Shown here: positions 1-46,884 of the stretch, one piece after another
Layout of the letters: each line of letters starts with the position of its first letter
Position numbering within the stretch: the first letter of the stretch is position 1
Origin: an uncultured Mogibacterium sp.
GTDB lineage: Bacteria > Bacillota > Clostridia > Peptostreptococcales > Anaerovoracaceae
Direction of reading: 5' to 3'
DNA: 46,884 nucleotides
Assembly: GCA_964385855.1 (NCBI GenBank)
Contig: CAYLSR010000001.1
Location: 1 to 46,884, forward strand
Translations under genes and position numbers: made by a program
Notes under the pieces: model-generated
The model's input: only the letters and a program-made list of their open reading frames with translations
Told to the model about the DNA's origin: nothing
Database searches by the model: none

Positions 1-368
1 TGAAGATGTTCGCGTCGCTCTTCGCGGGTGAGACCGGACTGACGCTCGAGGATCTCGGCTTTGCTTCCGGAAATCCGGCAAGTTCTGACGCGATCAAGGC
101 GGCGCACGAGAACATGAGGCTTCGAGCGAGAGCCGCGCAGCGCTCCTTCGGCTCCGGATTCCTGAATGCCGGATATCTGGCGGCATGCCTCCGGGATGAT
201 TTTGCCTACCAGCGGAGGGTAGTCTACATGACCACGCCGAAGTGGGAGCCAATCTTCGAACCGGATGCGGCTGCGCTCTCCGGCATTGGCGATGCAGCCA
301 TAAAGCTGCAGCAGTCCTTCCCGGACTACTTCACTGACGACAAACTGAAAGATTTGACTGGTATCTGA
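1..368 (+). CDS. Phage portal protein, C-terminal fragment (SPP1 gp6-like); 5' end outside the window
   Basis: The frame is open from the window edge. The C-terminal sequence (GNPASSDAIKAAHENMRLRARAAQRSFGSGF...) resembles SPP1-type portal C-termini. It sits immediately upstream of a MuF-like gene. Confidence 0.65.
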   Translation, partial: KMFASLFAGETGLTLEDLGFASGNPASSDAIKAAHENMRLRARAAQRSFGSGFLNAGYLAACLRDDFAYQRRVVYMTTPKWEPIFEPDAAALSGIGDAAIKLQQSFPDYFTDDKLKDLTGI

Positions 369-369
369 T

Positions 370-804
370 ATGAGCGACGTCGCACCGGAACTGTACAAGA
401 AAATTAAGAATGAGTTCGAGACGAGAATGTCGGTGGATCCATTCATCCGAACATTTCGAAAGAAACTGGAGGATGAGAAGGCCTCTGCAGAGGACGTTTC
501 GAATTACGCCAGGCGTGTCGGCGAATGCGCCTCTGCAGCCATGACCAGCGTTCTTAAGGAGGAGAATCTTCCGGATGGGAGATTGTACTGGAATATTGCC
601 GATCGAACGATCAAACCGATCTTTATCGAGGCTCACAAGCTGATCAATGAGGCGGCTGCCGCTGTTCAGATGGTCGAGGATCGGAAGTTGGGGATCAACC
701 TGAAGCCGATTGAGGCAGGCTTCCCAGAAGAGAGAGTACATGCGCTGATCAATAAGCTCGTCAATGAAATTGAAGCGCTGGGAGACGAAGATGGGGAAGA
801 CTAA
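370..804 (+). CDS. Hypothetical phage head-module protein (144 aa, acidic C-terminus)
   Basis: ATG at 370 lies 1 nt after the portal stop. The ORF has coding-like composition. No family recognised. Confidence 0.55.
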   Translation: MSDVAPELYKKIKNEFETRMSVDPFIRTFRKKLEDEKASAEDVSNYARRVGECASAAMTSVLKEENLPDGRLYWNIADRTIKPIFIEAHKLINEAAAAVQMVEDRKLGINLKPIEAGFPEERVHALINKLVNEIEALGDEDGED

Positions 805-1609
805 CGAGCTGATCAACAGGTTCCTCGGCGAGCCGGCGCGTAACCTGATGCATGCCATGTATGATGATTACGTAGAAGCGAATGTCAGATTCCGGAGTAA
901 AGCCGGAGTAAAAACGTTCATCATCCGCAGGCAGGTCGCAAAGTGCTGTGAATGGTGTGCAAACCTTGCAGGTATCTATGATTATGATTCCGCACCTAGG
1001 GATATCTACCGGAGACATGATAACTGCAAATGCATGGTCACGTTCCGGAATGAGAAAGGTGTGTATACTGATGTCTGGTCGAAAATGGAATTCACCACCC
1101 AAAAAGAAGCCAGACGAGCCAGAATAGTGGAGATAGCGAAAGCTGTTGAAAGCGGGAACAAAAATGATATAATTAATAAAAAACTGGGGCGTATCAGAAA
1201 ACCGCCAAAGCCAGAAACTGTCACCTATGGCACTCCTCTGCGAAGATCCGTTGGAGCCAGGTCAATAGACGACCTCTATGTTGAGAATCCATTTACTGGA
1301 GAAAAGATCGAGTTTGTTCCTGGCGAAAGGCCAATATATCCGCGCGACCACCTTCTTGCAGGAAAAGGTTCTAAAAAGAAAATCAAGATTATTGATTATC
1401 TTTTGGAGACTTATGGAGGAGAATGGAAAGAGTGGAAGCATGAAAAAGCATACTATATAGCAAAGGATGAGTATGGCTATGAGGCGTATGTAGAGATACA
1501 TTGGTTTGAATGCAAAGGGGTTTTAGGACAAATTGATGCATATGCAGCAGTAAGAGATGACGAGGTTTTCTTTTACGATATTGAGGAATGGGAAAGCAGA
1601 TGGAAGTGA
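791..1609 (+). CDS. Minor head protein, MuF / SPP1 gp7 family, with a ~170-aa C-terminal extension of unknown (toxin-like?) function
   Basis: Carries the Cys motif typical of the MuF domain (CCEWC...HDNCKC). Its position after the portal fits this family. ATG 791 is preferred, with ATG 764 as an alternative. The C-terminal half is encoded by visibly AT-richer DNA. Confidence 0.75.
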   Translation: MGKTNELINRFLGEPARNLMHAMYDDYVEANVRFRSKAGVKTFIIRRQVAKCCEWCANLAGIYDYDSAPRDIYRRHDNCKCMVTFRNEKGVYTDVWSKMEFTTQKEARRARIVEIAKAVESGNKNDIINKKLGRIRKPPKPETVTYGTPLRRSVGARSIDDLYVENPFTGEKIEFVPGERPIYPRDHLLAGKGSKKKIKIIDYLLETYGGEWKEWKHEKAYYIAKDEYGYEAYVEIHWFECKGVLGQIDAYAAVRDDEVFFYDIEEWESRWK

Positions 1610-1818
1610 CAAGAGTAAGATATATTGCAGATAAACCATCTGCTTTTTTTCAAAAGGGATTACAGTATGAGGCTTTTCGCGCAAAAAACGATGGCCGAGG
1701 TTTGTTTTGGTGTTTTCATTTCGAAGAAGATGACGATCGTATGGCTCGAGGATTTTCAGCTCATTTGTTTGAAATAGTACCAGATGATGAGATATCGGGA
1801 GAACCAACCAGATTGTGA
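1600..1818 (+). CDS. Small acidic protein (72 aa), candidate immunity/partner protein for the MuF C-terminal domain
   Basis: ATG 1600 overlaps the MuF stop (1607-1609), with GAGGAA upstream. The ORF is followed by a terminator. No family recognised. Confidence 0.4.
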   Translation: MEVTRVRYIADKPSAFFQKGLQYEAFRAKNDGRGLFWCFHFEEDDDRMARGFSAHLFEIVPDDEISGEPTRL

Positions 1819-1833
1819 CAGTTCGATGGCTAT

Positions 1834-1860
1834 CAGCGGGCTGGTGCCCGCTGTTTTGTT
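1834..1860 (+). terminator. Rho-independent terminator
   Basis: Stem CAGCGGGC / GCCCGCTG with loop TGGT, followed by TTTTGTT. Confidence 0.6.
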
Positions 1861-1885
1861 GCAGAAATCTCTGCAGAGGGAGAAG

Positions 1886-2107
1886 ATGACAATGGAGAAA
1901 AACAGATTTTATGACAAGGCCGTCTGGATGCTCAAACAGTGCGGGCAGTCTCTGATCGACAATGCAGAGGTCATCGCCGGCGGTTATCAGTTGCAGACGG
2001 GTGATTTGGACATCACGATCACGATCAACGACAAAGAGGCTCCATACATCAGGGTCAATCAGGAGTTCTTTCCAGAAGGATTTCTCTCCGGATATCCTGA
2101 CAAATAG
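1886..2107 (+). CDS. Hypothetical protein (73 aa) bracketed by two terminators
   Basis: ATG 1886 is preceded by GAGGGAGAAG. The longer ORF from 1784 would contain the terminator hairpin. Confidence 0.4.
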   Translation: MTMEKNRFYDKAVWMLKQCGQSLIDNAEVIAGGYQLQTGDLDITITINDKEAPYIRVNQEFFPEGFLSGYPDK

Positions 2108-2148
2108 CGTGCACCTTTCGCGTGAACATGCATAATACAGACGATTAA

Positions 2149-2176
2149 AGCACTACCATCCCGGCAGTGCTTTTTT
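2149..2176 (+). terminator. Rho-independent terminator
   Basis: Stem AGCACTACC / GGCAGTGCT (one mismatch) followed by TTTTTT. Confidence 0.6.
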
Positions 2177-2216
2177 AATGGCAACGCGTGCCTTAAACGC
2201 GGGATCAGGAGGGGAT

Positions 2217-3647
2217 ATGGCAGAGCCAAGATTTGGACGCCAGACCCCTACAAGCTCCGTTGTAATTCCGTACACCGAAACTCTTGGAGAAAGAGCCATC
2301 GAGCTCTACCGGCGGACCGGAAGGGATCCGCAACCGTGGCAGGAGGCACTGATCTATGACATAAGAGCGATAGATGAAGACGACCTGTTCGTCCACAGTA
2401 AATTCGGCTACGAGGTGCCGAGGCGGAACGGCAAGGGCGAGATCATCACGATCATCGAACTGGATGATCTGTTCGCCGGCCGGAGCGTCCTGCACACGGC
2501 CCACAGGACGACGACATCATCCTCTGCGGCGCTGCGTCTGGCGACGCTCCTGAAGGATATGGGATATCAGGAGATCCAGCGCGTCAGCAGGGATGAGGTC
2601 TATACACAGTCATATTCGTATGCGAAACAGTTCGGCCTTGAGCGGATCAGACTGCTTGACACAGGAGGCTCGGTCAGCTTCCGGACGAGGACCGCGAAGG
2701 GCGGTCTGGGTGAAGGCTTCGACACGCTGATCATCGATGAAGCGCAGGAATACACGGAGGACCAGCAGAGTTCTCTGCAGTATGTCGTTTCGGACAGCAT
2801 GAATCCGCAGACGATCCTGTGCGGGACACCGCCGACGATGGTCTCCTCCGGTACGATCTTCCCGAAGCTTCGGATGGACTGCCTGAACGGCAAGACCGAA
2901 GACACCGGCTGGGCGGAATGGTCCACGGAACACATGGCTGATGTCAACGATGTGGATCTGTGGTATGAATGTAATCCGGCGATGGGATATCAGCTGAACG
3001 AGAGGAAGATCCGGGCGGAGGACAAGTCTGACGAACTGGACTTCAACATCCAGCGTCTCGGCTACTGGTCGAAGAACAATCTCAAGTCCGAGATCTCCAT
3101 TTCAGAGTGGGACGCTCTGAAGTGCGAGAGACCTCCGGATATCTCACACCGGCTATATGTCGGAATCAAATACGGCAAGACTTCCGCGTCACTCTCAGTT
3201 GCCTCGAAGACAGAAGACGGCAGGATCTTCTTTGAGACGATCGACTGTCAGTCTGTCCGTAACGGAAACGACTGGATCGTGAGGCTCCTGACCGCGATGT
3301 CGCCGGAAGTCGTCGTGATCGACGGCTCCGGAGCGCAGAACATCCTGAAGGCCGAGCTGGAGCAGAACCGGATCAGGAACGTCATTCTGCCGACTGTCAA
3401 GGAAGTCATCATTGCGAATGCCAAGTTCGAGCAGCTCCTGTATGGGCAGGAGATCTGCCACATGGGACAGCCGTCCCTGCGTCAGGTCGCGACGAACTGT
3501 GAGAAGCGGGCGATCGGGTCCAATGGAGGATTCGGGTACCGGGCGCAGTTCGATCAGATGGAAATCGGACTCCTCGACTCCGCGATCCTGGCGATCTGGC
3601 AATGCTCCGAGGGCAAGGAGAAACGGAAGCAACGAATCAGTTATTAA
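2217..3647 (+). CDS. terL: Terminase large subunit
   Basis: Walker A-like PRRNGKGE and Walker B-like TLIIDEAQE, with a C-terminal nuclease-like half. AGGAGG lies upstream of ATG 2217. The ORF track start at 2178 sits directly on the terminator T-run. Confidence 0.85.
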   Translation: MAEPRFGRQTPTSSVVIPYTETLGERAIELYRRTGRDPQPWQEALIYDIRAIDEDDLFVHSKFGYEVPRRNGKGEIITIIELDDLFAGRSVLHTAHRTTTSSSAALRLATLLKDMGYQEIQRVSRDEVYTQSYSYAKQFGLERIRLLDTGGSVSFRTRTAKGGLGEGFDTLIIDEAQEYTEDQQSSLQYVVSDSMNPQTILCGTPPTMVSSGTIFPKLRMDCLNGKTEDTGWAEWSTEHMADVNDVDLWYECNPAMGYQLNERKIRAEDKSDELDFNIQRLGYWSKNNLKSEISISEWDALKCERPPDISHRLYVGIKYGKTSASLSVASKTEDGRIFFETIDCQSVRNGNDWIVRLLTAMSPEVVVIDGSGAQNILKAELEQNRIRNVILPTVKEVIIANAKFEQLLYGQEICHMGQPSLRQVATNCEKRAIGSNGGFGYRAQFDQMEIGLLDSAILAIWQCSEGKEKRKQRISY

Positions 3648-3649
3648 GA

Positions 3650-3675
3650 AGCAGGCAGCCATGCCTGCTGTTTTA
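3650..3675 (+). terminator. Possible terminator/attenuator hairpin after terL
   Basis: Stem GCAGGCA / TGCCTGC with a 4-nt loop, followed by GTTTT. Confidence 0.4.
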
Positions 3676-3721
3676 ATAAGCAAAATCACGTGACTACAAC
3701 GGTAAAGTAGGGAGGTAAAAC

Positions 3722-4174
3722 ATGGCATTTCAGGTAATTGAAACACAGGAACAGCTGGACGCGATCGTCGGAGAACGTGTGGCCAGAGCGAAGGACGCCG
3801 CAAGGAAGGAGTTCGAAGGCTGGATCTCACCGGAAGATCTGACGAAGCAGACAGACGACCTCAACAGTAAGATCAAGACGCTGACCGACGCAAAGGCAGC
3901 GCTTGAGACACAGCTGACGGAGAAGGACGGAAAGATCGCGAAATACGAGACCGACTCGGTAAAAACGAAGATCGCGAGAGAGTTCGGACTTTCCTATGAA
4001 GCAATCGGCTTCCTCCAGGGCGAGGATGAGGAGACGATCCGCAAGAGCGCAGAGTCGCTGAAGAGTCTCGTCGGTGGAAGCAAGGTGCCGCCGCTCAGAA
4101 ATCCGGAGACGCCTCCGGAAGAGGACGGAGTGGTGGCCGCATTCAGGAAGATGAATCCTAAGATCAAATTGTAA
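3722..4174 (+). CDS. Capsid scaffolding protein (DUF4355-like)
   Basis: 150-aa, coiled-coil-rich, acidic protein directly upstream of the major capsid gene. GGGAGG RBS present. Confidence 0.72.
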   Translation: MAFQVIETQEQLDAIVGERVARAKDAARKEFEGWISPEDLTKQTDDLNSKIKTLTDAKAALETQLTEKDGKIAKYETDSVKTKIAREFGLSYEAIGFLQGEDEETIRKSAESLKSLVGGSKVPPLRNPETPPEEDGVVAAFRKMNPKIKL

Positions 4175-4186
4175 GGAGGAAAAACA

Positions 4187-5023
4187 ATGGCACAGGATGC
4201 AAACAAGAGAGAAGTCTATTCGAGCATCGTAGACGCGAAGCTCAGAGCAAATTCCGTATTCGCGGGCATTTTCAACCAGAAGCATGACGGAGATCCGGCT
4301 GCGGGCGCGGTCAAGATCCCGGTGAGAGCAGAAGCAACCGTAGGGGCTTACACAACTGCGACCGGCGGCACGCTGACCAATCCGACCACGACCTACCAGG
4401 CTATGATCTGCGACAATGACTACTATGTCAACGAGCTGATCGACGGCTTCATGGCCGCTGCGGTTCCGGACGGCATGATCGCCGAGAGACTCGACTCTGC
4501 CGGCTACGCGCTGGCGAACAAGGTCGACGAGGTCCTTGCGGCTGCGCTGATCTCCGGTGGTACCGCATCCAGTGATACTACTGCGCTCACAAAAGCGAAC
4601 GTCTACGAGAAGATCGTTGATGACATCACGACCGTCAAGAAGGCGAAGGTCGATCCGAGCAAGATCTGGCTGGCTGTCACTTCTGACACTTATGCGAAGC
4701 TGATCCAGTCCAGCGAGTTCGTCGCGGCTGTCGCGAACGTCGGTGAGCTGGAAGCGGGTCTCGTCGGCAGGCTGGCGGGGGTTCCGGTCTATGAGGCTAT
4801 CAATCTGAACGGACAGACGACCGGCAGCGGCGCCAGCCAGAAGACGGTCGACTACGTGGTCGGAAATGGCGACTTCTGCCACTTCGTCGAGGCATGGTCC
4901 GTACCGGTCGGCGTTTATGATCTGGCGGACGGAGCGCATATCGGATGCTCTGCTGTTCAGGGCAGGAAGGCGTTTGGCTACAAGATCACCCAGGCGACCT
5001 CGGTCATCTATCATAACGCTTAA
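4187..5023 (+). CDS. Major capsid protein
   Basis: 278-aa protein after the scaffold gene, with a strong RBS (AAGGAGG). The sequence is typical of small HK97-fold-like capsid proteins of Firmicutes phages. Confidence 0.82.
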   Translation: MAQDANKREVYSSIVDAKLRANSVFAGIFNQKHDGDPAAGAVKIPVRAEATVGAYTTATGGTLTNPTTTYQAMICDNDYYVNELIDGFMAAAVPDGMIAERLDSAGYALANKVDEVLAAALISGGTASSDTTALTKANVYEKIVDDITTVKKAKVDPSKIWLAVTSDTYAKLIQSSEFVAAVANVGELEAGLVGRLAGVPVYEAINLNGQTTGSGASQKTVDYVVGNGDFCHFVEAWSVPVGVYDLADGAHIGCSAVQGRKAFGYKITQATSVIYHNA

Positions 5024-5044
5024 TACGTCAGGAGGTGGCTCCTG

Positions 5045-5446
5045 ATGTCAAATTACGCGACAACTGAAGATGTGGCTCTCCTGTGGCGGTCAATGACACA
5101 GGATGAAGCCACCCGTGCAGAGGCGCTGATCCCGGTCGTCTGCGATTCGCTCCGAATGGAGGCGATCAAGGTCGGGAAGGATCTCGACGCGATGATCGAA
5201 GCTCAGCCGGTCCTCGCTTCTGTGGCGAAATCCGTCACAGTGGATGTTGTCGCCAGGACTCTCATGACATCAACAGACTCAGAGCCGATGACGCAGATGT
5301 CCGAGTCGGCTCTGGGCTACTCCTCATCCGGGACTTTCCTTGTCCCGGGAGGAGGCTTGTTCATCAAGAGGAGTGAACTGGCGAGGCTGGGACTTACAAG
5401 GCAAAGAATCGGGGTGATCGACTTATGGCCAGACTCAGAGGAATAA
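5045..5446 (+). CDS. Head-tail connector protein (gp6-like)
   Basis: Position and size fit this role. The N-terminus (YATTEDVALLWRSMT..EA.RAEALI) is typical of gp6-like connector proteins. Confidence 0.65.
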   Translation: MSNYATTEDVALLWRSMTQDEATRAEALIPVVCDSLRMEAIKVGKDLDAMIEAQPVLASVAKSVTVDVVARTLMTSTDSEPMTQMSESALGYSSSGTFLVPGGGLFIKRSELARLGLTRQRIGVIDLWPDSEE

Positions 5447-5772
5447 CCGTCACGCTGTATGACCGCACTGAGACCGGCCGGGACAGGCTGAATCATCCTG
5501 TCTATGAGCTCACTCCCGTTGAGGTCGACAACGTCCTCGTGGCTCCAATGTCCAGCACGGAGGTCCTGGAGACTTACAATCTGACCGGACGCAGAGCCGC
5601 GTACCAGATGGCGATCCCGAAGGGCGACGCGCACGACTGGTCCGCAGGCAAGAAGGTCAGATTCTTCGGCCACGACTGGAGGATCATCGCGATCCCGACA
5701 GAGGGCATAGAGGATCTGATCCCGCTCAGCTGGAACAAAAAGGTTCAGGTAGAACTCTATGAGCAGGGCTAG
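5425..5772 (+). CDS. Head closure / head-tail adaptor protein
   Basis: 115 aa, overlaps the previous gene, and occupies the canonical position. Confidence 0.6.
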   Translation: MARLRGITVTLYDRTETGRDRLNHPVYELTPVEVDNVLVAPMSSTEVLETYNLTGRRAAYQMAIPKGDAHDWSAGKKVRFFGHDWRIIAIPTEGIEDLIPLSWNKKVQVELYEQG

Positions 5773-5782
5773 GAGGTAAGGA

Positions 5783-6109
5783 ATGATTGAAACAACGATT
5801 CTGGATTACCTCATGGAGAATCTTGATGTTCCGGTCGGCTATGAGGCCGCTGAAGACACACGTGTGGTCCTGGAGAAGACTGGAAGTTCCCGTTCGAATT
5901 TCATTATCTCTTCGACCTTCGCGGTACAGTCTTACGGCGACTCCATGCTCGAGGCGATGGAACTCAACGAGGTGGTGAAGAGCGTGATGACCGGGCTCAT
6001 CTCACTTCCCGAGGTGACGCGGGTCACACTCGACACGGACTATAACTTTACAGACGCACAGACGAAGCGGTATCGCTATCAGGCTGTGTACACCATTACA
6101 CACTACTAG
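5783..6109 (+). CDS. Tail completion / neck protein
   Basis: 108 aa, preceded by a GGAGG RBS, and located between the adaptor and the major tail protein. Confidence 0.5.
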   Translation: MIETTILDYLMENLDVPVGYEAAEDTRVVLEKTGSSRSNFIISSTFAVQSYGDSMLEAMELNEVVKSVMTGLISLPEVTRVTLDTDYNFTDAQTKRYRYQAVYTITHY

Positions 6110-6124
6110 AAAGGAGCAGCATAA

Positions 6125-6679
6125 ATGGCTACAACTGCTACAAACGTAACTGCAGGCAAGCCGATGGTCGGCGGCGCAGTGCATTGGGCTCCGACAGGTA
6201 CTGCTATCCCGACGGATGCTTCCGCAGCCCTTGCAGAAGCTTTTGTTGATATGGGATATATCAGTGAAGACGGAGTGACGAACTCAGATGAACGTGAGTC
6301 CGAAGAGATCAAGGATTGGGGCGGTAATACTGTTCTGACGCTTCAGACCGGCAAGACTGACACCTTTGGCATGACATTCATTGAGGCTCTGAATGTGGAT
6401 GTTCTGAAACGAATCTATGGTTCCGATAATGTCAGCGGAACTCTTGCGACGGGGATCACCGTCAGAGCGAATGCTGACGAACTGGAAACCGGCGTGTGGG
6501 TCATCGACATGATCATGACTGAAGGTGCTAAGAAGCGCATCGTCATTCCTGCAGGTAAGATCACCGAGACCGAGGAGATCACTTACGCGAGCGGTGAAGC
6601 TGTCGGATATGGGGTCACGATCACCGCGTTCCCGGGATCCGATGGAGATTCGCATAAGGAATATATCATCAGAGCTTGA
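6125..6679 (+). CDS. Major tail protein
   Basis: 184 aa, preceded by an AAAGGAG RBS, and located directly before the chaperone pair and the tape measure. Confidence 0.75.
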   Translation: MATTATNVTAGKPMVGGAVHWAPTGTAIPTDASAALAEAFVDMGYISEDGVTNSDERESEEIKDWGGNTVLTLQTGKTDTFGMTFIEALNVDVLKRIYGSDNVSGTLATGITVRANADELETGVWVIDMIMTEGAKKRIVIPAGKITETEEITYASGEAVGYGVTITAFPGSDGDSHKEYIIRA

Positions 6680-6693
6680 TCAGGAGGTAAATC

Positions 6694-6960
6694 ATGCTGA
6701 GAGGAAAAACAAAATCAGGATTTGAGTTTGAACTCGATGAATCCATTGCGGATGACATGGAGTTTCTTGAGGCGCTCGCAGAGGCGCAGGATGACGCTGT
6801 CAGATTCCCGGCGCTGATCGAGCGACTCCTCGGGAAAGAGCAGAAGAAAGCTTTTTATGCGCATATCAGAGGAGATGGAAAGCGCGTGCCGATCCAGGCA
6901 ACGATTGATGAGTTCACCGAGATCATGACTGTCGCGGGAGAACAGACAAAAAACTCCTGA
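6694..6960 (+). CDS. Tail assembly chaperone (gpG-like, zero-frame product)
   Basis: 88-aa acidic protein between the major tail gene and the tape measure. It ends just after a slippery heptamer. Confidence 0.75.
   Translation: MLRGKTKSGFEFELDESIADDMEFLEALAEAQDDAVRFPALIERLLGKEQKKAFYAHIRGDGKRVPIQATIDEFTEIMTVAGEQTKNS
6948..6954 (+). promoter_or_regulatory. Programmed -1 ribosomal frameshift slippery heptamer A_AAA_AAC
   Basis: In the zero frame the codons read aca-AAA-AAC-tcc-tga. The -1 frame starting at 6954 is open and runs straight into ORF 6972-7328. Confidence 0.7.
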
Positions 6961-7328
6961 TCCTCGCCGGCATGATGGCTGCTGACCGGTCCGCTTGGAT
7001 ATGTGACATGGCAGAAACATACGGTATTTACGACTACAGGTCGCTGCCGGTTCAGACGGTGGCGACCTTATCTGCCGGTTTGAGGAATAACTCACGGATC
7101 AAGTGCAGGCTGAACGGGACACCAATATATGACATTGGGACATTGATCGGGTATGTCTACGACAAACTGAATGATGTCCTCCTGTTCCTGGGAGCCTACG
7201 ACAAAACTCCGGAATCAATGGTCTCAAAGATCACAGGTGCACCGGATGAAAGAAAAAAGAAGTATAACCCGATCAGATCCTTTGCATCTCCGGAGGATTT
7301 CGAGAGGGCGCTTAGCAGGTTCAGCTGA
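6954..7328 (+). CDS. Tail assembly chaperone -1 frame extension (gpT-like part of a G-T fusion)
   Basis: The frame is open from the slip site to 7328. There is no convincing independent RBS for ATG 6972. This arrangement is conserved in siphoviruses. Confidence 0.62.
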   Translation, partial: LLILAGMMAADRSAWICDMAETYGIYDYRSLPVQTVATLSAGLRNNSRIKCRLNGTPIYDIGTLIGYVYDKLNDVLLFLGAYDKTPESMVSKITGAPDERKKKYNPIRSFASPEDFERALSRFS

Positions 7329-7344
7329 CACGGAGGTGTAGATT

Positions 7345-9207
7345 ATGGCAGGAGAACTTGGGAAGGCATATGTCCAGATCGTGCCTTCCGCTAATGGAAT
7401 CGGCGGGGCTATCGGAAAGGCATTGGGCAATGAAGCCGGTATTGCCGGGATAAACGCCGGGAAAGGCATTGCCGGAAAGATCAAAGGCGTGCTTGCTACG
7501 GCGGGACTTGGAGCGGCGCTTGGAAAGTCTCTGAATGCCGGAGCGGAACTGCAGCAGAACCTTGGAGGCACAGAGGCCGTATTCGGAGACTACTGCAAAA
7601 CGATCCAGGACCAGGCTAAGACCGCATATATGAACATGGGGCTGTCTGCCTCTGACTATATGGCTACGGCCAACAAAATGGGCTCACTGTTCCAGGGGTC
7701 CGGATTGTCGCAGGCCAGATCGCTTGAACTGACAAGCAGTGCCATGCAGAGGGCTGCAGATGTGGCGTCTGTAATGGGCATTGATACGACAGATGCGATG
7801 GATGCAATTTCCGCCGCGGCAAAAGGAAACTTCACCATGATGGACAATCTTGGTGTCGCGATGAATGCTACAACGCTTGAAGCTTACGCTTTGGAAAAGG
7901 GGATCAATTTCAAATGGAATACGGCTTCTAACGCGGAGAAGGCAGAGCTTGCGATGAAGATGTTCATGGATCGGACGTCTCAGTATGCGGGCAACTTCGC
8001 CGACGAGGCGGTCGGCACTTTTTCAGGCTCCTTTGGAGCAATGAAAGCAGCAGCACAGGACTTCATGGCGAACCTTATGGTCGGCCAGGATGTGAATGCA
8101 TCCATGAAGAATCTGACAAATACAGCCGTTACATTCCTTGTCGGTAATCTGATTCCGGCAATCGGTAGAATCTTCACATCGCTGCCGTCAGCGATCTCTG
8201 CGCTCATGGAGCCGGGTCTGTTCGCGGAGCTTGGGAACCTGATGGACTCCATTGCTTCAAAACTCCCGGGTATGATCCCGCAACTGCTCAATGGACTGAT
8301 GTCATTCAGTGAGACGCTGAGGGGAAGAGCCGGCGAAATGGTGAATGTCGGACTGGAGTTTATCAGGAAGATTGCTGACGGAATCATCCAGAACATTCCT
8401 GTATTTGTGCAGACAGTGCCGACGATCATTTCGAATTTTGCCGGTCTTGTGAATGATAATGCTCCGAAGATTTTCGAGACGGCGCTTGGAATCATGAAGA
8501 ATCTGGCACTTGGTCTGATCAAGGCAATTCCGGTCATCATTCAGAATCTGCCGCAGATCATTCAGGCAATCTGGAATGTATTTACCGCATTCCAGTGGAT
8601 GAACCTCGGAAAACAGGTCATTAACGGCATCAAAAATGGATTCAAGGCGGCCGGAGAGGGAATCAAAACGAGCGCAGATGATATATTGAATCATGTCAAA
8701 GAGAAGTTCACAGGCGGTTTTACCGGTGTGAAAGACGCAGTGCTCTCGATCTTTAATGGGATCAAAAGCGGAATTACATCAAGGCTGAATGCGGCGAAAA
8801 CTGCTGTAACTGATGTGATCAGCGGGATCAAGAGGTTTTTCCCGTTCAGAATCGGTAAGATCCTGTCTCTGCAGATCCCAAAGATCTCACTGAGCGGAGG
8901 CAAGGCACCTTGGGGCATTGCCGGGAAAGGATCTCTGCCAAAGTTTCATGTTACGTGGATGGCGCAGGGCGGTATCCTGAACAATCCGACGCTGATCGGA
9001 GCGGGTGAAGCCGGTCCGGAGGCGGTCCTTCCGCTCGACAGACTGTGGACGGAGCTTGACCGGAGATATGATCAGGGCGGCCTGTCACAGGAGCAGGCAG
9101 GAGTTCTCCTCAGGATCCTCGACAGGATCGTTCTGCTGCTCGAAGAGGGCAAGACGATCAGCCTGAACAGACGCGAGTTCGCGAGATTGGTCAGCGAGGT
9201 GCAGTAA
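7345..9207 (+). CDS. Tail tape measure protein
   Basis: 620 aa, Gly/Ala-rich N-terminus, long helical hydrophobic repeats, canonical position. Confidence 0.85.
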   Translation: MAGELGKAYVQIVPSANGIGGAIGKALGNEAGIAGINAGKGIAGKIKGVLATAGLGAALGKSLNAGAELQQNLGGTEAVFGDYCKTIQDQAKTAYMNMGLSASDYMATANKMGSLFQGSGLSQARSLELTSSAMQRAADVASVMGIDTTDAMDAISAAAKGNFTMMDNLGVAMNATTLEAYALEKGINFKWNTASNAEKAELAMKMFMDRTSQYAGNFADEAVGTFSGSFGAMKAAAQDFMANLMVGQDVNASMKNLTNTAVTFLVGNLIPAIGRIFTSLPSAISALMEPGLFAELGNLMDSIASKLPGMIPQLLNGLMSFSETLRGRAGEMVNVGLEFIRKIADGIIQNIPVFVQTVPTIISNFAGLVNDNAPKIFETALGIMKNLALGLIKAIPVIIQNLPQIIQAIWNVFTAFQWMNLGKQVINGIKNGFKAAGEGIKTSADDILNHVKEKFTGGFTGVKDAVLSIFNGIKSGITSRLNAAKTAVTDVISGIKRFFPFRIGKILSLQIPKISLSGGKAPWGIAGKGSLPKFHVTWMAQGGILNNPTLIGAGEAGPEAVLPLDRLWTELDRRYDQGGLSQEQAGVLLRILDRIVLLLEEGKTISLNRREFARLVSEVQ

Positions 9208-10052
9208 TGAGTCTTGACAGAGTATATTACTACAACAGGAACGGGATCCTGAAGCTCACGCTGAACGAATATCCGTTCTACGCGGGAGACGCGGATTTCA
9301 AGGACTGGAAGTGGGAACACGACAGTCTGTTCGGATCCATCCGGAACTTCCGGAGAGCGAAGGGTTCCTACTCCTTTGTGGTCTCGATCGCCAGCAAGGA
9401 CCTGTCCGACAGAGATGCTCTCTGCAGCATCTTCTCAGAGGATGTCATCGCCGGACAGCCGGGGTATCTAATGATCCGAGGCTGGAAACTTGAATGTTAT
9501 GTCGTCGAAGCAAAGCATAAATGGTTTGGAGCGCTGGATCACCAGATCACGTTCGAAGCGACCGCGGTAAACAGCACGTGGATCCGGGAGAGCACCAGGA
9601 CCTTCAACGGCCGGAGCGGAGGCGGATCTGAATCAGGGGCAGATCTCGGGAGAGACTATACGTTCACCGGCGGGATCCTTGGGCGCGGATATGACTACGG
9701 CTACAATATTGGCGAATCGCACTCCGGTGCGATCGATCTAGCGAACTCCGGAGCGGGCTACGAGATCACGATCTATGGACCGGCCAACAACCCGGTGATC
9801 TATCTGGACAACCGGCCAGTCAGGGTCAATGTGTCGATCAGCGCATCCGAAAGACTGCAGATCATATCCAGCACGAATGAGAAGTCGATCAATATCCTGT
9901 CGGCATCTGGGGAAAAGACCTCGGCCTTCGTCCATAGAGACAAGGAAAACAGCCCGTTCCTGTCGCTCGGCGAGCATACAGAGCTAACCTACGGTGAGAT
10001 CCGGTTCGACTTCAAAACCATTGAGAGAAGGAGTGAGCCGTCATGGACCTGA
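9207..10052 (+). CDS. Distal tail protein (Dit-like)
   Basis: 281-aa protein immediately after the tape measure, with overlapping stop and start. Confidence 0.65.
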   Translation: MSLDRVYYYNRNGILKLTLNEYPFYAGDADFKDWKWEHDSLFGSIRNFRRAKGSYSFVVSIASKDLSDRDALCSIFSEDVIAGQPGYLMIRGWKLECYVVEAKHKWFGALDHQITFEATAVNSTWIRESTRTFNGRSGGGSESGADLGRDYTFTGGILGRGYDYGYNIGESHSGAIDLANSGAGYEITIYGPANNPVIYLDNRPVRVNVSISASERLQIISSTNEKSINILSASGEKTSAFVHRDKENSPFLSLGEHTELTYGEIRFDFKTIERRSEPSWT

Positions 10053-11056
10053 TTTATATCAAATCAGCAGATGGGATCCCGACGGGCATGGGCTTCCTGA
10101 AACACTATGAGGCGGACTTTGAGATCGGATCCACTGCAGAGGCGAATAACGACTTTGAGATCAAGATGGAGATCCCGGAAAGAGAGGATCTCCTTTTCAT
10201 TGAGAACGAGATCTCGACACGGGTCTTTGTCGAAGGCACCGAGTGGGGAGGAGAAATCACGGGAACGGTTTTCGATCTGGAAGACGGGACTGTGACTTAT
10301 ACGGGGAAGACATGGCGTGGGACCTTCGATCAGGAATATATCGAGCCGCCGGCGGGCGAGGACTACAGGATCGTCTCCGGAAACATATCTGAGATCCTCC
10401 GGGATCTCCCGATCCGTCCGTATATGACTGTCGAGGACTGCGGCTATTCTATCGGCTCTCTGCAGTTTGACCGGTATATCCGGACAAGAGAAGGGATCAG
10501 CGCGATCTTCCAGAAGGCTGACGCGGATCTTCGGCTTCGGCTGGTCTATGAGCTCTACGACGGATACGAGGGTCATGTCCTTGTCTATGTGGAGCCTAAA
10601 GCGAATCTGACGGATCAGATCGAAGTCTCCCAGGACTATAACGACAAGATCCACCTCCGGATCACCAGAGACGGGAACACGCCGAAGCGGATGATCTGCC
10701 TCGGCAGGGGCGAGCTGAAGGACCGCGAGGTCCTGAACCTGTACGCGGACGATGACTGGAACATCTCAACCACGGAGCAGGGGGCGGCCTTCCCGGTGGA
10801 GATCTACGATTATGGATCCTCAGAGGATCTCGAAGCGGACGGGAGGAAAAAGTTCGCGGAAGCGATCGGGCAGCACCGGCAGATCGAGGTCAGCATATCG
10901 GATCTCGACATAGAGCTGGGAGACATCATCTCGGCGAGAGATCACATCACCGGAGAGCAGATCGAGGCGGAGATCTCCGGGATCGTTTGGAAGCACACGG
11001 ATTACGGGGAATACTCTTCGGAGTCCTTTGAGTACAAAACGAAAGTGAGGCTTTAG
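10043..11056 (+). CDS. Tail/baseplate protein (Tal position; ReqiPepy6 gp37-like)
   Basis: 337-aa protein overlapping the Dit gene. Call is based on position and general sequence character. Confidence 0.55.
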   Translation: MDLIYIKSADGIPTGMGFLKHYEADFEIGSTAEANNDFEIKMEIPEREDLLFIENEISTRVFVEGTEWGGEITGTVFDLEDGTVTYTGKTWRGTFDQEYIEPPAGEDYRIVSGNISEILRDLPIRPYMTVEDCGYSIGSLQFDRYIRTREGISAIFQKADADLRLRLVYELYDGYEGHVLVYVEPKANLTDQIEVSQDYNDKIHLRITRDGNTPKRMICLGRGELKDREVLNLYADDDWNISTTEQGAAFPVEIYDYGSSEDLEADGRKKFAEAIGQHRQIEVSISDLDIELGDIISARDHITGEQIEAEISGIVWKHTDYGEYSSESFEYKTKVRL

Positions 11057-11057
11057 A

Positions 11058-11615
11058 ATGGCAACACGGATCATAACAGGATACACCGGCCAGCGGCATA
11101 TCACCGCGAAGGATGACTCTCAGGTATGGCGCGCCATCCTGGGCAAGGATACGGATGCATATATCCTGCCTTTCGGATCTGAACTGGCGGCAGAGATGCC
11201 GTCGATCAATGAGTTCCAGATCTCGGACGGCTGGGTCAGCCTGCAGGGCAGGATGATCGTGAACGCTCAGGAGACACTGGCGGTCGATATCTGCGCAAGC
11301 GGGAATGTCCGGATCGACCTTGTGGTCATCCGGTACACCATCGACAGCTCGAGCAATGTGGAGGCGGCGGAGCTGATGCTCCTGAAGGGCACGGAGGTCG
11401 ACGCTTCGAACACGCCGGTCGCTCCGGCCGTCAATTCCGGAGACATCGACAGCGGAGCGACGATCGTCGACATGCCTCTGTATGAGATCCATCTGGCCGG
11501 AGGCACGGTAACGTTCGAGCAGCTGGCGGAGGTCGTCACGGCTTCCCTGGAGGACTGCTTCATCACGGAAGAGACGAAGGCTGTATACAGAGCCCTCGGA
11601 TGGACAGAAGAATAG
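11058..11615 (+). CDS. Hypothetical tail-tip protein
   Basis: 185 aa, tightly packed within the tail module. Confidence 0.5.
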   Translation: MATRIITGYTGQRHITAKDDSQVWRAILGKDTDAYILPFGSELAAEMPSINEFQISDGWVSLQGRMIVNAQETLAVDICASGNVRIDLVVIRYTIDSSSNVEAAELMLLKGTEVDASNTPVAPAVNSGDIDSGATIVDMPLYEIHLAGGTVTFEQLAEVVTASLEDCFITEETKAVYRALGWTEE

Positions 11616-11624
11616 GAGGCGGAA

Positions 11625-12119
11625 ATGAACACATTATCATCGATCCTTAAGTTCATCGCGAACAGGGTCAGCTGCGTATACAAGGCGAGCGGAACGACGG
11701 AGACGATCGCGCTCGCGTCCGGTACTCCGACGAATATCCCGCTCTCGGCATCCGGAGCGGTATCGACCGGATCAGGGTTCGCCGTTGAGTCCGGAGGCAT
11801 CAGGGTCGAGAAGGCGGGGATCTACCGGATCACCGCATCCGCCTATGTCCGGAAAAACTCCGCAGTCGCGCAGATCGGCGTATATGCACGGAAAGGTACA
11901 ACCTGGAGCACAGCCACAGAGGTCCTCGGAGGCATGGTCGAGACAGACCGGGCGGCGGCAGCGTCACATGACTGCGTCGTTCAGCTCTCCACGGTCGCTT
12001 CGCTTGCGGCCGGAGATGTGCTCCTGCTGGGAGCAAGGACCATGAGCGAGGCAGGAACATGCTTCGCGCAGAATACATCCACGTTCCTGCTGGTTGAAAG
12101 GCTTGCGGTGTCTGAATAG
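11625..12119 (+). CDS. Hypothetical tail fibre / receptor-binding candidate
   Basis: 164-aa Ser/Thr/Ala/Gly-rich, beta-like protein. It is the last structural gene before a strong terminator. Confidence 0.45.
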   Translation: MNTLSSILKFIANRVSCVYKASGTTETIALASGTPTNIPLSASGAVSTGSGFAVESGGIRVEKAGIYRITASAYVRKNSAVAQIGVYARKGTTWSTATEVLGGMVETDRAAAASHDCVVQLSTVASLAAGDVLLLGARTMSEAGTCFAQNTSTFLLVERLAVSE

Positions 12120-12136
12120 CAGGAACAGATCTGAAA

Positions 12137-12163
12137 GAGGCTGCTCCGGCAGCCTCCTTTTTT
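12137..12163 (+). terminator. Rho-independent terminator after the tail module
   Basis: Stem GAGGCTGC / GCAGCCTC with loop TCCG, followed by CTTTTTT. Confidence 0.72.
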
Positions 12164-12179
12164 ACAGGAGGAAATATGA

Positions 12180-12665
12180 ATGGTTAAAGCATGGAAAACA
12201 ATACAGCTCACATTCGCCGCGTTCGGCGGAGTGATCGGAGCATTCTTGGGAGGAGTCGACGGGCTCATGTACACACTGATCACATTCATCATCATTGACT
12301 ACATCACTGGCTTCATGTGTGCAGTAGTGGACCACAGGTTGTCCTCTGAGGTCGGCTTCCGGGGCATTGCAAAGAAGGTCTGCATCCTGATGCTGGTGGG
12401 CATCGCAAACCTTCTGGATGTCAATGTGATCGGGACCGGGGCGGTCCTCCGTACTGCGGTCATATTCTTTTACCTGTCAAATGAAGGAGTCAGTATCATG
12501 GAAAACGCGGGTCGGCTCGGACTGCCGATCCCGGAGAAGCTCCACATGATCCTGATCCAGCTGCATGACAAGGCGGAGGATATGCCGGTACCGGCGTCAC
12601 AGGAGATGATCGATGACGCGGAAGCATATGAAGCGCTGAGCAGGGCGGGAGGTGATGATGAGTGA
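12180..12665 (+). CDS. Holin (phage_holin_4_1 / phi LC3-like family)
   Basis: AGGAGG lies 8 nt upstream. The protein has several transmembrane helices and the family-typical IIDYITG and SNEG.SI.EN motifs. Confidence 0.8.
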   Translation: MVKAWKTIQLTFAAFGGVIGAFLGGVDGLMYTLITFIIIDYITGFMCAVVDHRLSSEVGFRGIAKKVCILMLVGIANLLDVNVIGTGAVLRTAVIFFYLSNEGVSIMENAGRLGLPIPEKLHMILIQLHDKAEDMPVPASQEMIDDAEAYEALSRAGGDDE

Positions 12666-13336
12666 ACAGTACGTGTAAGAAGAATTTCCTTGACATGATG
12701 GGATACAGATCTGTAAAGGACTTCCAGGCCAATACGAAGGGACTCGCCGCGGACGGATCCTGGGGACCTGCCACTGATGCAAAGGCTATGTCGATCACCA
12801 GAGGGATCCAGAAGAGGCTCAACCTCCACGGCGCCGGCATCACCGTAGACGGCTATCCGGGCGACGCGACGAAGAAGGCGATCATCTCCTTCAAGAAGCG
12901 GAACGGGCTCTCAGCGACGATCAAGGTCGGCCCGAAGACGAAGGCACTGCTTTACAAGGACCAATCCGAGCAGCTCTCCGCGCATTTCCGGAAGGCGGAG
13001 TTCCGCTGTGAGTGCGGTGGGAAGTGGTGCGATGGGTATAACGGCCACGCGGTCAGCATGGAGCTTGTCGGCATCCTGGAGGCGATCCGGAAGGACACCG
13101 GCAGATCCATCACTATCACATCAGGCATCCGGTGCCAGCGGTTCAACGACAGCCTTGCCGGATCCGTGAAGAACAGTCCGCATCTTTACGGCAAAGCAGC
13201 AGACATCTATATCCCGGGTGTGACGGACACCTCCTCAGGGCGGGCGAGAGTAAAGCGCCTTGCGTACAAATACGGGGCGTCCTATTGCTATTACGGCACG
13301 GCAAACATGGGCAATGCCGTGCATATCAACGTATAG
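12662..13336 (+). CDS. Endolysin 1: peptidoglycan-binding domain plus peptidase M15A-like zinc D,D-/L,D-peptidase
   Basis: The GTG start overlaps the holin stop (GTGA). Carries the PG_binding_1-like motif DGSWGPATDAKA...VDGYPGDATKKAI. The C-terminus is M15-like (F.CECGG..., SG.RC...N, HL.G.AADI). Confidence 0.78.
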   Translation: MNSTCKKNFLDMMGYRSVKDFQANTKGLAADGSWGPATDAKAMSITRGIQKRLNLHGAGITVDGYPGDATKKAIISFKKRNGLSATIKVGPKTKALLYKDQSEQLSAHFRKAEFRCECGGKWCDGYNGHAVSMELVGILEAIRKDTGRSITITSGIRCQRFNDSLAGSVKNSPHLYGKAADIYIPGVTDTSSGRARVKRLAYKYGASYCYYGTANMGNAVHINV

Positions 13337-13346
13337 GGAGGAGATC

Positions 13347-14774
13347 ATGGCATACAAGGTCATAGATGTGAGTTACTGGCAGGGCACCAGCATCAGCTGG
13401 ACGAAGGTCAAGGCGGCAGGAGTGCAGGGAGCGATCCTCCGGGTCGGATACGGATCTGGCGGAACGATCCACAGCGACAGCTCCTTCGCCAGAAATGTGA
13501 AGGAGGTCCGGAGGGTTGGCCTCCATTGGGGAGCGTACTTCTACTCCGGAGCAAGGACGGCCACGCAGGCGAAGAAAGAGGCACAATACCTTTATGAACA
13601 GACGAAGGCCTACTCTCCGGATATGCCTCTGTATATCGATCTCGAGGAGAGCAGTCTGAAGGGCTATGCGAAGACCGTGGCCAAAGTCTTCATGGCGGAG
13701 ATGAAGAGGCTTGGCGGGAAGCCCGGGATCTACGCGAATCTGAACTGGTTCAACAACTACATCGATACATCATCCTACAGATCGGAGCCTCTGTGGATCG
13801 CGCAGTATAACGACAGGATCACACATTCGCATCCGGACTGGTTCGGGATGTGGCAGTACAGTTCCTCCGGATCTGTCGCGGGGATCTCCGGAAGAGTCGA
13901 TATGAACCAGTGCTATGTGGAATACTGGAAGAACGCGTCCACAGGAGAGAGCGCTGCGGCTGATACTGCACCGAAGGAAACGACGGTCAGGACAGAGTGG
14001 TTCAGCGAGACAGATCTGAAGGCGCTGCAGGCATGGACTGGGACTGTGCAGGATGGAGTTCTCTCCGGCCAGCATAAGGAGTCACAGAAGTTCTATCCCG
14101 CGGTCGCGGATCTGTGCGGCTATGGATCTGGCGGATCCAACTGCATCCGGGAGCTGCAGAGGCGCTGCGGGGAGACTGCAGACGGGATCCTTGGCACGGC
14201 GACGATCAAAGGAGTGCAGAGACTGGTAGGAGCGGATCAGGATGGATATTGGGGACCGGCAACATCTGAGGCTGTTCGAAAATTCATTGCAAGCAACCCG
14301 GGTAAGCTTATATCAAAAGCTGCCGCCATGAGCAAAGAGATGACAGCGGCAGGCTTCCGATACAGCAACACGGGGAAGAACCTCGGATCGACCTATGCAG
14401 AGGCAAAGGCGAAAGGATACACGAACTGTGCGACGTTCGTGTCCTGGACTCTTCAGGAGGCCGGTTTCCTCCCGCAGGGCGATGTGTTCTACTGTAAAGA
14501 CGGGAAGATCAACAATTACCGCGGATCCGCATCAACGGATATAAAGAAGACTGCTGTAGTATCGTATCCGAAGAAGGCTCCGGCCTCTGCAGGGCTGAAG
14601 CCGGGAGACATCGTCGGATATGAAGCAGCTCATACGATGATCTTCGCCTGCTTCAACTCCGCAGGGAAACCGCTCTTCTATACGATGGGATCCGGTGATA
14701 TCGGGAAGCAGCTCCCGCGGATCCGGACGGATTACACCAACAGGATCGTGGCCGTGAGGGCGCGGTTGAAGTAA
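13347..14774 (+). CDS. Endolysin 2: GH25 muramidase, PG-binding repeats, and a C-terminal NlpC/P60- or CHAP-like Cys/His domain
   Basis: GGGAGGAG RBS upstream. The N-terminus is GH25-like (VIDVSYWQG). The middle region has DGILG/DGYWGP repeats. The C-terminus has NCATFVSW...AAHTMIF, suggesting a papain-fold amidase/endopeptidase. Confidence 0.82.
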   Translation: MAYKVIDVSYWQGTSISWTKVKAAGVQGAILRVGYGSGGTIHSDSSFARNVKEVRRVGLHWGAYFYSGARTATQAKKEAQYLYEQTKAYSPDMPLYIDLEESSLKGYAKTVAKVFMAEMKRLGGKPGIYANLNWFNNYIDTSSYRSEPLWIAQYNDRITHSHPDWFGMWQYSSSGSVAGISGRVDMNQCYVEYWKNASTGESAAADTAPKETTVRTEWFSETDLKALQAWTGTVQDGVLSGQHKESQKFYPAVADLCGYGSGGSNCIRELQRRCGETADGILGTATIKGVQRLVGADQDGYWGPATSEAVRKFIASNPGKLISKAAAMSKEMTAAGFRYSNTGKNLGSTYAEAKAKGYTNCATFVSWTLQEAGFLPQGDVFYCKDGKINNYRGSASTDIKKTAVVSYPKKAPASAGLKPGDIVGYEAAHTMIFACFNSAGKPLFYTMGSGDIGKQLPRIRTDYTNRIVAVRARLK

Positions 14775-14922
14775 AAAATGAGCGAAAATGGATAGGGCTA
14801 TTTGCGATCACCGGAGAATCTCTGTGACAGCCTTGTGACAAATACCACAAAAAATGGCTGAAACCGTTGAAATTTCAAGGCCGGTGGCAATCCTCGTACG
14901 CTCCACCAAACATCATTTGTCC

Positions 14923-14968
14923 GAACACTGCGAGAAATCGCAGTGTTTCAACGTTTTTGGGCTTTTTT
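14923..14968 (+). terminator. Strong hairpin with T-runs in the prophage/ICE junction
   Basis: Stem AACACTGCGA / TCGCAGTGTT with loop GAAA, followed by ..TTTTT..TTTTTT. Confidence 0.5.
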
Positions 14969-15076
14969 GATACCAGCGGGAAAAACTGCCAGGAACACGT
15001 GCCTTCCGGTACACCCCATTTTCAGAATGTGTTTTTTTCATACAAGCCGGCAGATATGACCACAAGGAGGTTGTCG

Positions 15077-15631
15077 ATGAGCACATACTACGAATTCTAC
15101 ACCGGCATCCTGAGGCAGGATGGTAAGATCGAAGCAATCGGACCGTATGTCAGAAGAGACGGAGCATACAGGCTGGAGCCGATTCTCATCAGAAGCAGGA
15201 GTTTCATTAATATCGATGAATTCAGTGCATGGGATGTTCCGGTGGAAAAGCTGATTGGGGAGCAGAAGGAGTTCTTTACCACTGGAAGCAGGGAAGACGA
15301 AACCGTCCGGCACTCCCTCGCCTGGTATATCCCATATACTGAGATCAGAACAAAAGCGGACAGCGGTCTGGTCCGGGGAAATGTCACACTGAAGGAACTC
15401 GACTATATCGCGAAGAATGATTATGATCCGGACTGCCTCTGGGATGTTTCGGTAATGAGTGCCGCAGCTGCCGCGGAGATGGATCCTGAGATGCGGAAGC
15501 AATATGGCCACATTGCATATATCGACTATAACAGCACCGGTTATCTCTGCAGTCTCCTCATCCATGCGGCGGATCCGATGTGCTGCGGAGAGAAGGAGGA
15601 AGACCTTGTTTTCATCGTGAGGATCAGCTGA
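15077..15631 (+). CDS. Hypothetical protein (184 aa)
   Basis: ATG 15077 is preceded by AAGGAGG. The upstream part of the track ORF (14867-) contains a terminator hairpin. Confidence 0.55.
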   Translation: MSTYYEFYTGILRQDGKIEAIGPYVRRDGAYRLEPILIRSRSFINIDEFSAWDVPVEKLIGEQKEFFTTGSREDETVRHSLAWYIPYTEIRTKADSGLVRGNVTLKELDYIAKNDYDPDCLWDVSVMSAAAAAEMDPEMRKQYGHIAYIDYNSTGYLCSLLIHAADPMCCGEKEEDLVFIVRIS

Positions 15632-15703
15632 AATCGCATCCTTGAGCCGGCTCTTCACACCCCTGTACAATAGAGACAAGAACAGAACTGAGGAGGTGCC
15701 GAC

Positions 15704-15844
15704 ATGTTCAAGCCGAAATACAGATTCACCTATGACGAGATCCGAATTATCGTCTATGCACTTGTCGAACTCAAGAACCAGCTGCAGGAAGAAGGCAGGT
15801 ATACGGATGCCATCGATGACCTTCTGCTGCGGTTTGTTGACTGA
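15704..15844 (+). CDS. Small hypothetical protein (46 aa), not in the ORF track
   Basis: GAGGAGG lies 5 nt upstream of ATG 15704. The frame is open to TGA 15842-15844. The predicted protein is helical. Confidence 0.4.
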   Translation: MFKPKYRFTYDEIRIIVYALVELKNQLQEEGRYTDAIDDLLLRFVD

Positions 15845-15944
15845 GCCATAGATTCCTTTTTCCCTCCGGCCTCCGGGCCGGCCTACATACCCTTGCATCG
15901 GGCAGGGGTACTTTTTTTACCCGGAAAGGGAGAAAGGAGCCGGC

Positions 15945-16343
15945 ATGGCAACAACGAAGGAAACAATGGAAGTTATCACTGAAGGAATCAAAAGAGAGGA
16001 AGAAATCTGTGACATCATCGGTTTCTTCGCGGAACTCGCCGCGAAGCGATTCCTCAACATGGCGGAAGGAATGCATTACAGAAGCATCACCGCGCTGCTC
16101 AAGATGCTCAATCAGCTTGCGGAAGAAAAACGCGGCAGGGAAGCCGTGGAGATGCTGCAGGCATTCTTCCTTGCAGACAGATATGAGTATGCCGCAGAGG
16201 ATCTCGATGTGCTTAACATCTGTGAGAACTATCTCAGGGATGCGCATCTCTGGTTTCTGTGCAGCTTCCTCTATGACGAGGAGATCCGGTGGCTGATGGA
16301 CATCTGGGAAGACGATACAGACTCCGGTTATCTTGTCAGTTAG
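15945..16343 (+). CDS. Hypothetical acidic protein (132 aa)
   Basis: GGAGAAAGGAG upstream, and it directly precedes parA. Confidence 0.5.
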   Translation: MATTKETMEVITEGIKREEEICDIIGFFAELAAKRFLNMAEGMHYRSITALLKMLNQLAEEKRGREAVEMLQAFFLADRYEYAAEDLDVLNICENYLRDAHLWFLCSFLYDEEIRWLMDIWEDDTDSGYLVS

Positions 16344-16352
16344 GAGGCGGGG

Positions 16353-17177
16353 ATGAATGAATGCAAAACAATCGCGGTCTGCAACCAGAAGGGCGGCGTC
16401 GGGAAGACGACCACAACGCTGAATCTCGGGGTCGGTCTTGCGCGGCAGGGAAAGAAGGTGCTGCTCATTGACGCAGACCCACAGAGCGACCTGACCGCCT
16501 CCCTTGGCTGGGACGGTAACAGTCTCGAGAATTCTCTGGGAAGCCTCATGTATCTGCTGACGGAGAATGGGATGCCGGATGTTCGCGGCGCGATCCTCCG
16601 CCATGAGGAAGGCGTCGATCTGATTCCGTCCAACCTTGATCTTTCCTCGATGGAGACTCGCCTCGTGAACGCCATGAGCCGGGAGAAGATCATGGATCTC
16701 CTGCTCCGGGAAGTGAAGAAGGATTATGATTATGTTCTCATTGACTGTATGCCGTCGCTCGGCATGATTACAATCAACGCGCTCACTGCGGCGGACAGTG
16801 TGATCATCCCTGTGCAGGCGCAGTATCTGCCGGCAAAGGGGATGACGCAGCTGATGCGAACCGTTAACATGGTGCGGACGCACACCAACAGCCGGCTGAA
16901 GATCGAGGGGATCGTCATGACGCTCGTGGATGGCAGAACCAATCTCGCCAAAGATGTCATCCACACAATCCGCATGAATTACGGGATGTCGATGCGGATT
17001 TTTGAAACCAGCATTCCGGTTGCCGTGAAGGCTGCGGAGGCGTCCAAGACCGGCCAGAGCATTTATGCCTATGACAGTAATTCCAAAGCGGCCAAAGCCT
17101 ACGAGGCACTGACACAGGAGGTGATGCAGGGTGCCGAAAGAACCAAGACAAGAGATCAAGCTGCCGTCGCTCGATGA
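16353..17177 (+). CDS. parA: ParA/Soj-family partition ATPase
   Basis: Deviant Walker A (NQKGGVGKTTT) and the LLIDADPQ motif. Confidence 0.92.
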   Translation: MNECKTIAVCNQKGGVGKTTTTLNLGVGLARQGKKVLLIDADPQSDLTASLGWDGNSLENSLGSLMYLLTENGMPDVRGAILRHEEGVDLIPSNLDLSSMETRLVNAMSREKIMDLLLREVKKDYDYVLIDCMPSLGMITINALTAADSVIIPVQAQYLPAKGMTQLMRTVNMVRTHTNSRLKIEGIVMTLVDGRTNLAKDVIHTIRMNYGMSMRIFETSIPVAVKAAEASKTGQSIYAYDSNSKAAKAYEALTQEVMQGAERTKTRDQAAVAR

Positions 17178-18093
17178 ACTCTTCTCCTCGCAGGAAGAGC
17201 GCGAGGACGCAAAGCTGAAGCGGATCTATGAGATTCCGCTTGAGGAGATCGATCCCTTCCCGGATCATCCGTACAAGGTGAAGGACGATGAGGACATGAT
17301 GAATCTCATCGAGTCCGTCCGGGCAAACGGGATCATTACACCTGCTGTGATCCGGAAAAAGGAAGACGGAAGATATGAGATGCTTTCCGGGCACCGGCGG
17401 CTGAGAGCCTGTGAGCTCGCGGGGATTCCGACGCTCCGGTGTGAGATCGTGGAGATGTCCCGTGACGAGGCGGTGATCTTCATGATCGACTCCAACTGTC
17501 AGAGGACGGAGATCCTGCCGAGTGAGAAGGCGTTTGCATACAAGATGAGGCTGGAAGCGATGAAGAGGCTGCCGGGGCGGCCGGCTCAAAAATGTGGACC
17601 AGTGGTCCACAATAATGATAATGAGAAGTCGAGGGATGAACTAGGAGAGTTGACTGGCGAAAGTGGTCGAACTATTTCACGATATATCCGCCTCACCGAA
17701 CTCATCCCGGCGCTTCTGGAGCGCGTCGACAACCGCGAGATCGCCCTCCGCCCCGCCGTCGAGCTCTCATATTTCCCGAAGGATGTCCAGACAACGATCA
17801 ACGAACAGATCGAAATCGAGCAGTGCACCCCGTCGCACGCGCAGGCAATCCGCATGCGCAGGATGCACGAGGAAGGCAAGCTGACCAATGAAGCCATCGC
17901 GGCGATCATGGGCGAGCTCAAGCCAAATCAGATTGACCGGATCGTGATCAAGACGTCCAAGCTGAACAGCCTGTTCCCGGAGGATCTGCCGGCAACCCTG
18001 CGGGAAGACTATGTTTATCAGGCGCTGAAGTTTTACCGTGAACATCAGCGCGAACGGTTCCGGCGGCGCTCCCGGGATGACGATGCGAGGTAG
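17131..18093 (+). CDS. parB: ParB-like protein (N-terminal ParB/Srx nuclease-like domain)
   Basis: Motif SGHRRLRA. GTG start with AGGAGG 9 nt upstream. Overlaps parA by 47 nt. Confidence 0.88.
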   Translation: MPKEPRQEIKLPSLDELFSSQEEREDAKLKRIYEIPLEEIDPFPDHPYKVKDDEDMMNLIESVRANGIITPAVIRKKEDGRYEMLSGHRRLRACELAGIPTLRCEIVEMSRDEAVIFMIDSNCQRTEILPSEKAFAYKMRLEAMKRLPGRPAQKCGPVVHNNDNEKSRDELGELTGESGRTISRYIRLTELIPALLERVDNREIALRPAVELSYFPKDVQTTINEQIEIEQCTPSHAQAIRMRRMHEEGKLTNEAIAAIMGELKPNQIDRIVIKTSKLNSLFPEDLPATLREDYVYQALKFYREHQRERFRRRSRDDDAR

Positions 18094-18262
18094 CCCGGTT
18101 ACAGTAGGAGTATCTGCAGAATTAATCTTACCAATTCGGGCAAACCCGCATCCGGAGGAGCATGTTTCCCCGATCCTCCCCTGTAACCCTACCTGAGTAC
18201 TGCCGGTAACTGTCCGAAGAGAGAATATATCAGAGATATCGTAATACTATGGCAAGTCGTTA

Positions 18263-18288
18263 ACGTCCGGATTCTTCCGGGCGTTTTT
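18263..18288 (+). terminator. Rho-independent terminator about 170 nt after parB
   Basis: Stem ACGTCCGGA / TCCGGGCGT with loop TTCT, followed by TTTTT. Confidence 0.6.
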
Positions 18289-18318
18289 GCTTGCCCGGAT
18301 TACGGGAAAGGAGCACAT

Positions 18319-18477
18319 ATGACCGATAAAACACCGGAGGAGATCCGCGGCTCTTTGGAAGAGCGCGGCATCTCGATATTTCTGTCAGAGAAAGCGGCTT
18401 CAAGGATCGCTTGGATCCTGACTGCAGGCGTTGCGGTTCTCACGCTGCCGTTTCTGGTTCTGGCATTCATGATCTGA
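18319..18477 (+). CDS. Small membrane protein (52 aa, C-terminal TM helix), not in the ORF track
   Basis: GGAAAGGAG RBS upstream. It lies directly upstream of the adhesin gene. Confidence 0.42.
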   Translation: MTDKTPEEIRGSLEERGISIFLSEKAASRIAWILTAGVAVLTLPFLVLAFMI

Positions 18478-18493
18478 AAGGAGAACAACGACA

Positions 18494-21400
18494 ATGATTA
18501 ACACGAATAAGCGCAGAAAACGCAGGTTTACGGCACTGCTTCTGGCATCGCTGATGATTCTTACCGGCGCGCTGCCGCTGACCGCCTTCGCGGTTGAGCC
18601 GGATGGCAGCGTCCCGATCAGCAGGGACGAGGAAGCGGTTCCGGAGGAGAATACGGATGAGATTCCGGCAGTTGTTCCGGACGAACCGGAAGAAGCTGAA
18701 CCTGAAGAAGCTGTCAAGGATACGGCTGACGAAGCCGGGGCAGAAGCAGAGCCGCAGGAAGAGACATCGGAAGAGACGCCGGGAGAACCAGCTGAGACTG
18801 AGGAATCCGAAGCGTCCGAACCCGAACTCCCGGAAACCACAGAAGACGCGGAAACCGAAGAGGAAAGCACCGAGATCCTTCCGGAGGCTCTTCCAGAGGA
18901 CCTTCCGAAAGAACCACAAGAGGAAGCTCCCGTCCTTGAGCCAAGCCCGTTCAGCGCCTCTCAGGCCGACGAGCTCTCCTACAGCCTCCTGTACTTCATG
19001 AAGCACGGGGATCCGTCGCTTGTGGATATGACCGCGATCCGCCTCGAATCCGTGATCACTCCGGTCACCATCGCCCGCGGGGTTGCGACCTACAACGCTG
19101 CGAGACAGAGTGATTTCGATGTAACCGAGCGGAACTTCATCGCCTCCATGGCCTATGAGATCCCGGTCTACGACATCGACCCGGAGAGCAGCTACTACGT
19201 CGCCATGCCGGACGTCAACCTGTACAGCAGGGACTTCGGCAGCTACGATATCATGCTCACCTACAACAACAATAACGGAGAGGCAATCTCCGGATACGCT
19301 TACCGGGACAGCATCCTGTATATCCCAAAGTCCGCCGTCGATGACCCGGACAACGAGAACGGCTTCATCACCGGATCACCAATCGCGGTTCAGATGAACT
19401 ATTACTTCAGGGGCGGCGTGGACAGTGACCGGGAAGGAAACGCTGATTTCAGCAAGAGGATCCCGGTGCAGATCCTCTCTGGCAAAACCCCGGAGAACAG
19501 GTCCGTCACGGTGGAAAACATGTTCGACGGCAATGTCACGATCCCGATCGGGAAGTACAGCGAGAAGAACATTCAGGTCATGCTCAACGGCATGATGCTT
19601 CCGATCGGTACGGACGCTTACGACGTGAAGAACGGAAACCTCGTGATCTACTCCTCCGCCGCGGTGATCTCGAGCGTCAACGTAGTGACGGATTCCAGGG
19701 CGAAGACCATCGCGACGAGGATGCTCGGGAACCTGATCCCGGAGGTTTACGCGGACACAACCGTTACGCCGGATCAGATGGCATATTTCCGGGACGAAAA
19801 CGGGAATTATGTGACTCTCAATATCGACCTTGACCAGCTCTTTGTCGGCTGGCGCGGCGTCTACACCGGCGCGAAGATCCAGTATTCCGGCAAATCCACG
19901 CTGGGCAACACCGGTGATGACGGCTACAACGAAAGCCGAATCAAGAAGCTGATGGCCCTCAAGGGCTGGATGAACTCGGTCAAATACCTCTACGGTCCGT
20001 ATGTCGTCGGCAACTCCCAGGGCGGCTATGAGCCGCAGGACCTCGTCGGCATCTGGGCGATCAACTCGTACACCCTCGGCAAGAACAAGGCTTTTGAGAC
20101 CAGCGATACCCTGACCGCGGACATGCTCGTCACCAACGACGTCGAAGGTGACGGCGGCGAATCCGTGAAGAAGACCATCTACGACTGGATGCGCCAGTAC
20201 GCCGCAAAGCTAGAGAAGAACAACGGGCAAGTCGGCAACACCCAGAGTGCCGGACAGGGCGGCAACGTCAACTCAAACGGCATCGGCGGTTTCACCAACT
20301 TTGCCTTCCAGTTCCCGAAGACTGTGCAGGGCTCCCAGACCAATCTGGTTTCCTCCGGAAATCCTGGCGCGGGCAAACCGAATCTGGCGATCAGCTTCGC
20401 TTCCGAAGAGATCGATGAGAGCTACTACCTCGCGGCTTCCTGCTCGCACCTTGACGACGCGGTCGCTTCCGACGGTGACGGGGCAGCGACGGTCTATGTC
20501 GCTTGCCTTGCGATCGGGGAGGACTACGCGGTCTTCTCTTTTGTCGGCGCGGATGCCTACAGTCAGGATGGCGCGGCAATCTACAAGTTCAAGACCGGAT
20601 CGCCGATGAAGCTGCAGAAGACATCTTCCAACACCGGCATCAGCAAGGACAATCAGTGCTACGCGGATCTTTCCGGCGCGGTTTACGGCCTCTATGCTTC
20701 CGAGGCGGATGCCCGGGCGGACAATGAACGCATCCGGACCTTTACGACGACAGCAAATGGCGAAACAAACGAGGAATCCGTGGCTTCCGGCACGTATTAC
20801 GTGAAGGAGCTCACCGCACCGAAGAACTATGCCCTGAACGAGGCGATCATCCGGATCAGTGTCAAGGGGCAGAGCGAGATCCAGACCTTCACGGTCACCG
20901 ATGCTCCGCAGAACGCTTTTATTGAAATCCTTCTACGGAAAACCGACCGGGAGACCGGTGCGCAGGTACCGCTGGGATCTGCTTCTTTCGAAGGCGCCGA
21001 GTTTACCGTGAAATACTATGACAGCGACGGTACAAGGAAAGGCGCTTCCGGAGAACCGCTGAGGACATGGGTCTTCCGCACCGACGCGAAGGGCGAAGTG
21101 AGCCTGCAGGATCCGGCAAGCTTTGTCTCCGGGGATGAGCTTTACACCGGAAGTGACGGCAGATACGTCCTCCCGGTCGGAACCTATATGATCACAGAAA
21201 CGAAGGCGCCGGAAGGCTATCTCCTCTCGGATGAGGAGATGGTTGTTGCAGTAACTCCGGATGGCACTGCTGAAACCATTGGCACCTATGCCGCGCCGGA
21301 ATTCCCGGAGCAGGTGAAGCGCGGGGATCTGAGTTTTATCAAAGTCCTTTCCGACCCGGGTAATGAACAGGACATGACGGCGCTTGCAAACATCCCGTTT

Positions 21401-22675
21401 GAGATCATTTCGAACACCACCGGGGAACGGCATATCATCATCACCGATGAAAACGGGCAGTTCGATTCTTCTGCGGACTGGTTTCCGCACAGCGAGGACA
21501 CCAACGCGAATGACGCTGCTTTAGACGAGGACGGCACCGTCGACGACAGCAGGCTGAATCCGGAAGCCGGCGTCTGGTTTGGTACGGATCGTGAAGGTAA
21601 TTCGGCTGATCCGGACGATGACCTCGGCGCGCTCCCGTACGACACCTATACGCTGAATGAGCTCCCTTGCAAAGCGAATGAAGGGATGATGCTGATCAAG
21701 GGCCGTACGTTCTCAATCCGGGTAAACAACCGGGCGATCAGCCTCGGAACGATCGACGACAAGGCGGACCGGAAGCTCTGCACAGAGGCACAGGACGAAC
21801 TGACCGGGGAACATATCGGATCCAGCCAGTCCGAAAGGATCATCGACACCGTCACATATGTCGGGCTGATCGAAGGAGAGCAGTACACCCTGAAGGGCGT
21901 GCTGATGGATCGCAAGACCGGAGAGCCCGTGACGGCCGGCGCTCAGGAGATCACCGCGGAGCTGGGATTCACCGCGGAAGCTTCCGCCGGCGAGATCCAG
22001 ATAGAGTTTGTGTTCGAAAAGGATTCCCTGAAGGGCAGGGCTGTCGTCGTCTTTGAGACGCTGGAGCATAACGGCGTAACCATTCTCGCTCACGAAGACC
22101 TGAATGACGAGGGGCAGACTGTCACCTACCCGGAAATCGGGACAACGGCCACGGACAAGAGCACCGGAACCCATGAAGGCGGACTGCAGAGCACCGTCAC
22201 CATTCAGGATAAGGTTTCCTACCGGAATCTCGTTCCGGGCAGGGAGTATACCATGACCGGGATCCTGATGGACAAGGAGCAGGCGGATGTCCTGCGGGAT
22301 GAGCAGGACGAGTCCTTCACCGTTACGCAGGCGTTCACACCGGAGAAGGCGGACGGAACAGTCACGATCACCTTCGAGGTGCCGGGTTCTGTTGTAGCAG
22401 GAAAGAAGATCGTCTGTTTCGAGTACTGCGAGCAGGATGACCTCGAGATCGCCGTCCACGCAGAGTTGAACGACGAGGAACAGATGGTTTCTTATCCGGA
22501 AGGTGAGATTCCGAAGAGCATCGTCCCAAAACGGTTTATCCCGGATACCGGAGACCATGAAAACCTGCTTCTCTTCAGCATGCTTCTGTTCGCGTCCGCG
22601 GCTGCGCTTCTCGTGTTCCGCAGACGCAGGAGCGACCTGCAGAAGGATATTGACGAAGCATCAAAGGATATGTAA
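18494..22675 (+). CDS. Large cell-wall-anchored surface adhesin with a signal peptide, acidic Glu/Pro-rich spacer, SpaA/Cna-B-type domains, two VaFE-type repeats and an LPXTG-like sorting signal IPDTG
   Basis: N-terminal signal peptide (KRRKRRFTALLLASLMILTGALPLTAFA). Repeated G(T)Y...E(L/T).AP.(N/G)Y motifs. VVVFE and IVCFE repeats. The C-terminus has IPDTG, a hydrophobic helix and RRRRS. Confidence 0.9.
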   Translation: MINTNKRRKRRFTALLLASLMILTGALPLTAFAVEPDGSVPISRDEEAVPEENTDEIPAVVPDEPEEAEPEEAVKDTADEAGAEAEPQEETSEETPGEPAETEESEASEPELPETTEDAETEEESTEILPEALPEDLPKEPQEEAPVLEPSPFSASQADELSYSLLYFMKHGDPSLVDMTAIRLESVITPVTIARGVATYNAARQSDFDVTERNFIASMAYEIPVYDIDPESSYYVAMPDVNLYSRDFGSYDIMLTYNNNNGEAISGYAYRDSILYIPKSAVDDPDNENGFITGSPIAVQMNYYFRGGVDSDREGNADFSKRIPVQILSGKTPENRSVTVENMFDGNVTIPIGKYSEKNIQVMLNGMMLPIGTDAYDVKNGNLVIYSSAAVISSVNVVTDSRAKTIATRMLGNLIPEVYADTTVTPDQMAYFRDENGNYVTLNIDLDQLFVGWRGVYTGAKIQYSGKSTLGNTGDDGYNESRIKKLMALKGWMNSVKYLYGPYVVGNSQGGYEPQDLVGIWAINSYTLGKNKAFETSDTLTADMLVTNDVEGDGGESVKKTIYDWMRQYAAKLEKNNGQVGNTQSAGQGGNVNSNGIGGFTNFAFQFPKTVQGSQTNLVSSGNPGAGKPNLAISFASEEIDESYYLAASCSHLDDAVASDGDGAATVYVACLAIGEDYAVFSFVGADAYSQDGAAIYKFKTGSPMKLQKTSSNTGISKDNQCYADLSGAVYGLYASEADARADNERIRTFTTTANGETNEESVASGTYYVKELTAPKNYALNEAIIRISVKGQSEIQTFTVTDAPQNAFIEILLRKTDRETGAQVPLGSASFEGAEFTVKYYDSDGTRKGASGEPLRTWVFRTDAKGEVSLQDPASFVSGDELYTGSDGRYVLPVGTYMITETKAPEGYLLSDEEMVVAVTPDGTAETIGTYAAPEFPEQVKRGDLSFIKVLSDPGNEQDMTALANIPFEIISNTTGERHIIITDENGQFDSSADWFPHSEDTNANDAALDEDGTVDDSRLNPEAGVWFGTDREGNSADPDDDLGALPYDTYTLNELPCKANEGMMLIKGRTFSIRVNNRAISLGTIDDKADRKLCTEAQDELTGEHIGSSQSERIIDTVTYVGLIEGEQYTLKGVLMDRKTGEPVTAGAQEITAELGFTAEASAGEIQIEFVFEKDSLKGRAVVVFETLEHNGVTILAHEDLNDEGQTVTYPEIGTTATDKSTGTHEGGLQSTVTIQDKVSYRNLVPGREYTMTGILMDKEQADVLRDEQDESFTVTQAFTPEKADGTVTITFEVPGSVVAGKKIVCFEYCEQDDLEIAVHAELNDEEQMVSYPEGEIPKSIVPKRFIPDTGDHENLLLFSMLLFASAAALLVFRRRRSDLQKDIDEASKDM
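21776..22501 (+). repeat. Two tandem ~120-aa VaFE-type domain repeats inside the adhesin
   Basis: Units 21776-22135 and 22136-22501 both end in ...(F/C)FE...HE(D/A)LNDE(G/E)Q.V.YPE. Confidence 0.6.
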
Positions 22676-22680
22676 CAGCC

Positions 22681-22711
22681 GGGAGGCGCCGCGCGGCGCC
22701 TCCCTCATTTT
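22681..22711 (+). terminator. Rho-independent terminator after the adhesin gene
   Basis: Stem GGGAGGCGCC / GGCGCCTCCC followed by TCATTTT. Confidence 0.75.
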
Positions 22712-22727
22712 ACAGGAGGAAAGGAAC

Positions 22728-23051
22728 ATGAAGATCAGTTTTAACACGGAGCTCGCCCGTAAATGTGGGATCAATGCCGCAATCGTGGCGGATTATCTGT
22801 GGCATCTGATTGAAACAGATGACATCGTGGAATGCCGGGAGGACGGCATCTGGGTCCGTTGCCCGATGTGGCAGATCCGCTGTCACAGGCCGGTACTGAC
22901 GCGGCACCAGATCGAGCGGGCGCTCCGGATTCTGCGGGAGCACAATGTAATCCGAAGCGATCAGCCGGAGAAAAAGAAGTTCGATCATGCGAATTGGTAC
23001 CGGTTTACCGCCTCCGGGATCGAGTTGATGGAACCGGGGTGGGGCGCATGA
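22728..23051 (+). CDS. Hypothetical protein (107 aa), possibly a winged-helix DNA-binding protein
   Basis: AGGAGGAAAGG RBS upstream of ATG 22728. Confidence 0.55.
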   Translation: MKISFNTELARKCGINAAIVADYLWHLIETDDIVECREDGIWVRCPMWQIRCHRPVLTRHQIERALRILREHNVIRSDQPEKKKFDHANWYRFTASGIELMEPGWGA

Positions 23052-23254
23052 CGAAAGTGTATCGATGGACAAGAATCTGTCCGGAAGACTGCAGGTACCG
23101 GAACAGGCAGGCCGCGTTCTGCGGCTATTGTATGCTGGAAGTATTGAAAGACAGAAAGGAGAACGAAGATGGCAGTGAACAGAACGAAGCTGAAGACCCT
23201 GAACCGCCTGTGCGAGAAGGGGTTCGACACAGCGAAGAAGGTCAGCACGATTGA
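23048..23254 (+). CDS. Small Cys-rich protein candidate (68 aa; CPEDC...CGYC)
   Basis: ATGA overlap with the previous stop. Has a four-Cys zinc-ribbon-like pattern. Its 3' part overlaps the next ORF, so the true end is uncertain. Confidence 0.3.
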   Translation: MTKVYRWTRICPEDCRYRNRQAAFCGYCMLEVLKDRKENEDGSEQNEAEDPEPPVREGVRHSEEGQHD

Positions 23255-23450
23255 CATGAGGACCGCCTACCAGAATGAGCTGGGCGACGAGCTCGGCGGC
23301 ATCCTGGCTCTGCAGGACGCGATCCGGGAGCGCAGGGAGCTGGCGTGGCTGTGTGATGGGGAGGATCCGGGGAAGGAGGAAAAACAGGTTGGAAACAGGA
23401 GAAGGGACACCGATGAAGCGACAGGAATCGACTGTGATCAGCAGCGGTGA
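23169..23450 (+). CDS. Hypothetical ICE protein (93 aa)
   Basis: AAAGGAG RBS upstream. The N-terminus (MAVNRTKLKTLNRLCEKGFDT.KK) resembles small conserved proteins I associate with Clostridia ICEs. This is recollection, not a search result. Confidence 0.45.
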   Translation: MAVNRTKLKTLNRLCEKGFDTAKKVSTIDMRTAYQNELGDELGGILALQDAIRERRELAWLCDGEDPGKEEKQVGNRRRDTDEATGIDCDQQR

Positions 23451-23553
23451 GATTCTTCGGAATCTCATCCGGCAGATTCCGGAAGGCACGGTCTACTCCC
23501 TCGAGATGGAGGTGATACTGGTCAATGAAAGGGATCAGCACGGAGCTGAATGA
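23413..23553 (+). CDS. Small hypothetical ORF (46 aa)
   Basis: ATG 23413 is preceded by a weak RBS. The ORF overlaps both neighbours. Confidence 0.25.
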   Translation: MKRQESTVISSGEILRNLIRQIPEGTVYSLEMEVILVNERDQHGAE

Positions 23554-24031
23554 AATCCAAGTTGTAAACATCCGGATGGTACGGGAGCCTTCCCTGTACA
23601 GCGAAGCGCCAATCCGAACACCGCAGGATGTGCTGAAGGCCGTAGCGAACGAGCTTGCTTCTTACGACCGCGAGGTCTTCGCGGTGCTGAACCTCAAGAC
23701 AAACGGTCAGATCATCAATATGAATATCTGCAGTATGGGTACGCTGAACGCCTCTCTGGTCAGTCCGCGTGAAGTGCTGAAATCGAGCATTCTGTCGAAC
23801 GCGGCATCATTCATTTGTGTTCACAACCATCCGAGCGGTGAGCTAAGGCCTAGCGAGGAGGATTTTGATATTACAGACAGACTGACCGAAGCAGGAGAAC
23901 TTCTGGATATTCGCTGTCGAGATCATATCATCGTTGCCGGCGGGACAGGTGAGATATTCAGCTTCCGGGAGAATGGGATGATGAATGAGATACTGCGAGG
24001 CAGCAGGGATTATTTGCGGGAGCGGGAATGA
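23525..24031 (+). CDS. radC: RadC-like JAB/MPN-domain protein
   Basis: JAMM-type motif HNHPSGELRPSEED and overall RadC-like sequence. Confidence 0.85.
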   Translation: MKGISTELNEIQVVNIRMVREPSLYSEAPIRTPQDVLKAVANELASYDREVFAVLNLKTNGQIINMNICSMGTLNASLVSPREVLKSSILSNAASFICVHNHPSGELRPSEEDFDITDRLTEAGELLDIRCRDHIIVAGGTGEIFSFRENGMMNEILRGSRDYLRERE

Positions 24032-24224
24032 TTCCCGATTCCAGAAGAAGCCCTTCTATGATATATTTGTAGAGGGGTTAGTACATCTCCGCACAGAAGT
24101 GGTCTGCTTCGATGCAGACGGTAAAGTCGTTGACGAAGCTCACGCGGTGAACTTCATCAAGATCGGTTATGATGAATCAGGTAAAGTCATTTCGGAGTCG
24201 TTTGGGGTTATATCTCCGAAATAG
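23985..24224 (+). CDS. Hypothetical ORF (79 aa) overlapping the radC 3' end
   Basis: Open frame only, with no clear RBS. Confidence 0.25.
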   Translation: MRYCEAAGIICGSGNDSRFQKKPFYDIFVEGLVHLRTEVVCFDADGKVVDEAHAVNFIKIGYDESGKVISESFGVISPK

Positions 24225-24364
24225 AGAAAACGAGCCGGAGGATGATACCGCCGCGGACACACCATGCGATTTTCTAATATGCACAACTAAGCAAGATAGA
24301 TCGGAGCTCTTCACTACCAGTTACGGCGGTGGGAGCTCTTATTATGCTTCGTAATCAATTTGGT

Positions 24365-24398
24365 AAATCGGCAGTAAAATAAAAATACTGCCGAAATA
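24365..24398. promoter_or_regulatory. Palindromic operator-like repeat, copy 1 (CGGCAGTA-N9-TACTGCCG core)
   Basis: AAATCGGCAGTAAAATAAAAATACTGCCGAAATA. A near-identical second copy lies 77 bp downstream. Confidence 0.6.
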
Positions 24399-24402
24399 TC
24401 CG

Positions 24403-24431
24403 TTGCTTTTTGCTTCCGCAAACAGTACAAT
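24403..24431 (+). promoter_or_regulatory. Candidate sigma-70-type promoter for the abiE operon
   Basis: TTGCTT (24403-24408), a 17-nt spacer, then TACAAT (24426-24431). It lies between the two palindromic repeats. Confidence 0.45.
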
Positions 24432-24441
24432 ATAATTGGGC

Positions 24442-24474
24442 GAATCGGCAGTAAATAAAAATACTGCCGAAATA
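24442..24474. promoter_or_regulatory. Palindromic operator-like repeat, copy 2
   Basis: GAATCGGCAGTAAATAAAAATACTGCCGAAATA. It sits between the putative -10 element and the abiEi RBS. Confidence 0.6.
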
Positions 24475-24492
24475 CCGGAAAGGAGGAGCAGC

Positions 24493-25233
24493 ATGGTAGA
24501 TACAAAAGTAATTCTGAACAAGATATGTGATCGAAGCCCGTTTGATCGGTCTGACCTTCAGATAATAATGGAAGAATGCGGCTATCGTACATCAGATAGC
24601 CTGGTGAATCATATGATTTCAAGAATGCTGGCTGCTGGTGAGATTGCACGGATCGGGCGCAACAAATATAGTGTGTCAGGTTCCCGGAAGACGTATCGTT
24701 TTCCGCATTCCGATTTTGCGACATTAGTGGCAGATGAAATTACAGACGCTCATCCGTATCTGGATTTCCGCATTTTTGAGTTGGTACAGCTGAATGAGTT
24801 TGTCAACCATCAGATAGCTCATAACATAGTATTCGTGTCTGTGGAGGGAGAACTGGAAGAGGATGTGTTTAATACACTATGGGAAAAGCATCAGGGATCC
24901 ATTTTGCTTAAGCCGGACGTGAATGAACTATACCGGTATATGACGGAAAATATGGTGGTTATAATAAAACTTCCTACGGAAAGCCCAAAAGGAACGACGG
25001 CTTTCTGGGATACCAGACTAGAAAAAATGCTTGTTGATATTGCGGTTGACAAGTTGCTGGGGAAGATTGTTTATTCCGGGGAATATCCTGCAATCTATCA
25101 GACTGCATTTCTCAGATACGCTATAGACATGAACACAATGTTCAGATATGCAAGGCGGCGCGGCGCTTTTGAGAAATACAGTAGATTCCTTTCCAATGAG
25201 GCTGGCTTGAAGCAGGAGGATTTAGGAATATGA
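24493..25233 (+). CDS. abiEi: AbiEi-like antitoxin / transcriptional regulator (type IV TA, abortive infection)
   Basis: AGGAGGAG RBS upstream. The N-terminus looks like a winged helix. The stop overlaps the start of an AbiEii-family gene (ATGA). Confidence 0.68.
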   Translation: MVDTKVILNKICDRSPFDRSDLQIIMEECGYRTSDSLVNHMISRMLAAGEIARIGRNKYSVSGSRKTYRFPHSDFATLVADEITDAHPYLDFRIFELVQLNEFVNHQIAHNIVFVSVEGELEEDVFNTLWEKHQGSILLKPDVNELYRYMTENMVVIIKLPTESPKGTTAFWDTRLEKMLVDIAVDKLLGKIVYSGEYPAIYQTAFLRYAIDMNTMFRYARRRGAFEKYSRFLSNEAGLKQEDLGI

Positions 25234-26276
25234 TAATCAGAGAGAACTACGGAGAAGAGCATATTCGGGAATTGCAGAACAATAGTCATAAGGATCCGCA
25301 GCTTATAGAACGTGCTTTATATGCGCTTGGTCTTCTTGAGGCTTTGTCACAGACGGGCATGAAGTTCATTTTTAAGGGCGGCAGCAGTCTGATGCTTCTG
25401 CTTCCCCGACTTATGCGATTGTCAACAGATATCGACATCATTGTTGAGCCCGGCACGGATGTGAAACATTATATCAGGAAGGCGGCTGAAATCTTTCCTT
25501 TCGTGTCTTATGAGGAGCAGGTGCGTGTCGGTAAAAACAATATAGAGAAAAGGCACTTCAAGTTCACCTATTTTTCTCCGATCAGGAAGGATTATTTTTA
25601 CATTCTACTGGATATTGTTTTTGAAGAGAATCATTATGCAGCCATTTCAGAAAAGGAAATAAGCAATGAACTGCTGCTGACAGAAGGTGCCAACCTTACG
25701 GTGCAGGTTCCATCTGTTGACTGTATCCTTGGAGACAAGTTTACAGCATTTGCTCCTTATACGACAGGAGTTCCGCTTAGGGCGAAAAAAGACCTTGAAG
25801 TAGTGAAATAGTTTTACGATATCAGTACGCTTATCAATGAATATGAGAATTTTGCTCATGTATTGACCACTTATAAAGATGTCGTTTCTTCTGAAATTGG
25901 TTATCGAGGAATGAACATAACGGCGAGAGATGTCCTTGAAGACACAATATCCGCCGCTATTGTGATAGGTTCCCGAGGGAAGACCGGGAAGGATGACTAT
26001 CCTGCATATGTTGAGGGAATCCGGGGTGTTAGGACACATATTTTTACTGAACGTTTTTCCGGCGAGATTGCTTCATACCGGGCGTCAAACCTGATCTATA
26101 TGGCGGCGTGCCTGATGGCGGAGATACCATACGAACATATTGATAGTTTTGAGGAATATGCGAGCGAACCGCTGACACAAGATGATCTGAAAGTCCTTTC
26201 TAAAATGCGAAAGGCCCAGCCATTGCAATATGCCTATTTAGTAAAGGCCGATATGTTGCTGCGGGAAAACAGATAA
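25230..26276 (+). pseudogene. abiEii: AbiEii/AbiGii-family nucleotidyltransferase toxin gene interrupted by one in-frame TAG (25809-25811)
   Basis: The N-terminal part carries FKGGSSL...RLSTDIDI. ORF 25863-26276 is in the same frame. No other stop lies between 25812 and 25863, and the frame reads ...KKDLEVVK*FYDISTL... Confidence 0.75.
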
Positions 26277-26349
26277 ATATTGATGGAAAACTTTTTCCAC
26301 CGCTTACAAGAAAATCAGCAGAGGAATCTCTTTGGAGATGTTTCACACC

Positions 26350-26377
26350 ACCGCGGGCCACCCCGCGGTTTTCTATT
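26350..26377 (+). terminator. Rho-independent terminator after abiEii
   Basis: Stem ACCGCGGG / CCCGCGGT with loop CCAC, followed by TTTTCTATT. Confidence 0.65.
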
Positions 26378-26404
26378 ATCAAAAAAACGAAAGGGGTACC
26401 ACCG

Positions 26405-27319
26405 ATGAAGAAGAACCAATATAGCAAGAACCCCGTCGGCCCATCCCATCAGGAGCGAATCCAGGCCCTCACCGACCAGCTCGAAGCCGGCGTCCAGGCC
26501 GTCTTCGACAGCGACCGCTACAAGGATTACCTCAGGTGCATGAGCAAATTCCACAGCTACTCGGTCAACAACTGCCTGCTCATCGCCTTGCAGCGCCCGG
26601 ACGCCAGCCTCGTCGCCGGCTACCGCGCCTGGGAGAAGGACCATGGACGTCATGTTCGCAAGGGCGAGAAGGGCATCAAGATCCTCGCTCCCTGCAAGTA
26701 CAAGGTCGAGCTCGACGAGCGGGACGAAAACGGCGAGCCGAAGACGGAGGAGCGGGACGGTTTTCGGGTTGTCACGGTGTTTGACCTCGCGCAGACGGAG
26801 GGTCGCGAGCTTCCGGCGCTCGGCGTGGACGAGCTCACCGGGGATGTCCACGATTATCCGAAGATCTTTCGCGCGCTCACCCGGATCAGCCCGGTGCCGA
26901 TCCGCTTCGAGGACATCCAGAACGGAGCCAAGGGCTACTACAACGATGCGGAGAAGTTCATCGCGATCAAGTCCGGAATGAGCGAGGCACAGACGATCAA
27001 GACGCTTCTCCACGAGATCAGTCACGCCAGATATCACTCCCGGGAGGCGAAGGCTCCGGCTGTTCCGATCGACCGAAACCACAGGGAAACGGAGGCCGAG
27101 AGCCTGGCATTCTGCGTTGGATCCGCGCTGAAGATCGTGGATTCCTCGGAGTATTCCTTCCCGTATCTGGCTTCGTGGGCATCTGGACGGGACACGAAGG
27201 AGCTCCGGGATTCCCTCGAGCGCATCCGCTCCGCAGCCGATGAGATGATCACGGAGATTGAATCCGAGCTTGGCAAAATGCATGACCGCAGTCGCGGTTC
27301 CCGGGAAGAAGGCAGGTGA
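26405..27319 (+). CDS. ardC: ArdC-like protein: N-terminal ssDNA-binding domain plus C-terminal HExxH metallopeptidase-like domain
   Basis: N-terminal ArdC/DUF1738-like region (FH.YS..N..LI..Q...A..VAGY..W......V.KGEKGI.I). Also carries LLHEISHA. Confidence 0.78.
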   Translation: MKKNQYSKNPVGPSHQERIQALTDQLEAGVQAVFDSDRYKDYLRCMSKFHSYSVNNCLLIALQRPDASLVAGYRAWEKDHGRHVRKGEKGIKILAPCKYKVELDERDENGEPKTEERDGFRVVTVFDLAQTEGRELPALGVDELTGDVHDYPKIFRALTRISPVPIRFEDIQNGAKGYYNDAEKFIAIKSGMSEAQTIKTLLHEISHARYHSREAKAPAVPIDRNHRETEAESLAFCVGSALKIVDSSEYSFPYLASWASGRDTKELRDSLERIRSAADEMITEIESELGKMHDRSRGSREEGR

Positions 27320-27323
27320 TCGC

Positions 27324-28250
27324 ATGCCTTTCTTTACCAAAGAGCAGATCGCAAAAGCCAGAGAGCCGGATCTGCTGGCTTTTCTGCAGCGGCACGATCC
27401 GCAGGAACTCGTGCAGGTCTCCGGTACCGAGTACTGCACGCGCACACACGACAGTCTCCGGATTTCCAACGGGAAGTGGTTCTGGTGGAGCCGGGGCTTT
27501 GGCGGCGTGTCCGCTCTCGATTATCTGGTGAAGGTCAAAGGAATCCTGTTCACTGACGCGGTTGCGTTGATCCTCGGGCAGGGAGTCTCGAAAGTGCCGG
27601 AGTTTTCGTCCAATGAAACCGCTTTTTCGTCCAGAAAGCTACTTCTTCCGGACGAAAGCCCGACGCATAATGTGATCCTTCGCTACCTGATCGGCCGTGG
27701 GATCGACCGGGAGATTCTTTAGGGCTGCATCAAAGCGAAGCTCCTCTATGAGTCCCTGCCCAATCATAACTGCGTCTTTGTCGGGTATGATGAGCGCGGG
27801 GAAGCCCGGTACGCAGCTTTCCGGTCCACCAACGGAGAGCGACTTCTGGGCGAGGCGGCAGGTTCCGACAAGCGGTATTCCTTCCGGATTGATGTTCCGA
27901 GCAGCACGCTCCATGTGTTTGAAAGCGCGATTGACCTACTGTCTTTCGCGACAATCCGGAAGCTCTGGGGTGAGAACTGGCTTTCGGATCCGATGGTTTC
28001 GCTGGGAGGTGTGTATGCTTCAGCGGGCAATTTGCGGCCGGGTAAGCTGCCAGTCGCACTGGCAGAGGAACTGAAGAGATATTCCGGAGTGACCAAAGTG
28101 TCGCTTCATTTGGACAATGATTTTGCCGGGCGGCGTGCAACGGAAATGATATCGTTGCATTTGCGCTGCAATTATACAACGATAAATGAGCCGCCGCCCG
28201 CGGGGAAAGATTATAACGATTATCTGCGGTTATCATGCTATACTGAATAA
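27324..28250 (+). pseudogene. DUF3991/Toprim primase-like gene interrupted by one in-frame TAG (27720-27722)
   Basis: The N-terminus (FFTKEQI..A...DLL.FL....P.ELV.VSG..YCTR.HDSL.ISNGKW.W.SRG.GG.SALDYL) matches the DUF3991 pattern I recall. The same frame continues with no other stop (64 codons) into ORF 27915-28250, which has the Toprim-like motifs HVFESAIDLLS...LDND.AG. Confidence 0.75.
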
Positions 28251-28270
28251 AACGAAAGAGGGAAAGAACT

Positions 28271-29008
28271 ATGATCTATATAACCGGTGACACACACATC
28301 CCGATCGACATCCACAAGCTGAGCACCCGCCGCTGGCCGAAGCAGAATAATCTGACCAAAGACGACTATCTGATCGTTTGCGGAGACTTCGGCTTGATCT
28401 GGAATTACCTCGAGACTGGACTGAGTGTGCCGGCCAATCCCGATGACCGGCACTGGGTTCCGGAAGAATTGTTTTGGTACAAGTGGCTGAACGAGAAGCC
28501 GTTCACCACGCTTTGGATCGACGGAAACCACGAGAATTTTGACCGGCTGAAGACCTATCCGGTCACAGAATGGCACGGCGGCAAGGTGCAGAAGATCTCT
28601 GATTCCATCATTCATTTGATGCGCGGGCAGGTCTATGAGATTGATGGGAGCACGTTCTTTACGCTTGGCGGAGCGCGTAGCATCGACCGCGGCCCTGCAA
28701 CCGGAACGGAGAAGAGAGACAGCCATATCATCTGGTGGCCGGAGGAACAGCCTTCGGTCGGCGAGTACGATGAGGCGCTGTCGAACCTCGAAGTGCATGG
28801 AAACAAGGTCGACTATATCATTACGCACGAGGCTCCGCCCAGCATTCTTCTCCAGAAAGGCTATCAGCTGAGCGAGCTTGCGAACTTCCTATGGCAGCTG
28901 AACGACACGGTGGAGTTCGAGCGCTGGTATTGTGGACATCTGCATGAGGATGAGCAGTATGGCAAGGTCAGGGTGCTGTATGATGATATTGTTGTGGTCG
29001 GCGAGTAG
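28271..29008 (+). CDS. Calcineurin-like metallophosphoesterase
   Basis: Motifs GDTH, GDFG, GNHE and GH.H in the canonical order. Confidence 0.8.
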   Translation: MIYITGDTHIPIDIHKLSTRRWPKQNNLTKDDYLIVCGDFGLIWNYLETGLSVPANPDDRHWVPEELFWYKWLNEKPFTTLWIDGNHENFDRLKTYPVTEWHGGKVQKISDSIIHLMRGQVYEIDGSTFFTLGGARSIDRGPATGTEKRDSHIIWWPEEQPSVGEYDEALSNLEVHGNKVDYIITHEAPPSILLQKGYQLSELANFLWQLNDTVEFERWYCGHLHEDEQYGKVRVLYDDIVVVGE

Positions 29009-29227
29009 ATGAATTGCAAGCTATGGACATTCTGCGCGTTGAATTCGGGTTGATCTTGCGCGGGATGAGGTGATTTGGGGCGGAAAAGCCGCAGACGAGG
29101 GATATGTCGGTGAATTCTGTAGCGCGGCCCTTGGGGGTGTGATATGGTGAAAATACAGGGGAGCAACTATCTGGCGCCCTAAACCAAACGATTGAACAGC
29201 GATCATCAACACTCAAAAGAGAATTAT

Positions 29228-29515
29228 ATGAAGCTTATACTCGGCATACTATTATTCATACTGATGATTGGATTTGCAAGCTTCCTTATGCCTGTGATCT
29301 TAGGGATTATAATTGGTATCCTTATGATCAAGAATGGCAGTGTAATCGGTGGCTTGATCGCGATTGGTGTTGGCATTGCAGTCAACGTCGCGGTGGTTTA
29401 TGGCGGTTTCATAGAGGGAGGAGGTTCTTCTGAATACACAGACGAAGAATGTCCTTACTGTGGGAGTGGTGATACTGACGGAAATCACTGTTTTACCTGT
29501 GATAATGACTTTTGA
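29228..29515 (+). CDS. Small membrane protein with a C-terminal zinc-ribbon (CPYC...CFTC)
   Basis: Has 2-3 predicted TM helices followed by CxxC-N9-CxxC. The coding DNA is AT-rich. ATG 29228. Confidence 0.5.
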   Translation: MKLILGILLFILMIGFASFLMPVILGIIIGILMIKNGSVIGGLIAIGVGIAVNVAVVYGGFIEGGGSSEYTDEECPYCGSGDTDGNHCFTCDNDF

Positions 29516-29605
29516 TCAACACAGTAAGGCAGCGATTTGGGAAGATAAGAATCTAACGGGTGACTAATTATTCTGTGAAATCAAGGAAAAGAAAGCAGGT
29601 GGCTT

Positions 29606-30022
29606 ATGAACAATGTAGTATTAATCGGCAGACTCGCCAGAGATCCGGAACTCCGCTACACGCAGAACAACAATACAGCGGTGACGCACATCACCATCGC
29701 GGTTGACCGTCCGCCGCAGCAGGGTCAGGAGAAGCAGGCGGATTTCATCCGTGTCACCGTCTTTGGCCGGCAGGCGGAGACGGTCAACCGGTATCTCAAG
29801 AAAGGCAGACAGGTGGCGGTTCAGGGCAGGATCCAGACGGGCAGCTATAAGAACCGAGATGGCCAGACGGTCTATACGACGGACGTCATCGCGGACCGGG
29901 TGGAGTTTCTCGGTAGCGGCAACGATAGCAGTGGAGGTGGTATCGGCAGAGGTCCGGTGGAGACAGAGGATCCTGGGTTCCCGGATGCATTCCAGGCAAC
30001 GGATGATGATATCCCGTTCTGA
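29606..30022 (+). CDS. ssb: Single-stranded DNA-binding protein
   Basis: OB-fold N-terminus (VVLIGRLARDPELRYT), a Gly-rich linker, and the acidic tail DDDIPF. Confidence 0.93.
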   Translation: MNNVVLIGRLARDPELRYTQNNNTAVTHITIAVDRPPQQGQEKQADFIRVTVFGRQAETVNRYLKKGRQVAVQGRIQTGSYKNRDGQTVYTTDVIADRVEFLGSGNDSSGGGIGRGPVETEDPGFPDAFQATDDDIPF

Positions 30023-30172
30023 GGGGAGTTGGGCAGCTCCCCGGCGGCTTGAAGCGAAAAATGTCCCACTAGCTATAAACAAACGAAAAGGCGTTTGGGG
30101 ACACGCTGTTTTCAAAAAAGTACAGAGCTTTGAGAGAATGCGGATAACCGTTCCCGTACAGGAGGCAGGGTC

Positions 30173-30640
30173 ATGCTTTTAATCGTAATACTATTCTTCG
30201 CGGGCTTTGTCTGGCTAACCATTGAACTCGACCGGGCAAGCATCCGAAAAGCAACGAAGAAAACGGAAGAAATCCATCGCGAGTATTACAAGAAGGTCGA
30301 TGAGATTTACGATGACCCGCTTGTGAGAAGCAGGGAGAAAGCGTTTGCGGACAAGCTGATCCGGGACACGTGGCGGGAGGCTGGTGTAGAATACCAACCG
30401 GAGAAACCTTTGCCGAAAGAAGAAGAGTACGGTGCACTTCATCCCGATGAACTGGATAAACTCGCGAATGAGTACAAACGTAAAATGATGAGGATAGAAA
30501 AGGTAGAAGAGGTTCTGAGACCAATTTACGGTGACGAATGGAGAGAGCACTACGATGAGTACATGGAGTTGCTTGAGATTGCAGCAGAGAAACAGATCGA
30601 TAAGCTAAGAAAGAGTACGGATGATAGAAGAAAGCAGTAA
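30173..30640 (+). CDS. Hypothetical membrane-anchored coiled-coil protein (155 aa)
   Basis: AGGAGG lies 7 nt upstream. The protein has an N-terminal TM helix followed by a charged helical region. Confidence 0.55.
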   Translation: MLLIVILFFAGFVWLTIELDRASIRKATKKTEEIHREYYKKVDEIYDDPLVRSREKAFADKLIRDTWREAGVEYQPEKPLPKEEEYGALHPDELDKLANEYKRKMMRIEKVEEVLRPIYGDEWREHYDEYMELLEIAAEKQIDKLRKSTDDRRKQ

Positions 30641-30675
30641 CACGGATTCTAACAAGAGATTGAGGGTCATTTGAT

Positions 30676-32349
30676 ATGAGAAACAAAAATCTAGCTGTAC
30701 TTACAGACACACTTGCTATCTGTGAAAAGGGGTATTATATATGCGGTTCTGTAAGAGTTAATCTGACGTTGAGCAAAGACAGAATGAAGGCAGCACAGGT
30801 GTATGAACCGTGGCAGGTGGAAAAGCTTAGAAAGGAAAAGCGGCCCGAACACTCCTATCAAGGTGGCACATGCAGTTATTCGGTAGTAAACACGGATTCT
30901 TTTTCGCTTGCGAGAAAAGTTGCGGCAGATAATCCGGGGGATAAAGTGCTTGTCCTGAATCTTGCAAACAGCACACATATCGGCGGTGGTGTCCGCCATG
31001 GAGCAAAGGCACAAGAGGAAGATCTATGTAGACAGAGCTCTCTGTTGGTTGCACTCGAGGGCGAGAACGCTGCTGGCTATTACGAATATAACCGTAAGCA
31101 TAAAACAGACATGGGATCAGATGCATTGATCGTCGTCCCTGAAGTTGAAATCATCAAAGACGCTGATTATGAGTATCTGGATCACACAACTGTCGTTTCT
31201 GTCATTACTTGTGCTGCGCCAGTACTCCGATCCGGCCCACCTTCAGATGAAGGAGCGTACAGACAACTGATGTATCATCGTATTGAAGGCATACTGGTTG
31301 CGGCTGCTTATCATGGTTATAAGCGGCTTGTCCTCGGCGCTTTCGGATGCGGAGCGTTCAATAACGATGCAGTAGTGGTAGCAGAAATCTTCTTCAATGT
31401 GATAAAGAAATTCAGCTTTGACGGTGCGGGAGTGAATGATCTGTTCAAAAGCATCGACTTTGCAGTGCTCACCAAGCCTGACAAGACATATAATTATGAC
31501 GAGTTTAATAAGTATTTCGGCGATCATGATGCTGTCAAGCATCAGACAGAGGACAAGAAATATCCAAGCCTCGGATTCATAGGCTTTTGGCACGAATATG
31601 AAAACTACGGATTTTTGAGCAACTGGTACAAAGCGGAATTTGAGTATGCCGGAAAGCATTTTACTTCCGTCGAACAGTTCATGATGTACCATAAGCTTAT
31701 GACGTTCCATCAGTTTGACCTTGCGGACAAAGTGATGGCAACCAATGATCCTGCTGAAGCAAAGAAGCTTGGCAGAACGCCGTTCAGCAACTTTGACGAC
31801 AAGCTGTGGACCAGAATCAGTCCTGTCATTGTGAAGCGCGGTGTCAGAGCCAAGTTTGAACAGAATCCCGGACTCTTGAAGCAATTGCTGGCAACCGGTA
31901 ATGCCGTTCTTGCGGAGTGCTCACCATATGATAAGATCTGGGGTATCGGCTTAGCTTTTGGTGATCAGGCACTTGATACATTTCAGTGGAAAGGCAAAAA
32001 TCTGCTCGGCCGAATTCTGATGGTTCTCCGGGAGGAATTCGGGAATTGGGTTGCTGACCCGAACAGAAGCATACCATCGTACATTGATGTAAGAGAGCTT
32101 CCTCCAATACCGGCGTGGGAAATGAACACCGGAATGCTCAAGATGGTACCGCAGTATCATGACGCGATTGACGCATATAGTGCAACACTCAAAGGACCGG
32201 AAGTATCAGACTTCTATGCGATGAGCTTCTCGGGACTTGAGCAGGCTATGCGGACGAACATGGGCGGCGGCATGCCGGTGATCGGTTTCTATGAGATGAA
32301 GCAGGAAATATATGATATCTCACGAAGGCTTCCGAAGGAGCTGATATGA
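30676..32349 (+). CDS. Fusion protein: bacterial-type PARG/TIGR02452 macrodomain, a NADAR (YbiA/DUF1768) domain, and a ~110-aa C-terminal domain of unknown function
   Basis: PARG signature GGG-X7-QEE (HIGGGVRHGAKAQEEDLCRQSSL). NADAR-like FLSNW...F.SVEQ...K...F.......P.EAKKLGR...VRAKFEQNP.L...L..T....L.E.....D..WG......GKNLLGRILM.LREE. Confidence 0.85.
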   Translation: MRNKNLAVLTDTLAICEKGYYICGSVRVNLTLSKDRMKAAQVYEPWQVEKLRKEKRPEHSYQGGTCSYSVVNTDSFSLARKVAADNPGDKVLVLNLANSTHIGGGVRHGAKAQEEDLCRQSSLLVALEGENAAGYYEYNRKHKTDMGSDALIVVPEVEIIKDADYEYLDHTTVVSVITCAAPVLRSGPPSDEGAYRQLMYHRIEGILVAAAYHGYKRLVLGAFGCGAFNNDAVVVAEIFFNVIKKFSFDGAGVNDLFKSIDFAVLTKPDKTYNYDEFNKYFGDHDAVKHQTEDKKYPSLGFIGFWHEYENYGFLSNWYKAEFEYAGKHFTSVEQFMMYHKLMTFHQFDLADKVMATNDPAEAKKLGRTPFSNFDDKLWTRISPVIVKRGVRAKFEQNPGLLKQLLATGNAVLAECSPYDKIWGIGLAFGDQALDTFQWKGKNLLGRILMVLREEFGNWVADPNRSIPSYIDVRELPPIPAWEMNTGMLKMVPQYHDAIDAYSATLKGPEVSDFYAMSFSGLEQAMRTNMGGGMPVIGFYEMKQEIYDISRRLPKELI

Positions 32350-32490
32350 AGAACAAATAATCAAACACTCCTTACATCTCCAATCAGGCCGCATGTCTGG
32401 CCATTTTGATGATAATCATTTCGGGCCAGGCTTTCAGCCTGGCATTTCCCATGTTTGGGGAAGAAAATGATATATGGTAAAAAAATACGG

Positions 32491-32519
32491 TTGAAAACCA
32501 CCTATTTCTTTGATATACT
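32491..32519 (+). promoter_or_regulatory. Strong sigma-70-type promoter for phd-doc
   Basis: TTGAAA (32491-32496), a 17-nt spacer, then an extended -10 TGATATACT (TATACT at 32514-32519). Confidence 0.55.
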
Positions 32520-32548
32520 GCCTATAGAAATTTTGTGAGGTGGCTCTT

Positions 32549-32791
32549 ATGATATTGGATACTCGTCAGATCATCACGGTAACTGATGCAAATAAGAACT
32601 TCAGCCGTGCGACACGTATCGCGGACGAGCACGGAGAAGCCATTGTATTCAAGAACAATCGGCCTAAGTACAAACTGGTCAACCTTGATCTGGAGCCTGA
32701 TCTTGAGCTCACGGATGATGAGAAGATTGACATTGTTGCTAAGCGAATCATGAAACGGTTTAAGCCCGCGTTTCTGGAGTTGGCGAAATGA
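32549..32791 (+). CDS. phd: Phd/YefM-type antitoxin
   Basis: Small protein with an N-terminus typical of this family (ITVTDANKNFSR......G.A.VF.NN.P). Its stop overlaps the doc start (ATGA). Confidence 0.78.
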   Translation: MILDTRQIITVTDANKNFSRATRIADEHGEAIVFKNNRPKYKLVNLDLEPDLELTDDEKIDIVAKRIMKRFKPAFLELAK

Positions 32792-33168
32792 TTAAGTTCT
32801 CAAAGGATAAGGTGCTTCTTCTCCATAAGATGATAGCAGAGGAGACCGGCGGGAGTATTGGCGTGCGCGACGAGGCGCTTCTGGACTCAGCCCTTGAAAA
32901 TGCTTTCTCTGGCTTCGGTGGTCAGGAATTCTATCCAACCAAGGAAGAGAAGGGTGCCAGACTCGGCTACACCCTGATCTCCAATCATGCTTTTGTTGAC
33001 GGAAACAAGCGGATTGGAATGTACGTCATGCTGACCTTCCTTGAAGTCAACGGCATTCGTATGGAATGCACTAATGACGAAGTCGTGCAAGTAGGTCTTG
33101 CTGTGGCATCCGGCTCTATGGACTACGAAGCGCTCTTGTCTTGGGTACAGAAGCATGCTGTCTACTAA
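32788..33168 (+). CDS. doc: Doc (death-on-curing) Fic-fold toxin
   Basis: Fic/Doc motif HAFVDGNKRIG in a 126-aa protein. Confidence 0.88.
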   Translation: MIKFSKDKVLLLHKMIAEETGGSIGVRDEALLDSALENAFSGFGGQEFYPTKEEKGARLGYTLISNHAFVDGNKRIGMYVMLTFLEVNGIRMECTNDEVVQVGLAVASGSMDYEALLSWVQKHAVY

Positions 33169-33290
33169 CCATTTTTGAAAGAAGATAATGAATCAATATC
33201 GGTTCATTGATTCTGTTCACTACATCCCCGGTCAGGCCACACGCCTGACCATTTTGATTGCATCAATTTCAGGAAGGAGTGAGCATTATC

Positions 33291-33752
33291 ATGACAAACC
33301 CAGACACCAACAAAATCCGCGTCGTCCTCTGCCGCCCCGGCGAATATGCGGAAGTCACCGAGATCGGCGAAGATCTCCGGTCCATGCAGGAGGCCGTCGG
33401 AGGGAACATCGAGGAATATATGCCTTTCGACTGCGCGCAGGACGAGACGCCGGATGACCGCATCCAAGATGTCGCTATTGTCTGCGATGACGAGGGTAAG
33501 CTGAAGAAATCCGCGCTGAACCGCGCGATTTACAGCCCGGAAGGAGACCTGCAGGACATCATTGCCGGGACATTTTTTATCTGCTATGCGCCAATCGCAA
33601 GCGAGAAATTCCTGTCACTGCCGGCAGATCTCGAGGCAAAGTTTCTAGAGAAGTTCAGGCTTCCGGAGCAATTTTTCATGATCGGATCCGGCGTCAGAGC
33701 GGTGAAGTTTGATCCAAAACAGGCACCAACAACGCAGGAGCAAGTGAGGTGA
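33291..33752 (+). CDS. DUF3846-like protein
   Basis: GGAAGGAG RBS upstream. The sequence pattern (I.VV...PG..A....I...L..MQ..VGG.IE......D....VCD.EGKL) is as recalled for DUF3846 on Firmicutes conjugative elements. Confidence 0.62.
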   Translation: MTNPDTNKIRVVLCRPGEYAEVTEIGEDLRSMQEAVGGNIEEYMPFDCAQDETPDDRIQDVAIVCDDEGKLKKSALNRAIYSPEGDLQDIIAGTFFICYAPIASEKFLSLPADLEAKFLEKFRLPEQFFMIGSGVRAVKFDPKQAPTTQEQVR

Positions 33753-34111
33753 CAGTGCCGGATTCCGGAGACAAAACCGGAGGAGTAACGGAGGTGCAAC
33801 GGTTGATTTTGTCCGCCGGAATCGGAGGGGTAATGTAGGTGCAAACGGCCATTTCACAGGCCAAAACTGCAGGTGTCACACAGGAGCTCCCGGCCATTTC
33901 CGCACCCATAAGGAGAGGAGCAGCACAGGTGTCAAAAAAGCCGGTTCCCCAAGCCTGGCAGCACCCGCCAACTTTAGCAAGCACTGAATCGTATCTCCTG
34001 CGGATCCACGATTCGGAAACTTGGTGGCAAGCCCCCAAACCCCCGGTGTCCGGCTGCCGGATGGAGTCCGGCGCATGTGATCAAAAGAGAGAAAGGAGCA
34101 ACACAAGAGCA
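33753..34111. other. Repeat-rich non-coding region upstream of mobC/relaxase; candidate oriT
   Basis: Direct repeats: GTAAYGKAGGTGCAA(A)CGG at 33785-33802 and 33830-33848; CGGCCATTTC at 33846 and 33891; CAGGTGTCA at 33870 and 33926. Inverted repeat GAATCGT-N15-ACGATTC at 33986-34014. Confidence 0.35.
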
Positions 34112-34435
34112 ATGAAGAGAACCATCAAAAAGGCCTTCTGGGTCAACCGGAAGGAAGCGGACGACCTCCGCAGGAAGGCAGAATCCGCCTGCTTGACTGA
34201 GTCGGAATTCATGAGACAACTGATTACAGGATATATTCCGCCGGCAAAACCGGATGAGCGGTTTTACCGGGCGATGGATATCATCCGCGAGATGGCGGAT
34301 GCTGTCGATGAGATCGCGATGAAGGCGGACGGTCCGGTCAACATGATCGCGATCATGACAGAAGCGAAGAAGTGGCGGATGCTGCAGAATGCTCTGGAGA
34401 AGGAGTTTCTTCGCCCGAAGAGGAGTGATGCGTGA
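34112..34435 (+). CDS. mobC: MobC-like relaxosome accessory protein (ribbon-helix-helix)
   Basis: GAAAGGAG RBS upstream. The motif F.V...EA..L..KA.....TESEF.R.LI fits this family. The stop overlaps the relaxase start. Confidence 0.68.
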   Translation: MKRTIKKAFWVNRKEADDLRRKAESACLTESEFMRQLITGYIPPAKPDERFYRAMDIIREMADAVDEIAMKADGPVNMIAIMTEAKKWRMLQNALEKEFLRPKRSDA

Positions 34436-35793
34436 TGGCAGTGACCAAGATCTGGAACATCCGGAACCATGCCGGCGCGGCGCTTTCCTATGTGGCAGAC
34501 CCGGAGAAGACGCTGAGGGAATTCTCGGAGTCCGAACTGCAGGCGCTTGCGGATGTCATCGCTTACGCTGCGAACGAGGACAAAACCGAACAGCTTTTCT
34601 ACACCACAGGGATCAACTGCAGCGTGGACTTTGCCAGAGACCAGTTTGATACGGTCAAGATCCGTTTTGGTAAGTTGGGCGGTAATGTCGCCTATCACGC
34701 CTATCAGAGCTTCAAAGGCGATGAAGCAACACCGGATGAAGCACACAAAATCGGCGTACAGCTTGCGAAAGAGCTCTGGGGTGACCGGTTTCAGTGTGTC
34801 GTCGCGACGCATGTGAACACAGATAATGTCCACAACCACATTGTGATCAACAGTGTGTCGTTCCGGGACGGGAAGAAGTTTTATGACTCCAAAGACATGT
34901 ACCGGAAGATCAGAGAAACTTCCGACCGCATCTGCCGAGAGCACGGGTTGTCTGTCGTGGAGGAACCGAAGGGCAGGGGCGTCAGCAAATACCTCTACAC
35001 CATGGAGAAAGCTGGCATGCCGACGCGGTACAATGTCGCGCGGCAGGCGATCGACGAAGCGGTCAGCCTCAGCGTCAATATGGAGGAATTTAAAGCAGAA
35101 CTCCGGCTGCGCGGTTACCGTTACCAGTTTAATCACAACAGGAAGTACTGGACTGTCACGCCACCCGGCTGGACGAAGCCGATCCGCGTCCATCAGCTGG
35201 GTGAGGAATACAGCAGGGAGCGGATCGAGCAGCGGGTCTATGAGAACGATGCAAGTGTCCGGCAGGAGAGGCTGCGCCAGCAATATCACGTCCCAAACCA
35301 TTACAATCTCCGGCGCAGGATCGACCGCATCATGGGGCGGTCCGGGCTAGAGAAGCTGTATCTCCGTTACTGCTACGAGCTCGGCTACCTCCCGAAGTAC
35401 CGGCAGAGCCCAACAAAACTGCATATCGTCCTGAAGGAAGATCTTCTGAAGTGCGATCAGTACTCGGAGCAGGCGAAGCTCCTGTCCCGCTATCACATCA
35501 GCACGGATGAGGATCTTTCTTCATTCATGGGAAAAGCAGAAGCGCGCATTGCGGAGATCACCGCGCAGAGAGAAGAGCTTCGCAGAAAGGCGAAGCGCGT
35601 CCTTCCTGAAGCCGAGATTATGAAGACCAAAGAAGAGATCAAAACACTCACCGCGGAACTGAAGGATCTTCGGCATGAGGCCAAGGTCGCGAAGCAGATT
35701 GAGGAGCGGTCAGGGCATGTCAGGGAGAATCTGGAGATTGTTGATCGTGAACGAAACGTTTTACCACTGTGCATAGATTCGGTATCTCGCTAA
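34435..35793 (+). CDS. Relaxase/mobilisation nuclease (MobA/VirD2 family)
   Basis: Conserved HAYQSF and the histidine triad region H.NTDN.HNHIVINSV. Confidence 0.88.
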   Translation: MAVTKIWNIRNHAGAALSYVADPEKTLREFSESELQALADVIAYAANEDKTEQLFYTTGINCSVDFARDQFDTVKIRFGKLGGNVAYHAYQSFKGDEATPDEAHKIGVQLAKELWGDRFQCVVATHVNTDNVHNHIVINSVSFRDGKKFYDSKDMYRKIRETSDRICREHGLSVVEEPKGRGVSKYLYTMEKAGMPTRYNVARQAIDEAVSLSVNMEEFKAELRLRGYRYQFNHNRKYWTVTPPGWTKPIRVHQLGEEYSRERIEQRVYENDASVRQERLRQQYHVPNHYNLRRRIDRIMGRSGLEKLYLRYCYELGYLPKYRQSPTKLHIVLKEDLLKCDQYSEQAKLLSRYHISTDEDLSSFMGKAEARIAEITAQREELRRKAKRVLPEAEIMKTKEEIKTLTAELKDLRHEAKVAKQIEERSGHVRENLEIVDRERNVLPLCIDSVSR

Positions 35794-35836
35794 AAGACAA
35801 GAAGTATATACAATCATCAATAATGGATGTGAACAG

Positions 35837-35863
35837 AATTTTCCAGACAGTGTCTGGAAAATT
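35837..35863. repeat. Perfect 27-bp palindrome AATTTTCCAGACA-G-TGTCTGGAAAATT
   Basis: Read directly from the sequence. It lies in an AT-richer spacer between the relaxase gene and pcfB. Confidence 0.85.
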
Positions 35864-35942
35864 GAGAGGAAAATATTCTTATGAGCGATGAGTATCGGCG
35901 CCAATGCCGGTGCTTTTCTTATCCCCAAAATGAAAGGAGTTG

Positions 35943-36635
35943 ATGACAATGAACCCAGGCGGAGACGCAGCCGAACAGGTCGTCCGGCTGTCCCTCGAAG
36001 GCATGGAAGTCGCCGCGAAGATCTCAGGAGAAGGCGCGAAGAAACTCGCTGTTCTCCTCTATACGGTATTGAAACAGGAACAGAAGACCAAGGGCAAAAC
36101 CCGTCTCACGAGCATGCTCCGGTCCGGCAAGGAGCTCAAGATCTACACGATCACGCAGAACGATCTCCGGAAGTTTTCGCAGGAAGCGAAGCGCTACGGC
36201 GTCCTCTACTGCGTGCTCAAGGACCGGAATAATCCGGATCCCGAAGCCGCGATTGATGTGATCGCGCGAGCGGATGACGCGTCCAAGATTCAGAGGATCA
36301 CCGAGCGGTTTAAGCTCGCGACGGTCAGCCACGCGACGGTTGCCGGACACACGGAGCGGGAGAAGGACGAGTTTTTCCTGAAGGAGCAGCCATCAAACCC
36401 CCGGGAGGCGAGGACAGCATGCGGCCCTCTGTCCGAGCCAGGCTCGAAGCAGGCAGGCCGGTACGGTGGGTTGACATCGGAAAGGGATAGGCCGTCCGTC
36501 CGAATGAAGCTGAACGCTTACCGGACGGAGAAGGACCGCACAAAAGAGAGGTCGTCCATCGCGAAAGAAGCGATCGACACAGTTAAGGAAATCGGAAGAG
36601 CGGTGTCGAAGACACCGGGAAAGGAAGAACGGTAG
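35943..36635 (+). CDS. pcfB: PcfB-family (DUF3801) protein
   Basis: The N-terminus (AEQVVR.SLEG.EVA.KISG.GAK.LA..LY..LK) is typical of PcfB. The start is either 35943 or 35949. Confidence 0.72.
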   Translation: MTMNPGGDAAEQVVRLSLEGMEVAAKISGEGAKKLAVLLYTVLKQEQKTKGKTRLTSMLRSGKELKIYTITQNDLRKFSQEAKRYGVLYCVLKDRNNPDPEAAIDVIARADDASKIQRITERFKLATVSHATVAGHTEREKDEFFLKEQPSNPREARTACGPLSEPGSKQAGRYGGLTSERDRPSVRMKLNAYRTEKDRTKERSSIAKEAIDTVKEIGRAVSKTPGKEER

Positions 36636-36636
36636 T

Positions 36637-37467
36637 ATGACAGAGAACAGGGATTTTGGTAAGGACGGTTACCGGCAGCAGAAGCAGCAGGAGCGGGAAG
36701 AGGTCTTTGGCATGCTGGACGAGGCGATGGAGGCGCTCTCGCAGCCAATCGGTCTGAAGGCCTACGCGGATGTGCAGAGCAGGCTGATGAGCCTCTCGGT
36801 CTCAAACGCGCTTCTTGTGATGAAGCAGCGGCCGGACGCGAAAATGCTCCGGACATACGATGAGTGGAAGGAACAGAACATCTCCGTGAAGAAGGGGGAG
36901 AAAGGGGTCCTTGCTCTGCAGGGTGAAGAGTACACCAAGGAGGATGGTTCCGCCGGGAGGGCGTCGAAGGTCGTCCGACTCTTCGACATCAGCCAGACGA
37001 ACGCTGAGGGAAGGGAAATCCGACAGGTTGCTCCCGGGAAGTTTCTCCGGGAGATGACTGCGACATCTCCGGTTCCGGTTGTGCTGAAGGATGATCTGCT
37101 GAAGGGCACGGAAGGCTTCTATCATGAGACGTCCGGTGCGATCCTGCTCCGGGAAAACCTGCCGGAGGCATCCAAAGTCTTCGTGCTCGCCAGAGAGCTT
37201 TCCCTGATCGAGATCGCCGGTGAGTCCGGTAGATCGGGACAGGAGGCGCACGCGATGGCGGAGCTTTCCGCGTATCTTCTTACGAAGCGGTGCGGGCTTG
37301 AGCCGCCGCAGTTGATCTTCCCGAGGATCATGCGGTCATTCGAAGGCAAGACTGCGCAGGAAATCCGCAGTGATCTCAGCGATGCGAAGCGCGCGGCTTC
37401 TTCGATCGATTATCCTTGCCGGGAGTACCGGAAGAAGCAGCGGGAGCAGAGTCAGGAGGGCAGGTGA
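36637..37467 (+). CDS. Second ArdC-like ssDNA-binding protein with a degenerate peptidase motif
   Basis: Paralogous pattern to 26405-27319 (S.SN.LL...QRPDA......Y.EW.....V.KGEKG...L). Has ARELSLIE in place of HExxH. Confidence 0.6.
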   Translation: MTENRDFGKDGYRQQKQQEREEVFGMLDEAMEALSQPIGLKAYADVQSRLMSLSVSNALLVMKQRPDAKMLRTYDEWKEQNISVKKGEKGVLALQGEEYTKEDGSAGRASKVVRLFDISQTNAEGREIRQVAPGKFLREMTATSPVPVVLKDDLLKGTEGFYHETSGAILLRENLPEASKVFVLARELSLIEIAGESGRSGQEAHAMAELSAYLLTKRCGLEPPQLIFPRIMRSFEGKTAQEIRSDLSDAKRAASSIDYPCREYRKKQREQSQEGR

Positions 37468-39299
37468 ACGGGAATCGGAAAGAAACCGTGATCTTCGTCC
37501 TTGCCGGGGCGGTTCCAGTCATTTGGATCGCGCTGCTTCTGGCGCCGTACTGGGAGGAGAGCCTGTTGGAGATGATTTCCCATACAGGCGAGATCTTTGC
37601 GGATCCCCTTCACGTTGAGTGGTGCCGGCACAGCTTACGGACGGTTCTCTTTTGCCTGTTTGTCTATGCGATGGGGATCTGCATCTGGCTTTCCAGCGGG
37701 AAGAACTACCGGCGCGGCGAGGAACACGGATCCGCGCGGTGGGGCGATGCCGCGGCATTGAACCGAAAGTACCGGCAGAAGCCGGATCACATGAACAAGA
37801 TCCTGACGCGGCATGTCGGAATCGGCTTCGACGGGCACAGGCACCGCAGGAACTTGAACGTCCTCGTGATCGGAGGAAGCGGCGCGGGCAAGACGAGATT
37901 CTACGTCAAGCCCAATGTCATGCAGGCAGCCGGGACGGTGAAACCCGGCGCGCCTGCTTTTTCCCTGGTGATCACCGACCCGAAAGGCGAGCTGTGTCTT
38001 TCTACGGGGAAGCTCCTCGAGGCCAGCGGGTACCGGGTGCTCGTTCTGGACCTCATTGAGATGCAGAAGAGTCACTGCTACAATCCGTTCGTCTATCTCC
38101 GGAATGATAACGACGTCCAGCGGCTGGTAACCAATCTCTTCAAGGCGACTACGCCAAAGGGATCGAAGAGCTCGGATCCCTTCTGGGACACATCGGCGCA
38201 GATGCTCCTGCTTGCGCTGATCTTTTACCTGAAGTACGAGGCGCCGGAAGATGAGCAGAACTTCTCGATGGTCATGGAGATGCTGAGAGCCGGTGATGTG
38301 GATGAGGAGGACAAGATGCCGAGCGCACTAGACAACCTCTTCTACGATCTCCGCAAGACCGATCCCGGACACATCGCGTTGAAGTATTACGATGCCTATC
38401 ACTCCGGCGCGGCCAAGACGCTGAAGTCGATCCAGATCACGCTGGCGTCGCGGCTCGAGAAGTTCAATCTGGAGAGTGTGGCCAGCCTCACGGTCACCGA
38501 TGAACTGGAACTGTGGCGGATGGGGGAGGAGAAGACGGCTCTGTTCGCGATTATCCCAGATAACGACACCTCTTTCAACTTCCTAGTGAGCCTCCTGTAT
38601 ACGCAGCTCTTTCAGCAGCTGTTTGAGGTGGCGGACAAGAAGTACGGCGGCAGTTTGCCGGTACCGGTGCAGCTGCTCCTCGATGAGTTCGCGAACATTC
38701 CGCTCCCGGATGACTTCGATAAGATCCTTTCGGTCATGCGATCCCGTGGCGTGTCGGTCAGCATCATCCTGCAGAACCTTGCACAGCTCAAGGCACTCTT
38801 CGAAAAGCAATGGGAATCAATCGTAGGTAACTGCGACGAGTTCATCTACCTCGGCGGGAACGAGCAGTCGACGCATAAGTATGTTTCCGAACTGCTCGGC
38901 AAAGCGACGATCGACATGAATACCTATAACCGAAGTTCGGGAAAGGGCGGCAGCTACTCGACCAGCTATCAGTTGCAGGGGCGGGAGCTTATGACGCCGG
39001 ATGAGGTGCGGATGCTGGATAACCGATATGCGCTTCTGTTTGTCCGGGGCGAGCGGCCTGTGAAGGATCTGAAGTACGACATCCTGAAGCATCCGGCAAT
39101 TGATCTGACCGCCGACGGGAAGGCGGAACCGTATCAGCATGGGGAGGCGGAGGATGTGGTGTTTACGATCGCGCTTACTCCTGATCCGGATTCAGCCGAC
39201 AATACAAGCGGCTATCGGACAGAAGAGATTGATACAACCTACGAGATTCTGTCCGAAGAGGATGTTGAAAAGCAGTTTGCGCAGGCGAGTGTTCCCTGA
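37464..39299 (+). CDS. Type IV coupling protein (VirD4/TraG-like)
   Basis: Two N-terminal TM helices, Walker A VIGGSGAGKT and Walker B LLLDEF. GTG 37464 overlaps the previous stop. The track start at 37416 is a TTG. Confidence 0.9.
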   Translation: MNGNRKETVIFVLAGAVPVIWIALLLAPYWEESLLEMISHTGEIFADPLHVEWCRHSLRTVLFCLFVYAMGICIWLSSGKNYRRGEEHGSARWGDAAALNRKYRQKPDHMNKILTRHVGIGFDGHRHRRNLNVLVIGGSGAGKTRFYVKPNVMQAAGTVKPGAPAFSLVITDPKGELCLSTGKLLEASGYRVLVLDLIEMQKSHCYNPFVYLRNDNDVQRLVTNLFKATTPKGSKSSDPFWDTSAQMLLLALIFYLKYEAPEDEQNFSMVMEMLRAGDVDEEDKMPSALDNLFYDLRKTDPGHIALKYYDAYHSGAAKTLKSIQITLASRLEKFNLESVASLTVTDELELWRMGEEKTALFAIIPDNDTSFNFLVSLLYTQLFQQLFEVADKKYGGSLPVPVQLLLDEFANIPLPDDFDKILSVMRSRGVSVSIILQNLAQLKALFEKQWESIVGNCDEFIYLGGNEQSTHKYVSELLGKATIDMNTYNRSSGKGGSYSTSYQLQGRELMTPDEVRMLDNRYALLFVRGERPVKDLKYDILKHPAIDLTADGKAEPYQHGEAEDVVFTIALTPDPDSADNTSGYRTEEIDTTYEILSEEDVEKQFAQASVP

Positions 39300-39335
39300 G
39301 TTAAGGCAGCTATGCGAAGAAGGAGGCAAATTAGC

Positions 39336-39671
39336 ATGAAAATGAAAAGCAAACGAACAAATCTTACCGGCAGCCCTGCGAACCGGCGGCGCGCCATGCT
39401 GCTGTACGCTGCGGCAGTGTGTGTGTTCACTCTCGGCGCGGGTACCTGCTACGCGGACGGAGATCCGGTCGCGGTGGTCAATAACCTGTCCAACTTCATC
39501 TTCAGCCTGATTCGTGCGATCGGGATGATCCTGCTCGGGTTTGGCATCATGCAGGTGGGTCTGTCGCTGAAGTCGCATGATCCGAGCCAGCGGGCGAACG
39601 GGTTTCTGACGGTGGCGGGAGGGATTATTATTACGTTTACGAAGGAGATATTGAATATGATTGTGGGGTAG
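39336..39671 (+). CDS. Maff2-family small membrane protein of the T4SS module
   Basis: AGGAGG lies 9 nt upstream of ATG 39336. The protein has a signal/TM segment and the motif PV..V.NLS.FIF...R.IG.I.L.FG..Q.G.S...HD..QR. Confidence 0.75.
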   Translation: MKMKSKRTNLTGSPANRRRAMLLYAAAVCVFTLGAGTCYADGDPVAVVNNLSNFIFSLIRAIGMILLGFGIMQVGLSLKSHDPSQRANGFLTVAGGIIITFTKEILNMIVG

Positions 39672-39687
39672 TGCGGAGTAATAGAAG

Positions 39688-39728
39688 GAGAGGCCCGGCC
39701 GTCCACTTGAGGGTCAGCCGGGTCTCTC
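39688..39728. terminator. Hairpin between convergent maff2 and the AraC-type gene
   Basis: Stem GAGAGGCCCGGC / GCCGGGTCTCTC (one G-T pair) with a 17-nt loop. Confidence 0.45.
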
Positions 39729-39741
39729 TTGACGATTGCTA

Positions 39742-41898
39742 TCAGCTCTTTTGCTCTGTCCCGTTCAACGCTCTGTATTCACTTGGCGTCATACCAGTCA
39801 CCTGCTTGAATACACGCATGAAGTTCTGTACCGTGGTGAAGCCAACTTCCGTATAAATATCTTTGATTAGCACATTCTTATTCTCCAACGCCTGACGCGC
39901 ATTGTTGATGCGGGTTTCATTGAGAAACTGATTGACACTCTTTCCATAGGTCTCCTTAAACAATCGCCCAAGATAGCTGTCATTGATACCGACGTACTCT
40001 GCGATTGTTGACATGGAGAGATTCGGATCCGCGTAGTTTTCAAGAATGTATTTTCTTGCATTGTGGACATAACGGTAGGACCGGCTGCGCAATTTGTCGT
40101 GGAGACTGGTGATAATTCTATCATGCAGGGCAACAACATTTTCCCGCAGAAGCTCCACTGATTCAGTCTGATCCGTTTCTTTTTCCAAAGGATCAGATTC
40201 AATAAGTGAATACGAGGCAGCAGACGCCCATAGCGCACGCTGGAGTTCCTGATAGCAGGAGGCTTTCAGGTCTTGCGGCATGGAATCGATTTGCAGAAGC
40301 AGGTGGTGAAAAGCGGCGGTTTCCGCATCTTTATTCATATCATACATTTTAGATACATATTCACTGACAGATGCGGAAATCCCTCTCTGGTATTCTGTGT
40401 AGTCGACAATAGAAGAATTGACCATTCCGCTGTAAGTGTTCCGAAATGCGGAAGAGAGTTCCCTAAGATCGTGAAATAGCTGGCTGATTGCAACATTCCG
40501 GCCAGTCATACCCTGAGTATTGATTTCAATCAAATTGCGGTAATGCCTGAGAAATGTTTTGGTCAGCTCGGCAGTTTCATGGCGATCCTGTATTAGCGTC
40601 AGAAGGTTAAACCTGTAAGGGAACGAGTAGGCAGTCATTTCAGGGTATTGCTGACGGTTTAATTCACTGCAGATTTCCGGAAGTTTGTTCTGATCCAAAA
40701 TACCAGTGGAGAGATCTGAAGTAACGAACAGATAGAAATTCCCTGTGCGGGTATAGGAGCTGCCGGTTGCGGAAAGAATGTACGGCAAAACATCTTCCGG
40801 AATGGTCTCTTCATTCAGAAGATCGGCAAGCAGATGGTTCAGAATTGGCTCCGGTACTGCTTCCAGTACACGCCGGTATTCAGTGTTCCGGGAGATGTGT
40901 TTTCCAATAACAGTCCATTCGTTCTCATTTACAGGAACCGGATCATCGAGTTTGTTGACGACATCCCGCATTGGACGATAGATAACTTTTGCGGCAGCGA
41001 AAGCCGCATACCCTGCAACCAGAAGGAGCAGCACGAGCGTCAGCAACAGCCAGGCACTGCTGTAGATGCCAAAAATAGAGAAGGTGATCGGCGTATAACA
41101 GTAATAGTAATCCAAAGATGTCTTGGCGGAATGAGCGTAGAGGATTACCGCATCATCGGTTTCCCGGATGCTGGATTCCTCATATAGTTCCGGATACATC
41201 TGATCCAAAAGTTCCAGATTGAAAGAAGCAGGCAGCTGGAACAGGATTTTGCCGTCAGCGGTTATGATTGCGATGTGATTATCAAGCAGATTCAGGGTTT
41301 GCGCAATCAGGTCTTTGTTCAGCTCTACGAGAATCGTTGCGCCGCCGGAATACCCTGGCAGATAAGAAACCCGGGTATAGATATTGCCGTCCTGTGTCAG
41401 AAGATCAAAGCCCTGGTTGCCGATGGGATTGACAGATTCGGCAGAAAAGAGATTCGCGCAAGTCGTGTCATCTAATGACTTGACCCACATATTGGAGCTG
41501 TAGACACAGTGATTGTCTTTCACATAAATCATGATACTGTTGATGTAATGATTGGAATTCGCGATATCACAAATGAGAGTGAGGAGCTCATCCGTACGTT
41601 CTTCATCGGATCGTTTGATGGGATCTGTTACAGCCCTCAGTATGGTTGAACTGAACATCATATTCCAGACGGTATCATCTGCAGACGAGATGATGGAATC
41701 CATCGTATTAGTGATCTGATTCAGTGTCTGCTCATTATAGGTGCGAGATAGCTGTTTCCAGTTTGAATATTGGACATACGAAAGAATGAACTGGAACAAA
41801 ACCAGCAGCACAAGAATAACACAGAGTATAGATAGGAAGTTGCGCCACAGCACCGTGCGGAATTTGCGGAATCTTGTAGGCATTTTACACACCCTCAT
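39742..41898 (-). CDS. Membrane-bound sensor regulator with a C-terminal AraC-type HTH domain
   Basis: 718-aa protein with an N-terminal TM helix, an extracytoplasmic region, a second TM helix, and a C-terminal dual-HTH AraC signature (...IAEYVGINDSYLGRLFK...GFTTVQNFMRVFKQVTGMTPSEYR). Confidence 0.85.
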   Translation of the reverse strand: MRVCKMPTRFRKFRTVLWRNFLSILCVILVLLVLFQFILSYVQYSNWKQLSRTYNEQTLNQITNTMDSIISSADDTVWNMMFSSTILRAVTDPIKRSDEERTDELLTLICDIANSNHYINSIMIYVKDNHCVYSSNMWVKSLDDTTCANLFSAESVNPIGNQGFDLLTQDGNIYTRVSYLPGYSGGATILVELNKDLIAQTLNLLDNHIAIITADGKILFQLPASFNLELLDQMYPELYEESSIRETDDAVILYAHSAKTSLDYYYCYTPITFSIFGIYSSAWLLLTLVLLLLVAGYAAFAAAKVIYRPMRDVVNKLDDPVPVNENEWTVIGKHISRNTEYRRVLEAVPEPILNHLLADLLNEETIPEDVLPYILSATGSSYTRTGNFYLFVTSDLSTGILDQNKLPEICSELNRQQYPEMTAYSFPYRFNLLTLIQDRHETAELTKTFLRHYRNLIEINTQGMTGRNVAISQLFHDLRELSSAFRNTYSGMVNSSIVDYTEYQRGISASVSEYVSKMYDMNKDAETAAFHHLLLQIDSMPQDLKASCYQELQRALWASAASYSLIESDPLEKETDQTESVELLRENVVALHDRIITSLHDKLRSRSYRYVHNARKYILENYADPNLSMSTIAEYVGINDSYLGRLFKETYGKSVNQFLNETRINNARQALENKNVLIKDIYTEVGFTTVQNFMRVFKQVTGMTPSEYRALNGTEQKS

Positions 41899-42197
41899 TT
41901 CATTTCTCGCCGGTCAATTGAATTATATTACAGGCAAAAAATCCCATTCAAGCACAATGAACAAAATAAGTGAAAAATATCCAAACCCATGAACATTATT
42001 TGAAATCAGGAAGATAGGCGGAATCCATTCAGAATCGGTTTCTTTTCCGTAAGTCTCAGCACTTCTATAATACAATCAAGGAATAGCGGGAACAAAGTTA
42101 TCATAGGTTTGGTTTCTTCCCGCTTTTGTATGAAGGGATTATCCGGAACAGGCCGGATAATCGGAAGGCAGTTACAGAAGAGAAAGGAGAAGGCGAA

Positions 42198-43226
42198 ATG
42201 AAACGCAGTAAAATCTTGGCACTCATCATCACCGTGCTCATGGTTCTGAGCCTTGCAGCATGCTCCGGCGGCGGCAGCAATGAAGGCTCAGACGAAGGTT
42301 CAGCAGCAGAATTTGAAGCGAGAACCATTCGTGTGAGCACATCAACCGCTGAAACGCATCCGACCTATAAGGCACTGGAGACGTTCAAATCCATCGTTGA
42401 AGAGAAAACAGGCGGCGCTGTTACGGTAGAGATTTATGCAAACAGCGTACTGGGCAGCGAAGACAGTGTCATCACCCAGATTCAGAGTGGTGCGCTGGAC
42501 GCGGCTGTCATGGGCGGCATCAGTTACTTCTCCGAGCAGGCGCCAATCGTCGCAGTCGAAGAGGTTCCGTTCCTCTTTAATGACTATGAGCAGGCTGTTG
42601 CAGCTTACAACGGAGAGTTCGGATCCTATCTGGCGGAAGTCGCGCTGGAGCCGTATGATGTTCACCTTGTCAATTATTGGATCAATGGATTCCGGCACTT
42701 CACAAACAATGTTCGTCCGATCAAGGAGCCGGCTGACATGCAGGGAATCAAATTCCGCAGCGCGCCGGTTGACATGAGACTGCTGACCTTTGACACACTT
42801 GGCGCTTCTGCGGTATCGATTAACTTTAACGAGCTCTTTACCGCACTGCAGCAGGGAACCGTCGATGGTCAGGAGAATCCGCTGAACGTTATCTACAGCC
42901 AGCAGTTCTATGAAGTTCAGAAGTATCTGAGCCTTTCCGGCCACATCTATAACCCGTCTCCGTTCATCTTCAGCACAAAATGCTGGAATGATTATCCGGA
43001 TGAACTGAAGGCTATTCTCGAAGAAGCAGCGGCTGCCGCGCAGGAACAGCAGGTTAACGCAATCATCTCCGATGAAAATACGCTTGTTGAGCAACTTCAG
43101 TCCGAGGGCATGGAAGTCAATGAGATTGATCACGAGGCATTCCGTGCTGCAGTTGAACCTGTATGGAACAATTTCAAGGAGACTTACGGAGAAGAAGGAG
43201 CCAAGCTGCTTGATCTCGCTTCCTGA
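42198..43226 (+). CDS. dctP: TRAP transporter substrate-binding lipoprotein (DctP family)
   Basis: Lipobox LSLAAC after a signal peptide. Family pattern (..YANS.LG.E......Q.G.LD......, KFR, GTVDGQENP). GGAGAAGG RBS upstream. Confidence 0.86.
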   Translation: MKRSKILALIITVLMVLSLAACSGGGSNEGSDEGSAAEFEARTIRVSTSTAETHPTYKALETFKSIVEEKTGGAVTVEIYANSVLGSEDSVITQIQSGALDAAVMGGISYFSEQAPIVAVEEVPFLFNDYEQAVAAYNGEFGSYLAEVALEPYDVHLVNYWINGFRHFTNNVRPIKEPADMQGIKFRSAPVDMRLLTFDTLGASAVSINFNELFTALQQGTVDGQENPLNVIYSQQFYEVQKYLSLSGHIYNPSPFIFSTKCWNDYPDELKAILEEAAAAAQEQQVNAIISDENTLVEQLQSEGMEVNEIDHEAFRAAVEPVWNNFKETYGEEGAKLLDLAS

Positions 43227-43262
43227 TGAGAAGCGGCGGTTTGCCTGAGAAGGAGGAAATCG

Positions 43263-43781
43263 ATGGGTCATTTTTTCGAAAAATCCAGGAAAGCCTTCAA
43301 CACCATCGTCGATATTCTCGGTTTTGCAGCTATGGCAGTGATTGTTGTATCTTGCTTTGCACAGGTTATCTATCGGTATTTCTTCGGGAAATCCATCTTC
43401 TGGGCAGAAGAAACATCCATTTACCTTATGATATGGATTGCGTTCCTCGGCGCTGCGAAAGCCACCGCCAATCAGGAAAACACCAGATTGGGATTTGTTG
43501 TCAAAGCGCTTCCGAAGAAGCTGGGAATCACAGTTGAAGTTCTGGCGCATCTGTGTATGATCGGATTTTCTACCATCATAACTATATATGGATTCGCGCT
43601 TGCATCAACGCAGTGGGTGCGCACCAGTGTTTCAACCGTCCTGCCGATGGCCCTCGTATATGGGGCACTGCCAGTCTGTTCCATTTTCATGGTTCTGTTC
43701 ACTGTATTCGCCCTGATTGAATGCATATATAAGGGCAGCAACAAAGGAAAGGGAGCGGATGGAAAGGAGGTCACACCATGA
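43263..43781 (+). CDS. dctQ: TRAP transporter small permease (DctQ family)
   Basis: 172-aa protein with four predicted TM helices, located between dctP and dctM. The 3' end overlaps dctM. Confidence 0.8.
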   Translation: MGHFFEKSRKAFNTIVDILGFAAMAVIVVSCFAQVIYRYFFGKSIFWAEETSIYLMIWIAFLGAAKATANQENTRLGFVVKALPKKLGITVEVLAHLCMIGFSTIITIYGFALASTQWVRTSVSTVLPMALVYGALPVCSIFMVLFTVFALIECIYKGSNKGKGADGKEVTP

Positions 43782-45040
43782 CGTTGTTCATCGCATTGCT
43801 TGTCCTTCTTGCTGCCGGCGTTCCGATTGCCGCATGCATCAGCGGAAGCGCAATCATCGTCGCAATGATGGATGGTTTTCCTCCGCTTACGGTTATTGCA
43901 CAGCGGATTACGGAAGGAATCCAGTCATTCCCGCTGCTAGCACTGCCTCTGTTTATTCTGGCGGGAGACATCATGTCATATGGCTGTACCCCGAGAATAC
44001 TTCGGTTCGCCAATATGTTCCTGGGCCGACGCAACGGAGGGATCGGTTCTGTGGCTGTTGCAACCAGCGCGTTCTTCGGCGCGGTTTGCGGGTCTGCGGC
44101 AGCAACAACAGCGGCCGTAGGAGGGCTGATTGCCCCGGAGATGGAGAAACAGGGCTATACAAAGGGCTACATTGCTTCGCTTATCGCCAGCAGCGGTGGT
44201 ATCGGGATCCTGATACCGCCAAGCGTTCCTATGGTTGTCTACTGCATCGTTGCGGGGGCCTCGATCGGCAAGATGTTCGTCGCGGGAATTCTGCCGGGTC
44301 TGCTTCTAGCCACCATTTATATATTGTTTAACAGAATGGTCGCAAAGAAGCATGGCTGGCGCACGGAAGAGTCTCAGGACTATACCGGCAAAGAGAAGGT
44401 CAAAATCGCACTTGCGGCGATTCCGCCTCTGTTGATGCCGATCTTCGTTCTGGGAGGCGTCTTCTCAGGTATCGTAACAGCGACAGAAGCAGCGGTTGTT
44501 GCGGTTGTGTACTCTGCAGTTCTGGCAATGCTGATCTACCGGGAAATGTCTCCGAAAGAACTGTTCAAATCGGTCAGCAGATGTACTACAACTTCAGGCA
44601 TCCTGTTGTTTATCATTGCGTGTGCCGCGCCGTTCAGTTGGATCGTATCGACCAAAGGCCTGCCGGGGAAAGTAGCGGCATGGATGCTTTCATTAACTGA
44701 CAGCAAGGCGATTATCGTATTCCTGGTATTGCTTCTGCTGGTATTCCTCGGGACATTCATGGATACCGGTGTCATTACGCTTCTGACGACGCCGATCCTG
44801 CTGCCGATTATGGTGCAGCTCGGTTACGACCCGATTCATTACGGAGTACTCCTCGTCATGACGATTATTATCGGAGGTACTACACCGCCTTTGGCTGTTG
44901 GACTATATACCGGATGCAGGATTCTGGGAATCGATATTGAAGAGGCAATACCGGATGTATTCTACTTCATCGGGATGCAAATCGTATGCCTGATCCTTCT
45001 GACGATCTTTCCGCAGATCAGCTTATGTCTGGTGTATTAG
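43778..45040 (+). CDS. dctM: TRAP transporter large permease (DctM family)
   Basis: 420-aa polytopic membrane protein. The motif FPLLALPLFILAGDIM is typical of DctM. Confidence 0.9.
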   Translation: MTLFIALLVLLAAGVPIAACISGSAIIVAMMDGFPPLTVIAQRITEGIQSFPLLALPLFILAGDIMSYGCTPRILRFANMFLGRRNGGIGSVAVATSAFFGAVCGSAAATTAAVGGLIAPEMEKQGYTKGYIASLIASSGGIGILIPPSVPMVVYCIVAGASIGKMFVAGILPGLLLATIYILFNRMVAKKHGWRTEESQDYTGKEKVKIALAAIPPLLMPIFVLGGVFSGIVTATEAAVVAVVYSAVLAMLIYREMSPKELFKSVSRCTTTSGILLFIIACAAPFSWIVSTKGLPGKVAAWMLSLTDSKAIIVFLVLLLLVFLGTFMDTGVITLLTTPILLPIMVQLGYDPIHYGVLLVMTIIIGGTTPPLAVGLYTGCRILGIDIEEAIPDVFYFIGMQIVCLILLTIFPQISLCLVY

Positions 45041-45069
45041 CGAACTGAGAAAGTGGGGGAAATTGGAAC

Positions 45070-45849
45070 ATGAAAAAAACAATGAGATCCTTGATCGAAA
45101 GCGGTCAGCCGTTTATCGGCACATTTATGCAGCTTCCGTCTGTAGAACTTACGGAAATGTTCGCATATTCGGGATTTGACTTTCTGATCATTGACATGGA
45201 ACATGGTCTGATCGATTATCAGCAGGCAGTTGCAATGACAAGGGCCTGCGAGAATTTTGGAGCAGCCGCCATGGTTCGCGTACCGGAGGTTGATGAGGAT
45301 AAGATCAAACATGCATTGGATATGGGAGCCAGCGCAATATTGGTTGCGGGTGTGCATTCCTATCAGGATGCGTTGGATGCTGTCCGATTTGCAAAGTATG
45401 CACCGCTCGGAAGCCGCGGCGCCTGCCCGGCTGTCAGAGCGAATCATTATGGATTGGATGACCATTTCACATGTTATGAGCGCATGAACAAGGAGACGGT
45501 TGTCTTTGTGGGACTGGAAGGGCCGGAAGTTATTGCGGATATCGAGCGGATTGCGAAAATTGAAGGAATTGATATCCTCGGCGGCGGTCCTGTTGATTTA
45601 TCTGTGGCACTTGGCTATCCGAACCAATTGGAGCATCCGGCTGTGCTGGAAGCCATCCGCAATGTCAAAAGGATTGCTAATGAAAATGGTAAGCTGTATG
45701 CGGCATTCTCTGAGAGCATCGACGCTTTCGTTGAAAGTGATGAGAAAGAAGATTTCTATATGCTGGCAGGGGACAATTGGTTGATCGGGGATGTGCTGAA
45801 ACGCTTATCAGAAGAAATGAATCTCCTCCGTGAGAAGAAAAAAAGATAG
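45070..45849 (+). CDS. HpcH/HpaI-family aldolase (2-keto-3-deoxy acid aldolase type)
   Basis: Pattern (G.F......P...E....SGFDF..IDMEHG........A.....RVP......I...LD.GA..I..P...S...A...V...KY.P.G.RG). Confidence 0.84.
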   Translation: MKKTMRSLIESGQPFIGTFMQLPSVELTEMFAYSGFDFLIIDMEHGLIDYQQAVAMTRACENFGAAAMVRVPEVDEDKIKHALDMGASAILVAGVHSYQDALDAVRFAKYAPLGSRGACPAVRANHYGLDDHFTCYERMNKETVVFVGLEGPEVIADIERIAKIEGIDILGGGPVDLSVALGYPNQLEHPAVLEAIRNVKRIANENGKLYAAFSESIDAFVESDEKEDFYMLAGDNWLIGDVLKRLSEEMNLLREKKKR

Positions 45850-45878
45850 CTTCTTCATGAATATCTTTCCTTGGGAGA

Positions 45879-45925
45879 GCAAGACGGACTTATTCACAAT
45901 ATGTGACAGTCCGTCTTGTTTTGTT
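45879..45925 (+). terminator. Terminator after the aldolase gene, at the right edge of the cargo block
   Basis: Stem AAGACGGACT / AGTCCGTCTT (10 bp) with a 17-nt loop, followed by GTTTTGTT. Confidence 0.6.
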
Positions 45926-46009
45926 GCGAAAGGAAACAATTTTTACATCCGGCCGCCGGCCTCGCCCGGCGACCTTTTCTATGTTCAGAACCCAGAAAGG
46001 AGGAACCAC

Positions 46010-46045
46010 ATGCACCACCTGAACACGAAAGGAGCCCCACCATGA
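46010..46045 (+). CDS. 11-codon upstream ORF (MHHLNTKGAPP) translationally coupled to the VirB6-like gene
   Basis: Strong RBS (GAAAGGAGG) 7 nt upstream. Its TGA overlaps ATG 46042 (ATGA). Confidence 0.3.
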   Translation: MHHLNTKGAPP

Positions 46046-46881
46046 CCGATTCCAACTGGGTCATCCAGAACCTCGAAAACGCCCTGAACACCTGGAACAA
46101 CAAGATGGCGGAAGTTTGGCAGATTCTCACCATGTCCCCGCAGGCGTTCAAGGGCGGCGGCATCTGGAACGTCATTCTCAGGATCAACGGAGCAGTACAG
46201 GCGATCGGGCTTGCGCTGCTCGTTTTGTTTTTCCTGATGGGTGTCGTCAGGACGTGCGCCAGCCTGTCGGATGTCAAGCGTCCGGAGCACGCGCTGAAGC
46301 TGTTCATCCGGTTTGCCATCGCCAAAGGAGTCGTGACGCATGGCCTTGAGCTCATGTTGGCACTTTTCACCATCGGGCAGGGCGTCGTCAGCACGATCCT
46401 GCGGTCGTCTGGGATCTCCGAAGCGAACAAGGCGACGCTTCCGGGGTCCATGGCTGCAGCGATCGAAAACTGCGGCTTCTTTGAGAGCGTCCCACTGTGG
46501 GCGGTGACGCTGATCGGGAGCCTGTTTATCACGGCGCTTTCGTTTATCATCATCCTGACCGTGTATGGCCGGTTTTTCAAACTGTATATGTACACCGCGC
46601 TGGCGCCGATCCCGCTCGCGGCCTTCGCTGGTCAGCCGACGCAGAGCATCGGGATCAGTTTCCTGAAAGGCTACGCAGCGGTGTGCCTCGAAGGCGCGAT
46701 CATCGTGATCGCCTGTGTGATCTTCACCGGGTTCGCGTCGAGCCCGCCGGTTGTGGACGCGGACGCGGCACCGGTCGTGATGGTCTGGAAGTACGTCGGG
46801 GAGCTTGTCTTCAACATGCTCGTACTGGTTGGCGCGGTCAAGATGAGCGATCACATCGTGAAGGAGATGTTTGGCCTATGA
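46042..46881 (+). CDS. VirB6/TrbL-like polytopic T4SS membrane protein (CD0415/CD1112-type)
   Basis: 279-aa protein with multiple TM helices. The N-terminus (W....L..AL..WN.K..E.W.....SP..F.GG.IW......N) is as recalled for this ICE family. The next gene's ATG at 46878 overlaps the stop. Confidence 0.72.
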   Translation: MTDSNWVIQNLENALNTWNNKMAEVWQILTMSPQAFKGGGIWNVILRINGAVQAIGLALLVLFFLMGVVRTCASLSDVKRPEHALKLFIRFAIAKGVVTHGLELMLALFTIGQGVVSTILRSSGISEANKATLPGSMAAAIENCGFFESVPLWAVTLIGSLFITALSFIIILTVYGRFFKLYMYTALAPIPLAAFAGQPTQSIGISFLKGYAAVCLEGAIIVIACVIFTGFASSPPVVDADAAPVVMVWKYVGELVFNMLVLVGAVKMSDHIVKEMFGL

Positions 46882-46884
46882 GAA

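What the first reader, a model, noticed from the sequence alone, without database searches (positions are those of the whole stretch)
30676..32349. PARG-type macrodomain fused to a NADAR domain plus an unknown C-terminal domain: candidate ADP-ribosylation-reversing counter-defence effector on the ICE
The 557-aa protein combines two domain families that each remove or process ADP-ribose.
- The bacterial PARG/TIGR02452 macrodomain is identified by the signature GGG-X7-QEE, seen as HIGGGVRHGAKAQEEDLCRQSSL.
- The NADAR/YbiA domain is identified by VRAKFEQNP...GKNLLGRILMVLREEF.
- A further ~110 residues (about 32020-32349) match nothing I recognise.

The gene sits with ssb, ardC-like, primase-like and radC genes on the side of the candidate oriT opposite the relaxase. 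In conjugative elements that is where early-expressed anti-defence genes tend to cluster.

Macrodomains and NADAR domains are both known to reverse nucleic-acid and protein ADP-ribosylation, including DarT-type DNA ADP-ribosylation. A tandem eraser delivered early into a recipient could neutralise ART-based toxins or defences, or degrade ADP-ribose-derived signals. The upstream TM/coiled-coil gene (30173-30640) may be co-transcribed.
Basis: partly seen in the sequence, partly recalled or inferred. Interest (0 to 1): 0.72.

Follow-up and report, generated by a model that had tools for sequence, protein, structure and literature searches.

The report
Fused ADP-ribose erasers on a conjugative element
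A gene on a gut-bacterial conjugative element fuses two intact enzymes that strip ADP-ribose tags to a previously undescribed helper module; it probably shields the element or its host from ADP-ribosylating toxins, but that role is untested.

Summary
ORF 30676-32349 (+, 557 aa) encodes a bacterial-type PARG macrodomain (res ~8-280) and a YbiA-type NADAR domain (~301-458). Both pass curated cutoffs and keep their catalytic residues. The last ~90 residues (462-552) form a conserved, confidently modelled helical module with no Pfam, PHROG, PDB or BFVD match. In 51 of 52 informative hits it directly follows a NADAR domain.

The gene lies ~1.8 kb from a NikA-like/relaxase pair, on the side opposite the relaxase. 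It is co-oriented with ssb, an ArdC-like gene, Toprim and RadC genes and two toxin-antitoxin pairs. oriT itself was not shown.

Relatives (at least 574 loci in gut/rumen Clostridia) combine PARG, ARH, NADAR and Macro domains in many orders, up to four in one chain.

The counter-defence reading is plausible but only partly supported.
- In two related elements the gene sits downstream of the coupling-protein gene, not on the leading side.
- The broader family is mostly chromosomal, often next to SIR2-type genes.
- No ADP-ribosyltransferase partner and no single-strand promoter were found.
- No sequenced plasmid or phage carries the fusion.

Verdict: a new variant of a known kind, of moderate interest.

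The parts
30676..32349 (+). Complete gene for the 557-aa PARG-NADAR-X protein (ATG start, stop included)
   Evidence: ORF list. There are 842 homologues with E<=1e-5; the closest are 60-75% identical over 99% of the length.
30676..31530 (+). Bacterial-type PARG macrodomain (res 1-285). Key motifs: G103-G105, Q113-E114-E115, and the diphosphate loop G221-AFGCGAFNND-231.
   Evidence: PF10021 E 3.6e-29. TIGR02452 at 157.5 bits, cutoff 50. 3SIG E 6.6e-27, aligned motif by motif. Foldseek to 3sih: TM (target) 0.85. The motif residues are invariant in 16 homologues.
31531..31575 (+). Variable, probably disordered linker (res 286-300)
   Evidence: AF2 pLDDT is below 50 over res 289-318. This is the poorly conserved, gapped stretch of alignment A1. 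In relatives an ARH domain is inserted between PARG and NADAR at about this point.
31576..32049 (+). YbiA-type NADAR domain (res 301-458). Catalytic equivalents are E333, K340 and E414; ligand-contact equivalents are K363, R367, W378, D419 and W422.
   Evidence: PF08719 E 3.8e-44. TIGR02464 at 139.5 bits, cutoff 73.7. 8BAU E 3.7e-19. Residues were mapped by hand onto those described in PMC11543638. All are invariant or >=90% conserved in A1.
32059..32331 (+). NADAR-associated C-terminal helical module 'X' (res 462-552), of unknown fold family
   Evidence: No Pfam match, no PHROG match, no PDB sequence match, no PDB fold match and no BFVD match. AF2 gives pLDDT 84.1 and pTM 0.74, with six helices. 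The profile finds 114 representatives; 51 of the 52 long enough to judge have NADAR directly upstream. The module is acidic and rich in aromatic residues.
32384..32443 (+). Two hairpins just after the stop codon (32384-32402 and 32425-32443); likely end of the transcription unit
   Evidence: Terminator-like site in the scan. DNA fold of 32350-32499 gives z -2.8 on the + strand and -2.4 on the - strand. A promoter-like site with an extended -10 for the Phd/Doc pair follows at 32491-32519.
29606..30640 (+). Upstream co-oriented genes: ssb (29606-30022) and the TM/coiled-coil gene (30173-30640). They are possibly co-transcribed with the eraser.
   Evidence: SSB PF00436 E 1.1e-34. The gap to the eraser start is 35 nt, with GAGGG 10 nt upstream of the ATG. 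The TM gene is not conserved next to homologues.
28271..29515 (+). Two genes that recur with the eraser elsewhere: a metallophosphoesterase (28271-29008) and a small TM/Zn-ribbon protein (29192-29515)
   Evidence: PHROG 1649 metallo-phosphoesterase, E 3.3e-33. A 63%-identical homologue lies in L004. The TM/Zn-ribbon gene is 61% identical to the gene directly upstream of the eraser in L006 and 51% identical to one in L004.
33753..34111 (.). Intergenic region upstream of the NikA-like gene: inferred location of oriT. It holds an 8-nt inverted repeat (33761-33768 / 33816-33823) and two similar GGAGG..GTAA.G.AGGTGCAA(A)CGG units.
   Evidence: Inverted repeat and sequence. The location is inferred from the usual oriT-NikA-relaxase arrangement (PMC11541004). 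No nic site was identified.
34112..35793 (+). Relaxosome genes marking the lagging side: NikA-like (about 34112-34435) and a MobA/VirD2 relaxase (34432-35793)
   Evidence: PF21983 E 6.4e-09 and PF03432 E 2.5e-40.

Best explanation
The gene encodes one polypeptide with two different, intact ADP-ribose-removing enzymes and a NADAR-specific accessory module.

**Shown here.**
- Domain identities, conserved catalytic residues and predicted folds.
- Location on a conjugative element, 1.8 kb from the relaxosome genes on the non-relaxase side, in one co-oriented gene string with ssb.

**From published biochemistry of relatives.**
- NADAR enzymes cut the N-glycosidic bond of guanine-linked ADP-ribose on DNA and RNA.
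- Bacterial PARGs cut O-glycosidic ribose links: poly-ADP-ribose, 2'-OH RNA ADP-ribose made by RhsP2, and phosphate-end ADP-ribose.

**Inferred.**
- The fusion is a broad-spectrum eraser for nucleic-acid (and possibly protein) ADP-ribosylation.
- On this element it is made early in a new recipient, together with SSB. There it strips ADP-ribose that DarT-like or other ADP-ribosyltransferase defences or toxins put on the incoming single strand and its first transcripts.
- The acidic, aromatic-rich X module is inferred to tune NADAR substrate choice or to bind a partner protein. This is the weakest step.
For: **Domains and catalytic residues.**

**Published activities.**
- PMC11543638: NADAR reverses guanine ADP-ribosylation, including the Glu-type P. 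nicotianae enzyme.
- PMC11833690: NADAR acts on G-ADPr RNA; bacterial PARG acts on 2'-OH and phosphate-end ADPr and protects cells from RhsP2.
- PMC11825919: phage NADARs neutralise DarTG1.

**Context in this window.**
- ssb, ArdC-like, Toprim, RadC, AbiE and Phd/Doc genes are all on the + strand and run toward the NikA/relaxase pair.
- This layout matches the leading-region pattern of PMC11541004.

**Guild behaviour.**
- A stand-alone Macro or ARH gene sits directly next to the gene in L001-L006, L086 and L091.
- Fusions with ARH and/or Macro are common.
- Such combinations make sense if breadth of linkage coverage is what is selected.

**Mobile or variable-DNA contexts.** 7 of 12 subclade contexts.

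**Phages.** PARG and NADAR are clustered as separate genes on jumbo-phage contigs L139 and L166.
Against: - No activity was measured.
- oriT and the transferred strand are inferred.
- No Frpo-like hairpin was found upstream.
- In the two other conjugative-element occurrences the gene is downstream of the T4CP gene. That is on the late-entering side if oriT is placed as in this window.
- The broader family is largely chromosomal and often next to SIR2/GNAT/AMP-binding genes, which suggests endogenous writer-eraser systems.
- The NADAR scores as the YbiA/riboflavin-type equivalog domain. It has Glu, not the Asp typical of DarT1 antitoxins.
- The NADAR also matches a candidate defence component, PDC-M42C.
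- The fusion is absent from 72,556 plasmids and 50,697 phages.
Confidence: 0.45

Rival explanations
1. Host-protecting cargo. The enzyme works in the established host, not during transfer. It acts as an orphan immunity or defence enzyme that reverses ADP-ribosylation by incoming toxins, such as Rhs/T6SS/T7SS-type ADP-ribosyltransferase effectors of competitors or phage Alt/Mod-type enzymes. The element carries it because it benefits the host.
For: - Bacterial PARG protects cells from the RhsP2 RNA ADP-ribosyltransferase (PMC11833690).
- In L009 and L005 the gene sits in the cargo slot after the T4CP gene. In this window that slot holds metabolic cargo.
- McrBC is the neighbour in L091, a TIR-kinase lies nearby in L088 and an EndoU toxin gene lies nearby in L001.
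- The NADAR matches the PADLOC candidate PDC-M42C. NADAR proteins have been validated as defence proteins (PMC13092281).
Against: - In this window the gene is not in the cargo slot. It is in the ssb/ArdC/toxin-antitoxin string next to the relaxosome genes.
- NCBIfam's NADAR anti-phage model scores 50.8 bits against a cutoff of 240.
- PDC-M42 partner genes were not looked for.
Confidence: 0.27
2. Signal degrader. The two domains destroy small ADP-ribose-derived immune signals or toxins (2'cADPR/3'cADPR, His-ADPR, ADPr-phosphates) made by TIR/Thoeris-like systems, not macromolecular adducts. PARG would cut ribose-ribose O-glycosidic bonds and NADAR would cut N-glycosidic bonds.
For: - Iyer et al. 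2022 (PMC9503650) propose this role for tandem NADAR and Macro domains in DNA viruses.
- The ribose-ribose glycosidic link of 2'cADPR is chemically like the PAR link (my own knowledge; not tested here).
- TIR-domain genes occur near some relatives.
Against: - None of the papers found here shows a PARG or NADAR cleaving these signals. The one enzymatic degrader the search returned uses a RyR domain (PMC13232231; abstract only).
- Every measured NADAR and bacterial PARG activity in the papers read here is on macromolecular ADP-ribose.
Confidence: 0.12
3. Endogenous regulatory eraser or metabolite-repair enzyme. The protein reverses ADP-ribosylation written by the cell's own SIR2- or Tpt1-type enzymes, or it cleans up O-acetyl-ADP-ribose and riboflavin intermediates. 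Its place on the element would then be incidental.
For: - The commonest neighbours of the wider family are SIR2 (14 proteins), GNAT (10) and AMP-binding (7).
- A Tpt1/KptA-like neighbour was seen.
- The NADAR passes the TIGR02464 cutoff, described as 'riboflavin biosynthesis intermediates N-glycosidase'.
- An isochorismatase/nicotinamidase-like neighbour lies in L088 and a YgjV gene in L086.
Against: - The SIR2 operon belongs to the PARG-only clade, not to the PARG-NADAR-X subclade.
- Pfam shows no SIR2 or ADP-ribosyltransferase gene in the parts of this window that were scanned.
- The subclade recurs on mobile DNA.
Confidence: 0.1

Closest known systems
Bacterial-type PARG (TIGR02452 / PF10021; T. 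curvata 3SIG, D. radiodurans 5ZDA, S. coelicolor SCO0909)
   Same: Same fold and the same catalytic GGG-X7-QEE loop and diphosphate loop. The whole macrodomain of about 280 residues is present.
   Different: The characterised enzymes are stand-alone proteins of ~250-280 aa. Here the domain is the N-terminal third of a three-module protein on a conjugative element. Identity to the solved structures is only ~27-33%.
NADAR hydrolases (P. nicotianae NADAR 8BAU, E. coli YbiA 2B3W, DarG1 of DarTG1, phage T4 AdfN)
   Same: NADAR fold with the conserved Glu/Lys/Glu triad and ADP-ribose contact residues. Like phage AdfN, it is an 'orphan' eraser on a mobile element with no cognate toxin gene beside it (PMC11825919).
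   Different: It has Glu (YbiA type), not the Asp of DarT1-associated antitoxins. It is fused to PARG. It carries the C-terminal X module, which is absent from all characterised NADARs. Schuller et al. describe most NADARs as free-standing.
Tandem NADAR+Macro proteins of DNA viruses (Iyer, Burroughs, Anantharaman, Aravind 2022, PMC9503650)
   Same: Two unrelated ADP-ribose-processing domains in one chain on a mobile element. Those authors interpret this as complementary bond specificities used against host NAD/ADPr-based immunity.
   Different: That survey does not use the term PARG (0 occurrences) and concerns viruses, not conjugative elements. Here the macro-fold partner is the PARG type. 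The fusion was found in neither INPHARED nor IMG/VR; in phages PARG and NADAR are separate genes.
Leading-region anti-defence genes of conjugative elements (Samuel et al. 2024, PMC11541004)
   Same: It lies within a few genes of the inferred oriT on the non-relaxase side, co-oriented with ssb, ArdC-like and toxin-antitoxin genes.
   Different: No ADP-ribose eraser family is named in that paper's text or in its held supplements. The position is not conserved in related elements. No ssDNA promoter was detected.
DarG (macrodomain plus C-terminal DarT-binding domain)
   Same: An eraser enzyme followed by a non-catalytic C-terminal domain. In DarG that domain binds and neutralises the toxin (PMC11543638).
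   Different: No sequence or fold relation of X to DarG was found. The only solved NADAR or macrodomain chains that matched did so through the catalytic domains. No DarT gene is adjacent. The analogy is only a lead for what X might do.

Membership tests
Bacterial-type PARG (PF10021 / TIGR02452) | Profile score above the curated cutoff over the whole domain | tested here: met
   PF10021 at 102.5 bits (cutoff 23.5). TIGR02452 at 157.5 bits (cutoff 50), model positions 2-266 of 266.
Bacterial-type PARG (PF10021 / TIGR02452) | Catalytic loop GGG-X6-8-QEE with the two glutamates, and the diphosphate-binding loop | tested here: met
   G103-G105, Q113, E114 and E115 align with the GGG...QEE loop of 3SIG. 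The 3SIJ E115A mutant differs at exactly this glutamate. GAFGCGAFNND aligns with GAWGCGVFGND. All are invariant in A1.
Bacterial-type PARG (PF10021 / TIGR02452) | Macrodomain fold | tested here: met
   Foldseek to 3sih gives E 3.5e-15, TM (target) 0.85 and rmsd 3.2. Caveat: the catalytic loop region (res 97-113) has pLDDT below 50 in the model.
Bacterial-type PARG (PF10021 / TIGR02452) | Hydrolysis of poly-ADP-ribose or other O-glycosidic ADP-ribose links | not testable with these tools
   This needs an enzyme assay.
NADAR superfamily, YbiA subfamily (PF08719 / TIGR02464) | Profile score above the curated cutoff | tested here: met
   PF08719 at 151.2 bits (cutoff 35.1). TIGR02464 at 139.5 bits (cutoff 73.7).
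NADAR superfamily, YbiA subfamily (PF08719 / TIGR02464) | Conserved Glu and Lys (E43/K50 of P. nicotianae) and the subfamily-defining Glu (E125) in the last strand | tested here: met
   E333, K340 and E414, mapped by hand from the 8BAU alignment onto the residues named in PMC11543638. All are invariant in A1.
NADAR superfamily, YbiA subfamily (PF08719 / TIGR02464) | NADAR fold | tested here: met
   Foldseek gives 8bau E 1.2e-05 with TM (target) 0.62, and 2b3w with TM (target) 0.67. Part of the domain (res 410-441) is modelled with low confidence.
DarG1-type antitoxin of DarTG1 | Adjacent DarT1 ADP-ribosyltransferase gene | tested here: not met
   No ADP-ribosyltransferase family was found in any Pfam-scanned neighbour in the window. 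None appears in the annotated neighbours of subclade homologues.
DarG1-type antitoxin of DarTG1 | Asp at the catalytic position (D171 of E. coli C7 NADAR) instead of Glu | tested here: not met
   The equivalent residue is Glu (E414), which is the YbiA type.
Leading-region anti-defence gene (sense of Samuel et al. 2024) | Within the first ~30 ORFs from oriT on the side opposite the relaxase | tested here: inconclusive
   It is the fourth gene counting away from the NikA/relaxase pair on the non-relaxase side. However, oriT and nic were only inferred.
Leading-region anti-defence gene (sense of Samuel et al. 2024) | Oriented so that the transferred strand is the template | tested here: inconclusive
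   The gene has the same orientation as the relaxase operon and as all the ssb/ArdC/toxin-antitoxin genes. That is the expected pattern, but the transferred strand was not determined.
Leading-region anti-defence gene (sense of Samuel et al. 2024) | Frpo/ssi-like single-strand promoter upstream | tested here: inconclusive
   DNA folds of the intergenic regions on the inferred T-strand give z-scores from +0.41 to -2.40, similar to the opposite strand. No homology search with known Frpo elements was possible.
Leading-region anti-defence gene (sense of Samuel et al. 2024) | Gene family enriched in leading regions across elements | tested here: not met
   Of three conjugative-element occurrences, only this window has the gene on the leading side. 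L009 and L005 have it after the T4CP gene. The sample is very small.

The most novel reading that the evidence does not exclude
The conserved C-terminal X module is a new partner-binding or substrate-targeting domain that turns NADAR into a dual-mode neutraliser, acting by both enzymatic reversal and direct binding (as in DarG). On this view the PARG-NADAR-X protein, with its neighbouring Macro and ARH genes, is a portable 'universal antidote' to ADP-ribosyltransferase-based immunity and warfare. Conjugative elements of gut Clostridia would express it on entry to protect their single-stranded DNA.
Probability: 0.2. Interest if true: 0.8.

Novelty: new variant of a known kind. Interest (0 to 1): 0.55.

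Why it matters
ADP-ribosylation of DNA and RNA (DarT1/2, RhsP2, Scabin-like toxins) is a recently recognised weapon in bacterial immunity and competition. Conjugative DNA enters as single strand, which is the substrate of DarT enzymes. If this protein is an entry-phase eraser, it would be the first ADP-ribosylation-reversing anti-defence function described for conjugative elements. It would also explain how elements spread among gut Clostridia that carry such systems.

Whatever the role, the family gives natural fusions of up to four eraser types in one chain. That makes it a ready-made panel for working out which eraser handles which linkage. The X module is also a defined, unannotated domain that could be given a family entry.

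Tried and rejected
1. **X as a known fold.**
   - No significant match in Pfam at E<=1, PHROGs, a PDB sequence profile (best E 0.19), Foldseek PDB (best E 3) or BFVD (best E 4.3).
2. **X as a free-standing protein.**
   - Rejected. Most ~100-aa hits start with MEVREEL, the last NADAR helix, or are fragments.
3. **The upstream TM/coiled-coil gene as a conserved partner.**
   - Rejected. No homologue lies beside any relative.
4. **An ADP-ribosyltransferase partner in the window.** None was found.
5. **Frpo-like ssDNA promoter hairpins.** No signal above the opposite-strand control.
6. **The fusion on known plasmids or phages.**
   - Absent from both collections. Only single domains were found, on 129 plasmids and 799 phages.
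   - IMG/VR holds only separate PARG and NADAR genes.
7. **Contexts of NADAR-X proteins without PARG (P0136, P0129).** The contigs are too short to say anything.
8. **28271-29008 against Pfam, PDB and PADLOC.** Nothing useful. PHROGs identified it as a metallophosphoesterase.
9. **General mobile-element linkage of the whole family.**
   - Rejected by the neighbour census and the marker BLAST.
   - The linkage holds only for the PARG-NADAR-X subclade.
Full report
**1. The observation**

The ORF is at 30676-32349 on the + strand, starts with ATG and encodes 557 aa.

Evidence for a bacterial-type PARG macrodomain:
- Pfam finds PARG_cat_microb at res 11-162 (E 3.6e-29).
- NCBIfam gives TIGR02452 over res 8-279, at 157.5 bits against a cutoff of 50.
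- phmmer against PDB sequences finds T. curvata PARG 3SIG (E 6.6e-27) and D. radiodurans PARG.
- The AF2 model of the whole protein (mean pLDDT 72.7) superposes on 3sih with TM (target) 0.85.

Evidence for a NADAR domain:
- Pfam finds NADAR at res 304-455 (E 3.8e-44).
- NCBIfam gives TIGR02464 over res 302-454, at 139.5 bits against a cutoff of 73.7.
- phmmer against PDB sequences finds P. nicotianae NADAR 8BAU and E. coli YbiA.
- The model superposes on 8bau with TM (target) 0.62.

**2. Catalytic competence**

- **PARG.** G103-G105, Q113-E114-E115 and the diphosphate loop GAFGCGAFNND (221-231) align with the corresponding T. curvata residues. They are invariant in an alignment of 16 homologues.
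- **NADAR.** I mapped the 8BAU alignment onto the residues described by Schuller et al. (PMC11543638), using chain index = residue number + 2.
  - E43 corresponds to E333, K50 to K340 and E125 to E414.
  - K75, R79, W89, D130 and W133 correspond to K363, R367, W378, D419 and W422.
  - All are invariant or at least 90% conserved.
  - Glu at the E125 position puts the domain in the YbiA subfamily, not the Asp-type subfamily of DarT1 antitoxins.
  - The Glu-type P. nicotianae enzyme does hydrolyse guanine-ADP-ribose.

**3. The C-terminal module (X)**

- Residues ~462-552 are strongly conserved. P479, K489, P492, Y494, Y501, G537, F538, E540, Q543 and D547 are invariant.
- A profile of this stretch finds 114 cluster representatives among 1.84 billion proteins, 61 of them at E<=1e-10.
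- All ten longer hits scanned with Pfam have a NADAR domain directly before X. The architectures are NADAR-X, Macro-NADAR-X, DUF6508-NADAR-X and NADAR-X-RNA-polymerase-alpha-CTD.
- In a local HMM census, 51 of the 52 hits long enough to hold a NADAR have one.
- The apparent stand-alone copies start inside the last NADAR helix and are truncated gene calls.
- AF2 on an 18-sequence alignment gives a confident helical bundle (pLDDT 84.1, pTM 0.74).
- The module has no significant match by fold in the PDB (best E 3) or BFVD (best E 4.3). It has none by sequence in Pfam, PHROGs or PDB chains.
- It is acidic (net charge -8 to +1) and rich in aromatic residues. That speaks against a simple nucleic-acid-binding role.
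- Its function is unknown. A role in NADAR substrate selection or in partner binding is inference only.

**4. Context in the window**

- 5.0-14.8 kb holds phage late genes: Gp19, tail tube, holin and a GH25 endolysin.
- From ~17 kb on, a Gram-positive-type conjugative element follows. All genes listed here are on the + strand:
  - ParB, a T-Q-ester adhesin, RadC, AbiEi/AbiEii, and ArdC-N plus metallopeptidase;
  - Toprim, a metallophosphoesterase, a TM/Zn-ribbon protein, SSB and a TM/coiled-coil protein;
  - the eraser, then Phd/Doc and DUF3846;
  - a 360-bp gap, then the NikA-like gene, the MobA/VirD2 relaxase, DUF3801, ArdC-N, the T4CP and a TrbC-like pilin;
  - a low-GC cargo block, then VirB6-like.
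- Samuel et al. place the relaxase on the lagging side next to oriT and take the first ~30 ORFs on the other side as leading. By that convention the eraser is the fourth gene on the leading side, in the right orientation.
- I could not identify a nic site. The gap holds only an 8-nt inverted repeat and two similar ~24-nt units.
- The eraser starts 35 nt after the TM gene. Two hairpins follow it, and then a promoter-like site for Phd/Doc. It is therefore probably the last gene of a unit that may begin at or before ssb.
- DNA folding of the intergenic regions gave no strand-specific hairpin of the Frpo kind.

**5. Relatives**

- 842 proteins match at E<=1e-5.
- At least 574 loci in GTDB species representatives match. 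All of the best 79 are from gut or rumen Clostridia.
- The architectures are combinatorial:
  - PARG alone; PARG-ARH; PARG-ARH-NADAR; PARG-ARH-Macro;
  - PARG-ARH-NADAR-Macro (L061, 1054 aa) and NADAR-PARG-ARH-Macro (L075, 1108 aa);
  - PARG-NADAR; PARG-NADAR-Macro; PARG-NADAR-X; NADAR-X; and X followed by DUF6508.
- In loci of the window's own subclade, a further eraser gene often lies directly alongside:
  - Macro in L001-L004, L006 and L091;
  - ARH in L005 and L086.
- This behaviour, collecting erasers with different bond specificities, fits selection for breadth.

**6. Is it a mobile-element gene?**

For the PARG-NADAR-X subclade I have 12 distinct contexts:

| Context | Loci |
|---|---|
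| Conjugative element, leading side | this window |
| Conjugative element, between T4CP and VirB6 (VirB6 77% and T4CP 67% identical to the window's) | L009 |
| Conjugative element, ~8 kb downstream of the T4CP gene end | L005 |
| Within 10 kb of a large serine recombinase | L004, L092, L085 |
| Next to McrBC | L091 |
| No mobile-element hallmark | L001-3, L006, L086/87, L088, L093 |

- Two window genes travel with the eraser elsewhere.
  - The metallophosphoesterase is 63% identical to a gene in L004.
  - The TM/Zn-ribbon gene is 61% identical to one in L006 and 51% to one in L004.
- For the wider family the picture differs.
  - A Pfam census of 150 neighbours (two genes on each side, 43 loci) is led by SIR2 (14), GNAT (10) and AMP-binding (7). 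No mobile-element family is in the top 25.
  - BLAST with this window's conjugation proteins hits only a few loci.
- No PLSDB plasmid or INPHARED phage carries the fusion.
- IMG/VR has 111 relatives. Most are PARG-only genes on large phage contigs. PARG and NADAR are separate, clustered genes on two jumbo-phage contigs.

**7. Interpretation**

*Well supported.* This is a bifunctional, probably active ADP-ribose eraser with a NADAR-specific accessory module, carried as an accessory gene of a conjugative element.

*From the literature.*
- NADARs remove guanine-linked ADP-ribose from DNA and RNA (PMC11543638, PMC11833690).
- Bacterial PARGs remove 2'-OH and phosphate-end ADP-ribose from RNA and protect against RhsP2 (PMC11833690).
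- Phage NADARs defeat DarTG1 (PMC11825919).
- Tandem NADAR+Macro proteins in viruses have been proposed as counter-defence (PMC9503650).

*Inference.* The entry-phase counter-defence role on this element rests on position and neighbours only.

*What weakens that inference.*
- The gene's variable position in related elements.
- The lack of a detectable single-strand promoter.
- NADAR domains also occur in defence systems.

*Probabilities I assign.*
- Counter-defence acting on macromolecular ADP-ribose: 0.45.
- Host-protecting immunity or defence cargo: 0.27.
- Degradation of ADPr-derived signals: 0.12.
- Endogenous regulation or metabolite repair: 0.10.

**8. Novelty**

- Both catalytic families and the idea of multi-eraser proteins on mobile elements are known.
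- Three things were not described in the literature I could search:
  - the PARG-type/NADAR fusion family, with its ARH and Macro permutations, in gut Clostridia;
  - the X module;
  - the placement of such an eraser in the ssb/ArdC/toxin-antitoxin string next to the relaxosome genes of a conjugative element.
- NCBI records name relatives only as 'TIGR02452 family protein'.
- I rate it a new variant of a known kind, with interest 0.55.

Noticed in passing
window 5045-14774: A phage late-gene block (Gp19-like, tail tube, holin, GH25 endolysin with a PG-binding domain) lies directly upstream of the conjugative-element genes. The window therefore spans a prophage end abutting or nested with the element. 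The boundary (about 14.8-17.1 kb) and the 462-aa reverse-strand ORF 15771-17159 remain unannotated: PADLOC and PHROGs gave no hit, and Pfam was not run on that ORF.
   Followed up: partly
window 39742-45849: A lower-GC cargo block (AraC-family regulator, an unknown 402-aa protein, a TRAP transporter DctM subunit and an HpcH/HpaI aldolase) sits between the TrbC-like pilin gene and the VirB6-like gene. In the related element L009 the same slot holds the PARG-NADAR-X gene, so this looks like a cargo insertion hotspot of this element family.
   Followed up: partly
window 25230-26276: The AbiEii toxin gene is split into two ORFs: 25230-25811 matches positions 1-193 of a 344-position PADLOC model, and 25863-26276 matches positions 213-343. 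The AbiEi partner (24436-25233) is intact. This is probably a disrupted toxin gene.
   Followed up: no
window 26405-28250: An ArdC-like gene (ArdC-N plus zincin/M78 peptidase, 26405-27319) is followed by a primase-like region broken into ORFs 27258-27722 and 27915-28250 (Toprim). This may be a frameshift or a pseudogene. A second ArdC-N-like gene lies after the relaxase (36637-37467).
   Followed up: no
window 28271-29515; L004 3192-4001 and 5306-5587; L006 9462-9905: A metallophosphoesterase (PHROG 1649) and a small TM protein ending in a CPYC...CxxC zinc ribbon recur beside PARG-NADAR-X genes in other loci. They may form a small travelling accessory module. Their role is unknown.
   Followed up: partly
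L044-L051, L054 and similar loci (GTDB Clostridiales/Lachnospiraceae MAGs): PARG-only relatives (~335-385 aa) sit in a repeated gene set: two paralogous SIR2-like genes, an AMP-binding (adenylating) enzyme and a GNAT acetyltransferase. It looks like an uncharacterised chromosomal writer-eraser operon.
   Followed up: partly
L061 4919-8083; L075 40-3366: Single ORFs combine four ADP-ribose eraser domains: PARG-ARH-NADAR-Macro (1054 aa) and NADAR-PARG-ARH-Macro (1108 aa).
   Followed up: partly
P0136 / L089 469-2304: A NADAR-X protein is fused to a bacterial RNA polymerase alpha C-terminal domain (PF03118). This hints that some family members are tethered to DNA or to the transcription machinery.
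   Followed up: no
window 33753-33850: Upstream of the NikA-like gene there are two similar units, GGAGGAGTAACGGAGGTGCAACGG and GGAGGGGTAATGTAGGTGCAAACGG. An 8-nt inverted repeat (GATTCCGG / CCGGAATC) has its arms around the first unit. These are candidate relaxosome binding sites; the nic site is not identified.
   Followed up: partly
L139 9800-11875; L166 9995-12479 (IMG/VR contigs of 401 kb and 317 kb): Jumbo-phage contigs carry separate PARG (290 aa) and NADAR (~170 aa) genes in one cluster, with one or two small genes between them.
   Followed up: partly
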